The position numbers and the translations under genes were made by a program. The notes below the pieces were generated by a model. That model ran no database searches. It was given only the letters and a program-made list of their open reading frames with translations, and was not told where the DNA came from. A DNA stretch of 64,000 nt. It comes from Terriglobia bacterium (GTDB lineage Bacteria; Acidobacteriota; Terriglobia; 20CM-2-55-15). The DNA lies in the NCBI GenBank assembly GCA_965218585.1, contig CBDCLE010000001.1:32001-96000 (forward strand). Direction: 5' to 3'. Of this stretch, positions 1 through 64,000 are shown piece after piece (within the stretch, counting starts at the first letter, position 1; the number at the start of each line of letters is the position of its first letter).

Positions 1-159
1 GGCCCCGTCATGGGAGGGCAGTTGATGGCCAGGCAGTGGTCGAGTGAGCAGCTCTTTTATGCAGCCGCCGTCGCCGCTCTGATTTCAGCGCTTGTGATGT
101 TTTCGCTCGGTTGGTTCTTTCGGCCCCAACAGACCACAGAACCCTCGGAAGTCATCTAG
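1..159 (+). CDS. 3' end of a probable MFS transporter (partial)
   Basis: Frame 1 reads GPVMGGQLMARQWSSEQLFYAAAVAALISALVMFSLGWFF...EVI*, resembling the last two TM helices of MFS transporters. Confidence 0.6.
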   Translation, partial: GPVMGGQLMARQWSSEQLFYAAAVAALISALVMFSLGWFFRPQQTTEPSEVI

Positions 160-1895
160 CCCGCATATTTCACCGATAGGACCAGAAAAGGCCGCCCTGT
201 CTGGCATAAAGCGTTTTGAAATAAACGTTTAACAAGCCAAACGGAGACGGCCCTTATGAGAACAGAGTGTAACCAAACGACGTTCGAATTTCACGGACTT
301 CTTCAACGAAAAGTGAAGGCGCGTTTTGACGGCGGAAAGATCACCTCCGACGCTGGGGTTCTGCTGTTGAGGGAAGTGGAAAAGCGAACGGGTCTGATCG
401 CCGGACTGGCCGAGTGTTTCAGGGATTACCGGGACGCGAGGTTGATCGAACACACGGTGAGCGAGTTATTGGGGCAGCGCGTCTACGGACTCTGTCTGGG
501 CTACGAGGATCTGAACGATCATGACCAACTGCGGACCGATCCGATGCTGGCCGTGGCGGTGGATAAGGCCGATCCACTGGGGAGAAGCGGCGGCAGGCCC
601 GAGACCGGGGAAAAGCGTTGGCGGGCAAGTGTACGCTGAACCGGTTGGAACTGACCGGGGAGCAAGTCGATGGGAAGGAGCGGTACAAGAAGATTGCCAT
701 GGACCCGGACAAGATCGACCGCTGGATGGTGGATGCATTTGTGGCGGCTCACGGATCGGCGCCCGAGGAGATTGTTCTGGACCTGGATGCGACCGATGAT
801 CCGATCCATGGCCATCAGGAAGGACGGTTCTTTCACGGCTACTACGGCAACTACTGTTATCTGCCGCTCTACATCTTTTCGGGAGAGCATCTGCTATGCG
901 CCCGGTTGCGGTGCTCCAATGTCGACGGTGCGGACGGCGCCGTCGAGGAATTGAACCGCATCATCGGCCAGATCCGGCAGAGCTGGCCGGAGGTGTCGAT
1001 TATCATCCGGGCCGACTCGGGCTTTTGCCGGGATGAATTGCTGAGTTGGTGCGAGGCCCACCAGGTCGATTACGTGGTGGGTCTGGCCAAGAACGATCGG
1101 CTCAAGCGCGAGATCGCTGAATCGATGAGTCAGGCCGAAGCCGAGTTTAACGACACCGGGAAACCGGCGCGGGTGTTTAACGATTTCCGGTATCGCACTC
1201 GGAAGAGCTGGACCTGCACCCGACGCGTCATCGGCAAGGCCGAGTTCCTGGAGAAAGGCGCCAATCCTCGATTCGTTGTGACCTCACTGTCGCCGGAACG
1301 CCTGGACGCCCGCGCCCTCTATGAAGACTTTTACTGTGCGCGGGGCGACATGGAAAATCGCATCAAGGAACAGCAGTTGGATCTATTCGCCGACCGGACC
1401 AGCGCGGCAACCATGCGCGCCAATCAACTCCGGCTCTATCTGTCCTCGGCCGCCTACATGCTCCTGCACGCGTTACGCCGTCTGGGACTGAAGAATACCG
1501 ATCTGGCCCGCGCTCAGTGCCAGACGATCCGCTTGAAGCTCCTCAAGATCGGAGCTCAAGTCCGTCTGACGGTTCGCAACATCTGGATCTCCATGTCGGA
1601 AGCCTATCCCTACGCCGAGGTCTTTGCCCTCGTCCATCGAAACCTGCAGGCGCTTCCTCTGCGCTGCTGAGAACCGACCCGATCCCCTGCGCCAAAATCG
1701 ACTCGCTCTTTTCGGCTCCGCCGAGGTTTGTCTCAGTGCGTTTCGTCACCCTCTTCTGAACCCGAAAACGCAGCAACTCCCGCTTGTCGACACCGCCGAG
1801 TCACGCCACACATGCCCAATTCGAACCCAGATCCTCCCGAATCCGATTCTTACTGCCCAAATCCCCCTGATCGCCGGACTGGTGAAACATGCGGG
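160..1895 (+). mobile_element. IS1380-family insertion sequence
   Basis: TIRs CCCGCATATTTCACC / GGTGAAACATGCGGG (1 mismatch), flanked by CTAG duplication at 156-159 and 1896-1899. Confidence 0.92.
256..1670 (+). pseudogene. IS1380-family transposase, frameshifted near 585-620
   Basis: FDGGKITSDAG, YEDLNDHD, LDLDATDD, RADSGF and ENRIKEQQ motifs split over ORFs 256-639 and 618-1670. Confidence 0.9.
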
Positions 1896-1919
1896 CTAGA
1901 ATCGAACGATATTGAGACG

Positions 1920-2480
1920 GTGGCCCGCCTGGGCGACACCCTGGGCTACGCTCGCGTCTCGACCCACGACCAGAATCCCGACGCCCAGCGCGACCGGCTC
2001 ATTGAGGCGGGCGCCATTCGCGTCTTCACCGACATCGTCTCGGGTCAGCGCTTCGACCGCCCGGCCCTCGCCGAGCTCATCGATCACGCCCGACCCGGTG
2101 ACCGCCTCTGCATCATTCGCCTCGACCGACTCGGACGCTCACTCAGGGAACTGCTCGAAATCGTCGACGATCTCAAGACCCGGGGCATCCACCTGGTCAG
2201 CCTCGAGGAGCGTCTCGACACCTCCTCCGCGGCCGGTGAACTCGTGTTCCACGTCTTCGGCTCCATCGCGCACTTCGAACGCCGGCTCATCTCCGAGCGC
2301 ACCCGCGACGGCATCGCCGCGGCCAGGAAACGCGGGCGAACACCAGGTCGACCGCCGCTGGACCCGGAGACGGTTTCCGCCGCCCAGAAACTCATCGAGG
2401 CCGGATTGTCTCCCGCTCGAATCGCAAAACAGCTAGGTATTGGCAGGGCAACGTACAGGATTGCAAGGTCGGTGCGTTGA
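1920..2480 (+). CDS. Serine recombinase (resolvase/invertase) with C-terminal HTH
   Basis: GYARVST, LDRLGRS and ERTRDG..GRP motifs; start uncertain (upstream part of the listed ORF lies inside IS1380). Confidence 0.88.
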   Translation: MARLGDTLGYARVSTHDQNPDAQRDRLIEAGAIRVFTDIVSGQRFDRPALAELIDHARPGDRLCIIRLDRLGRSLRELLEIVDDLKTRGIHLVSLEERLDTSSAAGELVFHVFGSIAHFERRLISERTRDGIAAARKRGRTPGRPPLDPETVSAAQKLIEAGLSPARIAKQLGIGRATYRIARSVR

Positions 2481-2517
2481 AGTCGAAACCGAGGCTTTTC
2501 GGTCCCTTAGAGTAATT

Positions 2518-3078
2518 CTACGTACAAACCTTGCGATGACCCCATTCGGGAACTTCCTCCAGGTTCGCTAGCAGTTCGGAGAAGTACCGCCCTCCGTGCA
2601 ACCGTTGCTTGTTGTATTCAGTACCGGTTTCCATTAGTAGTCCTGCAATCCGGTTCTTCATCCGCACCGCTTCGGTCACAACCAGATTCCGGTACCGCAA
2701 CATTCGTCTCAGCTCCCGGATCTCAGTCAGGGCGATATAGCATTCCGGCAGTAGATCGCATCGCAGCAGATCGGCGATCTTTCTCGCATCGACCCGATCG
2801 TTCTTTTTCTTGGATGCCGCTATGGCCTTCAGCATCGGTGGATGTGCGACTTTCAACTCCATCGCCCAGGGTTTCAGCGTGTCATAGACCCATCCGGTGA
2901 ACATGGTCGCTTCCATGGCTCCCACCCACGGCTCCCGGCGTTCGACAGCCCAGTCCTCAAGCTTCCGACGGGTTGCTGCAATCACTCCTTCCTCCGTAAT
3001 CTTTCCGTCATTCTGTTTCACACAGTAGCTAATCGTTTTCTTGTGGATATCGAATCCGATATAGTGATTCACGTTCAT
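2518..3078 (-). pseudogene. IS110-family transposase, N-terminal half only
   Basis: YIGFDIHKK, MEAT and KNDRVDA (DEDD domain); ends abruptly without the C-terminal domain. Confidence 0.85.
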
Positions 3079-3259
3079 TTGCCCTCCCGTTGTGTTTTCT
3101 GAGCGGGTGTCCATTCACCCGTCTCGGCTCTTTTAAACACGTCGGGAGGGTTTCTGTCATCTGAAATGCCCGGCACCTATGCATTCAAACACTGAGTGCG
3201 AAAAACCGGGCTTTCAGCAGCTCGAGATTACTGCCAACTAGACCATACATCAACCTGAC

Positions 3260-3448
3260 ATGCTCAATGGAGGCCTGCACCCTCCGGCAAAAGGACCTCG
3301 GCGTCCTGATCGGATCCCAGTCTCATGCCTCGGAGGTGCTCAACCGTTGCTGTCCGCTAACCCTGCCAATGATCCGGCCTTGTCGGCTGAATGGAACCTT
3401 CCGGCCGACATGCTTGTGCGCGAGTATGCCCTCAGAGCCGGGCCATAG
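3260..3448 (+). pseudogene. HigA-like HTH antitoxin fragment
   Basis: LRQKDLGVLIGSQSHASEVLN..PLTLPMIR continues in another frame as LSAEWNLPADMLVREY. Confidence 0.65.
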
Positions 3449-3593
3449 AGGCTTCACCAGTGCCTTTAGGAGTGGGAAGTCAAGCCGTTGATGAACATGG
3501 GATTAATTGCACCATGTTATTTCCTGACCCGGCGCCCAATGTGAGCTGCTTTTCAGCGGCCCTGAAGCACTTACTCTCGCTAAGATCTTACCA

Positions 3594-5190
3594 CTACGAT
3601 TTCAGATCGAAGCGGTCCAGGGTCATCACCTTCGTCCATGCCTCAACGAAGTCATGCACGAACTCTTCCTGCGCGTCGTCCGCGGCATAGAACTCAGCAA
3701 CAGCGCGCAGCTCAGAATTAGAACCAAAGATCAAGTCAACTGGAGTAGCTGTCCACTTGAGCTCGCCGGTGGCGCGATCAGAACCCTCGTAAATGCCCTC
3801 GGTGGATGACTCGGTCCACTGGGTTGACATGTCGATCAGGTTGACAAAGAAGTCGTTGCTCAGTGTGCCAGGACGGTCTGTGAACACGCCGTGAGCCGAG
3901 CCTCCAGCATTGGCATCCATAGCTCGCATGCCGCCGACAAGGGCCGCCATTTCAGGAATTGTCAGGTTCAGCAGAGCCGCCTTCTCCACCAGCATTTCCA
4001 CCGGAGATCGGGGGTTAACGCTCGCAAAGTAGTTGCGGAACCCATCCGCGGTCGGCTCAATCAGAGCAAAGGAGTCCACATCGGTCTGCTCCTCGGAGGC
4101 GTCCATGCGACCAGGTACAAAGGGCACATCCACGTCGACCCCGGCCCTTGCAGCCGCTTGCTCAATGGCTGCAGCACCGCCGAGAACGATCAGGTCGGCA
4201 AGAGAGATTCGCTTGTCGCCTGATTGCGCGCTGTTGAAATCACTCTGGATCTCCTCCAGGGCCTCCAACACGCGGCCCAGTTCAGCCGGATCGTTTGCAA
4301 CCCAATCATTCTGGGGCACGAGACGAATACGGCCGCCGTTGGCGCCACCGCGCATATCGGTCCCGCGGAAAGTGGATGCTGAGGCCCAGGCGGCCCTCAC
4401 TAATTCAGCGGCAGACAAACTGGAGTCAAGAATCTCAGCTTTCAGCTCGGCCGCATCCTGTGCATTGATCACGGTGTGATCAACTTCAGGAATGGGGTCT
4501 TGCCATAGGAATTCCTGGTCAGGCACCAGATCACCGAGGTAACGCGACGCCGGACCCATGTCGCGGTGAGTCAGCTTGAACCAGACCCGGGCGAAAGCGT
4601 CTTCGAACTCTTCCGGGTTCTCGAGCCAGCGCGAAGTGATCTCACGATAGGCCGGGTCCACCTTCAGTGCAAGGTCGGTGGTCAACATCATTGGCGCATG
4701 CCGTTCGGACGGATCGCGGGCATCCGGCACTAAATTCGATGCAGTACCGCCAGCGGGTTCCCACTGGATTGCACCGGCAGGGCTTCGAGTCTGCACCCAC
4801 TCATAGGCGTACAAATTTTCAAGGTAGTTATGGGTCCAGGCTGCGGGGTTGATCGTCCACGCACCTTCCAGGCCACTGGTGATCGTGTCGGCGCCATTGC
4901 CACTGCCGTAGCTGTTTTGCCAGCCCAGTCCTTGTGCTTCGATATTGCCAGCCTCGGGCTCAACACCTACGTACTGGGACGGATCAGCGGCGCCATGGGC
5001 TTTACCGAAGGTATGGCCACCCGCAATCAGCGCAGCCGTCTCTTCATCATTCATCGCCATGCGACCGAAAGCCTCACGTATGGCGTCAGCGGCCGCCTGC
5101 GGATCCGGGTTGCCGCCCGGGCCCTCAGGATTCACGTAAATCAGGCCCATCTGCGTCGCACCGAAAGGAGGATCCAGGGCTCCGTCCTCA
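3594..5190 (-). pseudogene. katG: Catalase-peroxidase, 5'-truncated
   Basis: [24 protein letters not shown] and [11 protein letters not shown] motifs; N-terminal part replaced by IS256 sequence at 5191. Confidence 0.93.
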
Positions 5191-5916
5191 TTCCCGCTGC
5201 CCGCTCTCACAGGCCAACAGCACTTTGCGCCCGTCTGACAAGGCTCCGATGATCACCAGCAATGCCGCTCGCTCTTTCGCGATCCCCGCTTTCACGTACA
5301 AGCCGTCTGCCCACTGGTACACGACCTCGAGGCCGGACAGGTCCTGCTGGACCCACTCGTCATACTCCAACTGCCAGGTCGATTTCAGTCGTTGGATCGA
5401 TGCTCGCGACAACGGAGCGCCAGCGCCAAGCAGTCCGCGCATGGCCTGCTCGAAGTCCCCTGTGGCCAGACCGTGGAGGTAGAGATCGGGAAGTAGCTCG
5501 CCCAGCTGTTTCGATTTCCGTCGAAAATACGGCAGGATCTGACTCTCGAACCGCTCGGCGGTGTTTCGAACCCGAGGTCGTCGAACCTCCATCGTACCAT
5601 TCATCATTGCGAAGCGTCGCGGTTTCCCGTGACCGTTCCGGTATCCTCGTCGATTCGGACTCCGCTCCGACTTTTCCCGACCCAGAAATTGAGTGACTTC
5701 GTCCTCGAGCAGCTCCTGTAGCCAGACTTGGACCCGGGATCGCGCCCAGTCCTCCAAACCTTCATACGCGTTCGTTGACGCCACTGATGCCGGTATGTTC
5801 TTCTTCTTCATGGGTGGTGTACCTTTCTCCCGATTGCTGCCGGGATTGCTTACGGTTTCGAATTCACCGAAAGCGTACACCGCCTTCTCTTTTTACACAC
5901 CGATTGGAACGACCTC
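5191..5916 (-). mobile_element. Partial IS256-family element (left end plus 5' half of transposase)
   Basis: Near-identical to the first ~725 bp of the element at 18463-19827, including TIR GAGGTCGTTCCAATCGGTGTGTAAAA. Confidence 0.92.
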
Positions 5917-5969
5917 CCGATAGCTGCCGACTATGCGAAGCATTCAGACTAACGACGCATAGGGGCAAT

Positions 5970-6267
5970 CAGGTACCGCCCGCTGAGCGGGCGGTATGAC
6001 GAAGGCCCCCGAGGGGGCCTATAAGGGCATCCTTGCTTCCAGCCTTCTGGCCATCACAATCCACCTGTCGCTTTCGCCCGATGACGTGGACGCCGAGTGA
6101 CACGACCGATGCGATACAATCCGTCGTGGGACTGGCACTGTCATTCGCCAATGACGGTCTCCCTCAATTCGCACGTGGTGGTTCGTTGATGGAGACCGTC
6201 TACCGAACTGCACGACGGGATGGTCGAACCTCTTCGAGTCTCACCGCCAGAGGCGGTGGCTTACCGT
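5970..6267 (-). mobile_element. IS200/IS605-like non-autonomous remnant
   Basis: Subterminal hairpins CACCGCC-aga-GGCGGTG (6242-6258), TACCGCCCGC-tga-GCGGGCGGTA (5974-5996) and AGGCCCCC/GGGGGCCT, plus a 10-bp stem covering the RBS (6153-6162/6191-6200). Confidence 0.55.
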
Positions 6268-6495
6268 TGTGAGTTAAATGTATCGCTTGACGATGGCACA
6301 CGGTCCGCCATGTCTATAGCGGGCCGACAGTCTGGCCGCGGGTGCGGAACGATTGGCATCGACGTGGAGTAGCGACAACCCGATCCATACAACCCGTAGT
6401 GATATCATTAACAAACCATGTGGATTTCTTGACCTTAGCGTCTGTTCGTTCGGGCCGTGGGACAGCATCGCGGGTCGGCTGCAAAGTAAAGGCAA

Positions 6496-7050
6496 ATGGC
6501 GGGAAAGGGCGTGGCATCCAACGGGCGTTTTGGCTTGGCTATCATAAGCCGCCCTGCGCCGCGCCGCGCACGGCCCAGCCGGCTCGCCCTCACCGCCCTG
6601 CTCGCCCTGTCCGGCCTCGCCTCCGCCCAGGTCGGCGTTCCCAGCGACTGGAGTCTCATTCCCTCCGGACTCGGCCCCGGCGACAAGTTCCGCCTGATTT
6701 TCGTCACTTCCACCAGGCGCGCCGGCACCAGCGGCAACATCGACAACTACAACAACTTCGTCCGGACCGCCGTCGGCTCCGGCCACGACGACATCCAGGA
6801 CTACAGCACCCAGTTCACGGTCCTCGCCAGCACGGCGTCCACTGACGCCCGCGACAACACCAGGACCACCTTCACTAGCTCCGACAAGGGCGTGCCCATC
6901 TACTGGCTCAGCGGCAACAAGGTCGCCGACAACTACGAGGACTTCTACGACGGATCGTGGGACGACGAAACGAACGCCAAGGACGAGTCGGGAGCCGACT
7001 GCACGGTCCCCTCGCCCTCCTCGGGGCACTCCCGGTCCGGCGGCCGGTGA
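6496..7050 (+). CDS. Secreted lectin-like domain protein, probably truncated
   Basis: Signal-peptide-like LALTALLALSGLASA; GLGPGDKFRLIFVTS and PIYWLSGNKVADNYEDFYDGSW motifs. Confidence 0.6.
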   Translation: MAGKGVASNGRFGLAIISRPAPRRARPSRLALTALLALSGLASAQVGVPSDWSLIPSGLGPGDKFRLIFVTSTRRAGTSGNIDNYNNFVRTAVGSGHDDIQDYSTQFTVLASTASTDARDNTRTTFTSSDKGVPIYWLSGNKVADNYEDFYDGSWDDETNAKDESGADCTVPSPSSGHSRSGGR

Positions 7051-7151
7051 GTGTTTCCGGTTCACCATCGCGGATGCACGCACATTCAAGCGCCGAAACG
7101 TTCAATGAAAAGCCCTGGCTCCGTTACGGGCGGACTCGCCTCGATGACCGG

Positions 7152-8381
7152 ATGTTTCGCCTCGCCACCACTGATTTTCATCGCGCATCCCGGCTTGCAG
7201 CGTCTGCTTTTGCCGCAGTCCTGTTCGTGATGACTGCGGTTCCCGCCGTGCATGCCTCGCCGAATTTTCAAACGATCTTGCGGAAGGCCCCGGCCAGCGA
7301 GCACACCGGCGCCGACACGCTCACTTGGCTGCTCACCTTCACCGAGCCTGTGACGAATGTGGACCCGGCGGACTTTGTGGTGTCTGGCACGACGGCGGCG
7401 CTTGCACTGGAACCACTTGAGTTGGACGAGGAGGGGTGCAGCCAGCAATGGGATGCGACCCTGTCCGGCGGCGACCTCGAAGGCCTGACCGGGACGGTGA
7501 CGCTGACCGTTTCCGGTCAGCAAGGCATCTGGGGCTGCCTCGGCAACGGCGAAGAAATGACGCATCCCGGACCGAATGATACGAACCACAACACGTTCGT
7601 CGTAAACAACGACCCTGAGTCGTGCTCAGGCGGCGGCTATAACCCAACGCCGGCGGCGGTAGAGGTTACGGCAGTTCCCATCGTGGTCACGTCCACGACT
7701 GCGGACTACTTCGTGCTTTATGTCCGGCACGAGTTGGCCGCGGACACCAGCGTCGAGATTCCGGTGTTGGTGAAGCGGGGCGAAGCGGGCACGACCACCC
7801 TTGCCGAGAACGTGGCGGCGGTTCCCAAGGAGCGCTACCGGGTGGAGAAGTACCTCGCCGACGCGCCGGGCATGAACCCGGTGAACCCCGCCGCCCTCGA
7901 GATCAACGACATCGCCGTGGCCGTTCCCGATCGGGCGACGTTCGAGGAGCTCTCCCAGCTATTCCGGGGCGAGTTGCATCTCCAGTTCCTTTTGTTCGGC
8001 ATGAACACCGCACGACCGGGTGTGTACTTCATGAACACTGGGGTATGGCCAAGCCACGAGGGATTCCGGCGGGCCATCAACCTGGAGTGGAGCAAGGGCC
8101 TGGTCATGGAAACGATCATCTATGACCCGGATCTGGTGGCGCCCGATGGCAGTTCGGGGGTCTACCATTTCCAGGATCGGGATGCTCCCTTCGGCCTTGC
8201 GGCGCGTGCCTATACGGTGCTCGCCGCCAGCATGCCGCTGCTCGACGACAGCCTGGCCTTCCACATACCAAAAACATTACGCTCCCGTACTCCCAGACCG
8301 ACTTGCCTGCGTACAGGGAGTCCCGACTCAACCTGGTCTTCGACGAGGACGTTCTCCCCGATACCGACTTTCTGGCCTTGA
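7152..8381 (+). pseudogene. 5' part of a large secreted protein, frameshifted relative to 8303-11010
   Basis: Signal peptide, Ig-like LTFTEPVTNVDPADFVV segment; overlaps the downstream ORF out of frame. Confidence 0.55.
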
Positions 8382-11010
8382 ACACGGGGGAAGGGTACGG
8401 CTTCCTGCGGGTCATGGACCTGGAGGACCGTCCCAACCCCCTCGACGAGACCTCCATCGCCTCTCTCCTCGATGGCTACGTCCACTACGAGGTGACCGAG
8501 AACGGATGGACCCTGCGCGCAGCCACCCGCGCCGAAGTGGACGACCACTACGCGTCTTCCCGGCCCGCCCTGGAGCAGACCCCGCAACGCGACCTCTCGG
8601 TCACCACGATCACTCCCCTCAGTGAGATCGGCTTCGAGGACTGGACCGCGTTCGGCGTCAAGGCGGCCAACGTAGCCGTGCTGGGGACGCTGGGATTTCC
8701 AGCCGGGACCGTGCCCGACGGGTTCGCGATCCCGTTCTATTTCTACGACGAGTTCATGAAGGCCAACGGGTTCGATGACGACATCGAGGAGATGCTGGCC
8801 GACACCGATTTCCAGTCGGACTTCGAAACCCAGGATGACATGCTCGATGATCTGCGCGACGACATCAAGGACGCCGAGACGCCCGAGTGGATCATCGCGG
8901 CGCTGACCGAAATGAACGAGGGGTTTCCCGAGGGGATCAACCGTCGCTACCGGTCCAGCACCAACAACGAGGACCTGCCGGGGTTCAACGGCGCGGGCCT
9001 CTACGGCTCCAAGTCGCAGAGGCCCGATGAAGACGAGGAGGATCTCGCCAAGTCCCTCAAAGAGGTGTACGCCAGCCTGTGGAACTTCCGCGCCTTCATC
9101 GAACGCGACTTCCATCGCATCGACCACACGGCGGCAGCGATGGGGGTGCTGGTGCATCCCAGCTACCAGGACGAATTGGCCAACGGCGTCGCCGTCTCCT
9201 TCGATCCCGTCTCGGGCGGAGAAGGGTCGTACTACGTCAACACGCAGGTCGGCGAGGATCTGGTCACCAATCCGGATGCGCTTTCGGTGCCGGAAGAAAT
9301 TCTGTTGCGTCCGCTTGGAAGATTGGTCGTCCTTGGCACCTCCAACCAACTGCCGCCCGGGGAACTCATCATGAGCGGCGCTCAGATGGCTCAGTTGGGC
9401 GGCAGCCTCACGGTAATCGATGACCACTTCGCAGGGCTGTACAACCCCGCGCCCGGGGAACCGTTCGACATGGAAATCGAGTTCAAGATCACCAGCGAGA
9501 ATATCCTGGCGATCAAGCAGGCCCGCCCCTGGGTCTTCAGCACCGGCGTTGGTGCCGTGGGCGCGGACACAGGAGAAGGCGGCGGTGCCGGGGGCTCCGG
9601 AGGAGGAGGCAGCAGCGGTGGGGGTGGAGGCGGCAGCGGCGGTGGAGGTGGAGGTGGCGGTGGTGGCGGGCCGCGCCAAACGGTGCCGGACGCGCCCACA
9701 CACCTAATAGCGGAGGCCGCAGATGCGGCGGTAACGCTGACCTGGGACGCGCCGGAGGACGATGGCGGGTCCGCGATCACCGATTACGAGTACCGGATCG
9801 ACGGGAAGGGACGCTGGATATCGATTGGCTCCACCGACACCACCCATACGGTCACCGGGCTCGACAACGATACGATCTACACCTTCCAGGTACGGGCGGT
9901 GAACCGCATCGGCAGGAGCCAGCCTTCTTCGGACCCGGTGGAGGCGACGCCGAGGATGCCGGTGGCTCTGGACTTTACGCATTTCACCAATGGCGGCCTG
10001 ATCACGTCCGATCTGGTGCTGGTGAATGCGGGTGCCGCGCCGATCCGTCCCGTCCTCTACTTCTACGACCCGGAAGGCCATCTCATGGATCCCGAAGCGG
10101 TGGTGGACATCACGGGCGATCTGATGGTCACCGAAGACGGCAGCCTGACGGTCCAGACGGAGATGGAGCCGCTGGGCGAACTCACGATTTCAACCCACGG
10201 GCGAGGGGAGATGGTGAGCGGATCGGTGAAAGTAGTTGCGGACGGGCCGATCGGCGGGGGCCTACGCTTTGACATCCCCGACCTCGGGGTCGCCGGGGTG
10301 GGGGCCAGTTCACCCGTCCAGGATGCCCTCTTCCCGGCCCGCCGGCAGGCGGGAGGCATCCGCACGGCGGCGGCCATCCACAACCTGGGAGCGGAAGCGA
10401 TGGGGGTGAACTGCCAATTGATGAGCGGGGGCGTCGCGCTCGAAGAGGTGGCGATTCCCCTGGAGGCCAACGGGCAGACGGCCTGGTTCATCGAAGATGC
10501 GTTCACCGCGACCGATACGTCCGACTTCACAGGGTCGGTGCGCTGCACCGCGCCCGGGGAGGGACGGTTCACCGCAATTGCGGCGGAGATGGATGCCGCC
10601 AGGGGTATCTTCACCACGCTGCCGGTCGTGGAGGTGAACCGGGGCCGGGCCGAGGCGACCACTCTGGACTTTGCGCATTTCGCCAACGGGACCTGGATCA
10701 CCGATCTGGTGTTCGTGAACCTGGAGACCCGGCAGAGCGGTCCTCCCCTCACTCCCTTTCATACGGCCATCCTGCCAAGTCGTCCCGCTATTTATTTCTA
10801 CGACACCGAGGGCAACCCGATTGCCCCCGCATCGGTGGTGGACCTCACGGGCGATCTGATGGTCACCGAGGACGGGGCTCTGACGGTCCACACGGACATG
10901 GAGCCGCTGGGAGTGCTCACGATTTCGACCCACGGGCGCGGGGATCTGGTGAGCGGATCGGTGAAGGTGGTCTCCTCGGAGGGTCCCATCGGCGGGATGG
11001 CCGCCCCTCG
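8303..11010 (+). pseudogene. PEP/pyruvate-binding (PPDK_N-like) domain + Gly linker + fibronectin III + repeated beta domain; 3' end cut by an IS701 fragment
   Basis: GVKAAN, RYRSSTNNEDLPGFNGAGLY, DMEIEFK, IKQARP; FN3 PDAPT..WDAPEDDGGSAITDYEY..FQVRAVN; internal repeat ~9960-10260 vs ~10660-10995. Confidence 0.8.
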
Positions 11011-11126
11011 CGACGCCAGGCGTTCCAAATAGGCCGCAAAACGTTTTTCCTGAGTGCCTGGCGCCTTCGATTTGGCGCTCATGACCGGATGCTAACATAA
11101 AATAGGCCGTTTGTAACACAGTAGTA
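11011..11126 (-). mobile_element. IS701-family terminal fragment
   Basis: Near-identical to ~23028-23142 of the full copy; followed by CTAG. Confidence 0.88.
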
Positions 11127-11400
11127 CTAGGCACAGGTGCTTACCCGGTTCGGCTAGGTCTTCCACGATGCACCTCGGCGTGGAACCATAAATCCGGCAC
11201 ACAACCTCATCTAAGGCAGACTTCACCTTTGTTGCGTTCTCTAGCGTGGGATTAATTAGCACGTCCATATCGCCCACGCTGGCCAGCGAGCGATAGTGGG
11301 ACCGAGCCATGCTCCCGAAGAGCAGGTACTCGACGCCTTCTTTGTTGAAGGCTCTCAGCAGATGGACACAGTTTTCGGTCCCACGCTCCGGAAGTTTCAT
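11127..11400 (-). pseudogene. Nucleotidyltransferase-like protein truncated by IS701
   Basis: VEYLLFGSMA...GDMDVLI (G-S, DxD) motif. Confidence 0.65.
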
Positions 11401-11615
11401 TTTTCGAGTGTTCTGTAGGAGATATGGTAAACGCGAAGGCTTTTCCAACAGCGTCGCGCTCTTGTAGCGGTACAGACCTTGGCCCCTGCCGTACTGGCCG
11501 GCCATATGGAGGTCGAGTCCGGCAGGGGGCGAAATCCTACTTTAAGGGTTTGCCCCATGCCGGCGACGCCATTGGAATTTTTCACGCGCTTAGCGAACCG
11601 ACCAGATCTTCCTGT

Positions 11616-11975
11616 TCACACGACGTACGGCTCGATCTCCTGTTCGATCTTGGCGCGCACTGTGCGTTCGGCGACGTCGAGATCGTAACGGGTCTGAAGA
11701 TTGATCCAGAACTCCGGCGTCGTCCCAAAATAGCGCCCCAGGCGCAGTGCGGTGTCGGTCGTGACGCCGCGGCGTCCGAGCACTAGATCGTTCAACCTGG
11801 GGCGCGAAACCTTGATTGCTTTGGCAAGTCGGTACACGCTGAGATCCATTGGCGATAGAAATTCATCACGCAGGATCTCGCCGGGATGCACCAGCGGCAG
11901 CCGACGCCCCGAAACCACGTCCGAGAAATCAACCTTTCCTCGGTCCATGTCCTCACGTTTGATGGTTGTGTTCAT
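11616..11975 (-). CDS. higA: HigA-family antitoxin
   Basis: HPGEILRDEFL, TALRLGRYFGTTPEFWINLQ. Confidence 0.93.
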   Translation of the reverse strand: MNTTIKREDMDRGKVDFSDVVSGRRLPLVHPGEILRDEFLSPMDLSVYRLAKAIKVSRPRLNDLVLGRRGVTTDTALRLGRYFGTTPEFWINLQTRYDLDVAERTVRAKIEQEIEPYVV

Positions 11976-11984
11976 TCCACCTCC

Positions 11985-12266
11985 TTAATGGTAGTCAACG
12001 ATCTCGACCTTCCATGCTTCGCCATCGCGCCAAGCGAAACAGATACGCCATTGTTCGTTGACGCGAATGCTGTATTGCCCTCGGCGGTCGCCTATCAACG
12101 CCTCAAGCCGATTGCCGGGCGGTGCCTTCAGATCGTCAAGTCGGCCTGCGGCATCGAGCGCCAGGAGTTTCGCCCGCGCCCGCCGTTGGATCTGCACTGG
12201 CAGGCCATGAACGGCATGGCCCGCGAAGATGGCTGCACTGCGTTTGTCGACGAAGCTCTTGATCAC
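11985..12266 (-). CDS. higB: HigB (RelE-like) toxin
   Basis: MIKSF, PPGNRLEAL.GDR.GQYSIRVNEQWRICF, VEIVDYH; lies upstream of higA. Confidence 0.93.
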   Translation of the reverse strand: MIKSFVDKRSAAIFAGHAVHGLPVQIQRRARAKLLALDAAGRLDDLKAPPGNRLEALIGDRRGQYSIRVNEQWRICFAWRDGEAWKVEIVDYH

Positions 12267-12467
12267 GACTAAACGTAACGGAATCCGATACGCTTAGTCA
12301 AGATACGGCGCAAGCGCTCCGACCACAAAAACAGAACGGGAGCGTGCGGCCAGGCCTTCCTTGGTGACAGCCTCCGCTCGCCCCGTCCGTGTGATTTGCT
12401 CGTCCGCGCACGCACGACGGTAGCAATCGGCCGGGTGACCGGACAGCACTCTCGGACGGGTGCTGCT

Positions 12468-12697
12468 GTACGTTTCGACACTTCATCAGTGGTTCCCTCG
12501 CGGTCCTCTTCTTGCCTGTCACCTGACCCGATCATTGCCCGGCCTTTTCCTTCTGCGCTCACGACCACGGCTTTTGACCGCAGCCGCCGAAGGTGGTTTG
12601 AAACCCGCTCCTGCAAGCCGGTTCCGAGGGGCCCTCCCTCATCAGTTGAGTAGTTACGCACTTGAAAGCCTCTCGGCCTTCAGCGCTCGTGGCACAC
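12468..12697 (-). ncRNA. Group II intron 5' remnant (part of domain I)
   Basis: Begins GTGTGCC right after IS6 codon ATG (GYEAM|); contains GGCTGCGGTCAAAAGC and GAACCACTGATGAAGTGTCGAAA, which resemble group II domain I; no RT or DV/DVI. Confidence 0.65.
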
Positions 12698-13324
12698 CAT
12701 GGCCTCATATCCTTGGATCATTCGCCGCGCCGCGTGGAATTCACGAAAGCCCTGCTTGGCTTTCACTCGTCTTTTGATCGCTCGATGATCCTGCTCCAGG
12801 ATGTTGTTCAAGTATTGGATCGGCCGGTGGCGGCAACGGCGTCGCAGGATTCCTTCCTGCTTCACTCCTGAAATCGCCGCCCCATAGAAGCGTGCTTGGT
12901 CCGTATTGATAACCCGAAGCTGTCGATGTGACGGATCCGTCAGCGCCTTACGGAACAGGCGTTTGGCCGTAGCGGCATCGCGCAACCCCGAGAGCACGAA
13001 GTCGATCGTGGCTCCGGTGGAATCGACGGCTCGGTAGAGGTAGCACCAACGGCCCTTGACACGAACGTAGGTCTCATCGACACGCCAGGACCTGTTGGTT
13101 GGCTTGAGATGACGGCGCAGCCGCTCCTCCAGTTCAGGACCGTAGCGCTGGACCCAGCGCCAGATTGTCGTGTGGTCTGCCTTCAGGCCGCGCTCGCTGA
13201 GCAGCTTTTCGACATCGCGGAACGACAGCGAGTACCGCAGGTACCAGCGCACGGCACAAAGAATCAGCTCGGGCTCTACTATGCGGTCCCGAACAGTTAC
13301 CCATCCCTCCAGAGGTTTGCGCAC
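12698..13324 (-). pseudogene. IS6-family transposase fragment
   Basis: AVRWYLRYSLS, WRVDETYVRVKG.W.YLYRAVD, YLNNILEQDHR. Confidence 0.88.
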
Positions 13325-13329
13325 CGCCT

Positions 13330-13446
13330 CAGAATGCTATGGCTGCGCGCCATTCGGCAACCTCGGTGGGTGGGAGCTGGCCGGTTGATGAAACGTTGAT
13401 CAAGATTCAGGGCGCGTGGATGTATCTGTACCGCGCCGTGGATGGA
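13330..13446 (+). pseudogene. Second small IS6 transposase fragment
   Basis: W.VDETLIKIQGAWMYLYRAVD. Confidence 0.7.
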
Positions 13447-14509
13447 CAATGCCCTCCGGTGGTACACTGCAAGCATAGTCCGCAGCGCCGCGCGCCAAGG
13501 GAGCAGGACTCATACGTTGAAGCAAAGAGCGTATATTCTGAAAAAGACATCAATTCTGGGGCTTCTCGTCTTGGCGCTATGGGGCTTGCCGGCTCCGGCG
13601 CAGGGGCAGGGCTGGTATCTGGGGAGCGAGCTGGGCGCGCACGTGGTCCCGGCCCTGGGAATGACCGGGCTGTCCAACGACCGGGCCAGTGTGTGTGACG
13701 AGTTCATCAATCCGCAGTATGCAACGGTGACACAGGTGGCGGGGTATGAAGCCTACAACTGCACGGGGCCGGATCGCCGGGATGACTGGGTCAACCGATT
13801 CGCCCGAGCTACGGGTCTGCAGACCAGTTGGGTGCTGGGGTATCGCTTTGGGGCGGGCGATTCTGGTCCGCGGTGGCGCCACGTGCGGACGGAGGTGGAA
13901 TACTTCTACCGCACCACCACGTACGACCAGACCGTCGCCGTGCCCGGCCTCAGCGCTGGCTCGGGCAGCGTCACTGCCGACAGTCTGAATCAAGAACTTC
14001 AGACGGCAACGGACTACCTGGGCCGCGTGGCCTCGAACACACTGTTCGCGAACCTGTATTGGGACATCCGGACCCGCAGTCGGTTCACGCCCTATGTCGG
14101 CGTGGGTCTGGGGATCGGATCGCTCGCGATGACCTACGCCAGCCTGTGGTCCAGGAACGCAAATCCCACCGCAATCACCACCGGCGAGGGGCTTCCCAAC
14201 ATGGACGAGATTCGCCAGAACTTGGCGGCCACAACAAGCAGTTTCCATGGCACCCTGTCCGACCGGCTGGTCCGCCACCAGGTGCTCGTCGGGGTGCACT
14301 ACGCGCTAACGGAGAACCTTTCGGTGGGCGTCAAGGGCCGCTGGGTCCGCGGCGGGTCCTTCGAGAATGACACAGCGATCGTCTGGGATCCCCTGCGCAG
14401 TCACGCCCCCAATCTGCGCCGCGATGGAAGCGAACCCGTCGCGGGGCAGATTCTGACCGATGCCAGCACGCTCTGGGGTGTGGGCCTAAGTCTCACGTAC
14501 TACTTCTAA
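13442..14509 (+). CDS. Outer-membrane beta-barrel protein (true start probably ~13517-13538)
   Basis: Signal peptide ending APAQG, ANLYWD..TPYVGVGLG, C-terminal YYF. Confidence 0.75.
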   Translation: MDNALRWYTASIVRSAARQGSRTHTLKQRAYILKKTSILGLLVLALWGLPAPAQGQGWYLGSELGAHVVPALGMTGLSNDRASVCDEFINPQYATVTQVAGYEAYNCTGPDRRDDWVNRFARATGLQTSWVLGYRFGAGDSGPRWRHVRTEVEYFYRTTTYDQTVAVPGLSAGSGSVTADSLNQELQTATDYLGRVASNTLFANLYWDIRTRSRFTPYVGVGLGIGSLAMTYASLWSRNANPTAITTGEGLPNMDEIRQNLAATTSSFHGTLSDRLVRHQVLVGVHYALTENLSVGVKGRWVRGGSFENDTAIVWDPLRSHAPNLRRDGSEPVAGQILTDASTLWGVGLSLTYYF

Positions 14510-14554
14510 AGGGTTCTGGTGCAGACAGCCAACGGAGACCGGTGATACTGGGAT

Positions 14555-14749
14555 ATGGCGCATCGGAAAACTGAACGGAATCCTCTATTCTCAGCGGTTC
14601 GACAGCGTGGCAGTCACATCGCGATGCAGCAGCGATCCGGCAGCACCACGCCGACCGTTCCGGTCCCGGACCATTCCGAACTCACGTTTGGCACGCTGTC
14701 CAGCATCATCCGGCAATCCGGCGTGGCACGGAGCCTCTTCGAGCGCTAG
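14555..14749 (+). pseudogene. hicA: HicA-like toxin, degenerate
   Basis: RQRGSH...VPVPDHSEL..GTLSSIIRQSG. Confidence 0.7.
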
Positions 14750-15055
14750 TGTCCCGCCTTGCAGCCCAGGACACCAGCGACGCGTACATTGGCCGCGGAC
14801 ACTACCTCGAAACGCGCTCTCATTGAACAAGACGCCAACGTCCTCCTTTTAACGCGTATCGATACGCTCATTGCGAGAGCCGACCTCGCCGCACTGCGAG
14901 CCGACCTTAAGGAAGAAGACTCGATTCAGCCAAGGCAGCAGATGGTGACGATCCCCCGCGCCCAGCGCTCGATATCATCGTCCGCGCAGACATTTGAACC
15001 GTAGACTCCGACCGTAGCGATTGAAGCTCACCGCACACCAATTACGTCTCCCGTC

Positions 15056-16160
15056 ATGAAACACCACGACTTCGATGAAAAGGACTGGATCGCACGGCTA
15101 GGCGCCGTCCTCGATACAGTCGCGCCCACGGCGAGACCCCAGATTCCCGATCCGGCGGGATACACGCGACTAATTTCGTTCGAGCAATATCGCGAACTCC
15201 GGGTATCGCGCGAAGGACGATCCCGGTGTTCGGAAGATATTCGAGGACTCTCATCTGTGGTTCGACTCCGACCCGATCGAAGCCACGGCAGTCCTTCGGG
15301 AACATCCGCTTGTCCAGCGAGGATTGACCGGTCCGGATAGCGATCCGGTGCTTGGGTTTGTCCGGTTCACCGGGTCGTTTCATGCCGACTTGAAGCGGCT
15401 CGTATCCAACTTGACAAAGCACGCGATCAAGGAAAGTGGCAAGCGCGCCGCTGAATCGATGCATCGTTACCTGACCCTGGCCGAGGCCGGAAACCTTCCG
15501 CGACTGAAATCATTCTCTTCCACGGATTGACGATGGACAGCCGAGTCGATCTTGGCAGCGGTGCCTTCCTTGCGCCTTACGATGACGTGAAGGCGGACTA
15601 CGACTTGCGCGACGATCCTGACGCCCGGTCCTATGAGACAAGAGAAAGTAGCGATGGGTCTCAGCCCACGGTAGATGTGTCCGGTGCTCGTCAGAGGAAT
15701 GACCTGGGGCCCTGGAGTCGCACCGCACCATCCGGCAGACCTGTTCGGAACGCCACGGGCTGTCGACTACAGGGTTCGATTCCGCTTTCCCGATGACTAC
15801 GAGATCGTGCTCGACGAGCATATCTTTCCAAGCGACTACTCGATCTTGATGGAGCTACTCTCCATCGCGGCCCGCAGTCTTCTGCTTTCGCGCACCAGAT
15901 TTGTGCGCGTCGCAAAGTGGATCGAGGAGATCGATCCGAACTTCGCTTTCGGAGCCGAGGCCCGCGGCGGCTTCCTTTCCGACACGCCGCCAAGAGGGCT
16001 TCCCTTGACAGCCGAGCATGTCGCGGTGTTCGCGAAATTGAGCAAGGGTTGGAGACGATATGGCGGCAAGCAGGACCCCATGCACCTTGCCATCCATCGC
16101 CTTGCCGCTTCCTTTTCGCGACCGGGGAGCCGGTTTGGCACCGAGGACCGGGTTCTCGAT
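15056..16160 (+). pseudogene. Fragmented hypothetical gene, possibly a HEPN-type protein lacking its C-terminus
   Basis: Chain of frameshifted ORFs 15056-15340, 15324-15530, 15527-15796 and 15675-16235; LAIHRLAAS...EDRVLD resembles the helix preceding HEPN domains. Confidence 0.4.
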
Positions 16161-16332
16161 ACCCCGGGGAGGCGTCGGAGGAGTTTTCCACACCTTGTCC
16201 ATGGCACCGCGTGCTTCGAGCGGCATTGCTGGTGATCATCGGAGTCGCGGATTAGCCGCCGTCCGTTAGGCCCCTTACACTATGGAATCCACTTGGCGGT
16301 AAAACCGGCTATTGGGAGAAATACCATTCTCA

Positions 16333-16360
16333 AGTCCCGACAAATCATCTTGTCGGACGT
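16333..16360. other. dif-like 11-6-11 palindromic site, copy 1
   Basis: AGTCCCGACAA-ATCATC-TTGTCGGACGT. Confidence 0.5.
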
Positions 16361-16655
16361 TGAGATTTCACACCCTGGGCCACAACCAGCCGAGTCCGTC
16401 GAGTCATCCCCTAAAACCAACAACTTAGAATCGAGGCTATGGGGCGAGACGTCGTTCGCTCCGGCCAGTGCCACTCCAGTCACCCCAGTCAGGGCTTTTC
16501 TCCTTCACTCAATATTCATATATAGAAAGACCAAAACTCGACATATAGCCGGGGTAGAGACGGGGTGACAGGGGTGGCACCTATGGCACGGGTGAGCTTG
16601 CCAGTTAGAAGCGATTGGACAGACCCGGGTTTGTCTGTGAGGATAGTGGTAATCA

Positions 16656-18191
16656 GTGACCAACCGAAACACACAGGCCGCGTGGGAATATCACGACGTA
16701 ACAAAACATTCGCAGTCGAGCGTCCGGAGCAACGCTCACTGGCTAGATTTCTCGAATCAGCCCATTCCGTTCAAGATTTATCCCAAACTGGAGCCGATCC
16801 GGCTGGATCCGTCGATTGGTAGGACCGAGGTCCCCGCTCTCCTGGCAATGTCGGCAACCGAGCTCGATACGGAAACCGAAACTGTTCCGAACCTGAAGCA
16901 ACTGGGCCAGTTGCTGTACTTTTCAGCAGGCGTCACCAAGAAAGTCGATTACCCGGGTGGTACACAGTACTTCCGCGCCGCGTCCTGCACGGGAGCGCTC
17001 TATGAGATCGAGTTGTACATCGTATGCAGCGATCTTGAGGGGTTGAGCGCAGGCGTATACCAGTTCGGCCCGGGCGACTTCGGCCTGCGGCGACTGCGCG
17101 AAGGGGATTTTCGGGGCGTGCTGTTCCAGGCGAGCGGGAACAATCCGGCAGTGGTTCGGGCTCCTGTGACCATCATCTGCACCGGCACTTACTGGCGGAA
17201 CGCCTGGAAGTATCAGGCCCGAACGTATCGTCATTTCGGCTGGGATAACGGCACGATCCTTGCGAACACGTTGGCTGTTGCGGATGCTCTCGGTCTCCCG
17301 GCGCAAGTGACATGTGGCTTTGTCGATTCTGAGGTCAATCGTTTGCTAGACCTCGATACGGAACGAGAGGTGGCATTTTCGATGATCCCGCTCGGCCTTT
17401 CGTCCGCTTCTCCCGGAACGTCTCGAAGGGAAGTCACGCCACTGAACCTCGACACGGTTCCTCTTTCAGAGAGCGAGGTGCAATACCCTCAGATGAGCCG
17501 AATACACCAGGCGTCGTCGCTTGAGACTGTAGAGGACGTTGCAGCTTGGAGCGGGAGTATTCCGGTCGCCCCGAGACCGTCTTTAGACAACAGAGCCGTT
17601 TCTCTCTTGCCACTGTCTGACGACCAGATTCCCCACGACGGCATCGAAAGCGTGATCCTCCGGCGCGGATCGACACGGCAGTTTGCGCGGGTATCGTTAG
17701 CGATGGAACAGTTTTCGACGATACTTGACCGCGCGACGCGAGGCATTCGCGCGGACTTTCTGACTCCGTTCGGTTCATCCTTGAATGACATTTATCTGAT
17801 CGTGAACGCTGTGGACGGAATCCAACCCGGTTCCTATGTCTACCATCGCAAAGAGAACAAGCTAGAACTCTTGAAACAAGGTGATTTCCGTGGCGTGGCC
17901 GCACACCTGGGTTTGGACCAACCGCTCCCCGGCGACGCCAGTGTTGCCGTCTTTTTTCTGGCAGACCTCGGGCCGATCTTAGAACGGTTCGGGAACCGCG
18001 GATACCGTGCCGTTCAGCTCGAAGCCGGAATCCTCGGTGGAAAACTCTATCTGGCCGCCTACGCCCTGCGTCTCGGCGCTACGGGGCTCACCTTCTACGA
18101 CGACGAGGTGGTCGATTTCTTTTCACCCCACGCCGCCGGTAAGAGTGCAATCTTCCTGATGGCACTGGGCAAAAGCGTCAAGCGCACCTAG
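16656..18191 (+). CDS. SagB/ThcOx-family nitroreductase-like dehydrogenase (two domains)
   Basis: YHDVTKHS, RAASCTGALYEIE, WKYQARTYRH, FYDDEV. Confidence 0.88.
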   Translation: MTNRNTQAAWEYHDVTKHSQSSVRSNAHWLDFSNQPIPFKIYPKLEPIRLDPSIGRTEVPALLAMSATELDTETETVPNLKQLGQLLYFSAGVTKKVDYPGGTQYFRAASCTGALYEIELYIVCSDLEGLSAGVYQFGPGDFGLRRLREGDFRGVLFQASGNNPAVVRAPVTIICTGTYWRNAWKYQARTYRHFGWDNGTILANTLAVADALGLPAQVTCGFVDSEVNRLLDLDTEREVAFSMIPLGLSSASPGTSRREVTPLNLDTVPLSESEVQYPQMSRIHQASSLETVEDVAAWSGSIPVAPRPSLDNRAVSLLPLSDDQIPHDGIESVILRRGSTRQFARVSLAMEQFSTILDRATRGIRADFLTPFGSSLNDIYLIVNAVDGIQPGSYVYHRKENKLELLKQGDFRGVAAHLGLDQPLPGDASVAVFFLADLGPILERFGNRGYRAVQLEAGILGGKLYLAAYALRLGATGLTFYDDEVVDFFSPHAAGKSAIFLMALGKSVKRT

Positions 18192-18295
18192 TTCTCAGTA
18201 AGGGCGGATGCCGCCCCTGCCATGTGTGTCACGGCATTTCTATCCAGTTCAATACTTAGACACAGCGGGTGCCGGTCCCCTGATTTCTAAGGTCA

Positions 18296-18323
18296 AGTCC
18301 TGATAAATCATCTTGTCGGACGT
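18296..18323. other. dif-like 11-6-11 site, copy 2
   Basis: AGTCCTGATAA-ATCATC-TTGTCGGACGT, a direct repeat of 16333-16360 with 2 mismatches. Confidence 0.5.
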
Positions 18324-18462
18324 TGAGAATTGACTGTGTTGAGAATTGACTGTACGGTTAGGCGGCTTTACAAGCAGTGACCGCTCGATTGACCTCAAAT
18401 CCCTTCCCTCGTATTACTTAGCCAGATTTTTTCGGTTCTTACACCGAAACCGTTCGTCGGTA

Positions 18463-19827
18463 GAGGTCGTTCCAATCGGTGTGTAAAAAGAGAAGGCGGT
18501 GTACGCTTTCGGTGAATTCGGAACCGTAAGCAATCCCGGCAGCAATCGGGAGAAAGGTACACCACCCATGAAGAAGAAGAACATACCGGCATCAGTGGCG
18601 TCAACGAACGCGTATGAAGGTTTGGAGGACTGGGCGCGATCCCGGGTCCAAGTCTGGCTACAGGAGCTGCTCGAGGACGAAGTCACTCAATTTCTGGGTC
18701 GGGAAAAGTTGGAGCGGAGTCCGAATCGACGAGGATACCGGAACGGTCACGGGAAGCCGCGACGCTTCGCAATGATGAACGGTACGATGGAGGTTCGACG
18801 ACCTCGGGTTCGAAACACCGCCGAGCGGTTCGAGAGTCAGATCCTGCCGTATTTTCGACGGAAATCGAAACAGCTGGGCGAGCTACTTCCCGATCTCTAC
18901 CTCCACGGTCTGGCCACAGGGGACTTCGAGCAGGCCATGCGCGGACTGCTTGGCGCTGGCGCTCCGTTGTCGCGAGCATCGATCCAACGACTGAAATCGA
19001 CCTGGCAGTTGGAGTATGACGAGTGGGTCCAGCAGGACCTGTCCGGCCTCGAGGTCGTGTACCAGTGGGCAGACGGCTTGTACGTGAAAGCGGGGATCGC
19101 GAAAGAGCGAGCGGCATTGCTGGTGATCATCGGAGCCTTGTCAGACGGGCGCAAAGTGCTGTTGGCCTGTGAGAGCGGGCAGCGGGAAAGCAAGGAGTCC
19201 TGGAGCCGCATTCTGCGCAATCTCCAGAGACGGGGCCTGAAGCTGGGACGGCTGACTGTCGCGGACGGTCACCTGGGCATCTGGTCCGCGCTGGCCGAGC
19301 AACAGCCCCAGGGCCAGGAACAACGCTGCTGGAACCACAAGTCGATCAACGTGGTCGATCATCTGCCGAAGACCGAGCAGCCCGCGGCCAGACAGCTGCT
19401 CCATGGGATGGCCTTCGCGAACTCCCGCGCGGCCTGCGAACGAAAGCGGGATCAGTTCGTCCGCCGATATGAGAAGAACTATCCCAAAGCGGGTGAGACG
19501 CTGTTGCGGGACTGGGACCGGATGATTACTTTCTATGAGTTCCCGAAACAACACTGGGTGCATCTGAGAACAACCAACATCGTCGAATCGCCTTTCGACA
19601 TGGTTCGCCTCCGCACCAACGCCGCTCGCCGATTCAAGCGTGTCGAGAATGCAACGGCAATGATCTGGAAGCTACTACGTGTCGCTGAGAAGGCTTGGCG
19701 ACACTTAAAAGGATCCGAACTCTTACAAGAGGTCTATGATGGTCAGCAATTCGCTGACGGCATCAGAGTCGTGATGAAATCGAAGGCCGCTGCCTGATGA
19801 CTTTTACACACCTTTTGTAATGACCTC
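18463..19827 (+). mobile_element. Complete IS256-family element
   Basis: TIRs GAGGTC..GGTGTGTAAAA / TTTTACACACC..GACCTC; 8-bp TSD CGTCGGTA (18455-18462, 19828-19835). Confidence 0.95.
18568..19797 (+). CDS. IS256-family transposase
   Basis: RNGHGKPR, WADGLY, DGHLGIW, QRCWNHK, TTNIVES. Confidence 0.93.
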   Translation: MKKKNIPASVASTNAYEGLEDWARSRVQVWLQELLEDEVTQFLGREKLERSPNRRGYRNGHGKPRRFAMMNGTMEVRRPRVRNTAERFESQILPYFRRKSKQLGELLPDLYLHGLATGDFEQAMRGLLGAGAPLSRASIQRLKSTWQLEYDEWVQQDLSGLEVVYQWADGLYVKAGIAKERAALLVIIGALSDGRKVLLACESGQRESKESWSRILRNLQRRGLKLGRLTVADGHLGIWSALAEQQPQGQEQRCWNHKSINVVDHLPKTEQPAARQLLHGMAFANSRAACERKRDQFVRRYEKNYPKAGETLLRDWDRMITFYEFPKQHWVHLRTTNIVESPFDMVRLRTNAARRFKRVENATAMIWKLLRVAEKAWRHLKGSELLQEVYDGQQFADGIRVVMKSKAAA

Positions 19828-19890
19828 CGTCGGTATGATCCGTAGACTAAAAACACGAACTGCCTCCTGAGGCGCCCCTGGGCTAGGCTG

Positions 19891-21408
19891 CTAATCAATG
19901 TCGTGGGAATAGTGCACCGGACAGCCCGGGTGGAAAATGCCAACCTCTAGGTTGCTCGTGCAGAAGTCCCGGGCTCGCTGGACCTGTTCTTTGATCCCGG
20001 TTACTACCTCCTCGAACGATGTGACGATCCCGTGGACCGGGATGTTTATTGCCGGATCCAGTTCGTAGAGCATGACGCTGTCCAGATAGGCATCGCCCCA
20101 AAAATGCCAATCCCAGTTGTACGTTGTGAAGTCGCCTTCCAGGAAGATCCTGTGCTGCGGGATATAGGCGAACACCGCGTTGGCCATGTGGAGGTGGCCA
20201 ACCGCATGGTACACGTCCAGCCGCATGGTTTCGTCTTCGAGCACCAGGTGCTGGTCAACGGGAATGAACTTGAGCCGCTGTGGATTCCGCGCCAGCGCGT
20301 CGGGGAAGTTTGGTGCCGGGCGGGCGACCATCTCCTCGAAGATCTGCTCGTTACCACGATGCGTGATGATGGTCAGTCCACGAGAAACAGCCGCTCTCAA
20401 CCCCCCGGTATGGTCGAAGTGGTGGTGACTGACAATGACCTCGGTCACCTCTTTGCCCGGAACCAATTGGTTGGCGGCGTCGATCCGGGCCAGCGTGTTC
20501 GCTTCACTGCCATACGCCTCGAACATTGTCAGATGGTCGGCGAATTCGACCACCGCGCCACCGCTCCCCCCGCTGGCCGCCCTAACGTCCCAAACGCTGT
20601 CCGCAATCTGGGTGACCGCAACCTGCGGTTCGCCACCGCCACCGATTCGTTCCCCACTTCCAGCTTCGGGAAACTCCGGCATATCGCCGACATTCAAGCG
20701 GTAGGAGTCGACCTGGAACATCAGGGTGATAGTGTCCCTCCAGTCGATCTTATTCATCAGTCCAACGGGCAGTCGAACACCGTCGAATGGCAGATATCCC
20801 GTAAAGTACGCTGTATTGACAACCTCTCCGAGCGTCGAACTCGGACTGATCCAACGCACCCAAGCCGGCAGCCGGGTCAGAGGATCGATAGCGATCCACA
20901 AAGTGCTGTCCTGATCGATCGTGAACTCGACCACTGTCAGGCTGGCCTCAGTGGTCACTGGCCCCAACTCGGTTTCGGGATCCAGAGCCTTGAGCACCGC
21001 GGTTAGCGGGTGGTTGAGCATCGCGACGCCGGTCTGGACCAAATCGCTGCGGTTCCATGAATGACCTCTGCGGGCGGCGAATGGGAAGTCATTGCTCCTC
21101 CGATCTTGATTCAGCGCTTGCTCATTTCGAAGGTCGAAGCTTCGCTGAGCGTCGCGCACCGACTGCCATTTCGGCGGCGCGTTCGGATCGGGACTGAGGT
21201 TTCCACCGCCGCCTTGATAGATGCTCTGGCCGAAGCCGGTGTAGACGAAATTCTCAAGGTTTTCCAAACGTTCCAGACCGCCCATTGCATCAGCGGCGCT
21301 TTCGAGGATCGCTCTCGCCGTTTCCTGTTGAGCCAAGACCGTGCCAGAGGATACAAACAGACCGGCGATCATGCTGAGTCCCACTAGAGTCCAGTGTCGT
21401 TGTCGCAT
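19891..21408 (-). CDS. Secreted metallo-beta-lactamase-fold hydrolase
   Basis: Signal peptide; SHHHFDHTGG motif. Confidence 0.85.
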   Translation of the reverse strand: MRQRHWTLVGLSMIAGLFVSSGTVLAQQETARAILESAADAMGGLERLENLENFVYTGFGQSIYQGGGGNLSPDPNAPPKWQSVRDAQRSFDLRNEQALNQDRRSNDFPFAARRGHSWNRSDLVQTGVAMLNHPLTAVLKALDPETELGPVTTEASLTVVEFTIDQDSTLWIAIDPLTRLPAWVRWISPSSTLGEVVNTAYFTGYLPFDGVRLPVGLMNKIDWRDTITLMFQVDSYRLNVGDMPEFPEAGSGERIGGGGEPQVAVTQIADSVWDVRAASGGSGGAVVEFADHLTMFEAYGSEANTLARIDAANQLVPGKEVTEVIVSHHHFDHTGGLRAAVSRGLTIITHRGNEQIFEEMVARPAPNFPDALARNPQRLKFIPVDQHLVLEDETMRLDVYHAVGHLHMANAVFAYIPQHRIFLEGDFTTYNWDWHFWGDAYLDSVMLYELDPAINIPVHGIVTSFEEVVTGIKEQVQRARDFCTSNLEVGIFHPGCPVHYSHDID

Positions 21409-21676
21409 TTTCCCCTCCCGCGAACTTCTATTGTTGGATCCGTTTTCGAACCCGTCGTGATGCCTATTCATAGGACCTAAGAAAGAAGGTCTCCCACCCT
21501 ACTACGCGTTACTTCATGCAGTAATTACGGCAGAATTATTGCCTTCCACGTTGTGTTCACGCAAGGACTATGGCTTGCTAGTCCGGTCGTTTGTGCAGGC
21601 AGTGGTGGGTGATGCCGAGTAACTCACCAAACAAAATGCCCCAGACTGGCTTGCGACAACCCACCCGGACGTATAG

Positions 21677-23142
21677 TACTACTATGTTACAAACGAAGCG
21701 GTCCACAGAACGGACAACGAGGAAGCTGCTGAATCAGGAAGCGGGCGATGCGAATGCGAAGCGTGGCAATCGAGCAGGGGTTATGTCGTTCGGGCCGGAT
21801 CCGGGGTTCCGCGGGGTTTGAAGTGTTTGGGGAGTTTGGGGACGGATAGTCCAACATGCTCGACAAATGCAGAGGGGGAAAAACGGCTCCGCTCGGCGAC
21901 CAGGAACCCATAAGAGGCAATACATAAGGTGCCATGATGGTGAAATCCACGCCAGCCGCGACCTTCGTAGTGTCCCAGACCGAGTTCCTGCTTGAGTTCC
22001 TGATAGTCGCGTTCGATGATCCAGCGCTGTTTGGCCTGACCGGCCAGATCGGAAAGCGAGGTATGGGCCCCAAGAGTGGAGAGCCAGTACCGGATCGGTT
22101 CGGATGCGGTCTTGGGCCACTCGACCAACAACCACTCTTTCGGATGCGGCGAGTGGCGCTCGTGATCCAGATGAGCGGGACGAATGCGAACTGCGGCGAA
22201 ACGGGAACGCAGGGTCTCGGAGGTGCCTTCGCGCCAGGAGACGTTCTTCCAACGCTGGGGAGACAACGAGAGGGCCAGTTGCTTGACCGAAACCGGTTGA
22301 TGTTTCTTGTTGCGCTGCATGCGGGTCGGTGTCCGTCCGCGGCCGGTCAAGGATTTCGGCGGCAAGGGACCCTGGCCCGGTTTCCACACGGTCGTGGTGC
22401 CTTGCACCCCTAGGACGTAGCTAAGTCCGAGTTCGGTGATGCCGTGCCGGAACTTGTAGTTGTTGCCGTAGGCCGTATCGCCCAGAACCGGTGCCGGAGC
22501 AATGCCGTCATCGACGGCCTGCCGGATTTGTTCCAAAGCAATTTGAGGTTTAGTTTGAAATCGAACGTCTTCGGGAATAGCGGCTTTGCTTCGACGTTCC
22601 GGATCCTTCGCCCAGGTCTCGGGGAGGTAGAGTCGCCATGCCACCGGCAAGCTGGATTTCGCTGTCGCCACCGACAGGCTCACCGCCACCCGGCAGTTCT
22701 GGTTTGCCGACCTGTCCACAGTATTGCCGGGCCACACCCACCGAGTGGGTCCCCTTTTTCACGAATCCGGTGTCGTCGACAATCCAGGCTTCAATCGGAC
22801 CGTTGGCTTCCATCGCCCCCAGCGCGTACTGTCGAACTTCTGCCAACAGAGCCGCATCGTCCCAGGGCGCATCCGCGACCAGATGATGTAGCGACTGGTG
22901 CATTCGGCGTACATTATCCGGAGCCAATCGTGCAGCCATCGGCTCCACACTCTTACGTTTGATCGGCAGCAACAACCCGGTGCAGTACGACTTCAACGGT
23001 TCATGACGATCGGCGTGTCCTGCGGCCGACGCCAGGCGTTCCAAATAGGCCGCAAAACGTTTTTCCTGAGTGCCTGGCGCCTTCGATTTGGCGCTCATGA
23101 CCGGATGCTAACATAAAATAGACCGTTTGTAACATAGTAGCA
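21677..23142 (-). mobile_element. IS701-family element with frameshifted transposase (21781-23098)
   Basis: TIR CTACTATGTTACAAACG at both ends, ATAG duplication (21673-76, 23143-46); DDTGFVKKG.HSVGVARQYCG and LGLGHYEGRGW motifs. Confidence 0.92.
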
Positions 23143-23377
23143 ATAGTGCCCTATACGGAATAGTGAAGTGTCAACGCCCGAGAAATCAGCCATCTTCGCG
23201 GACGTTGAGAATTGGGCGAATTACGGCGGTTGAGCGTTTTCTTGCCAATAATCCTCCTACCTAGATAGACTTACCAGGATTTCGCCGTTTCTTTTGAAGA
23301 CACTTTTTAAACATGGAATCTGTCACCATGTCGGCAGATCCCTTAGACGAAAAACCATCAACCGATTGGACATTGAA

Positions 23378-24400
23378 ATGAGACACATCTCCCGGCTTGT
23401 TCTTTTGACAGCATGTTTAGCTCTGACCTCGGCATCAGCGGGTGCTCTTCAACAGATTCATGACCTCGGCCTGACTCCGGAACGAGTTCACTGGGGCTAC
23501 TACGACGGCGGTCTGGAGCCCGTTCTCACGATCGCCTCCGGCGACACTGTTCGCGTGGAAACCCTCCTGGCACGGGGGTTGGAACGGCTTCGACTTGCCG
23601 GCGCGTCCGAAGATGAAATACCGGAGACGCTGAAAGTGGTCGAGGAAGCCATCCAGGATCGCGGTCCGGGCGCCCATCCGATGACGGGCCCGATCTGGGT
23701 CGAAGGCGCTGAATCGGGAGACGTGCTCGAAGTGCAGATTCTGGGCTTCGAGTTCCTTCATCCTTTCGGCGTGAGTTATTTTCTGCCCGGCGCAGGGACG
23801 CTCCCGGACGATTTCCCCTACACGAGGGTCAAACTCACACGCTTCGATCCCGAAACTGGCAGGGTTGATTTCGCTCCAGGCATCACGCTCCAGCTTGCAC
23901 CCTTTTTCGGTTCGATCGGCGTAGGCCCGGATCCGATTCTCGGCCGGGTCAACACCAACCCGCCGGGACACCATGCCGGTAACCTCGACAACAAGGACCT
24001 CGTCGCAGGTTCGACGTTGTACCTTCCGGTCCATGTCTCGGGAGGTCTGCTTTCGTTCGGCGACGGCCACGGTTTGCAGGGCGATGGTGAAGTCGCGTTG
24101 TCGGCACTGGAGACTTCACTGCGGGGGACAGTGCGGATCATTCTGCACAAGGACCGCACTCTCAAGCGGCCCCGGGCTGAAACGCCCACCCACTACATCA
24201 CGATGGGATTGCACACGGACCTGGATAGAGCGGCGGAGATGGCCACGCGAGAGATGATCGATTTCCTGGTTGCCGAAAAGGGAATGGAACCCGGGACCGC
24301 CTACATACTCTGTTCCCTGTCCATGGACCTGGCCATCACGCAACTCGTGGACGGGACCAAAGGCGTCCACGCGAAGATCGCGAAGTCTATTTTCGATTAG
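23378..24400 (+). CDS. Acetamidase/formamidase-family protein
   Basis: HPMTGPI, GNLDNK, GDGHGLQGDGEV. Confidence 0.9.
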   Translation: MRHISRLVLLTACLALTSASAGALQQIHDLGLTPERVHWGYYDGGLEPVLTIASGDTVRVETLLARGLERLRLAGASEDEIPETLKVVEEAIQDRGPGAHPMTGPIWVEGAESGDVLEVQILGFEFLHPFGVSYFLPGAGTLPDDFPYTRVKLTRFDPETGRVDFAPGITLQLAPFFGSIGVGPDPILGRVNTNPPGHHAGNLDNKDLVAGSTLYLPVHVSGGLLSFGDGHGLQGDGEVALSALETSLRGTVRIILHKDRTLKRPRAETPTHYITMGLHTDLDRAAEMATREMIDFLVAEKGMEPGTAYILCSLSMDLAITQLVDGTKGVHAKIAKSIFD

Positions 24401-24474
24401 CACCTATACGGCAAACAAACAGGTCGCCGTCGGTCTTCAGCGGGAGGCGAACCGGCGGGCTTCCACAGAGTTTC

Positions 24475-26190
24475 CTACGGCATTCCCGGAGGGGGACTCC
24501 GGCGCATCGTAGCCTGTTCGAAGGCGTATGCCAACTCGAGCAACCGTGGCTCGCTGCATGCCATTCCCGCGAAACTCACACCGAACGGGCGGGGCTTCGG
24601 CTCGAAGTCTTCCGGCATGGGTGGGTCGGCCTCGGTCAGCGCAAAGGCGAACGGCACGATCACGGTCGGATAGCCTGGCCGAGCCGAGATTCCAGCGCCG
24701 CTGGAGGAGGGAAACAGGAGCGCGTCCAGTTCGAGGCCCGTCATCACCTCGTCGATGCCGTGCTCGCCGTTCAGGCGTAGGTCCCGCGCGCGATCGGCCT
24801 CGTACGCGGCGCGATCTTCCTCCAGGTCCAGCTCGTCCGCACCGTCGAGACGGGCCTGCCCGTACTTGAGTGTGCCAGCCTGCTCGTGAGCCAGGTTCCA
24901 CTCGCGGAGTTCGGTCAGTGTCTTGACGGGGGCGGTGTCGCCGAGGGACTCGAGCCAGAGGTTGAAGTCCCGCTTCATGCCGTATGAGAGCACGCTACTG
25001 TTCGGGTTCGACATCAGGTTGTTTTCGGGATCGGGGTCGACGACGCTCGGGATGTCAGCCGGATCGACGATCGTGGCTCCCTGCTCGATGAGAATTGCGA
25101 TGGCCTCGGCCATCACGGCCCTTCCCTCGTCGGAAAGCCGGTCCTGCGACCTGTCGGACCCGGGGACGCCGACAGATTCGTAGTAGAGAGCTCGAGGAAT
25201 GCCGATGCGAGCGTCCGCCAGCCCGTCGGCGCGGAGAAACGCTCGGTAGTCTCCGTTCGGCGGAGGTTCGCATAGTGATGTCGCCGGATCATTCGGGTCC
25301 GGCTCCGAGCCTTCGAGGGCGCCGAGCATGATCGCGGCATCGGTGACAGTACGCGCCATTGGGCCGGCCGTGTCCTGATCGGCGGTGATTGGGATCACGC
25401 CCCAGCGGCTCACCCGTCCCACGGTCGGCTTAATCCCCGCAAGCATGTTGGCATTCGATGGGGTCAGGATGGAGCCCGACGTCTCGGTGCCCACGTTCGC
25501 GACCCAAAAGCTCGACGCCGTCCCGATGCCGGAGCTGGATCCACCCGTGCCCATCACGGGGCGACCATCGTTCAGCCCCTCCCGCGGATCCCGTCGCGGG
25601 TCGTACGGGTTCAAGCCAAAACCCCCGACCGCGCTGTAGTTGCCAGGCATCCCGGCGGCGGTGAAGTTTGCGAGCTCGGTCATGACCGTCTTGGCGAGGA
25701 TGATGGCTCCGGCCTCGCGCAGGTTCGTCGTCAGAGTCGCCTCGTACGGCGGCACATAGTCTTCGAAGGCTAAAGCGCCCCCGGTCGTCGGCACGTCGAT
25801 CGTGTGGACGTTGTCCTTGAGCGCTATCGGAATGCCGTGGAACGGTCCTCTCACGAGGCCCGCAGCACGTTCTTCGTCAAGCCGGTCCGCTTGGGCGAGC
25901 GCATTGGCGTTGACAGCAATCGTCGCGTTTACCTGTTCTTCGTAGAGGGCGATGCGCAGAAGATGTGCTTCGACCAGTTCACGTGAGGTGATGCGCCCCT
26001 CCTCCATCGCGCTCTGCATGTCGGTGATGGTCGCCTCGACGACGTTGAAACTCTCTTCGGGGCCCGTGGCTCTCGCGCACGACACGAAGAGCCAGGGAAG
26101 AAGGACTGCAGAGATCACAAGCGCGGGACCCGGACGGACCCGGCTTGATAGGTGTTGGATATCGGATTTGATTCTCATGTCATTCCTCAT
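24475..26190 (-). CDS. Amidase signature family lipoprotein
   Basis: GIPIALKDN, GGSSSG, GTETSGSI, GIKPTVG. Confidence 0.92.
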   Translation of the reverse strand: MRNDMRIKSDIQHLSSRVRPGPALVISAVLLPWLFVSCARATGPEESFNVVEATITDMQSAMEEGRITSRELVEAHLLRIALYEEQVNATIAVNANALAQADRLDEERAAGLVRGPFHGIPIALKDNVHTIDVPTTGGALAFEDYVPPYEATLTTNLREAGAIILAKTVMTELANFTAAGMPGNYSAVGGFGLNPYDPRRDPREGLNDGRPVMGTGGSSSGIGTASSFWVANVGTETSGSILTPSNANMLAGIKPTVGRVSRWGVIPITADQDTAGPMARTVTDAAIMLGALEGSEPDPNDPATSLCEPPPNGDYRAFLRADGLADARIGIPRALYYESVGVPGSDRSQDRLSDEGRAVMAEAIAILIEQGATIVDPADIPSVVDPDPENNLMSNPNSSVLSYGMKRDFNLWLESLGDTAPVKTLTELREWNLAHEQAGTLKYGQARLDGADELDLEEDRAAYEADRARDLRLNGEHGIDEVMTGLELDALLFPSSSGAGISARPGYPTVIVPFAFALTEADPPMPEDFEPKPRPFGVSFAGMACSEPRLLELAYAFEQATMRRSPPPGMP

Positions 26191-26200
26191 GATGCCGCCT

Positions 26201-27373
26201 CTACTCGCCTTGTTCGACCAACCAGTCAAGCGCCGCTTGCGCGCCGCCAGCTTTGAACGGTACTCGGGCGAGCTGAAGCCCCATCTCCACGCCACAGAGC
26301 GTACCCGCCAGCATCAGTTCGTTGAGCCACCCCAGGTGACCGATGCGAAAGACCCTACCCTTCATTTTGCCCAGACCCGTGCCCAACGTCATGTCGAAAC
26401 GCTCCAGGATCACCTTGCGCAGCCGATCAGCGTCGTGGCCTTCCGGCATGACCACGGCCGTCAAGCTGTTTGAGTGCTCGTCGGGATCCAGGCTGAGATT
26501 CTCCAGGCCCCACCCAGCAACGGCTCTACGCGTGGTTTCGGCAAGCCGGGCGTGGCGGGAGAACACGTCTTCGAGCCCTTCCTCGAACAGCATGATCAGT
26601 GCTTCATCGAGACCGAAGAGCAGATTGGTGGCCGGTGTATAGGGAAAGAAACCACTCTTGTTCGCCTCAAGGACCGCGCTCCAGTCCCAGTATGACCTGG
26701 GCAGGGTCGCGTCGTTGGCAGCGTCAAGCGCCTTGTCACTTACCGCATTGAAGCCGAGACCCGGAGGCAGCATGAGACCTTTCTGGGACCCTCCAATGGT
26801 TACGTCCACGCCCCATGCGTCTTGTTGGTAGTCGGTCGAGCCGAGCGAAGAGATCACGTCCACCAGAAGCAGAGCAGGATGAGCTGCCGAGTCCATGGCT
26901 TTTCGGACCTGGGCGATCTGACTGGTAACTCCTGTGGACGTTTCGTTGTGGACGACGGCAACGGCTTTGATCGTTCTATCGCTATCTGCCGATAGTCTTG
27001 CCTCGATGGTCTCGGGCTGCACCCCGTGGCGCCAATCTCCGGGAATGAACTCCACATCGAGCCCAAGCTTCGTGGCGATGTCGCGCCAGAGCACAGCGAA
27101 CTGTCCCGTCTCCACCATCAACAGTGTGTCGCCGGGGGAGAGGGTATTCACCAAGGCGGCTTCCCAGCAGCCCGATCCCGACGACGGAAAAATAATCACC
27201 GGACCCGTGCAGTTAAAAACCTGCTTCAGCCCGGACAGGAGTCGTTCTGTCAGCTCTCGAAACTCCGGGCCGCGATGATCGATCGTGGGCCGATCGATAG
27301 CCCGCAACACGCGGTCGGGCACATTGCTAGGGCCAGGAATCTGCAGGAATTGTCTACCGGATCTCTTTGTCAT
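26201..27373 (-). CDS. Serine/alanine-glyoxylate aminotransferase (class V)
   Basis: FLQIPGP, VHNETSTG, GSQKGLMLPPG, FRIGHLG. Confidence 0.92.
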   Translation of the reverse strand: MTKRSGRQFLQIPGPSNVPDRVLRAIDRPTIDHRGPEFRELTERLLSGLKQVFNCTGPVIIFPSSGSGCWEAALVNTLSPGDTLLMVETGQFAVLWRDIATKLGLDVEFIPGDWRHGVQPETIEARLSADSDRTIKAVAVVHNETSTGVTSQIAQVRKAMDSAAHPALLLVDVISSLGSTDYQQDAWGVDVTIGGSQKGLMLPPGLGFNAVSDKALDAANDATLPRSYWDWSAVLEANKSGFFPYTPATNLLFGLDEALIMLFEEGLEDVFSRHARLAETTRRAVAGWGLENLSLDPDEHSNSLTAVVMPEGHDADRLRKVILERFDMTLGTGLGKMKGRVFRIGHLGWLNELMLAGTLCGVEMGLQLARVPFKAGGAQAALDWLVEQGE

Positions 27374-27672
27374 TGCTTCTTCGTTTTGTCTGAGAGCAAG
27401 CGCCACGCAACACAATAACATGAAGGGGACGAGCGCCGCCCGTGCCCTAGAAGGCGGATGTTGGCTTGAGACCCTGCGTCTTTTTTGAGAAAGAAGTTGG
27501 ACGCAACCAATTCCCAGACCTCTAAAGCGGCCACTGGGGCCAAGGGACATGCTGGCGCTTCTAGTTTGATAAGCTCTGAATGCTCATGCTACGTTTTGCC
27601 GCGATTTCAGTAGTGTGCTGAACAATAATGGCGCACAGATATCCATAAATATTCAACAATACGGAGAGAACA

Positions 27673-28311
27673 ATGAGACTTCTTCTTGCACTATCGGTCG
27701 TCGCCACTCTGTTTTGCTCGTTGACCCTCGAGGCTCAGGACAACCGGATGAGTTTTTTCGTCACAAGCGAAGGGCCGGGTAACGGGGCCGACCTCGGCGG
27801 ACTGGCCGGCGCCGACGCCCATTGCCAGGAACTCGCTGCGTCTGTCGGCGCGGGCAACCGGACATGGCGCGCATATTTGAGCACCGAGGCCGACGGGGGC
27901 CGGGGCGACAGCGCCCGCCTTCGCATCGGCAATGGTCCCTGGTACAACGCGCACGGCGTGCTCATAGCAGCCGATGCCGACGAACTGCACGTGTACAATC
28001 GGACCATAAAGAAGGCCACGGCCGTTGACGAGAACGGCGATCAAGTCAATGGTGTCGGGGACAACCCAAATTGGCACGATATTCTGACGGGCTCGATGGG
28101 AGACGGGATGGCGTTCTTCCCGGACGACGACGATCACACCTGCAACAATTGGACGAGTAGCGGCGACGGCAGTGCCATGGTCGGGCACACGGACCGCTTC
28201 GGCGGAGGCAATCCCTCGTGGAACGCGGCCCATGCGTCGGCTGGTTGCAGTCAGGCTCAGTTGCAGGCCACTGGTGGCGGCGGTCTGTTCTATTGTTTTG
28301 CCGCAGACTGA
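27673..28311 (+). CDS. Secreted lectin-like protein
   Basis: Signal peptide; GLAGADAHCQ.LA, WRAYLS, GLFYCFA. Confidence 0.75.
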   Translation: MRLLLALSVVATLFCSLTLEAQDNRMSFFVTSEGPGNGADLGGLAGADAHCQELAASVGAGNRTWRAYLSTEADGGRGDSARLRIGNGPWYNAHGVLIAADADELHVYNRTIKKATAVDENGDQVNGVGDNPNWHDILTGSMGDGMAFFPDDDDHTCNNWTSSGDGSAMVGHTDRFGGGNPSWNAAHASAGCSQAQLQATGGGGLFYCFAAD

Positions 28312-28352
28312 GTCGCTCGCCGTTCCATTGACGAGAAATCAGTTTCAGCAGA

Positions 28353-28402
28353 TGCGGGAACTCGCAGTCCGTTCCAAGCGGAACCGAAGGTGAGTTCCCG
28401 CA
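28353..28402. repeat. Intergenic hairpin (REP- or terminator-like)
   Basis: TGCGGGAACTCGC ... GTGAGTTCCCGCA with an inner GTTCC/GGAAC stem. Confidence 0.55.
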
Positions 28403-28801
28403 AATTGCCTTCAGAGAACCGAAGGGGACCGACTTCGTGTGCTTACAACTTTAGTCTGCACTCAGATTTACTCCAAATTCCACGGTTCAGTTCAACCATG
28501 AACGGGACGATCCATAAGCGAGGGTTGAACGTTCGGCATCGCCAGAAGGCCCTCTGATGCATCACAGATATTTGCTATTTGCGATTGCAGCAGTGATCGT
28601 TTCGTTGATTACCGCATGAGGTTCACAGGCTCCTGTGATCCAGGGGATGGAATTGGATTCGAGACCCAGCGAAACTGTCCCTCTGGCTGCACTGGTGACC
28701 TTCGAGACCGACCGGCAAACGACGGTGGCTTTGAGGTTCGATGACGGTGATTGAAGCTGGAGTGTGGACACTGGGGCGAGGGCCAACACGAAACACGTAG
28801 T

Positions 28802-30952
28802 GCGTGCCTGGCAGCACGCGTTTCCGGCGGGTTAAAGTCCCGCTCGGCCCGAGGCCACGGGTCGATATCCAATAAGTGGGGGTAATGCCTCACTGGCCGA
28901 AGTGTAGGCGGGTATGCAAATGCCTAAACGGGCACGAAGGCGAAAGCCGGATACGGCCAAGACAGAGCTGGATCCACCTACGGAAACTTTGGAGGGCAGG
29001 GCGCCCACCGCGAGGTGGGGTCTGAAGGGCATGAGGAGAACCACCGGGTCGTAATCGACGGGAGCGATCCCGAGGATGAACCGGTCGGCCAAAGATGGGG
29101 AATGGTCGAGCCCGCACTATGGGGGCGAAGGCACATTGGTTCCCCCCCATCGCACCAAGGTGTGTGCGGGCGACACGGTGGAGAAGAGACACGAGTGACC
29201 CAGGGAGGCCTGGTATTGTCCGGGCGGAAGGTAAGGTCGAGATGGTGTGGCACCCGCAGACGAAAGGGCGGGCAACGGAGAAGACAAACATCGACCTAGA
29301 GCCCCGCAAGGTAGGTGCGGATATAAGCGAGAGCGAAGTTCCGGCCGACGCGGTGCCAGGAATCGGATCAGGGAATAGTACTCAGGAACGAGACACCGAA
29401 CATAAGATCTCGGATCGTTGCTTCAAGCAGCGGCGCTGGCGGGTTCAAAAGGCCCGTTGGAGGGGGAAGTCCCTGTACTCAGTTGTGATTGTGCGAGCGA
29501 GGGAAAGGCGGAGGTATCGTGACCTTGGACAGTTCCCTTAGTGAAAGACCCAAACGCGATTCGGACGAAGCCGCCGCCCGTCACCACACAGCGACATTGG
29601 AAAGCAAACAGGGAAAGAAGCGAAAGGTCCACTCGCTGATCGACAAGGTGTTTAGTCGCAAGAATCTGGAGTTGGCCTGGGAGAAGGTGAAGCGGAACCG
29701 AGGTAGTGCGGGCATCGACAAGGTGACCGTTGAGCAGTTTGAAACGCGCAAGGAGGAATATCTGGCCTTGTTGCATCAAAGACTGCGAGATGGCAGTTAT
29801 CGCCCCAAGCCGGTTAAGCGAGTCGAGATCGGGAAGTCCGACGGAGGAGTGCGAAAGCTGGGGATACCGGCCGTGATGGATCGGGTATGTCAGCAGGCAC
29901 TGGTCCAGCGGATGGAACCGATCTTCGAGCCGCTGTTTCTGGACTGCTCATTCGGGTATCGCAAGGGGCGTTCGCCTCACGATGCGATGCGGAAAGTATG
30001 GGTAGAGCTGGGCGAGGGAGACCTATGGGTAGTTGATGCCGACTTGCGGCAGTTCTTCGACACGATTGACCAGGAGAAGCTCCTCGACTTAATTGCCGAA
30101 GAGATCAGCGACGGCCGAGTACTGGGACTGATCCGGGTCATCCTGGGTTCGGGGGTGTTGGACGGAGGTTGCTGGCAACCCACGCGGACGGGAGTTCCCC
30201 AAGGGGGAGTGGCCAGTCCGTTGTGGTCAAACATCTTTCTGACGCCGTTTGACCGTGAGATGACCCGACAAGGTTACAGACTCACACGCTGGGCGGACGA
30301 CTTCGTGGTGGTCTGCAGGACACCGTCGGAAGCCCGGCAGGCACTCGCATGTGCAGAGCGGTTTCTCTGGGAGGCACTTGGAGTTCGGCTCCATCCGAAG
30401 AAGACGCGGATTGTACACGTCCGACAGGGCTTCGAGTTCTTGGGGTACAAGGTGAAGCAAGGGAAAGGCCTGCGCCTGTCCGATACACAGAGGCAGGGTC
30501 GCGGAATGCATCCCTATAACCTGTACGCCATTCCACGGGAAAAGTCGGTGGAGAGGTTCCGGACGCAAATCCGACACCTCTCGCGCCGAAAGGCTCCCCT
30601 CACGCTGGGCGAAGTCATCGACCAGCTCAACCCAGTGATTCGTGGTTGGGGGAACTACTACCGCAAAGCGCGGGTGCGCCGACTCTTTAACCAGTTGGAC
30701 CGTTGGATTGAGCGCCGTATCCACTCGTTTCTCGCGAAACGGTGGCGCAATACGATGTGGCGCCGCTATCCGGCACGACGACTGATTCGGGAGTTTGGTT
30801 TGGTCCGACTGACGCATCTGATCCCCGGTCTTGTGGACCGGTGACTTCGAGCGAGGAGCAACTGAGGAAAGCGGCTTGCGGGAAAACTGCACGAGCCGTT
30901 TGATTGAGCGGACGGTGGAAGGGCGGCTCTGCCCGACCACTTTCGACTCTAC
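28802..30952 (+). mobile_element. Group II intron (complete)
   Basis: DV GAAAGCGGCTTGCGGGAAAACTGCACGAGCCGTTT, DVI ending TCGACTCTAC, internal RT ORF; removal restores the host reading frame. Confidence 0.92.
29489..30844 (+). CDS. ltrA: Group II intron reverse transcriptase/maturase (no endonuclease domain; start uncertain)
   Basis: RKLGIP..MDR, SFGYR, GVPQGGVASP, RWADDF, FLGY, IRGWGNYY. Confidence 0.93.
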   Translation: MCERGKGGGIVTLDSSLSERPKRDSDEAAARHHTATLESKQGKKRKVHSLIDKVFSRKNLELAWEKVKRNRGSAGIDKVTVEQFETRKEEYLALLHQRLRDGSYRPKPVKRVEIGKSDGGVRKLGIPAVMDRVCQQALVQRMEPIFEPLFLDCSFGYRKGRSPHDAMRKVWVELGEGDLWVVDADLRQFFDTIDQEKLLDLIAEEISDGRVLGLIRVILGSGVLDGGCWQPTRTGVPQGGVASPLWSNIFLTPFDREMTRQGYRLTRWADDFVVVCRTPSEARQALACAERFLWEALGVRLHPKKTRIVHVRQGFEFLGYKVKQGKGLRLSDTQRQGRGMHPYNLYAIPREKSVERFRTQIRHLSRRKAPLTLGEVIDQLNPVIRGWGNYYRKARVRRLFNQLDRWIERRIHSFLAKRWRNTMWRRYPARRLIREFGLVRLTHLIPGLVDR

Positions 30953-32376
30953 ACCGATCCTCGGTATGCGCCCGGGCCGTACCCATCGCATCGTTGTGGT
31001 CGTTACCAATGAGAATGGGGTCAGCGCCTCGTCGGAACCACTGGAGCTCACGACCGATCCACTTCCGGATGATTTCCCCCCCATAGAAGTGAGTGTCAGC
31101 CGGCCAGACCTCATGGAGCTGGGCGTCACCCTGTTGGAGCCTGACTACAGCCCGGAGGATCGAAGCGAGCGGGATCATGAACTACTGGTGGCTGTCGATG
31201 AGGCTGGTGAGGTGGTCTGGTACTACCAGTCAGATCAGTCGGTGTCGGATGCCCGGCGGATGGAGAACGGCAATCTGTTTTATATGTCGGGTGGAACGCA
31301 TCTCCATGAAATCGACATGCTCGGGAACCGGGTGTCCGAATGGCATACCAATGGTGCTCCAGAAGACGAGGTAGGGGCCAATAGCATCAACGTTGATACG
31401 GAGAGGCTTCACCACGAAGCGTTTCCAACTCCGTTGGGGAACATCCTGGCGCTCGGCAGCGAAGTGCGTACCTACGAGGGATACCCCACCAGCGACACGG
31501 ACCGGGAGGCCCCCACAGCCACTGCTGATTTGATCGGAGATGTCCTGGTGGAGTTCACCCGCCAGGGCAAAGTCGTTCATGAAGTAGGAGTGTTGGATCT
31601 GCTCGACCCGTATCGCATCGGTTATAACTCGATAGAAAACGGGAGAGCTGGAACAGCCGTCTTTGGAGAACCGGGTGCGCATCCTCGCCATGACTGGACT
31701 CATGGCAACGCTGTGGTTTCAGACCCGACCGGGCGTTACGCGATTGCCTCACTGCGACACCAGGACGCTGTAGTGAAGGTCGATATGGAGACCGGGGAAT
31801 TGATCTGGATTCTCGGTAACCACGGCGGTTGGGGGCCCGAGTGGCAACGCTACCTGTTGCAAGCGAGAGGCGACTTGTTGTGGCCGTATCATTAACATGC
31901 CCCGATGATTACACCTCAAGGAACGATGCTGATCTTCGACAACGGCAACAACAGAGCGCGACCTTTCGAGGAGCCGATGCCCCCATCAGAGTCCTTCAGT
32001 CGAGCCGTGGAGTACAGCATTGACGAGGAAAACATGGAGGTGTCTGAGATATGGTCTTATGGGGACCCGGAAGACGAAAAGTTCTTCGCGAGGTTTGTGG
32101 GGGATGCGGATTGGATGCCACAGATGGGTAACGTCCTAATCAATTACGGGGGGCTGGTTTCAGATGCGGAAGGGAACCCTGTTGAAACCGGACCTGGCCA
32201 CATGCGGGTGCGAGTTGTGGAGGTTACACACGATACTCCGGCGGAGAAGGTTTTTGAGCTTTTCATAGATGATGAACGACCCGCAGGCTGGAACATGTTT
32301 CGAGCTGCACGGCTTCCCAGCCTCTACCCATAGGAGATGTCGTGCCCTCTCGCAAGGCACAATGAAGGAGTAAGTG

Positions 32377-32727
32377 ATGCATTCATATACCTGGCAATCA
32401 ATTTCCCCGGAGCGACTGAGTGACGACATTTCACGCCAGATGATCGCTGGTGAAAACGAGATGGTCGTGCGCTGGGAGTTCAAGAAGGGCGGATTTGCGG
32501 CCCGTCACAGGCATCCGAACGAGCAAATCGTAATGATGGTAAGCGGTCGCCTGAGGCTGGGAGTCGGAGATGAAGAAATGGTCTTGGGCCTGGGTGACAT
32601 CGTGGTCGTTCCGCCTAACGTACCGCACGAAGCAGAGGCACTTGAAGACACGGTGGTGATCGATCTTTTCAGTCCGCCCCGCGAGGATTTTCTCTCAGGC
32701 GAAGCGCCAGCTTACATGAAGCAGTGA
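32377..32727 (+). CDS. Cupin-domain protein
   Basis: HRHPNEQ...VPPNVPH, DLFSPPREDF. Confidence 0.88.
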   Translation: MHSYTWQSISPERLSDDISRQMIAGENEMVVRWEFKKGGFAARHRHPNEQIVMMVSGRLRLGVGDEEMVLGLGDIVVVPPNVPHEAEALEDTVVIDLFSPPREDFLSGEAPAYMKQ

Positions 32728-32885
32728 CGACCGGCTGCCGCACTTGAACAGGCAGCATCATTCTCTCACTGTGGGTGTTAAGTCCTCGGAAACCTTCTTG
32801 TAGAAGTGCGCCCCTTCGATCGGACACTCTTCATAAAATATAAGTCACATCGATAAGACCGGGTTTTACCTGACAGGGTGACAGT

Positions 32886-33596
32886 TCATAGCGGTCTGTT
32901 CGGGTTGGTTATGGTGCGCCACATAAAGCTGCTCGGCGAGTCATCCCAGCCCAGGCCCTCTTTCGGCTGTCTGAAGTGGCGGCCGATGATGTCGAGGAAG
33001 GGCTCGATCGTTGGTACGGCTTCCGGATCGAAGCTGTAGTCGTCGTTCGCGACGATCTGCATCGCGTGATCGTACCATCGGTGGTTCTTGACGAACTCGT
33101 ATTCGGTTTGGATGTAAGGTTCCGGAACGTACTTCGGGCCGAAGAGCTCCTTGTACACCTCGGGGTATTCATAACCGTAGTCGGGAGCTGGATAAAAGCG
33201 AAGTGACTGATGATAGCGGACCGAAAAGGCAACTCTGTCCGATACATACGGTCGATATAAGGCTTCGGCCCAGAAACCGTGGTCCGGTCTCTTCAATACT
33301 ATTCCGGTATCATGAATCAGGCATGCAAAAACCGCCTCTTCCGGTGCACCATTGGCGAGTGCTCGTGTGGCGCTCTGCAAGCAATGGTTGCTGGCGGCGC
33401 CGAACCGCAGCTTGAAGAAATCGCTCAGGGTCGGCTCGGCGGGCATCGGAGACAATTCCTGATCCGTGGCCGCGGTCGTCTCCACCGGAGCGAGTTGTCG
33501 GATCCTTTCTTCATCAAGCCGCTCGGCAGCTTCGGACCCGGAGTCTGGGCGATTCTCATTTTGCTCCGCGGTTTTGCGCAGCTTGTTTCTCTCCAT
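32886..33596 (-). CDS. HD-domain protein
   Basis: NHCLQSAT, LIHD.G, DHG. Confidence 0.75.
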   Translation of the reverse strand: MERNKLRKTAEQNENRPDSGSEAAERLDEERIRQLAPVETTAATDQELSPMPAEPTLSDFFKLRFGAASNHCLQSATRALANGAPEEAVFACLIHDTGIVLKRPDHGFWAEALYRPYVSDRVAFSVRYHQSLRFYPAPDYGYEYPEVYKELFGPKYVPEPYIQTEYEFVKNHRWYDHAMQIVANDDYSFDPEAVPTIEPFLDIIGRHFRQPKEGLGWDDSPSSFMWRTITNPNRPL

Positions 33597-33710
33597 GCAG
33601 CTAGTCTGGGCACCCGACTATTGGGGTGTCAAGTCTTAGCGGCCTGTTCCATTCATTTTGTCGGAAGCTGAGATTTCGATGCACCTGTCCGGCCTCAGGA
33701 TGACACGGAC

Positions 33711-36335
33711 CTACTCGCTGCTAAGCGCATCGAGCGGGTTTATCGCCGAGGCTCGCCTCGCGGGAAGGTAAGCCGCTAAGGCGCTGGTAGCCACGAGACT
33801 GGAAACGACAATCAGATATCTGATCGGATCTGCGCCCGCGACGCCGAACAGGAGCGATTGCAGGTAACGCTCCAACATGATTGCGCCAAGGACGCCGACG
33901 AGGAACCCCGGGATGACTGTCTTGAGGGCTTCTCCGAGCATCTGTCGCTGAATCACGGTTGGCTGCGCACCAAAGGTGAGTCGAATTCCGATCTCGCTCG
34001 TTCTTGATGCAACCACGTAGGACACCATTCCGTACACGCCGAAGCAGGCCAACAGCACGGCAAGCGCGCCGAACAACCCACTGAGGCGAGCCAAGAGAAT
34101 GTCTCGAGTTAGCGTTCGATCGAGCGATGCATCCAGTGTTTCAACGCGACCCGGTCGAAGCCGCGAATCGACGTCCAGAATCGCCTGGCGAACGACAGGC
34201 ATCATCGCGCCCACAGCACCGTTGGTCTTAAGTTGTATGTGGTTGAACCGGGCCGGAAACTGTTCGAGCGGCAAGTATGCCAGAGGGACTGGCGCCTCTC
34301 GGAAGTCGTTGTACTTGGAGTCCCTCGCGACTCCGACGATCTGGATCGAGTTCACGGCATCGAATGAGAACCAGAAACGACTTCCCACAGCGCTTTTGCC
34401 GGAAAAATACATGCGCGCAAACTCTTCGTTGACCACGGCCACACGCGGGCTGTTGGGCCGGTCGTCCTCAGAAAAGCCACGCCCTGTGACGAGGGGAACG
34501 CCGAGGGTTTCCAGGAAACTCTTGGAAACCTGATTTATTCGAACGGTTTCCTCTTGTTGCTCACGGCCTTCGACGACCACGTTGCTGGTGCGGCTTGCAC
34601 CGGTGAGAAACCCCGTTGCGGCGACGCTTGCCGAACTGACACCAGGCAACCCCGAGATCCTGCCGACTAACCGCTCGGCCAGGGCGACATACTGGGTGTT
34701 CGTTTCATATCCAAGAGTCCTCAGATTGACGGTCGCTGTGATTACATCCTCCCGGTCAAATCCCGGTTCCACTGTATAGAGCTGATACAGGCTCTGTCCG
34801 AACAGAAACGCGCCTGCCGCAAGGACTATAGATAAAGCGGCCTGCATTGCGACGCATGAGCGGTTCAACAGTTGCTGCGATCGTGAACTGGTAACGCTTC
34901 GGGATGCGCTCTTCAGAATCGATTCGATCGAAGATTCGGAGGCACGCAACGCCGGAATCAGTCCAAAGAGAATTGCTGAGGTCAGGGAAACAGCCATCGT
35001 GAACAGCAAGACGTTACGATCCAGCACAAAGTCGATCGTCGCGACGTTGTCTGGCGTAAGCATGGCAACCAATCCTCGCCCGGCGAGAACGGCAAAGGCC
35101 AGACCGAGCGCTCCACCGCAAACCGCCAGTAACGAGCTTTCGACCAGCAATTGCCGAATCATTCGAAGTCGGCCACAACCCAGCGCCTGCCGTACCGCGA
35201 TTTCGCGTCGCCTGGCTCCCGCGCGCGCCAACAGTAGGCTGGCCACGTTCGCACAGGCAAGCAACAGCAGCATCCCGACTGCTCCCATCAGAATCCGTAA
35301 CGGCGTGTCGTACTGGCTCTGCAAGGTGCCGAAACCCCTGTTCCCTGGTTCCAGCTGAAGCAAGTTGATCGAGTCAGGAGTTTGATCTTCGAGGATCTGA
35401 CGGTAGACGACGGTGACTTCCGCCTGTGCCTGCCCGATAGAGTGTCCCGGGCTGAGCCGACCCATGAGACGGAGCCACGTCCGACCTGGGTTCCTGCGGA
35501 CATCTCCTCCCGGTATGGCGATCGGTTGCAGGTTCAGTGGTACCCAAAAGTCTCCGCCCAGACCGCGGAACTCCTCCGGAGAGATTCCGATCACTGTAAG
35601 AGGGTTTCCGAACAGAAAGACTCTCCTGCCAATCACATTCGGATCTCCTCCGAACTGCCTTTGCCAGAAGTCGAAACTTAACACCATTACGGGATTCGGT
35701 TCTTCGAATCGGTCATCATTCTTGGTGAAGACCCGCCCCAGAACCGCCGAGATCCCAAGCGTTTCGAAAAAGTTCCCACTCACGATGGTGCCGTTCACGC
35801 CATCGATCTTTTCGACATTGGTCAAGTCGAGCTTCAATTCCGGATTCGGGACTCCCCCGAAGGCAAACACGTTACTTAAAGCTGCCTGCCTGCTACGAAA
35901 ATCTTCAAACAAAGGTGTGGACCACTCGTTCCGGCTCCGTAGATCGTCGACCCGGTTCAAAAGTACCAACTGACCTGGCTCCTGGACTGGAAGCTCGCGG
36001 ATGAAGACAGCGTTGACCAGACTGAAGATCGCTGTGTTGGCCCCGATACCCAGCGCCAGAATCAGGACGATCATAGCGGTCGATACGGGAGTGCGGAGAA
36101 GGACGCGACTCCCATGACGCACATCGCGCCAAAGGTCTTCGATCCTCGTAAACGACCAGACTTCACGGCAGGTCTCCCGAATCGATGTCACGTTCCCAAA
36201 CCTGGCCTGGTCCGACTCATTCGCCTGACGCATCTCCATGTGATGAGCCAGTTCGTCGTTCAGGTCTTGGTCCAGCTGGCGTCGATTGAACAGGGACCGC
36301 AGCCGCAGACGGAAGGATCGGATGATTGCTCTCAC
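33711..36335 (-). CDS. ADOP-type duplicated ABC permease (MacB/FtsX)
   Basis: LALGIGANTAIFS, LLACANVA, REIAVRQALG, PARRASAINP. Confidence 0.92.
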   Translation of the reverse strand: MRAIIRSFRLRLRSLFNRRQLDQDLNDELAHHMEMRQANESDQARFGNVTSIRETCREVWSFTRIEDLWRDVRHGSRVLLRTPVSTAMIVLILALGIGANTAIFSLVNAVFIRELPVQEPGQLVLLNRVDDLRSRNEWSTPLFEDFRSRQAALSNVFAFGGVPNPELKLDLTNVEKIDGVNGTIVSGNFFETLGISAVLGRVFTKNDDRFEEPNPVMVLSFDFWQRQFGGDPNVIGRRVFLFGNPLTVIGISPEEFRGLGGDFWVPLNLQPIAIPGGDVRRNPGRTWLRLMGRLSPGHSIGQAQAEVTVVYRQILEDQTPDSINLLQLEPGNRGFGTLQSQYDTPLRILMGAVGMLLLLACANVASLLLARAGARRREIAVRQALGCGRLRMIRQLLVESSLLAVCGGALGLAFAVLAGRGLVAMLTPDNVATIDFVLDRNVLLFTMAVSLTSAILFGLIPALRASESSIESILKSASRSVTSSRSQQLLNRSCVAMQAALSIVLAAGAFLFGQSLYQLYTVEPGFDREDVITATVNLRTLGYETNTQYVALAERLVGRISGLPGVSSASVAATGFLTGASRTSNVVVEGREQQEETVRINQVSKSFLETLGVPLVTGRGFSEDDRPNSPRVAVVNEEFARMYFSGKSAVGSRFWFSFDAVNSIQIVGVARDSKYNDFREAPVPLAYLPLEQFPARFNHIQLKTNGAVGAMMPVVRQAILDVDSRLRPGRVETLDASLDRTLTRDILLARLSGLFGALAVLLACFGVYGMVSYVVASRTSEIGIRLTFGAQPTVIQRQMLGEALKTVIPGFLVGVLGAIMLERYLQSLLFGVAGADPIRYLIVVSSLVATSALAAYLPARRASAINPLDALSSE

Positions 36336-36346
36336 TGGATCGTCCC

Positions 36347-36688
36347 TTACGTGCTTTCAAGCACACGCATCATGGCAGCGGTCAGACGCTGCCATTGTTT
36401 GTGTTCAGCGGCGAGTTGTCGGCGACCAGCCCGAGTCAGCCGATAGAATTTCACGCGGCGCTTGGTGTCGGATACTCCCCAATCGGAATCGAGCATGCCT
36501 CCAAGCTCCAACCGATGCAACGCTGGGTACAGTGCTCCTTCCTCCACCTGAAGCGTTTCTCTGGAGACACTGTGTATCCATTCCGCGATCGCATAGCCGT
36601 GAGCCTTACCACCCGATAGGGCCTTGAGGATCAACATGTCGAGTGTTCCCGGGATGAGGGAACCGGAGCGTTTCGTGTTCTCAAACAT
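36347..36688 (-). CDS. PadR-family regulator (acidobacterial type)
   Basis: GTLDMLILKAL, EEGALYPALHRLE; directly upstream of the ADOP permease. Confidence 0.92.
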   Translation of the reverse strand: MFENTKRSGSLIPGTLDMLILKALSGGKAHGYAIAEWIHSVSRETLQVEEGALYPALHRLELGGMLDSDWGVSDTKRRVKFYRLTRAGRRQLAAEHKQWQRLTAAMMRVLEST

Positions 36689-37268
36689 AATTCTCTTAGG
36701 CATAAATTAATTATGTATAGGAGCAGTGATAATGCAAGGGAAATGAAGGGTAAGCCACTCTCTGACCTCCTTGCCGATTTATGAAACGGCTCAGTATTAC
36801 CGATATCAGACAATGGGTGATCGTTGGGACACTCCTGTCGGGATGACGCAGTCTGAAGAGTCTGATTGCTTCTAGACCTCTCCTTTCGTAGACTTTTCCA
36901 ACATTACCACTGGCCCCACCACTGTGGCTGCCACGATTCTCGGACTGCCTGGAGGATTCATGAAATCGAAACTGACGCTCGTGATTTTTTCGTGTTTATT
37001 GATCAGCACCGTCACGCTTGGCCAGCAGGGTCGGGGACGAGGTGGGGGGCAGCCCGCCCGAGGCCTGATGGACGTCACGGTTGAGGCTATTCCCGGCGTC
37101 GTGGCTGCAGGAGCCGAATGGTCGTCTGTTTGGAGTGGATGGGGCATCGTGGCCGACGGCATTATGGGAACTTCGGACGGCAGCCTGCTTGTTGCCCAGG
37201 AAGATCTGAATACGGTCATGAAGCTCGATACGAACGATCAAGCATCTGTCTTTATAGCGAATACGCGT

Positions 37269-38821
37269 TCTATGGAAGGGGCTGTCAAGAGAAACACGTC
37301 CCCGCCGAGCGGACCACCGGACCCAACACTGTCGTGGCAGCCAGCCCCTGTCTCCGTTGAGACGAACTGTTGATCCGGCATCGCAGAGAAGTCGATCACT
37401 CATCACAACGTGGTGTGGTTTCGAGAAACTGAAAAGCGCAAAGGGGTCGTGATTGCCGACCACGGTTCTATCTGAGCCTCGAGGGCTATCGCTTTTCCAG
37501 GTCGTGCGAGGGGGGATAGAGTATTACATGGGCCTTCAGCAAGCGCTGTGTGCCAACCGCGTATCGGATCCTCACCCTCGACCCTACCGTTCCGACGCCT
37601 CACCGACGACGAGCGGTCGAATGCCTCGCGCTGTCGGCAGAAGTCTGGAAACGGCTATGTCGCCAAGTTCAGTTTCTTTGCGTTAAACGTGTCTCCTTTC
37701 TTCCACATCTTCAGTGCGGTCGCTGCAATCTTCCTCGCCAGTGTCAGCCGAGCCATCTCCTTACGCTTGCCGTCTTTCTGGAGCCCCTCCAGGTAGCTTT
37801 TCCAAGGTTCGGCCCCCATGCCTCCGGTCGCCGCCCCGATGAACACATCTTTCAAACGTCGGTTGCCGTTGCGGTTCAGTCCCCGCGTGGCGATCGGCTT
37901 TCGACGACGTACCACACGACTCCCTTCCTGCTCATACTCCGCACTCATGTGCATTGCCACGGCCAGACCGCTGTAGTTCCAGAGCTGGCGTTTGGTTCGA
38001 AATCGATGCGGGGTGTCCCCCGTCGCTACAATCAAGGCGCAACGTATCGGTCCCAACTGGGGAATCGTCTGCAATATCCCCACCGCACGATGCTTGCGGC
38101 TCTCGGTTAACATCGCCAGCTTCGCTTTTTTTCTTAACCCTCTCAGATGATCCAGCTCCTCATACAACCATCCGGTACGCCGCCGTGCACCGGTATTGGC
38201 GAGCTGTTCGATCCAGTGTTCCCGCTGCGATGGGAGGTAGACGCCGTGGCCCGGCGTCCGGATCCCACGTCCTCGATACATTGCCTTGATCCGAACCATC
38301 GTCCGCTGCGTATCCAGGGTCAAGGTCTCATATCCGCGGACCAGTTCTTTCAACGTCCGCGTCGCATCGTGCCCGTGGTAGACCGACCGCAGCCATCCGG
38401 CCCGGAGCAGCTCGGCCAGTTTCAGGGCATCCACCCGGTCGGTCTTGGACCCGTCACTGAGCAGTTTGTTCCGTCTGGGATCACACACGATCACTTCGCT
38501 CACATATCCCCGGACCACGTTGTAGAGCCATTCGGCCTGCGTGGTTTCTTCAAACGTCACGTGCAGCTCACCACTCAGACTCTCCAGCAAATCAATGATT
38601 GGCCCGGCCTGGGTCTCTACGATCTTTTCCCAGACCAGTTTGCCGTCTGCGTTTAAGACCATCACCACCGTCGTTGCCTGGTGCACATCCATGCCGATAT
38701 ACTTGGCCTGTTTCATTTACGTGCTCCTTTGTCTTTGAATTCAACGCAGCTACGTTGAATGGGTTGTTGTCGGGAGATTTTCCTCCTGGCAACAGCCGAC
38801 AAAGGGGCGTCCTTCCTTATA
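37269..38821 (-). mobile_element. IS110-family (IS1111-type) element with ~385-bp downstream non-coding end
   Basis: GCGT at both junctions (37265-68, 38822-25), subterminal IR GGAAGG/CCTTCC, transposase 37655-38716. Confidence 0.92.
37655..38716 (-). CDS. IS110-family recombinase
   Basis: YIGMDVH, KTDRVDA, IPQLGPI, SGL, GNRRLK, LARK. Confidence 0.93.
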   Translation of the reverse strand: MKQAKYIGMDVHQATTVVMVLNADGKLVWEKIVETQAGPIIDLLESLSGELHVTFEETTQAEWLYNVVRGYVSEVIVCDPRRNKLLSDGSKTDRVDALKLAELLRAGWLRSVYHGHDATRTLKELVRGYETLTLDTQRTMVRIKAMYRGRGIRTPGHGVYLPSQREHWIEQLANTGARRRTGWLYEELDHLRGLRKKAKLAMLTESRKHRAVGILQTIPQLGPIRCALIVATGDTPHRFRTKRQLWNYSGLAVAMHMSAEYEQEGSRVVRRRKPIATRGLNRNGNRRLKDVFIGAATGGMGAEPWKSYLEGLQKDGKRKEMARLTLARKIAATALKMWKKGDTFNAKKLNLAT

Positions 38822-39490
38822 GCGTGGTGGAGGGTCCTTGTCAGCAGACAGGCAGGGTCGGATCCTGGCCGTCCAGAGACTGGTTCCTCGTACGATTGGT
38901 GTTCTTTCTCCTGAGCCTAAGGTTGTGGCGGACACTTTTAATAACGCTCCGGTTGGTGACCTTGGCCGTCTCAACGATCTGGCTGCCGACAGCAGGGGTG
39001 GGGCATATTTTACCGTTGCGGGCGGTGCGTACTATGCAAGTGCGGGCGGCGAGGTTACGCAATTCGGCGAGGATTTGCGTACGAACGGTATCGTTCTAAA
39101 TCGCGATGAGGATGTGCTCTACGTGACTAACCGGGGTGTTGTCGTGGCGTTTGACGTCCAGGTCGATGGTTCTGTCGCCAACCAGCGTGACTTTGCGACA
39201 CTCCAGGACGGAGGTGGTGGAGATGGGATCGCAATCGATGGCGAGGGCCGCCTCTACGTGACCGCAGGCCCTGGAGTCCAGGTGTTCAGTGAGACAGGAG
39301 AGTATCTCGGCGTCATCCCGACACCGAGGAGAGTTATCAGTACGGCCTTCGCCGGAGAGGACAAGAAGACGCTCTACGTTGTCGGCATGGGTTTTCTGAA
39401 CCCCGATGGCAGTGAATATGATGGGATGTCGATGACGATTTTCAAACTTCCCATGATTGCCCAGGGATACCTGGGCCGCGCGAAATAGAA

Positions 39491-39545
39491 TATAACCGGG
39501 TCCGACACCTGTGTCCTATTTAAATAGGTGTCGGACCCGGTTATA
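39491..39545. repeat. Perfect 20-bp-arm hairpin between convergent genes
   Basis: TATAACCGGGTCCGACACCT ... AGGTGTCGGACCCGGTTATA. Confidence 0.8.
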
Positions 39546-39558
39546 GTTTTTCTTGTCG

Positions 39559-41196
39559 TTAGCTCGCCTGCTGGTATTCGATGTAGGATCTGCCCGGTTT
39601 TCCCCACAGCCATCCCTGGCCGTAACGCACACCATAATCCCGCAGGAGTGAGAGATCGTCTCTTGATTCGATCCCCTCGGCGACGATTTCCGCTCCCAGC
39701 GTCTTGGCAACCTCTACCAGTCTGGCGAGAAGACGTCCCTTGTTCGGGTCCCTCGAGGCACCGTCGACATAGGCACGGTCGATTTTGACGACGTCGGGTT
39801 CCAGCATGATCAGGGTTTCCAGGCAACTGCGGCCGAAACCGACATCGTCGATGGAGACTTCAATGCCTTTCTCTTTGAATGCTGCAACGTGTTCGCGCAG
39901 GCACGCGGGATCGCCGATGAATTGCTGCTCGCTGATTTCGATGCAGAAGGTCACACCCTCGTCCGTCGTGGCCAGCAGATCCATAAGCCGTTCGCTGGGA
40001 GTGCCAAGGATTGTCGAAGGGAACAGATTCACGTGTAACTTACCCCTGGGTGTGAGCCGCTTGCTCACGTCGACACATGCCTTGAGACATGAAAGATCGA
40101 CCGAGGCCAGCATGTTGGATTCGAGGGCGATCCGGAAGAAGTCGACAGGCATTTCCAGGGCACCGGCGGGGCCGCGGCTCAGGAGCTCGTGTCCAACGAC
40201 CTCTTCTCCCTGGAGCTCCAATATCGGCTGGGAGACCGCGTGGAAACTCCCCTCTTCAATAGCCGTCGTCAGGTCCAGAAGGCTCCCAACCGTGGGAGTG
40301 GCGATGGTCAGGGTCGGGGCTTGAACGTTGACTTCCTCTTCAGGTTCAGATTCTGTCTTGAGCGCGCTGTGGGCGAGTTCGAGAATCTCCTCTATCGAAC
40401 ACGTTTCCTTGGGAGCCTGTACGACTGCAATGCCCATGTTCACGCTCAGTGGATGTGGGGACAGGGCCAGTGGGGTGCTCCCCACAGCGTGCCGCAGTTT
40501 ATCGGCTACCTGCCGGCCTTCTGCCACGCGTGTATCGGGAAGGAACACGAGAAACTTGTCTCTAGAGATCCTTGCAATCTGGTCTGAGGGGCGCAGCGCA
40601 GTCTGCAATCGCTCTGCAATCGTCTTGAGCAGGACGTCGCCGACCGCATGGCCGAGGTTTTCGATGATTTCCTTCAGATCGTCACATGACAACATGACGG
40701 CAACGAGATTGGACCCGTATCTCCGGTCCCTTTCCAGTTCGTTCCACAGTGCGTTTTCGATTCCACGCCGATTGAGTGTTTCCGTCAATGGATCGGTGGT
40801 GGCCAGTCGCTGCAGCTGCTGATTGGCCTCTTCCAGAGCTGTGCTGAGGCCCTTCATGTTCGCCTCTGCCTCTGCCCGCTGGGTCATGTCCCTGAGCGAA
40901 GCCAGGAACGCAGGTTCGCCGCCCCAGCTGGCTCGTCCGACACGCATCTCAACCTGATGTGTCCCGATCGTCAGCTCTGTGCGGTCTGACGCCATAACAG
41001 GATAGCCGAATACGGTTCCCTTCAGTTCTTCGGCTGAACGGCCGAACATTGATGCAGCGGCTGGATTTGCAAATTGGATCTGGCCTGCGCTGTTGACGCC
41101 GCCGCCGCCATCCGGGCTGGCATCAGTGATCCCACGAAACTCGGATTTCTCCTCAGGTTTCGGGCCGAGGGAGTCTGATCTGAGGTTGTGCGCCAT
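39559..41196 (-). CDS. PAS + degenerate GGDEF + EAL protein (probable c-di-GMP phosphodiesterase)
   Basis: TDPLT..LNRR, GHAVGD, SRDKF in place of GGDEF; QPI, ELLSR, DDVGFG, VKID, AEGIE, GQGW. Confidence 0.88.
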   Translation of the reverse strand: MAHNLRSDSLGPKPEEKSEFRGITDASPDGGGGVNSAGQIQFANPAAASMFGRSAEELKGTVFGYPVMASDRTELTIGTHQVEMRVGRASWGGEPAFLASLRDMTQRAEAEANMKGLSTALEEANQQLQRLATTDPLTETLNRRGIENALWNELERDRRYGSNLVAVMLSCDDLKEIIENLGHAVGDVLLKTIAERLQTALRPSDQIARISRDKFLVFLPDTRVAEGRQVADKLRHAVGSTPLALSPHPLSVNMGIAVVQAPKETCSIEEILELAHSALKTESEPEEEVNVQAPTLTIATPTVGSLLDLTTAIEEGSFHAVSQPILELQGEEVVGHELLSRGPAGALEMPVDFFRIALESNMLASVDLSCLKACVDVSKRLTPRGKLHVNLFPSTILGTPSERLMDLLATTDEGVTFCIEISEQQFIGDPACLREHVAAFKEKGIEVSIDDVGFGRSCLETLIMLEPDVVKIDRAYVDGASRDPNKGRLLARLVEVAKTLGAEIVAEGIESRDDLSLLRDYGVRYGQGWLWGKPGRSYIEYQQAS

Positions 41197-41299
41197 TGTT
41201 TTTCGTTCCCCTGTCTTTTTGTTCTTCTCAATCGCACTTATCGGTCGTTGATGAGGGGATCTGTAGGGCTAACCCAAGGTATTTGAAATCTTTGGATAG

Positions 41300-41344
41300 G
41301 GGGACAGGTCACTCTTTTTGGCGCAAAAAGAGTGACCTGTCCCC
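41300..41344. repeat. Perfect 21-bp-arm hairpin (REP-like)
   Basis: GGGGACAGGTCACTCTTTTTG-gcg-CAAAAAGAGTGACCTGTCCCC. Confidence 0.8.
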
Positions 41345-41353
41345 ACTTTTAGA

Positions 41354-42205
41354 CTATTGCTGCACAACCAGAACGGGGCATTCCAGATGGGTCAGTAGCT
41401 CTCTGAAACCTTTTTCAAAGACATCGGCAGTCGGAAGTATAAGAATCCCGGCATCTTCTCCGTGCGTGACGCCACCCAGGAGGGCCGCATCCTTACGCAG
41501 TACGGTGCGGAATAGAACGCTCCGCCGAACGCCCATCCCGTCGAGATCGCTTTGTGCGTTCCCTCTGAGCTGGTCTGCGGTTTCGCCGCTCGTCGGCAGT
41601 ACGATTACCAGGGGCGTTGTTTCATCGCGGGCTATCTGAGTGGCCAGGTTCAGGCCTCCCCGGGCGGCGTCGCTGCCGTCGTAGACCGCGACAACGGATT
41701 GCCCCATGCGAAGTCCTCGGCGGAGCAGTAGCACAGGTGCGTGCGTTTCCGAAAGGATGGTTTCGGTCGTCATTCCGATGCGACCCGACTCGATCAGGGA
41801 CCACCCGCACCGTCCCAGGCTGATCAGATCTGCCTCTTCAGCCGCTCGAAGAAGCTCAGCAGCGACCGACCCTCGCGCTACCCTAAAGGTCCAGGTCAAC
41901 CGCGCCTGGGTCGCAATGGACTCCAGGGCATGCTTGGACTTTGCCGCCTGCGTCCTCAAATGACGTTCAAGTTCGGGCCGTTCAATCCGACGTACCGCGC
42001 CCGAGAAAGATCCCACGGCTGTCGTGATAGGTAGTTCGGCGCTCCGAAGCAAGGTTTCGTCTTCGACGTAAAGGCCACACAACTCGGCATGCAACGCCAC
42101 CGCCAGTCGCGCGGCCACTTCCAGCGCTGCCAGGCTTCCCGGCGACGCGTCCAGCGCGACGAGAATGCGACGAACATCGTGACGAATATTGCTTGTCTCC
42201 GTCAT
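41354..42205 (-). CDS. Universal stress protein (tandem USP)
   Basis: RILVALDAS, RG.VA.EL, CPVLVV. Confidence 0.85.
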   Translation of the reverse strand: MTETSNIRHDVRRILVALDASPGSLAALEVAARLAVALHAELCGLYVEDETLLRSAELPITTAVGSFSGAVRRIERPELERHLRTQAAKSKHALESIATQARLTWTFRVARGSVAAELLRAAEEADLISLGRCGWSLIESGRIGMTTETILSETHAPVLLLRRGLRMGQSVVAVYDGSDAARGGLNLATQIARDETTPLVIVLPTSGETADQLRGNAQSDLDGMGVRRSVLFRTVLRKDAALLGGVTHGEDAGILILPTADVFEKGFRELLTHLECPVLVVQQ

Positions 42206-44625
42206 GGTTGCTCTTCTTGGGTTGGAGAATCAGGCGGTCCAGCACTCTTGTTGAACGAGGCCTGAGCGGCGGCGAGTTCCCTCAACCGTTGCTCGACCCG
42301 GCCATTGATGCTTTCCGGCGGAAACCTTCCATCTTCACTTAGCGTACCGGCTTCGACTCCGGTGAGGAGTTCAATCCCTTCGTCGATCGTTGCTACTGGA
42401 TAGATGTGGAATTCTCCGGCCTCCACCGCGTTGATGACATCCCGCCTGAGCATGAGGTGCTTCACATTGGATTGCGGAATTAATACGCCCTGGTCTCCAG
42501 TCAAGCCTCTCGCCTGACACAGATCGAAAAACCCTTCGATCTTCTGATTTGCGCCACCGATTGCCTGCACCTGGCCATGCTGATTGACTGATCCGGTGAC
42601 TGCCATGGACTGTTTGACCGGGACACCGGAGATAGCAGACAGGAGTGCATAGAGTTCGGTTGAAGATGCACTGTCTCCGTCGACACCGCTGTAGGATTGT
42701 TCGAATACAAGCGTCGCCGACAACGACAACGGCCGCTCTGCCGCGTACCGCGCTCCAAGGAATCCCGACAGGATCAGGACACCCTTGGAATGGATCGGCC
42801 CGCTGAGTTCGACTTCCCGCTCGATGTTGAGTACTTCTCCCTTGCCCAACCGGATTCTCGCCGTAATCCGACTGGCCTTACCAAATGCAAAATCTCCCAT
42901 CTGGAGAACGGCTAGTCCGTTGACCTGCCCGACGTGGGCGCCCGTGGTGTCGATGGCAATCGTTTCTCTGAGAACCTCTTCCTGCAAGCGGTCCTTGATC
43001 CGATCCACCCGGTGTACTTGTGAATCAATCGCCTTGTCGACTTCCTCGGAGGAAACCGTCTCGTGCTTGACAATTCCTGCCCAGTAATCGCATTCACGCA
43101 GCAGATCTCCTAGACCTCCGATATGTCCGCTGAGACGCTCGGAGTCTCCCACAAGTCGCGCACTGTGTTCGATCACACGCGCGACTGCCGCGCGGTCGAA
43201 CGGGCGCAAATCATTCTTCCGAACCAGGCCCGAAATAAGACGTGCAAGTAGTTGTTCGTTCTCCTTGCTTCGGTCGAGCCGGTCATCGAAGTCGGCGGCC
43301 ACCTTGAACAGACCCGCAAAATCCGGGTCGTGCTGACCCAACAGGTAGTACAGAGTACTGTCCCCGATCAGGACGACCTTGATGTCCAGAGGCGCGGGTT
43401 CTGGTTCCAGCGAAACAGTGCTGACCAACCCCAGCGCCTGCCCCGGAGATTCTATTCGAATCTGCTTGGATTTCAGCGTTCGCTTCAGGCCTTCCCAGGC
43501 ATATGGCTGCATGAGAACGCGACGGACATCCATGATCAGAAATCCGCCGTTGGCCCGGTGCAGAGCGCCCGGTTTGATGAGGTTGAAATCGGTGACCAGT
43601 GTGCCCATTTGCGACTGGTGTTCAATCCGTCCGACGAGATTTTCGTGAACAGGGTGATCCTCGTAGACCACCGGCGCGCCTTCGGTTTCGCTGTGATCGA
43701 CCAGAACATTGACGGCGTAGCGGCGGACGATGGCAGAACCGTCCTGCGGAGCCATCCCGGTCTGCGGATCCTGTGCTTGAACGAATTCACGGGCATGATG
43801 GGTCAGGTCTTCCTGAACCTCATTGAGATAGGAGAGGATCGGTTCGAAGTCCTTATATTTTCCCCGCAGCTCGTCGATCAGGTGTCCGACGGAAAACTCC
43901 GTGATTTCCTTGTTGAGCTCTCGAACCCGCCCGCGCAATTCTCTTTCCGAGCCGGGCAGGCGGCGGAGAATGACCTGCAATTCCTCCTGGAGGTCCTCGA
44001 TGTCTTTTTCAAGCTGTTCCTGTTCATCTTTTGGAAGCTCCTGATAGGCCTCCCGCGAAATGACATCGCCGTCCCTGGCGGGTGCGAAAACGATACCAGC
44101 CGGAGTCTGAAGCATAGCGAAGCCCTTGGTCTTGGCGTCTTCCTGAAGCTTCTCGAGCTTTTCTTCGTGCTGTTCCTTGAAATCCTGCTGTGTCGAGTGC
44201 AATCGAGACTGGTATTCTTCGCTTTCGAAAGCGGCGGGCAGGGTCGTCAATATTTCTTCGACGAGCTCTGCCATGTCTGTCTTCAGTGACCCGGCCGTTC
44301 CGTTAGCGAGTCGAAGAAGCTGCGGTTTGTTGGGTTCCTTGAAGTTGTTGACGTAGCAGATGTCGGCCGGAACCGGACGGTCGGCGGCCTCTTCGTTCAG
44401 GAAGTGCTCCACAATGAATTGACGACCGGTCCCGGGGGCGCCCAGGGCAAAGACATTGTAGCCGTCGTGCCCCATTCCCACAGCGAATCGCACCGATTCG
44501 ACAGCGCGGGGCTGTCCGACGATTTCTACGCCATCCTCGATATCCGCCGTCGTCTTGAAGTCGAACGTCGTTGGATCCGAACGCGTGTAAAGTGCTTCGG
44601 GCTCGAGTTCTTTTGGAACACCCAT
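42202..44625 (-). CDS. Lon-family AAA protease (LonB/LonC-like)
   Basis: GQPRA, PGALHRANGG, HSKGVLIL, DGDSAS, IGGANQKIEGF. Confidence 0.92.
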   Translation of the reverse strand: MGVPKELEPEALYTRSDPTTFDFKTTADIEDGVEIVGQPRAVESVRFAVGMGHDGYNVFALGAPGTGRQFIVEHFLNEEAADRPVPADICYVNNFKEPNKPQLLRLANGTAGSLKTDMAELVEEILTTLPAAFESEEYQSRLHSTQQDFKEQHEEKLEKLQEDAKTKGFAMLQTPAGIVFAPARDGDVISREAYQELPKDEQEQLEKDIEDLQEELQVILRRLPGSERELRGRVRELNKEITEFSVGHLIDELRGKYKDFEPILSYLNEVQEDLTHHAREFVQAQDPQTGMAPQDGSAIVRRYAVNVLVDHSETEGAPVVYEDHPVHENLVGRIEHQSQMGTLVTDFNLIKPGALHRANGGFLIMDVRRVLMQPYAWEGLKRTLKSKQIRIESPGQALGLVSTVSLEPEPAPLDIKVVLIGDSTLYYLLGQHDPDFAGLFKVAADFDDRLDRSKENEQLLARLISGLVRKNDLRPFDRAAVARVIEHSARLVGDSERLSGHIGGLGDLLRECDYWAGIVKHETVSSEEVDKAIDSQVHRVDRIKDRLQEEVLRETIAIDTTGAHVGQVNGLAVLQMGDFAFGKASRITARIRLGKGEVLNIEREVELSGPIHSKGVLILSGFLGARYAAERPLSLSATLVFEQSYSGVDGDSASSTELYALLSAISGVPVKQSMAVTGSVNQHGQVQAIGGANQKIEGFFDLCQARGLTGDQGVLIPQSNVKHLMLRRDVINAVEAGEFHIYPVATIDEGIELLTGVEAGTLSEDGRFPPESINGRVEQRLRELAAAQASFNKSAGPPDSPTQEEQP

Positions 44626-44740
44626 CCGTTTCCTCCCTTCCCATTGTCAGTCTATCAGGTAGGGAAGTGATGAGTGGCCAGTGATGAGGAGGAATGCAGG
44701 GGTAGGTGATAAGACCGTCTTCATTTCGAGTCCCGGAAAG

Positions 44741-47190
44741 CTAGAATCGCAAAGACGGCAGGTAATTGATGCCGCTAAACAATGGCTCCGCCCGATACAG
44801 CACGTTCTTTTCCAGGAGATTGATCCCGATGAAATAGAGCGTCCCATCGTCTCTGAGGTCGATGTCGAAGGGGCGCCAGGGACGGAACCGGTCACCGTCT
44901 TCGGTCGCTTCGCCAGTCCGGTAGACAATGCGCATCACCCCGTCGGAATTTCGTTCGACGATGACGGTGCCGCCGTTGATGTTCAGGATGAAGGCGATGT
45001 CGCCCCGCCGATTGACCTCAAAATCTCTGTCGATCCAGTAAATCTCTGCACCGTTGGGCATGAGGCTGCCGGTCTGAACGATCGGAATCCAGCCGGTGGG
45101 GCTGTATTCGGCAAGTATCGATCCTCCAACCGCGGTGTTAAACAGGGCATAGAATGTATTGCCCGCCCCGCGGAGGCCGGCAAACGTGGCCGGATATTCG
45201 ATGATGGTTTCCACACTGCTTCCATTGCGAAAGACGCCATCCCCGGCAGCGAAGTAAAGATCGCCTTGAGGATTTCGAGTAGCGCTGGAAAGATCGCCGC
45301 TTTGGGGCGAATCCCGATCCGTCTGTCCCGGAATCCACGAGCGTATCAAACCCGTTGAAGCCACTTCATGGATGGCCACCGGTTCGCCGCCGGTGTAAAT
45401 CATCGGGTTACCGTTGAGTGCTCCGGGAACAAAGCTGAGAAAATTCAGGTTTGCCGGTGCATTGATGAGGTCTCGGGCCTGGAATAGCGGTGTTGACGAG
45501 CCGGCTTCAACAACGACGAATCTGCTGTCGGTCGTTTCGATCCAGGCGTAAATCGTTCCGTTGGAGGTGATCACGGCATCCCGATGACTTCTCACACGTC
45601 CTTCTCCGACTGGGTCGTCCCATAACAGGACGGACGCGCTGATCGTGCCGTCCCAACGTATGAAACCACCCCCATCACCGACATCACCGTTAAAGACCAC
45701 TTCGCCCCTGTTGTTTATCGCATAGATCCTGTCGAAACTCCTGAGCTCTCCCGGACTCATCGTCCGAATTCCGGTAGACGGGCTATAGACGGCCGGAACT
45801 CGTCCCTGGTTGTCGATGTCGAGGTCAAAGGCCAGGGTTCCGTTCGGTGCTACGGCCAGCCCGCCGAACCGTCCCGCGACCGATCCATCGGGCAACGTGT
45901 CGCCCGTCATGATGATCTTCCGGGGTGCCGACAAGCCGTCTGCGCTGTAGAGCGCGTCCGTTCCCTGATAACTGACCCTGAAGTAGGCTGTTCCGGCCCC
46001 GTCCACTCCGAAATCGTATTCGATGCCGAAACCGTCAGGAAATTCTGCCAGGGGAAGCGTCACGCCCCATACAACCTGCAGTCGTCCGTCCGACAACTTG
46101 AAGATTCCATCCTGGTCCCAGGCTCGCCAGGCAAGTCGTAGGTGCCGCGAAAGACGATGTCTCCGCGATCGTTCAGGGAGTCACGATCGATAGTGAAGTT
46201 TCGAATCTGCTGGAAGCTGCCTTGTGTCTGCCCCTCCACAAGTACGATCCGAGTGCCTGACTGTGATGCCGTGACCAGGTGCGACGAATTGCCGCGCGTG
46301 CGGGTTTTCGTCAGAACCACACCATTATTGTTGATGGCTGTTCCATTAAAACCCCAGACATAACTCTGTGGAAACGCGCCCGGGGTTCCGGCTGAAGCCA
46401 ACACATCCCAGTTGCCGCCCTCGTAACGCAACAACCCCGCTGTCAGTCCGTCCAGTCCTGATATGAGGGCTATCTGGCCGGCATCGTTGACCGAGAGGCT
46501 TGGTTCCTGACCGGGGAGCAACTGGAAAGACTGAGTGAGAGTATCGGTCGCTACCAAACGCGTGAGACGGAATTCCTTACGCCGTTCGATGATGATTTCA
46601 GTAGAGACGGTAAGCCGCTCGGTCTGTCCTTGCTGGGCCCCCCAGAATGGAATACTGGCCTTGACCGTAACCCGCCCCTCTGCGACCGCATAAAAGAGCC
46701 CGGTGTTGCTGATCCAGGCAGTCCGGGTGTAGTACCCGTTGGGTCCGGACGTCTCCCACTCAAAGTTCACGTCGGATATTGGGGTACCGTTTGCGTCGAT
46801 CGCGCTCGCCTGAAGCTGGACGGTATCTCCTTCGGCGACGGCCCCCTCCACGTTGCTCAATTCGAGTCGCAGAGGAAGAACCTGGACGTTCATCGAAGTC
46901 CATCTGCCGTTAAGGCCGACAGATGCCCAGCTGTTTCCCACACCGAGACCCGTTACCAGACCAGTGCCGGAGATCGAGAGGATGCCCTCATCGGAAGAGT
47001 TCCAGTTGAAACCAGTATTGACGACGCCACTTCCGGTCAACCCGGCGGCCCGGAGCTGGAGTTGCTCGCCAACGATGAGTTCCGACCGATCGGCGCTCAA
47101 TATGACCTGACCGTCGAACTGCTGGCTTTCAGCGACATTCGTAAACAGGAAAACCAGGCCCAGAATCAGAAACAAGCGGTTCGGTCTCAT
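44741..47190 (-). pseudogene. Secreted Ig-like + repeat protein, frameshifted near 46100
   Basis: Signal peptide, WNSSDEGILSISGTGLVT (Big_2-like), repeated INNRG/LNDRG.I.F motifs over ORFs 46060-47190 and 44741-46096. Confidence 0.7.
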
Positions 47191-48530
47191 TGGAACACCT
47201 CGTCAATGGAGGTGTAGAGACCGGTCGATGCGAAGGGAACGTACTCGAAGCGACGACCGGACGGCGTATCCTGGATGCTCTTCGTCCAGTCGATGCCCAA
47301 TGCCGAATACATCGTTGCAGCGATGTCTTCCATGACGATAGCGCGGCCACCGCTCCATCCCGGGTCCACAACCGCCGCACCGCCCGAATCGGTCGAACCG
47401 ATGTTTTTGTTCCCGCGAACGCCTCCTCCTATCAAAGCAACTGACATTGCGTTCTTGTGGTGGTCACGTCCGCCCTGCAGGTTGAGAGCTCCCGGAGTTC
47501 GCCCGAACTCGCCCATCATCACGATGAGTGTCTGATCCAGATCGCCCGAATCTTTCAGGTCCTGGACCAGCGCTCCTATAGCGGTATCCAGTTCGTTGGT
47601 CAGGGTGTAGTGGTTGGGCGTGGCGTTCCTGTCGAACATGCGCTGGTGCGTATCCCAGCCGGAATGCGTCAGAGCGATAAACGTCGTTCCGTTCTTTGCC
47701 CGGACGGCGTTCCGTGCAACGCGGGCCGCCCGTCCCAGAGACGTATCTCCGTATCGCAGGTTTTCGTCATTGCTCAGCTGGAAGACCGAAGCGATCGACT
47801 CGTTAAACATCATCTGGCGGGCCGATTCGTAATGGTCTGCCTGGGCGGCCATCTCGATGCTGAGCGGTGCATTTCGAAGTCGACTGTCCAGTCGTTCCAG
47901 CAGCGCGTAGCGTTCGAAGAAACGTGTGCGGCTGTCTTCTCCGAAATAGTCGTGCTGGATTGCGGTGAGGCTATTGCCGTCGGTTGGCGCGGCGAGCGGG
48001 GCTACCGACCCGCCCAGAAACGTCGATCCCTGGAATGTGCCTCCATCCTGGTTAAGAGAAAGGAAGGGTGGCATCGGACCTGCGCCCTGCAGTTCCTGAG
48101 AGATGATGGCGCCGACATGCGGTGTTTCTGCGAGAAAAGCGGGATTCGAGGGGTGTGCCGTTTGCATGTAGAAGACACCGCGATCGTGAATCGCCTCCCA
48201 GCTCCGGACCGACCGAAGAATGCACATGTCGTCCGTTAACGTGGACAGCTTCGGGAAAAATGTGTTCGACAGGGCGATGTTGCCACGCTGTTGGATGTCT
48301 GCGTCCGCGGGGTTCCAGGCTGCGTCCTTCACGTCAAACGTGTCCAGGTGCGACGGGGCTCCGTTCAGGTAGACGAAGATGCAGGATCGCGCAGTTCCAC
48401 GGACAACAGGATTGAGAGTTGAAGTCTGGGCGCTTCCGTGACGTGCGATCAGACTGAACGCAGCTGTGGCAGCCGCCTGTTTGAGCCAGTCGCGTCGGCT
48501 GATCTTTTTGCAACTAGGGCAGTGTTTCAT
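47187..48530 (-). CDS. DUF1501-family Tat-exported protein
   Basis: SRRDWLK, GAPSHLDTFD, GWDTH, GEFGRTP, GRDH. Confidence 0.9.
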   Translation of the reverse strand: MKHCPSCKKISRRDWLKQAAATAAFSLIARHGSAQTSTLNPVVRGTARSCIFVYLNGAPSHLDTFDVKDAAWNPADADIQQRGNIALSNTFFPKLSTLTDDMCILRSVRSWEAIHDRGVFYMQTAHPSNPAFLAETPHVGAIISQELQGAGPMPPFLSLNQDGGTFQGSTFLGGSVAPLAAPTDGNSLTAIQHDYFGEDSRTRFFERYALLERLDSRLRNAPLSIEMAAQADHYESARQMMFNESIASVFQLSNDENLRYGDTSLGRAARVARNAVRAKNGTTFIALTHSGWDTHQRMFDRNATPNHYTLTNELDTAIGALVQDLKDSGDLDQTLIVMMGEFGRTPGALNLQGGRDHHKNAMSVALIGGGVRGNKNIGSTDSGGAAVVDPGWSGGRAIVMEDIAATMYSALGIDWTKSIQDTPSGRRFEYVPFASTGLYTSIDEVFQ

Positions 48531-48823
48531 TTTTCAGCGTAGGGCCATCCATGAGCATGGGGTCCACCGTCCCCCAGTGACCCAACTTTCCCGAGTGCAC
48601 TGGCGCATTGGCTTTTTGAACTCTGAAGGGAGCGCAAGCGCTGGTCCGGTCCCCCCACGCCTGGAGCCAGCATTCCCTCCAGGGCACGCAGTCAGGAGAC
48701 TGCGCTGGAAAGATCGTTCGGCCACGCGCCCAGCGCGACGGTATTGGCCGGCCGTTTGAACGACCGCTGCAAGTCTTCCTCTTCGATGAATCGAATCGAA
48801 ACATCTTTCGGTGTTTTCACCCC

Positions 48824-50651
48824 TCAATAACTAAAAATAAAATCCAGCTTGTTCAACAGCGCCCACTGGCAGTCGGCCAGCCACTGTTCGTAATCATTCG
48901 TCCTGACATCAAGCAACGCCTGAAACTCGTCATCCGTCGACCAGCGACCGAGCGTCGCGAGGAAGAGCTGGTCGACAGCCTCGCGGTCGCCGAGCCCGGA
49001 CTGAGCCACACGTGTGACGTGAGTCAGGACACCCCGGTTTCCGAACACACGGGAGTTGACGATGTCGTCGTTCATCAGGAACAACGCCTGAAGGACACTT
49101 CCGCCGGCCGTGGCGGGCGTCTGCCACCAGTCTCCGCGTCCCAGCCGGTCCAGAAAATCCATGATTCGGTAGTTGTCCCGAGGCTCGCTCGGGTCGGGCA
49201 ACTGCCCGGCGTACATCAGGGGGCGATTGAAGCCCTCGACGAACATGGGTGTTTCCGTCATCGTCGAGGTGATTATCGCGTCGTATATTTCCTCGGGAGA
49301 AAGTCGGCGTGGTTCATGCTTGGCGAAGTAAAGCGCGTATTCGGGACGCCAATCGCCGGTGTATTCGCTCGAAAGCTGGTAGGCGCGGCTCTGGCTGATC
49401 AGGCGAATGACGTGGCGGATGCTGTACCCGCTACGAATGAACTCGTCGGCAAGCGCTTCGATCAGTTCCGGGTGCGTCGGCTGAATCGGCCAGGGAGCTG
49501 GAGGCGGATTGAGCGGATCGATACGTGCCAAATCCCACCCGTTAGGTGGATCGACGATGCCGGAGCCGAAGAAATGTGCCCAGAGGTAGTTCACTGTCGC
49601 TCGCGCGAACTGCCTGTCGGATACAACCAGGCGTGCCAGCTCCTGCCGCCAGTTGCTTCCGACCGGCTCTTCCCCTGAGAAAACATATACCGGCGTTGCT
49701 GCGGCTCCTGTTCTAAAAGGCCGGGGACCGGGATTCTGCGGATTGACGACGCCCGTGTACACTCCGGTGCTCCGGTCGGCTATGACAAACTTTGACTGTT
49801 CTTCAAACGCATCGGCTGGGAGTTGGATCAAGTTGGTCCGGGACATGAAGGCCGAAAGGCCCCAGAACTCTTCTCGCCGGCGTTCGGCCAGGTATAGATT
49901 GATTTCTTCGAGGTGGTTTTCGCCGTGATGGCAGGAGACGCACTCGGTCTTAACTCCAAGAAACTTCGTTGTAATTCGATCGGTCAGAACATCCCAGGTG
50001 TCCTGGACGGGATCTCCTTCCTGAATGCCGCGAACTAGGAAGTTCGGCGGCCCCGTTTCGTGAGAGTCACCCGTGGCGGTGATCAACTCGGTAACCACAT
50101 CAGCGTACGATCGGTCGCGCGCCACAAAGTCTCTCAAGTAGTTATAGAAGAGATTGCGACCCGGGATTCCGATGAAATAGTAGTACTCGCTTGTGACCTC
50201 GAAATGGTTTGCGAAGAACCCGGTCCAGTAATCCACGAAAGCCTGGGAGGCAATCAATTCATCGATCAACTTCACTCGCTTCGTGGGGTCTCGGCTTGCT
50301 ATGAAGCTCTGTACGCGTTCGATTGATGGAATGCGCCCGGTGAGGTCGAGAGAAAATCGTCGAATCAACTCCGTGTCAGTGGCCCCGGAGGCTGGGGGCA
50401 CACCGTCCGCAGTCATCCGATTGAAAATGTGCGGATCGATGATGTTGTTCGCCACCGGGACCGCCGTGCCCCGCGGGCCGGACCACAGCAGCGTCGGTTC
50501 CACGATGTTCGTCATCGCGCGCATCGTGCTCTCCATCGCCAGTCGGGCTTGGAGCACTTGCCGTTGCGGTTTCGGATATACCGGGCAATACGGATCGTCA
50601 CCACCTATGGTGGTAATAAGTAGCGCAAGGGATGATGGGTATTCTGATCAT
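48824..50651 (-). CDS. DUF1549/DUF1553-family protein (apparent 1-bp frameshift just after ATG at 50651)
   Basis: RRFSLDLTGRIP, CVSCHH heme-type motif, FARATVN.LW.HFFG.G, HPEL, WALLN..F. Confidence 0.85.
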
Positions 50652-51061
50652 GTGTCACCAACTGTAGCTAGATGCAAGGCCTTCGCCGTTCCACGGCAGA
50701 AGAGTCGCCTCCTGCGACTGTACTCACTGAAAGCAGTCTGAAATGCCGCGTTTCGGAATGTGCTGAGAGTTATCCGGCGAATGACGCCGGTTAACTCTTA
50801 ACTTCCATGCCTTGACTCGGTTTGAACCGCAGACTACGTCCGATAATTGTCGCACGAGGTCATCGATTGTCTAGTCGGAAAGAGATGGCAGGTCCGTTAA
50901 AGGAAAGCCTGGGTTGGCTCGGAGTTTCGCAGCGGCAGAACGGTCAGCCGTATTGACGCTATAAGTCTAGTTATATATCTATTTAGATGTGGATTCCTAG
51001 TTTGTGACTTTAAGCCTACCAACCCCTCTCAAGATTCGATGAGGAAGACGGAAACAGATTA

Positions 51062-51517
51062 TTACTGCACACGTTCGGCGGTGAATTCGACTTCATCGCG
51101 GAGGTCGCCGCCACCCCCCCGGCCACCGCGACCACCGCCACCGCGACCACCTCTGTCACCATCGCCACTGCCGCCGCCGGTTGAGGAAACTCGGGTGAAC
51201 GCGATTTCGTCGCCGCTTACAGTCCCCGTATAGTTCAGTGTGAGGGTTCCGCTACCGCCACCCCGACCCTGCATCGTCTGCTGGAACGAGATCTGGTTGC
51301 CATTGACCATTCCCTCATCGATCGGAACGCCGAACAACGTTCCCATGCTTATCGTCCCTGTCAGGTCGTTCCCGCTCACTTCGAAGTTAAACACCATCAC
51401 CACCTCCTCACCGCCCGGCGCGAGGGCTGTGGCCCTCCATCTTCCTTCTGCGTTCTGGGCTGAGGCTGGAACCGCGGCCAGAAGCGCGGCAGCGAGAATC
51501 AAAACTCGGTAAGTCAT
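51062..51517 (-). CDS. Small secreted beta-rich protein with Gly/Arg-rich inserts
   Basis: Signal peptide MTYRVLILAAALLAAVPASA, preceded by GGAGG RBS. Confidence 0.75.
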   Translation of the reverse strand: MTYRVLILAAALLAAVPASAQNAEGRWRATALAPGGEEVVMVFNFEVSGNDLTGTISMGTLFGVPIDEGMVNGNQISFQQTMQGRGGGSGTLTLNYTGTVSGDEIAFTRVSSTGGGSGDGDRGGRGGGGRGGRGGGGDLRDEVEFTAERVQ

Positions 51518-51624
51518 AGAAGGTCCTCCCGTTATTCTTGCGGGGATTATACGTCCGCCCTTTGGAAAGGTCACGAGATTCTCCCTCAAGAGGCAGTTCG
51601 ACACGGGACAGAAGGTCTCGAGCT

Positions 51625-51652
51625 TAATGCCCGAGTGAATTTGTGCCGAACA
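51625..51652 (+). promoter_or_regulatory. Possible sigma28-type promoter
   Basis: TAAT-N16-GCCGAACA upstream of the FliG-N-like ORF. Confidence 0.35.
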
Positions 51653-51659
51653 GAAGTGT

Positions 51660-53273
51660 ATGGAAGAAGAGACGAAGATGAATTCTGCTGCAGCACTCAT
51701 GGTTCTGCTGGGCGAAGATCTTGCCTCGGAAATCGAGTTATTGTCAAAAGTGGTGTTTTGCCGATTGACTCAAGCGGCGGCCTGATCGACGTGGGTCACT
51801 TCGATTCCATCGTTGAATTTCACTCCAGTAATCACCTTGGGCAGATCATCGAATCCTCGTAATCGTCGCCAGTTCTTCTGAGCGCACTGTCCCAGTTTGA
51901 ACATCATGTGCAGCATGCCAACCCGCGTCAGGCAACCCCTGGATCGCTTGGTTCGGTGGCGAATGGTAGCAAAGGTCGACTCAATGGGATTGGTCGTTCG
52001 GATGCTCTGCCAGTGCTTGGCCGGGAAGTTGAAGAAGGCCAGCAGTTCTTCTTTGTCTTTCTGGAGGCAGCGAGTGGCTTTCGGATACTTCGGCTCATAG
52101 GTTTCAATGAACAGATCGAATGCCTTCTCGGCGTCTGCCTGTGTCTGAGCCCGCCAGATCGCGTGCAAAGCCTGTTTCGCCTTCGCCTGGGCCGACTTCG
52201 GGAGCCCGTTCAGTACGTTCATGGTCTTGTGCATCCAGCAACGTTGGTGACGTGTCTCGGGATAGATTTCCTCCAGTGCGGCCCAGAATCCCATCGCACC
52301 GTCTCCGATGGCCAACTTCGGGATATTCATCCCACGCGACTTCAGCTTTAACAAGACCTCGCGCCAACTCTGTGTCGATTCCCGGACACCGTCTTCGATT
52401 GCCAGAAAACGTTTCTCTCCGCGTTGATTCGCGCCGATCACCACCAGTGCGCACAACTTGGTTTCTTCGGCCCGCAGTCCGCTGTAGATACCGTCGGCCC
52501 AGACATAGACCCAGCGATCGGCATCCAATCGCTCCTCGCATCCCCGGCGGTACTGCTCGGCCCAGACCTGTTTCAACCGCGATACCGTGCTCGCCGACAG
52601 GCCCTGCGCCTGGGGTCCGACAAGAACTTTTAGAGCGTCACCCATCTCGCCGCTGGAGACGCCTTTCAAATACAACCACGGCACCGCTGCTTCCAGCGAT
52701 TTCGTTTTCCGAATGTAGGGAGGTACCAGGGCCGACCGGAACGTTACCGGGTCGCCAGTCTTCGCTCGGACTTTCGGGATCTGGACCGTTACCGGCCCCA
52801 AACCGGTCTGCAGTTCACGTTCAGGCAGATAACCGTTGCGCACCACCCCGGCGTTGCCCGTCTCGGTTCTCCGATCGCCGTGGTGGGATAGCAGTTCCGC
52901 CAATTCGGTTTCCACCGCGCGTTGGATCAGTTGCTGAGCTCCAACTCGTAGTAGCTCTGTTATCGGATCCTCAATCGTCTCTCGACCCTCCGGTCCATTC
53001 ACGTTACTCTTGCTCATAGTGGCGTATCTCCCTTGGTTGCTTTGAAGTCTGGTAAACAACAAATCAACCAGATACGCCGCTCTTCCTCAATCCCTCAAAC
53101 ACCAGATTCGGTTATAACTCTCGGAAATCATGAAACATCTGGACCAGAAAGAAGTTCAGCAGCTGTCGTCGGCGATTGATAACGTTGGCGGACAGGAAGA
53201 CAAGTATGCCGAAGAGTTAGACAAACTGTTGGATATGCACGACTTTCCGAAGACACCCCCTTCTGTTTCGTAA
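51660..53273 (+). pseudogene. Stand-alone FliG N-terminal-like protein (72 aa) split by IS256
   Basis: Rejoined: MEEETKMNSAAALMVLLGEDLASEI|MKHLDQKEVQQLSSAIDNV...VS*. Confidence 0.7.
51735..53120 (-). mobile_element. IS256-family element, transposase 51770-53017
   Basis: TIR GAGTTAT..GGTGTTT / AAACACC..ATAACTC; 9-bp TSD TCGGAAATC (51726-34, 53121-29); QRCWMHK, TTNPIES. Confidence 0.95.
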
Positions 53274-53400
53274 CGACAATCTCTGACCCGTCCCTCACAC
53301 ATCTGTCTGGCGTTGGCGCTTTTGTGCCTTTTGCACTGTAGGTGCGGTCTATGGCCACGCCCACACAAAATTCCCTTTCTTGCAAAACGTCTTTTTTCTC

Positions 53401-53428
53401 TAAGGCTTGACTCCAGTTCTGCCGATAA
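53401..53428 (+). promoter_or_regulatory. sigma28 (FliA/SigD)-type promoter
   Basis: TAAG-N16-GCCGATAA ~90 bp upstream of the FliD-like gene. Confidence 0.6.
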
Positions 53429-53516
53429 GGAACGCATAACGTGGAATCCGCAAGGCTGGAGTAAAGGACACTTGTTCCGCTCCCAGCCATGAGATTGCGG
53501 ACTTTTGGGTTCTTTC

Positions 53517-54824
53517 ATGACGACTTCGATTAATTTCGGTGGGCCGGGCGTTTTCGCTCAGACGCGTTACGTTCAACTGAACCGGCAGAGCAGTCCGACG
53601 CGTCTCGCGCCGACCTCGGTCAGCACCTCAAGGCCGGCATCGGTTTCTACGGTAGCCGACAGTATGAGAGGTCTCGCTTCGGCGGTGGCCGGTCTCGGTA
53701 CTCCGGGGGCTTTTCTGGGGACCACAGCCACGTCTTCCGATCGGGATACAGTCAGTGTGTCTTCTGGAAGCGGCGCTGCGGTCGGCGAGCACACTCTTGA
53801 AGTCACCGAGTTGGCCACCCGGCAAGTCACCAAGGCGACAACGGGATACACCAACACGACGGATGCGGTCGCCGACGGTGGTTCCATTTCTTTTTCGGTG
53901 AACGGATCTACGACAACTACGATCTCGATTTCATCTTCGACAACCCTTTCGGAACTAAAGGACCAGATCAACAACCAGAATTCAGGAGTCGTGGCATCGA
54001 TCACCAACGACGGCATAAACAACCGGCTCGTTGTTTCCAGCAGAGAGAGTGGGAAGGGTCAGGGATTCACCGTCAACAACTCCCTGACAATCACGTCCGG
54101 TACAGTGATTCAGTTCGAGACTGGACAGAGTTCGCTTTCAGGTAACACGCAGAATGCCGGGAATGCCCATTTCAAACTGAACGGAACCGAATTCAACAGA
54201 ACAGCAAATACCTTCAACGACGCGATTGAAGGTGTGACGTTGACGCTGGTTGGAGAGGGAACTACGTCGGTAACGGTTTCTTCCGACCACAACGGTGTCA
54301 GCAAAGAGGCGGATCGTTTCGTGAGGGAGTTCAACAAGCTTGACGCTGTGGCGCGAAGTATCGGAGGGGCGGAGTCGTCTTCAAGTGACAATGTCGCTCT
54401 CGGTCCGGCCCTGCGGCACGTCAGGACCGCGACACATGACGCGATCGAAGTATCCTATGAAGGCAGCTTCAAATCTCTTACCGAAGTTGGGTTTTCTTAT
54501 CGGAAGTCCGGAGAACTGAAACTGGACAAGGACAAGCTGAACGCTGTGTTGGGGTCGGATGCAGACGGTGTGCGTCAGCTGTTCGTTGGCGGTGCGGAGG
54601 GGAACGGAGTCTTTGCGGGCCTCGGCAAGAAGTTGGGTGCACACACCTCTGCCAACGGAACGATACGACCCGGCGATCCCATAAGCGACTACGTGCACCC
54701 GGGCACGGCAAGCGTGTCGGGTCTGGCACCGCCTTCTCGAGATCTGGCATACATCCAGAACGTTCTCCAGGGAGTACTCAAGGGATCGGCCGACGCACCC
54801 GCACGGGTCAACATTCGAGCATGA
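53517..54824 (+). CDS. fliD: FliD/HAP2-like flagellar cap protein with atypical termini
   Basis: LEVTELAT.Q, L.ELKDQINNQNSGV.ASI, N.FNDAIEGVTLTL, L.EVG...G.LKLD..KL. Confidence 0.75.
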   Translation: MTTSINFGGPGVFAQTRYVQLNRQSSPTRLAPTSVSTSRPASVSTVADSMRGLASAVAGLGTPGAFLGTTATSSDRDTVSVSSGSGAAVGEHTLEVTELATRQVTKATTGYTNTTDAVADGGSISFSVNGSTTTTISISSSTTLSELKDQINNQNSGVVASITNDGINNRLVVSSRESGKGQGFTVNNSLTITSGTVIQFETGQSSLSGNTQNAGNAHFKLNGTEFNRTANTFNDAIEGVTLTLVGEGTTSVTVSSDHNGVSKEADRFVREFNKLDAVARSIGGAESSSSDNVALGPALRHVRTATHDAIEVSYEGSFKSLTEVGFSYRKSGELKLDKDKLNAVLGSDADGVRQLFVGGAEGNGVFAGLGKKLGAHTSANGTIRPGDPISDYVHPGTASVSGLAPPSRDLAYIQNVLQGVLKGSADAPARVNIRA

Positions 54825-54828
54825 CTTC

Positions 54829-55224
54829 ATGATCAAGCTCGTGCTGTCCGACGAAGAAGTAGTTCGAATCGTGACGGCTTTTATCGACGAGAAATTTCCG
54901 AAGACTTGTCCGTCATGTGACCGGGTATACGACTCTCTGGCCGACTACCTTCAATCGACGATTCATGTGGGAAACCCAGTGTCTTACGATGCCGAGCTGG
55001 CTGACTGGGAGCCTTCGAAACCTCTGGGAACCTTCTCCTTGGCTAACTGTCAGTGCGGTACAACACTGTCGATCGGAACACAGGGCATGAAGCTTCGAAC
55101 GATGTGGCGGCTGCTACTCTGGGCACGGGTTGAGACCCAACGACAAGGGATTTGCTCTCAGGAACTCCTGGCTTCTCTCCGAAGGAAAATCGATGAGTAT
55201 GTTTTTTGTCGAGAAGCCTCATGA
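54829..55224 (+). CDS. Hypothetical Cys-motif (Zn-binding?) protein
   Basis: FPKTCPSC...NCQCGTTL; coupled to the fliD-like gene. Confidence 0.7.
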   Translation: MIKLVLSDEEVVRIVTAFIDEKFPKTCPSCDRVYDSLADYLQSTIHVGNPVSYDAELADWEPSKPLGTFSLANCQCGTTLSIGTQGMKLRTMWRLLLWARVETQRQGICSQELLASLRRKIDEYVFCREAS

Positions 55225-55271
55225 AGCCACGCGAGAGCCTCGGCGGCTTTCTTCATTTGCCCCCAGATTAC

Positions 55272-55314
55272 GCAAATCTTTCGCGTTGACTGCGTGTCGA
55301 AAAAGGAAGATATT
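55272..55314 (+). promoter_or_regulatory. sigma70-like promoter of candidate ncRNA copy A
   Basis: TTGACT-N17-GATATT; the 19 bp ending in TTGAC are identical to copy B. Confidence 0.55.
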
Positions 55315-55316
55315 AC

Positions 55317-55518
55317 GCCCTGCAATCGGGCTGGTTTGGCCGCAACCAAACAGGCAGTTGGCACGGTGTTGACGGGCGAAGTGTGGAGCAATCTGCAAGT
55401 CGCTCAAAAGCATCGAAAAAGAACTCATAGATCTGGGGTTTGGCCGACGGTCGAGTTTGGAGTATTCACCTCGCCATGGAGTAGTGGATGCCGCGCCGAC
55501 CGGCCCAATTGCTTTTTT
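55317..55518 (+). ncRNA. Candidate structured ncRNA, copy A
   Basis: 14-bp closing stem 55322-35/55499-512 followed by U6; internal stems covary with copy B. Confidence 0.7.
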
Positions 55519-55580
55519 GGGTTCTAAGGAACTGATTGCGCCGATGCTGCTGGTCACCAGCATCGGGTCCCGCCGACATA

Positions 55581-56528
55581 TTACCGCCAGTCATCAATGA
55601 TATAGACATCCGGCCGATTGTAGCTCCGCTCCGGCTGGGTCTCCATGGCAACGCCGATGAACCGGGTGTGGAAACCCGATCTCCTTAGCTGGCTGTAAGC
55701 GTTCCAGCGCCCCATGTTCATGCCCACCGAGAGAAGACTCAGATCCCGCTGGGCAGCTACGGATTCGCATGCCCGAAGGAGGCTTCCGAAGTAGTCTTCC
55801 TGGTCCGGTGAAGGACGGACTGCGCCGAACTTGACGTAGCAAGCACCGTCGCCCGCTTCAGTGTCGGATCCGCAATGACATATCGCAAACGCCACCAGCG
55901 TAGACCCGGCGTAGATCAGACATACTTCACCCAGTCTCTGCCGAAGTACTGCCTCGAGTTCCCGTTCAAGGGTCAGTCCGTCGTGTATCGTTCCCGTCAG
56001 TTCGCCACATGCCGAGATTGCGGCTTTTTGTGACTCTTCGGCCAGGCTGGACAGCTTGGTGAAGTCCGTTTCGATCTGTGCATTCACCTCCTTGCCCAGG
56101 ACCGGAGTCAGGTGGCCCGCGCGAAATCCGTACTTTTCGTAAAGGTGGATATGTTTCGGGCTTTCGGAGAAGGTCAACAGACCCCGGTGAGTGATGCCCC
56201 AGTCTTCAAAAAGAGACATCGTCTCTTCCAGAAGCATCTGCGCAACTTTCCGGTCCCAGTACTCCGGCAGGACGGTGATGGGTCCAAAGAAGCCAAACGA
56301 TCCCCAGTTGGCCGCAAAATTCGTGCCAACAAGCTTTCCGTTGTGTTCTGCAGCAATTGCCGAGGCCGGATCGGCTCTCCAACGGGTCGAAACCAGGTCA
56401 CGACCCGGGAAGAGAGCCCCGGGATCTTTTTCCTTGAGAAAAGTGGCGAATGCGATCCGAAGGATGCGGTTGGCCTCTCCAAGTTCGTGTTCTTCCAGTG
56501 CCCTTAGGCGTATTTCGTTGGTTGGCAT
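55581..56528 (-). CDS. GNAT-family N-acetyltransferase
   Basis: GPITVLPEYWDRKVAQMLL, HLYEKYGF. Confidence 0.85.
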   Translation of the reverse strand: MPTNEIRLRALEEHELGEANRILRIAFATFLKEKDPGALFPGRDLVSTRWRADPASAIAAEHNGKLVGTNFAANWGSFGFFGPITVLPEYWDRKVAQMLLEETMSLFEDWGITHRGLLTFSESPKHIHLYEKYGFRAGHLTPVLGKEVNAQIETDFTKLSSLAEESQKAAISACGELTGTIHDGLTLERELEAVLRQRLGEVCLIYAGSTLVAFAICHCGSDTEAGDGACYVKFGAVRPSPDQEDYFGSLLRACESVAAQRDLSLLSVGMNMGRWNAYSQLRRSGFHTRFIGVAMETQPERSYNRPDVYIIDDWR

Positions 56529-56539
56529 CCGAGGGCTGC

Positions 56540-56872
56540 TCAGTCTTGGGACGCGCTGCGCTTTGCCTGGTTCACCTGACCCACAATGCGCCCGACCCAG
56601 TCACCCATGTAAGCGATAGCTTCCTCCAGCGTCGGAAACCGGCTTGTTTCCGCTCCGTGGAAAACCGCACCGGGACTCTCGTGCACTTCCCACTCCTTGT
56701 CTTTGATGTCCGATCGTTGGAGCCTGTAGTAGAAGTATTCTTGACCTTTTACGGTTACAGAGACCATCGATCCGTCCTCGAGGTCGAAAGCGCAGTCAAA
56801 CGCACTTTCCGTCAACGGACTGTTGGCCAATATCCCGAGGATCGATTCTTTAGTTTCAGCCGTCGTTTTCAT
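56540..56872 (-). CDS. Hypothetical protein
   Basis: ORF co-oriented with neighbours, protein-like composition. Confidence 0.55.
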   Translation of the reverse strand: MKTTAETKESILGILANSPLTESAFDCAFDLEDGSMVSVTVKGQEYFYYRLQRSDIKDKEWEVHESPGAVFHGAETSRFPTLEEAIAYMGDWVGRIVGQVNQAKRSASQD

Positions 56873-56883
56873 GTTGGACAAAC

Positions 56884-57027
56884 TCAGGACTGGAGGAAGC
56901 GCAATCGGTAGAAACGAGTCTCACAATTGCGGCAACGGTAGGGAAGAAGAAAGAACAAGAGCATGCGTTCAGCCAGGTGCCGTCGAGAGCGTCTGACGCT
57001 TTCTGATTCACAGCGTGGGCACTGCAT
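56884..57027 (-). CDS. Small zinc-ribbon protein
   Basis: AGGAGG RBS; MQCPRC...RRSRR...PYRCRNCETRF. Confidence 0.7.
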   Translation of the reverse strand: MQCPRCESESVRRSRRHLAERMLLFFLLPYRCRNCETRFYRLRFLQS

Positions 57028-57199
57028 TGAAGGGCCTCCTGCCTTTCGTGACAACACTAACACAGGAAGAAGACATCTTCTCTCGTCGTGCAAAATGACA
57101 TGCGAGGCAGGAGGGTCTGTGAGTACTAGGTGCACTAGCATGAAACCCATTGTTTCCAGGTGGTGTCTCAGTTCTGTGCGTCTTCTGAGAATCGGTGGG

Positions 57200-57382
57200 C
57201 TAGTCGGACAGAAACAGGATCGACGCCAGGAAGGTGACTACGACGGCCAGAGCGAACACTACGTCGCCGGCTTTGTAGAATCTGAGAGCGCGGAGACCAA
57301 GGGCCTCCTGAATCGGACGACGGAATCCAAGGAGAACTAGCGCGACACTTAGAATCACCGACTCTATTGCTCCGAAACTCAT
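57200..57382 (-). CDS. Small two-TM membrane protein
   Basis: 60 aa with two hydrophobic segments. Confidence 0.5.
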   Translation of the reverse strand: MSFGAIESVILSVALVLLGFRRPIQEALGLRALRFYKAGDVVFALAVVVTFLASILFLSD

Positions 57383-57516
57383 GCAGTAACTATATCCGAC
57401 TCCGTCCTTTCAAGCTCAGGTCACCGGACAAATCGGTAGTGCGTCAGCCAAAGCGACGCACTACCTGTTTCCGAGCCTACTTCCGACTCCGATGCTGTTG
57501 TGATAACTATGCAAGG

Positions 57517-58014
57517 ATGAAATCGTGCTGCTTCTCCTGTGCCTGTGCAGTTTGGGCTCTGATTCTGCTCCCGACTCTGCCGTTGATCGAGCAGGAAGCA
57601 CGTTTTTCTTCGATTGCAGAAGGTTTTTCATCTGATGAAGGACCCATCGAAGTAGGCTATCGTGCGTTCACGGCCCCCCAATTGCAGGAAATGACATCCG
57701 GCGGCCTCCGAGTCGAGTCGATCGACGTGCTTCCGAGAGTCTTCCGTTTACAGGTTGGACAGAGACGATCCTTGAGAGAACTCCGTGTGACTGCACGAGA
57801 CTCCCAGGGTGCGATAATCGTACGAATTCCGTTTTCGGTAGGGCTTGAGGATGTCGACCCGGAAATAGTCAGCGTTGAATCGCTCAGAGTAAACGGCCAT
57901 GAGATAGAAGGAACCCGAGCTGGACAGAGCAGGTTGCGGTTTATGGCGGCGATTCCAAGAGACGATGGGACCTCGGCCGTGTCGATGATTCGAATTGTTG
58001 TTACCGACGAGTAG
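57517..58014 (+). CDS. Hypothetical exported protein (Ig-like?)
   Basis: Hydrophobic N-terminus, beta-strand-rich. Confidence 0.5.
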   Translation: MKSCCFSCACAVWALILLPTLPLIEQEARFSSIAEGFSSDEGPIEVGYRAFTAPQLQEMTSGGLRVESIDVLPRVFRLQVGQRRSLRELRVTARDSQGAIIVRIPFSVGLEDVDPEIVSVESLRVNGHEIEGTRAGQSRLRFMAAIPRDDGTSAVSMIRIVVTDE

Positions 58015-58054
58015 CCACGTCCCCGCGCATCGGAAGTAACACGAGAGACAAGAT

Positions 58055-59230
58055 CATGAAACTGGTCGACAGGATGTCCCAAATGGGAACCGAATCTGCG
58101 TTCGAAGTTCTGGCGAAGGCTCAGGCCCTTGAAGCACAGGGCCGGAACGTGATCCATCTGGAAGTCGGGCAGCCCGATTTTCCGACCCCCCCCATGTAGT
58201 GGAAGCCGGAAAGAAGGCGTTGGATGACGGTGAGACCAAGTACGGGCCGCCAGCCGGGTTTCCCGAGTTCCGTGAAAGGATTGCGGCGTATGTTTCCCAT
58301 ACGCGCGGCGTCAGCCTTGATGCGGAAAACGTCTGCGTGGTCCCGGGTGCCAAGCCGGTGCTGTTTTTTACGATGATCGCGCTTCTGGAACAGGGCGACG
58401 AGGTTATTTATCCGGATCCTGGATTCCCGATCTACGGTTCCATGATTCGTTTTCTGGGAGCGACGCCGGTTCCTGTCCCGTTGCTCGAAAGTGACGGTTT
58501 CTCGTTCGATCTGGACGTTTTCGCCGATCGACTGTCTGAGAAGACGAAGATGGTGATTTTGAACTCCCCGGACAATCCAACCGGTGATGTCATTCCCAAA
58601 GAGAATCTGCAGTCGATCGCAGGCCTGCTTCGCGACCGGGACGTGATGGTTCTGAGTGATGAAATTTACTCCCGAATCTTCTACGGTCCCGAACCCACGT
58701 CGATTGCCAGCTGTGAAGGGATGTTGGAAAAAACGATTATTCTCGATGGGTTTTCCAAAACTTATTCGATGACCGGCTGGCGTCTGGGTTATGGCGTCAT
58801 GCCTCGGTGGTTGGCCGAAGCTGTAGCGAAATTGATGGTCAATTCCAACTCGTGCACAGCCAGCTTCACGCAGCGTGCCGAGATTGCGGCGCTTGAAGGT
58901 CCGCAGGATTCCGTTACTCGGATGGTCGGCGAGTTTCTTCGCCGCCGCGATGCGATCGTGAAGGGACTGGGGGATATATCCGGTTTTCGGTGTTCGACGC
59001 CTGCAGGTGCCTTTTACGCGTTCCCGAACGTCGCGGGGACGGGTATTGCTTCGAAGGAACTTGCGGAGACGATCCTGACCGAAGCCGGTGTGGCATCGGT
59101 TAGTGGCGATTCTTTTGGCCGGCATGGCGCCGGATACCTGCGTTTCAGTTATGCCAACTCGTTAGAGAATATTCTGGAAGCGACCGAAAGAATCCGGAAG
59201 ATAGCAGATCGCTGGGGGAATCAGGGGTAG
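58055..59230 (+). pseudogene. Class I/II (aspartate-type) aminotransferase, frameshift in poly-C ~58187-58194
   Basis: LEVGQPDF, NSPDNPTG, SDEIY, GFSKTYSMTGWRLGY. Confidence 0.88.
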
Positions 59231-59243
59231 ATTCGAGTCCAAC

Positions 59244-59440
59244 AAAAAATGCGATCGGATCGACCCTCGCTGCGTTCCCTCAACCATGGTGTTTGGGAAT
59301 GCCCAAGTCAGTCATCGGCCAAACCCTCGATCGTTGGGCTCTTTTTCAACGCCTGACCGGCCTGCGGGTTGCCCCGCATACCGCTCGGATATCGTGCCGA
59401 AAGTCGTCTTGGTTGCTACCAATCGACCCAATCGCGAGAG
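59244..59440 (-). ncRNA. Candidate structured ncRNA, copy B
   Basis: Closing stem 59422-35/59251-64 followed by U6; same stem order as copy A. Confidence 0.7.
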
Positions 59441-59442
59441 CA

Positions 59443-59485
59443 ATCATCTGATTTTTTTCCTGCACGGTCAACGCGAAAGATTTGC
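59443..59485 (-). promoter_or_regulatory. sigma70-like promoter of candidate ncRNA copy B
   Basis: TTGACC-N17-GATGAT on the minus strand. Confidence 0.55.
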
Positions 59486-59710
59486 ACTATTCGTGTGGCC
59501 TGAAGCGTGGCGTTTTGGTCCAAAAAAAGGGGCCCTTGAAGGCCCCTTTTCCAGTCTCTCCCGATCCCTGCTCAGCGACTTCGCATGAGGGCATCGTCCC
59601 TGCCGTTGATGTTCGGGTGTTTTCTCCTATTTGTTTCTATTCAGAGTTGTGCGAAAGTCGAAAAACAGTCTATAGCGAAAATGTACATGTCAGACCGGGA
59701 GAATAGTCAA

Positions 59711-60676
59711 GTGTCTTCAAAAACGTTACGCACAGCGCTCGCATCCTTCGTACTGCTCGTCGCAACGCCGGTTGTTAACGGGCAGAATATGACAGTCACA
59801 CTCCTGGGTACCGGTTCGCCTCCACCGTTGATGGAGCGCTTCGGCCCGAGCATCCTGGTCGAAGCAGGAGACGAAAAATTGGTCTTTGACGTAGGGCGTG
59901 GCGTCACCCAGCGGATTTTTCAACTCGGGATGACACTCAGGGAGGTGACGGGTGTATTCCTCACTCACTTTCATTCCGACCACACTGTAGGGATCCCGGA
60001 TCTCTGGCTGACAGGGTGGCTATCACCCCGGTTCGGTGGCCGCATGACACCCTTTGAGATCTGGGGCCCCGAGGGAACCGAAGCCATGATGGCGGCTCTC
60101 GAAGAAGCCTACGCAGCCGATATCCGCATCCGAATCGCGGACCAGAACTACCTTCCCGAAGGTGTTGCGATTGTTTCTGAAGATATCGCTGAGGGTGTCG
60201 TGTTCGAAAGAAATGGTGTGCGTGTGACGGCGTTTGATGTGGATCATGGCGAACTGATCAAGCCTGCGATGGGTTATCGGGTGGATTACGGCGAGCGTTC
60301 GGTGGTCATGTCCGGAGACACAAGATTTAGTGAGAACCTGATTCGATTCGCAGAGGGGGCCGATGTCATCGTTCACGAGGTCGCCGCAGCGAGCGAAGCT
60401 TTGTTGGCGAAATCCGAAGGCGAGCGGCTCATCCTTGCACATCACACCACACCCGAGGAAGCTGGGACGGTTTTCGACCGGGTCACCCCTCGACTCGCAG
60501 TTTATTCCCACTTTGCTCTGAGGGGCGACTCTGAAATCGCGCCACCCACTCTCGACGATGTTGTCGCGATGACCCGGACGAACTATGACGGACCTCTTGA
60601 AATAGGAGAAGACCTGATGCGTATTGAAATAGGCGACGCTGTTGAGACTTACAGGTTCGCGCCTGCCTCCCCGTAG
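59711..60676 (+). CDS. RNase Z/AtsA-like MBL-fold hydrolase, secreted (start uncertain)
   Basis: LLGTGSP, THFHSDH, SGDT, HHTT. Confidence 0.85.
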   Translation: MSSKTLRTALASFVLLVATPVVNGQNMTVTLLGTGSPPPLMERFGPSILVEAGDEKLVFDVGRGVTQRIFQLGMTLREVTGVFLTHFHSDHTVGIPDLWLTGWLSPRFGGRMTPFEIWGPEGTEAMMAALEEAYAADIRIRIADQNYLPEGVAIVSEDIAEGVVFERNGVRVTAFDVDHGELIKPAMGYRVDYGERSVVMSGDTRFSENLIRFAEGADVIVHEVAAASEALLAKSEGERLILAHHTTPEEAGTVFDRVTPRLAVYSHFALRGDSEIAPPTLDDVVAMTRTNYDGPLEIGEDLMRIEIGDAVETYRFAPASP

Positions 60677-60696
60677 CCCCGGCCTGCCGGCAACCG

Positions 60697-61614
60697 ATGG
60701 CTGGATCTTCAAAGAAAGTAATTGTCGCTGCCCTTGTGGGCAATTCGTTGATCGCGATGACGAAGTTCGTCGCGTCGCTGGCGACCGGAAGTTCTGCAAT
60801 GCTTTCGGAGGGGATCCACTCCCTTGTGGACACCGGCAACCAGGTATTGCTTCTCCACGGTCTGAAGCGCTCCGCCAGGCCGGCCGACGAACAGTTTCCT
60901 TTCGGGCATGGGAAAGAAGTCTACTTCTGGAGTTTCATCGTCGCGATCATGATTTTTGCTGTAGGTGCCGGGATCTCGATTTATGAGGGTGTGACGCACG
61001 TTCTCGAGCCGGCAGAGATAACCAATCCCACGCTGAACTACATCGTTCTCGGAATCGCGATGATCTTTGAGGGCGGGGCCTGATACTTTGCCCTCACTGA
61101 ATTCACCAAGGCCAAGGGCAAATGGGGATATGTCGAGGCGGTTCAACGCGGCAAAGACCCGACCTTGTTCGTGGTTCTCTTTGAAGACTCGGCCGCCATG
61201 CTCGGACTGGGCGTTGCCTTTATCGGTGTCGCACTGACCCAGATCACGGGATTGGGTGAGTTCGACGGAATGGCCTCCATCGTTATCGGGATTATCCTCG
61301 GGGGGACTGCCATCTGGTTGGCCTACGAAACCAAGGGGCTGCTCATCGGTGAATCGGCCAACCGACAGGTTGTTTCGGGAATTCGCAAATTGGTGAGTAC
61401 GTCCCCCGATGTCCTCCATGTTAACGAAGTGCTGACGATGCACATGGGACCAGACTTTATTCTTCTGAACCTGGGTGTGAAGTTTCGCGACCCGATCACG
61501 GCCGCCGACCTTGAGGGGACCGTCCGAGGCCTCGAACGTCAGATCAAGGGTGCCTACCCTGAGGTGAAGCGGATTTTTATAGAGGCCGAAGAGAGGCAGG
61601 GCAGCGAGGTCTGA
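60697..61614 (+). pseudogene. Cation diffusion facilitator with internal TGA at 61081
   Basis: HSLVDTGNQ, FGHGKE.YFW, EDSAA; the frame continues through the stop. Confidence 0.88.
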
Positions 61615-62328
61615 TCAGCCGCAGGTCGCTGCCGCGTCTTCGAGGTTTTCGAACAGACGCCCGGACCCTTCTCCCGCCAGGCTGTCGAGGCCGTGGCCCA
61701 TTCCTTCTTCCACTTCAAAACGCGTGGGGTAACCTCGCGACCGGAATGCTGCGGCCAGACGTTCCATCCCATTCGCCCATCCGGGATCGAATTCACCGAC
61801 GTGCAGGTAGATGCACATGCCGCTGAGCGCCTCCACACGCTCGGTTGTGGCCTCGTTCAGAAAGCCCGGGAATCCTGTGACCGAACAAAAATACTGGGGG
61901 TGCGAGGCCGCGATGTGGAATGCGCTCAGACCTCCGTTTGATCTTCCTGCAATGTGAAACTTATTGCCTTCGATGTTGTATTCCTGAAGCAGTCGTCTGG
62001 CGAAGGAAGGAAATATGAGCGCACCGGCCTGAAAGAAGAGTTGACCTCGGGGCGCTGCGGGACTGATCACGATGTAGCCCCGCCGTTCGGCTTCCCCGAC
62101 CCAGTGATTCTCCAGCGTTCGCCGGGTGATATCGCGGGTCTGGCCGCCGCCGCCGAAAGCGAGGACAGCGGGATATTCCGTCTCGGGGTCATATCCGTCG
62201 GGAAGGACGACGAAATATTCCACCCGCATTCCACCGAACGTGCCGACCCGTTCGACGACCTCTGCGTTAGCGTCTTCACCACCCAGAACAATTACAAGAA
62301 GCAGAGCTGTCAAGAGTCTTTCAGTCAT
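61615..62328 (-). CDS. Secreted alpha/beta-hydrolase (esterase-like)
   Basis: GRSNGG nucleophile elbow, HVGEFD, GMGH. Confidence 0.8.
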   Translation of the reverse strand: MTERLLTALLLVIVLGGEDANAEVVERVGTFGGMRVEYFVVLPDGYDPETEYPAVLAFGGGGQTRDITRRTLENHWVGEAERRGYIVISPAAPRGQLFFQAGALIFPSFARRLLQEYNIEGNKFHIAGRSNGGLSAFHIAASHPQYFCSVTGFPGFLNEATTERVEALSGMCIYLHVGEFDPGWANGMERLAAAFRSRGYPTRFEVEEGMGHGLDSLAGEGSGRLFENLEDAAATCG

Positions 62329-62419
62329 GTTGTTTACCAGGAGCTGTTTAGAATCGTTGATGAGTCGTTTTGGGGAGGATAACATGTCCTCATACGTCGG
62401 GCTCCAGCCTTATCAGTCA

Positions 62420-63753
<1,334 letters not shown>

Positions 63754-64000
63754 CTCAAGCATTTGTTATGGATCGTTCCCCTCGTGTTGGTCACCCTTGT
63801 CCTGGGGTTGGCCCTGAAGACATCCAACGCTCTGGACCGGGAAATCGATTACCATCAGGTTCTGGTCGCTTCGATTCAGGTTCGCAGTAATGACTTCGAG
63901 GACCTCGAGGAGATGGCCGTTCAGTTTTCATGTCAAGGCGAGGGAATCTCACCACATCTGGAGTGGACAGGGGCACCGGAGGGCACACGATCTTATGCCC

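Follow-up and report, generated by a model that had tools for sequence, protein, structure and literature searches.

Two homologous elements of about 200 nucleotides, copies A and B, lie on opposite strands of the window, by which we mean the whole 64,000-nucleotide stretch of DNA that was analysed (Table 1). They are diverged paralogues, as the sequence-only reading had claimed, with a BLAST identity of 69% over 176 nucleotides; the blocks GCAACCAA, GGCACG, GAAAAAG, GATC, GGGTTTGGCCGA and CCATGG are invariant in their alignment. The number of copies given by that reading, two, is right for the window; genome-wide there are three, copy C being located on another contig (G000:C10:99092-99289, minus strand). 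Pairwise identities among the copies are 69–74%, i.e. they are not near-identical. Covariance-model scores are 178.6 bits (R1) and 160.9 bits (R2) for copy A and 187.4 bits (R1) and 175.5 bits (R2) for copy B. The minimum folding energies correspond to z-scores of -4.1 (copy A) and -4.5 (copy B), with none of 200 shuffles as good for either; among the family members folded they range from -4.1 to -6.4. Copy A is situated directly after fliD and a 131-amino-acid open reading frame, while copy C adjoins a transposase of the IS6/IS240 type.

Table 1. Features of RNA copies A and B, in window coordinates.
Feature	Position	Strand	Description
19-mer, copy A	55272..55290	+	GCAAATCTTTCGCGTTGAC (box + TTGAC)
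Upstream box, copy A	55272..55285	+	GCAAATCTTTCGCG, 14 nt, abuts the -35 hexamer; probable regulator-binding site
Promoter, sigma-70-type, copy A	55286..55314	+	TTGACT, 17-nt spacer, GATATT; promoter scan, 9/12 matches
RNA body, copy A, type I	55319..55518	+	P1, P3-P4 arm with P5-P6 (GCAA loop) and P7, P8-P10 arm, U6
P1 5' strand, copy A	55322..55334	+	GCAAUCGGGCUGG; partner 55500-55512
GCAA tetraloop on P6, copy A	55388..55391	+	
L7 palindrome, copy A	55429..55434	+	AGAUCU in the 9-nt loop AU-AGAUCU-G
L10 palindrome, copy A	55474..55479	+	CCAUGG, tip of the P8-P10 arm
P1 3' strand, copy A	55500..55518	+	CCGGCCCAAUUGC, then directly U6; inferred termination site / 3' end
U6 run, copy A	55513..55518	+	
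RNA body, copy B, type II	59243..59438	-	CGAUCG loop, GGGG-GCAA-CCCC hairpin, U6 at end
U6 run, copy B	59244..59249	-	
L10 palindrome, copy B	59284..59289	-	CCAUGG
L7 palindrome, copy B	59328..59333	-	CGAUCG in the 9-nt loop AA-CGAUCG-A
GCAA tetraloop on P6, copy B	59369..59372	-	
Promoter, sigma-70-type, copy B	59443..59471	-	TTGACC, 17-nt spacer, GATGAT; promoter scan
19-mer, copy B	59467..59485	-	GCAAATCTTTCGCGTTGAC
Upstream box, copy B	59472..59485	-	same sequence as the copy A box

The elements of transcription that had been noticed at copies A and B are all present. The 19-mer is identical at both, and also at copy C, and does not occur anywhere else in the 4.55 Mb genome, where the next best site has three mismatches; there is no further site in the window even when three mismatches are allowed (0.01 expected by chance). 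The -10-like hexamers, 17 nucleotides after the -35 hexamers, end at 55314 (GATATT) and 59443 (GATGAT), and both copies have their U6 end. Transcription of copy A would start at about 55320. Across the RNA family P1 begins at a constant distance from the -35 hexamer, and a U-run follows P1 in most members, with none clear in L019, L020, L030, L025 and L026. With up to two mismatches, the box stands no more than 70 nucleotides upstream of 21 out of 27 copies from four genera, and in 12 cases the match is exact; it is almost invariant although identity between the RNA bodies is only about 70%. In five other genomes, every box site with at most one mismatch stands before the RNA. When the species collection is considered, the RNA is located downstream of 10 of the 12 acidobacterial box matches, the remaining two being at locus edges, and of none of the 36 matches from other phyla. 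A dedicated regulator therefore probably binds the box, which is better conserved than the RNA body and linked to this RNA alone. RsmY/RsmZ with the GacA box and the Qrr sRNAs with LuxO are likewise encoded by several paralogous genes with a conserved upstream box almost exclusive to them. The RNA described here shares the several paralogues per genome and the box found almost only at these genes, but its box has an unrelated sequence, its structure is far more elaborate and it lacks conserved GGA loops, and no Csr/Rsm or Hfq link was found.

The consensus fold has the shape of a Y. A 13-base-pair closing stem, P1, joins both ends and is followed by the U-run; the first arm (P3-P4) forks, giving a GNRA-capped hairpin (P5-P6) and a second hairpin (P7), while the other arm is formed by P8-P10. 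The conserved structure amounts to 71 pairs in 10 helices, and the many G-U pairs fix the RNA strand. Pairs were counted in model-fitted alignments of 30 distinct homologues from 13 genomes and three metagenome contigs; these homologues are closely related, coming from four genera with mostly a single genome for each species. Of the cells in these alignments 87.9% are paired, compared to 32–46% with the partners slid, a level reached by none of 500 shuffles, and both bases have changed in 56 of the 71 pairs (15 of 18 in helix 1). An alignment not fitted to the model, made from 12 diverse members with MAFFT and RNAalifold, gives the same helices, with 59 pairs, 34 of them compensatory. The idea that structure is kept despite drift by compensatory change, put forward from two copies, thus holds over the 30 distinct homologues, and we are nearly certain that this is a real structured non-coding RNA family. 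Of the stems listed earlier, the closing stem, GUUGGC/GCCGAC, the GCAA-capped hairpin, AACUC/GGGUU and GUAUUCAC/GUGGAUGC, were recovered both by RNAalifold and in the family-wide covariation, while helix P5 had been overlooked. The proposed hairpin UUGG..GCAA.CCAA fails: it is paired in only 71.6%, and as high a score is reached by 107 of 500 shuffles. The partner of its CCAA strand is a distant CUUGG on the 3' side (helix 3; 83% paired, 6 of 8 pairs changed on both sides). The P6 loop is GNRA in most members and UUGC or UCGC in a subgroup, with P6 replaced or extended in others. Long variants of about 300 and 500 nucleotides contain three to seven GCAA-capped arms, in which a nearly identical hairpin module, GCGGGGCAACUCGC, is repeated up to seven times. 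Junction nucleotides such as UGAAAAAGA and GGCACG are invariant though unpaired.

A covariance model run on the genome and its relatives found copy C and detected the RNA in 13 out of 35 genomes belonging to the same taxonomic family, with one to seven matches each, and in none of 130 genomes elsewhere in the class or 150 in the phylum. As far as searched, the RNA does not occur outside a single family-level lineage of uncultured soil Terriglobia (Acidobacteriota). Rfam 15 contains no match, at the gathering score or at E<=10, in keeping with the first impression that no known family was involved, and full-text literature searches on structured RNAs in Acidobacteria, Terriglobia or Solibacter gave nothing that matches. 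The family is quite likely not yet described. A very unlikely alternative is that it corresponds to a motif described outside Rfam, such as 'Solibacter-1' from Solibacter usitatus, which is listed without an Rfam accession in Table 1 of Weinberg et al. 2010 (PMC2864571); the label 'uncultured Solibacteraceae' is attached to some genomes with our RNA. However, that table entry sets the motif apart, as a doubtful RNA ('?') from S. usitatus only, and both the search of the class outside the RNA's own family and the literature searches were negative. A prior description of this kind would remove the novelty and leave the function unaffected. The same paper, in the part concerned, presents Acido-1 (RF01686) and Acido-Lenti-1 (RF01687), orphan acidobacterial RNA candidates from comparative genomics which, like ours, are not cis-regulatory; the copies give no match to either model, even at E<=10.

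Each copy has its own predicted promoter and U-run, and no neighbour gene is common to the loci compared, in line with the independent promotion proposed at the outset. It is scarcely credible, and contradicted by the evidence here, that the copies represent a cis-regulatory leader or riboswitch, the end of a mobile element, a MITE or a small protein gene, even if the surroundings of copies A and C described above, and stop-free frames of about 65 codons in some members, may point that way. Copies A and B are followed by genes on the opposite strand, and the neighbours vary between loci. No reading frame stays open across all members, and none is conserved between the copies, as had been stated; in L015 and L018 all six frames are interrupted by stops, and none of the indels checked is a multiple of three. 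An IS or MITE end was rejected because the copies are diverged, orthologous copies are syntenic and the plasmids, phages and viral contigs searched contain nothing similar.

The two apical loops L7 and L10 are palindromic. In L7, all 30 distinct sequences have a six-nucleotide palindrome (AGAUCU in 14, CGAUCG in 15 and CGGCCG in one); in L10, 27 of 30 do (CCAUGG in 21, CCGCGG in three and CUAG/ACUAGU in three), the palindrome being broken by one base in L020, L037 and L034. The central adjacent nucleotides, which are unable to pair within one loop, switch between AU and GC in L7 and between AU, GC and UA in L10. The predicted unpaired probability is 0.81 for L7 and 0.78 for L10, against 0.33 for the whole-molecule average, and the predicted energies of cognate loop-loop duplexes range from -6.8 to -13.3 kcal/mol. 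The kissing loop of the retroviral dimerisation initiation site (HIV-1 DIS) is also a nine-nucleotide loop, with two 5' bases, a six-nucleotide palindrome and one 3' purine, and its palindromes are subtype-specific. L7 resembles it in all these respects, although ours is a bacterial chromosomal RNA and not a viral genome, each molecule has two such loops, and dimerisation is a prediction. A loop sequence that changes with its self-complementarity kept is a published signature of symmetric intermolecular kissing loops: in the part of Kretsch et al. 2025 (PMC12286853) that deals with them, such loops are seen by cryo-EM, and GGCC/GAUC/AGCU in L9.3 of OLE is used as evidence. The earlier speculation about kissing or multimerisation thus gains genuine support from the sequences. 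Counting against it, independent palindrome-preserving events are few, numbering about four or five. The outer A..U/C..G switch in L7 could be explained just as well by a pair within the molecule that closes a GAUC tetraloop, and part of the L7 signal is shared ancestry, because the L7 subtype covaries with other subtype-specific positions. We propose self-association through the loops tentatively, as an idea that falls just short of an even call.

Exposed loops might also serve as mRNA seeds in a trans-acting base-pairing sRNA. CCAUGG, which includes AUG and is its own complement, could then pair with CCAUGG start-codon regions, and both the predicted single-strandedness of the conserved loops and the stand-alone, multi-copy genes with promoter and U-run suit this function. 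We consider it distinctly improbable, as a seed need not be a palindrome, yet palindromy is kept through changes in both loops, and 71 conserved pairs in 10 helices are far more elaborate than typical seed-bearing sRNAs. A little less improbable, but still unlikely, is a monomeric protein-binding RNA, a sponge or RNP scaffold whose GNRA-capped hairpin or conserved junctions are recognised by a protein. The repeated modules of the long variants would titrate more protein, as in sponges of the CsrB/RsmZ type, and both the invariant unpaired junctions and the multi-copy genes behind a regulator-type box restricted to them are consistent with such a role, which is compatible with self-association. 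A protein site is expected to keep its sequence, whereas the loops change while remaining self-complementary. Nor is the GGA motif of typical Csr/Rsm sponges maintained: CCAUGG is followed by A, C, U or G. No regulator or partner protein was identified, and the loci show no linkage to a candidate protein gene.

Our preferred explanation is that copies A and B are genes of an undescribed stand-alone, regulator-controlled, self-associating RNA of about 190 nucleotides; taken as a whole we judge it about as probable as not, an estimate driven by the inferred steps. A dedicated transcription regulator would bind the 14-nucleotide box, and its regulon would be essentially this RNA, which would act in trans and not on the neighbouring gene. 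Both palindromic loops may pair with the same loops of other molecules, giving dimers. With two such symmetric interfaces, independent of each other, on every molecule, larger assemblies made of RNA only, closed or chain-like, would be possible. Further contacts may be supplied by the GNRA arm, of which long variants have three to seven, and the assembly could be a scaffold or a sequestering particle.

The bacterial 'ornate' RNAs OLE, ROOL and GOLLD (and ARRPOF) form RNA-only homo-oligomers, according to the sections on them in PMC12286853 and the review PMC12990946. Like these, our RNA is an elaborately folded bacterial non-coding RNA whose function is not known, with GNRA loops available for A-minor contacts, and its palindromic cores covary (GAUC/GGCC and CAUG/CGCG/CUAG) as does the L9.3 core of OLE in the published description. 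It has no sequence or structure homology to them (no Rfam match at E<=10), is much smaller (about 190 nucleotides, against 255–830 for the group), belongs to a different phylum, has a dedicated conserved promoter box and no phage or plasmid link, and its oligomerisation is deduced from sequence alone. With 6S RNA (RF00013) it shares the stand-alone, stable character, a similar length and ends paired in a long closing stem, but it is a branched Y, whereas 6S RNA is rod-shaped with a central bubble, and the copies are not hit by the 6S model. A true 6S RNA gene is located elsewhere in the genome (C2:205929-206114, 57.7 bits).

The 19-mer that the sequence-only reading had picked out, GCAAATCTTTCGCGTTGAC, is found at 55272–55290 on the forward strand and at 59467–59485 on the reverse strand of the window, and no further site is present in the window even at three mismatches (chance expectation 0.01). 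As had been proposed, a −10-like hexamer stands 17 nt after each −35 hexamer: a consensus scan gives TTGACT-17-GATATT, ending at 55314, for copy A and TTGACC-17-GATGAT, ending at 59443, for copy B. Six T residues close both copies, and the bodies, described as homologous but diverged, align with the same invariant blocks, BLAST giving 69% identity. Both copies thus stand as described, but the genome contains three and not two, copy C being located on another contig. When folded, copies A and B reach z-scores of −4.1 and −4.5 relative to dinucleotide shuffles, with none of 200 shuffles equalling either. Transcription of the three copies, and the ends of their RNAs, are predictions from sequence.

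In reads from four sequencing runs (X1 to X4), one low-depth X1 contig covers 55375–59665 with no differences, confirming the DNA sequence. A low-depth X2 contig from a related strain, at 59350–59457, contains several differences within copy B. In our mapping onto the copy B fold, these turn GCAA into GCGA (still a GNRA loop), an A-C mismatch in helix P5 into G-C and a U-G pair into U-A (depth about 3, anecdotal).

Two covariance models were built, R1 on the three copies of this genome and R2 on 26 members. Searches of Acidobacteriota genomes with R2 reveal a family extending beyond the genome of the window: matches occur in 13 of 35 genomes of the same taxonomic family (the window's genome counted; the order-level search sample consisted of the same 35), with one to seven matches per positive genome. 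Other families of the class (0 of 130 genomes) and other genomes of the phylum (0 of 150) gave none. Leaving out the window's own genome, the positive genera are g1 (3/4), g3 (2/5), g4 (5/5) and g10 (2/2), while genus g7 (0/9) and the remaining six genera jointly (0/9) yielded no match. The genome sets are samples and many of the genomes are incomplete MAGs, so that a genome in which the RNA was not found does not necessarily lack it. Loci carrying the RNA are labelled as Terriglobia, Acidobacteria or "uncultured Solibacteraceae" MAGs, and no cultured representative was seen among them. A weak partial R1 match in one genome outside the family (G090, E 0.0046) is regarded as noise; R2 gives 0 of 20 there (f3).

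The conserved structure with compensatory changes, proposed from two copies, is borne out by the family. In 30 distinct sequences, 56 of 71 pairs are altered on both sides, and standard pairs fill 87.9% of cells, compared with 32–46% when partners are slid by one to three columns. None of 500 shuffles reaches any of five pairing measures, and the 26-sequence set gives the same picture. Since the 30-sequence alignment had been fitted to the covariance model, pairing was tested again without it: MAFFT and RNAalifold, applied to 12 diverse members, predict 59 pairs, 34 of them compensatory, forming the same helices. G-U pairs are frequent, and they settle which of the two strands codes for the RNA. 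The U-run is located directly 3′ of the 3′ strand of P1. One proposed element did not hold up, the hairpin UUGG..GCAA..CCAA, which is paired in 71.6% only and is scored equally high by 107 of 500 shuffles. In genus g1, the promoter spacer (window 55296–55308) carries TCGAAAAAGGAAG, which is like the invariant RNA junction AUCGAAAAAGAAC (window 55415–55423); this likeness could be a coincidence, an A-tract effect or a common protein site.

Location of the RNA copies, helices and size variants (window coordinates unless a locus or contig is named)
Feature	Location	Strand	Remarks
Copy A	55319–55518	+	
Copy B	59243–59438	−	
Copy C	G000:C10:99092-99289	−	Outside the window, same genome; same 19-mer; 74% identity to copy A
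P1, closing stem, 13 bp	Copy A, 55322–55334 with 55500–55512	+	Weaker extension next
Two invariant G-C pairs	After the P1 extension		Formed by the "GC" of GCAACCAA
Arm 1			P3 (CCAA with distant CUUGG) and P4, leading to a three-way junction from which two branches emerge
P5–P6	Branch of arm 1		GCAA cap
P7	Branch of arm 1, via invariant junction UGAAAAAGA		9-nt loop holding AGAUCU or CGAUCG
Arm 2			P8–P10; tip CCAUGG
Interrupted copy L074	G021 contig, 4373–5973		Box 4373–4391, RNA 5772–5973, transposase between them
Long variants, G029	L092 (G029:C7:419000-431000) 8072–8378 and 4192–4692 = G029:C7 ~427072–427378 and ~423191–423691	−	
Long variants, G026	L093 (G026:C39) 4303–4555 and 8045–8504	+	
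Mini variant, ~100 nt	L127 (G029:C7:502600-503600) 571–674	−	Behind 2-mismatch box

The apical loops of P7 and P10, L7 and L10, in which self-complementary GAUC and CCAUGG had been pointed out, preserve this property across the family. L7 is a nine-nucleotide loop made up of two bases, a six-nucleotide palindrome and one purine, and is palindromic in all 30 distinct sequences (AGAUCU in 14, CGAUCG in 15 and CGGCCG in one). L10 is palindromic in 27 (CCAUGG in 21, CCGCGG in three, CUAG/ACUAGU in three) and broken by a single base in the other three (L020, L037 and L034). The central dinucleotide changes from AU to GC in L7, and from AU to GC to UA in L10. Because self-complementarity is kept and adjacent nucleotides are unable to pair within one loop, pairing between two molecules is indicated, by independent palindrome-preserving events that are few. 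The outer switch of L7 between A..U and C..G could instead reflect a closing pair within the loop. A mutual-information scan for extra tertiary pairs has as its top non-helix signals the L7 outer pair with the P6-loop closing pair; these signals follow the two L7 subtypes and are confounded by ancestry.

Both hexamers are predicted to be unpaired in the monomer (0.81 for L7 and 0.78 for L10, against an average of 0.33), and nearest-neighbour calculations predict −6.8 to −13.3 kcal/mol for duplexes of each loop with itself. The genome of the window contains both L7 types, AGAUCU in copies A and C and CGAUCG in copy B. L7 and L10, with three palindrome variants each and a core that stays palindromic while its adjacent central nucleotides covary, thereby show the sequence pattern used in PMC12286853 for symmetric kissing-loop homo-oligomeric RNAs, a functional class and not a homology family. 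That paper (Kretsch et al. 2025) presents the same argument for symmetric kissing loops, together with cryo-EM, for OLE and GOLLD, the L9.3 loop of OLE alternating between GGCC, GAUC and AGCU. Palindrome switching is common to L9.3 and to L7 and L10, whereas kissing has been seen by cryo-EM in the former and oligomers of the latter are predicted from sequence. Self-association through symmetric kissing loops L7 and L10 is plausible but unproven; as each molecule has two distinct interfaces, both symmetric, complexes larger than a simple dimer would be favoured on symmetry grounds.

The family also varies in size. Two genomes of genus g4 encode enlarged forms, about 307 and 501 nt long, in which P1, L7 (CGAUCG) and L10 (ACUAGU) are retained and a large multiloop bears three and seven GCAA-capped hairpins, respectively, with a 51-nt period (minimum free energy z −5.9 and −6.4). 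Those of G029 stand behind a variant box, GCGCAAATTTTTCTGTATTGACA, and flank the gene of an 831-residue WD40-repeat protein; Rfam 15 has no match to the long variants at E ≤ 1. In the mini variant, P1 and the U-run are kept and the interior is strongly reduced, and in one member from a metagenome an insertion of 67 nt enlarges the P6 tip. The hairpin counts and this insertion mark the P5–P6 arm as modular: within the family it is multiplied, extended or replaced. The repeated hairpins are compatible with one of the two main rival readings, a monomeric RNA binding protein or serving as a sponge; the palindromes of L7 and L10, which indicate pairing between molecules, argue for self-association.

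The 14-nt box abutting the −35 hexamer (the 19-mer without its final TTGAC) is conserved better than the RNA body. For 21 of 27 copies, in four genera, the 19-mer occurs with at most two mismatches no more than 70 nt upstream, and it is exact in 12. In the 4.55-Mb genome of the window, the box, GCAAATCTTTCGCG, is confined to the genes of copies A, B and C, with three mismatches at the next best site, and in five other genomes each site with at most one mismatch precedes the RNA. One such three-mismatch site (C14:65689-65707), facing an antisense ORF at its 3′ side, is attributed to chance. Given this specificity and the position against the −35 hexamer, the box is most simply a putative site of a dedicated regulator. 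A GacA box is located at rsmY and rsmZ, and the arrangement at these RNA genes is reminiscent of it.

Six of the 27 copies depart from this pattern. In one, L074, an IS30-like transposase gene (HTH_38 and rve, 402 residues, minus strand) separates box and RNA, a natural promoter disruption in a single copy; the orthologous copy in sister genome G013 is intact. Two are long variants, of which the one inspected (G029) has its variant box farther upstream, and one further copy is without a recognisable box. The remaining two, L035 (G026:C30:44108-44298) and L038 (C39:579201-579391), are identical; both lack the U-run as well as one third of the RNA on the 5′ side, and a box-like sequence, GCGCAAATCTTCGC, is fused internally and joined straight to P5. 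They have the appearance of pseudogenes, truncated and lying within a duplicated segment. Scans for the box gave 48 loci in species genomes, 36 of them in unrelated phyla and without the RNA, 29 loci in metagenomes, with the RNA at three only (L108, L114 and L115), and none in viral contigs. At L126 (G007:C1:44200-45200, 44883–44901), a two-mismatch box is part of the coding sequence of a histidine kinase and specifies a conserved ...EPFFRVD... motif, and such codons may be behind many chance matches in unrelated phyla. At L125 (G017:C1:5227900-5228900, ~706–724, minus strand), the surroundings upstream of a two-mismatch box are those of the third copy in sister genome G007; no RNA lies behind this box, the sequence diverging right after the promoter spacer, which suggests that this copy was lost or replaced. 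A stretch of about 38 nt is repeated there about 300 nt downstream.

No Rfam 15 family overlaps copy A or B, in agreement with the initial failure to recognise one. At gathering score, the whole window yields only group II intron domains D1–D4 (12521–12640, minus strand, 109.9 bits) and an ALIL pseudoknot (63305–63421, minus strand, 100.6 bits), ALIL being the frameshift element of IS3-type transposases; at E ≤ 10, none of the 11 weak matches over 55200–59600 overlaps either copy. The families covered include Acido-1 (RF01686), Acido-Lenti-1 (RF01687), OLE, ROOL, GOLLD, raiA and 6S. The 6S RNA model (RF00013) exceeds its cut-off at C2:205929-206114 and not at these loci, and 6S RNA is one rod with a central bubble per genome, whereas the consensus here is branched. 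A genuine SRP RNA gene is likewise present elsewhere in the genome.

A cis-regulatory leader or riboswitch is rejected, copies A and B both being followed by genes of the opposite strand. Clustering of flanking ORFs over 27 loci revealed no shared downstream gene, just local synteny groups with unrelated Pfam families; the neighbours (fliD, GNAT acetyltransferase, aminotransferase, CBS-domain protein, creatininase-like, DUF4177, alpha/beta hydrolase, WD40 protein) have no common theme. A MITE, IS end or mobile repeat, the reading that had been named as a threat to novelty, does not agree with one to seven matches per genome, copies 69–74% identical, and copy A in synteny behind fliD in three species of its genus; plasmid and phage collections and viral contigs contain no match to the RNA. 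The absence of an ORF conserved between copies was also confirmed: every frame is interrupted in at least one of the 26 members, with stops in all six frames of L015 and L018, and indels (4–10 per comparison in six pairwise comparisons) are in no case a multiple of 3. A Csr/Rsm sponge acting through repeated loop GGA is rejected, since the sole loop GGA is that of CCAUGGA, where the base after GG varies between A, C, U and G.

Full-text literature searches on Acidobacteria, Terriglobia and Solibacter turned up no structured RNA of this kind. The Solibacter-1 motif of Weinberg et al. (2010, PMC2864571) is without an Rfam accession. We rate the RNA as a new family among the "orphan ornate bacterial ncRNAs", although it may, with low probability, coincide with Solibacter-1; a place among self-assembling RNAs is, again, plausible but unproven.

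The most likely reading is a stand-alone RNA whose synthesis would answer to a signal relayed by a dedicated regulator, which would bind the box. The closing stem joining both RNA ends would give stability, the two symmetric kissing loops would mediate self-association, with GNRA arms as extra contacts, and the product would be a trans-acting particle that scaffolds or sequesters. A seed-pairing sRNA is the second main rival, beside the monomeric protein-binding or sponge RNA. More specifically, the family may be a new class of small (about 190 nt) self-assembling RNA, in which L7–L7′ and L10–L10′ contacts build closed rings, cages or filaments of RNA only, with AGAUCU and CGAUCG specificities in one cell, up to seven GNRA arms in the expanded variants, and production turned on by a dedicated regulator with a regulon consisting of little else than this RNA; we put this forward tentatively, as a possibility somewhat unlikely in its entirety. 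RNA-only quaternary assemblies in nature were recognised recently and in few families, all large (OLE, ROOL, GOLLD and ARRPOF). If the loops mediate self-association, a compact case of about 190 nt from a different phylum would be added, one in which size varies naturally and two loop specificities coexist; it would be an easy in vitro system, and self-assembling RNAs would be more widespread and possibly smaller than now known. Whether or not it self-assembles, the RNA constitutes a new and well-supported structured family suitable for Rfam, its lineage being an uncultured, little-studied one from soil, and the extreme conservation of its RNA-specific promoter box points to a dedicated regulator and signal.

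Upstream of copy A, a Mutator-family transposase gene (51770–53062, minus strand) is followed by fliD, coding for the flagellar cap (53505–54824, plus strand), and by a 131-codon ORF (54829–55224, plus strand) without a Pfam match, to which copy A is directly adjacent; this ORF occupies the place where fliS often lies. Just upstream of the copy B promoter, a hairpin GGGGCC-CTTGAA-GGCCCC (59521–59552), has an A-run on one side and a T-run on the other; it resembles a terminator working in both directions, which would insulate copy B from a metallo-beta-lactamase-fold gene (59585–60676). The class I/II aminotransferase gene (58057–59230, plus strand) loses its reading frame within a run of eight C residues (58186–58193): the first 45 codons, from the ATG at 58057, stop at TAG 58195–58197, and the remainder forms the ORF 58199–59230 (Pfam Aminotran_1_2). 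One low-depth X1 contig passes through this run unchanged, and the X3 and X4 contigs break exactly there; either the homopolymer was misassembled or the gene is a true pseudogene.
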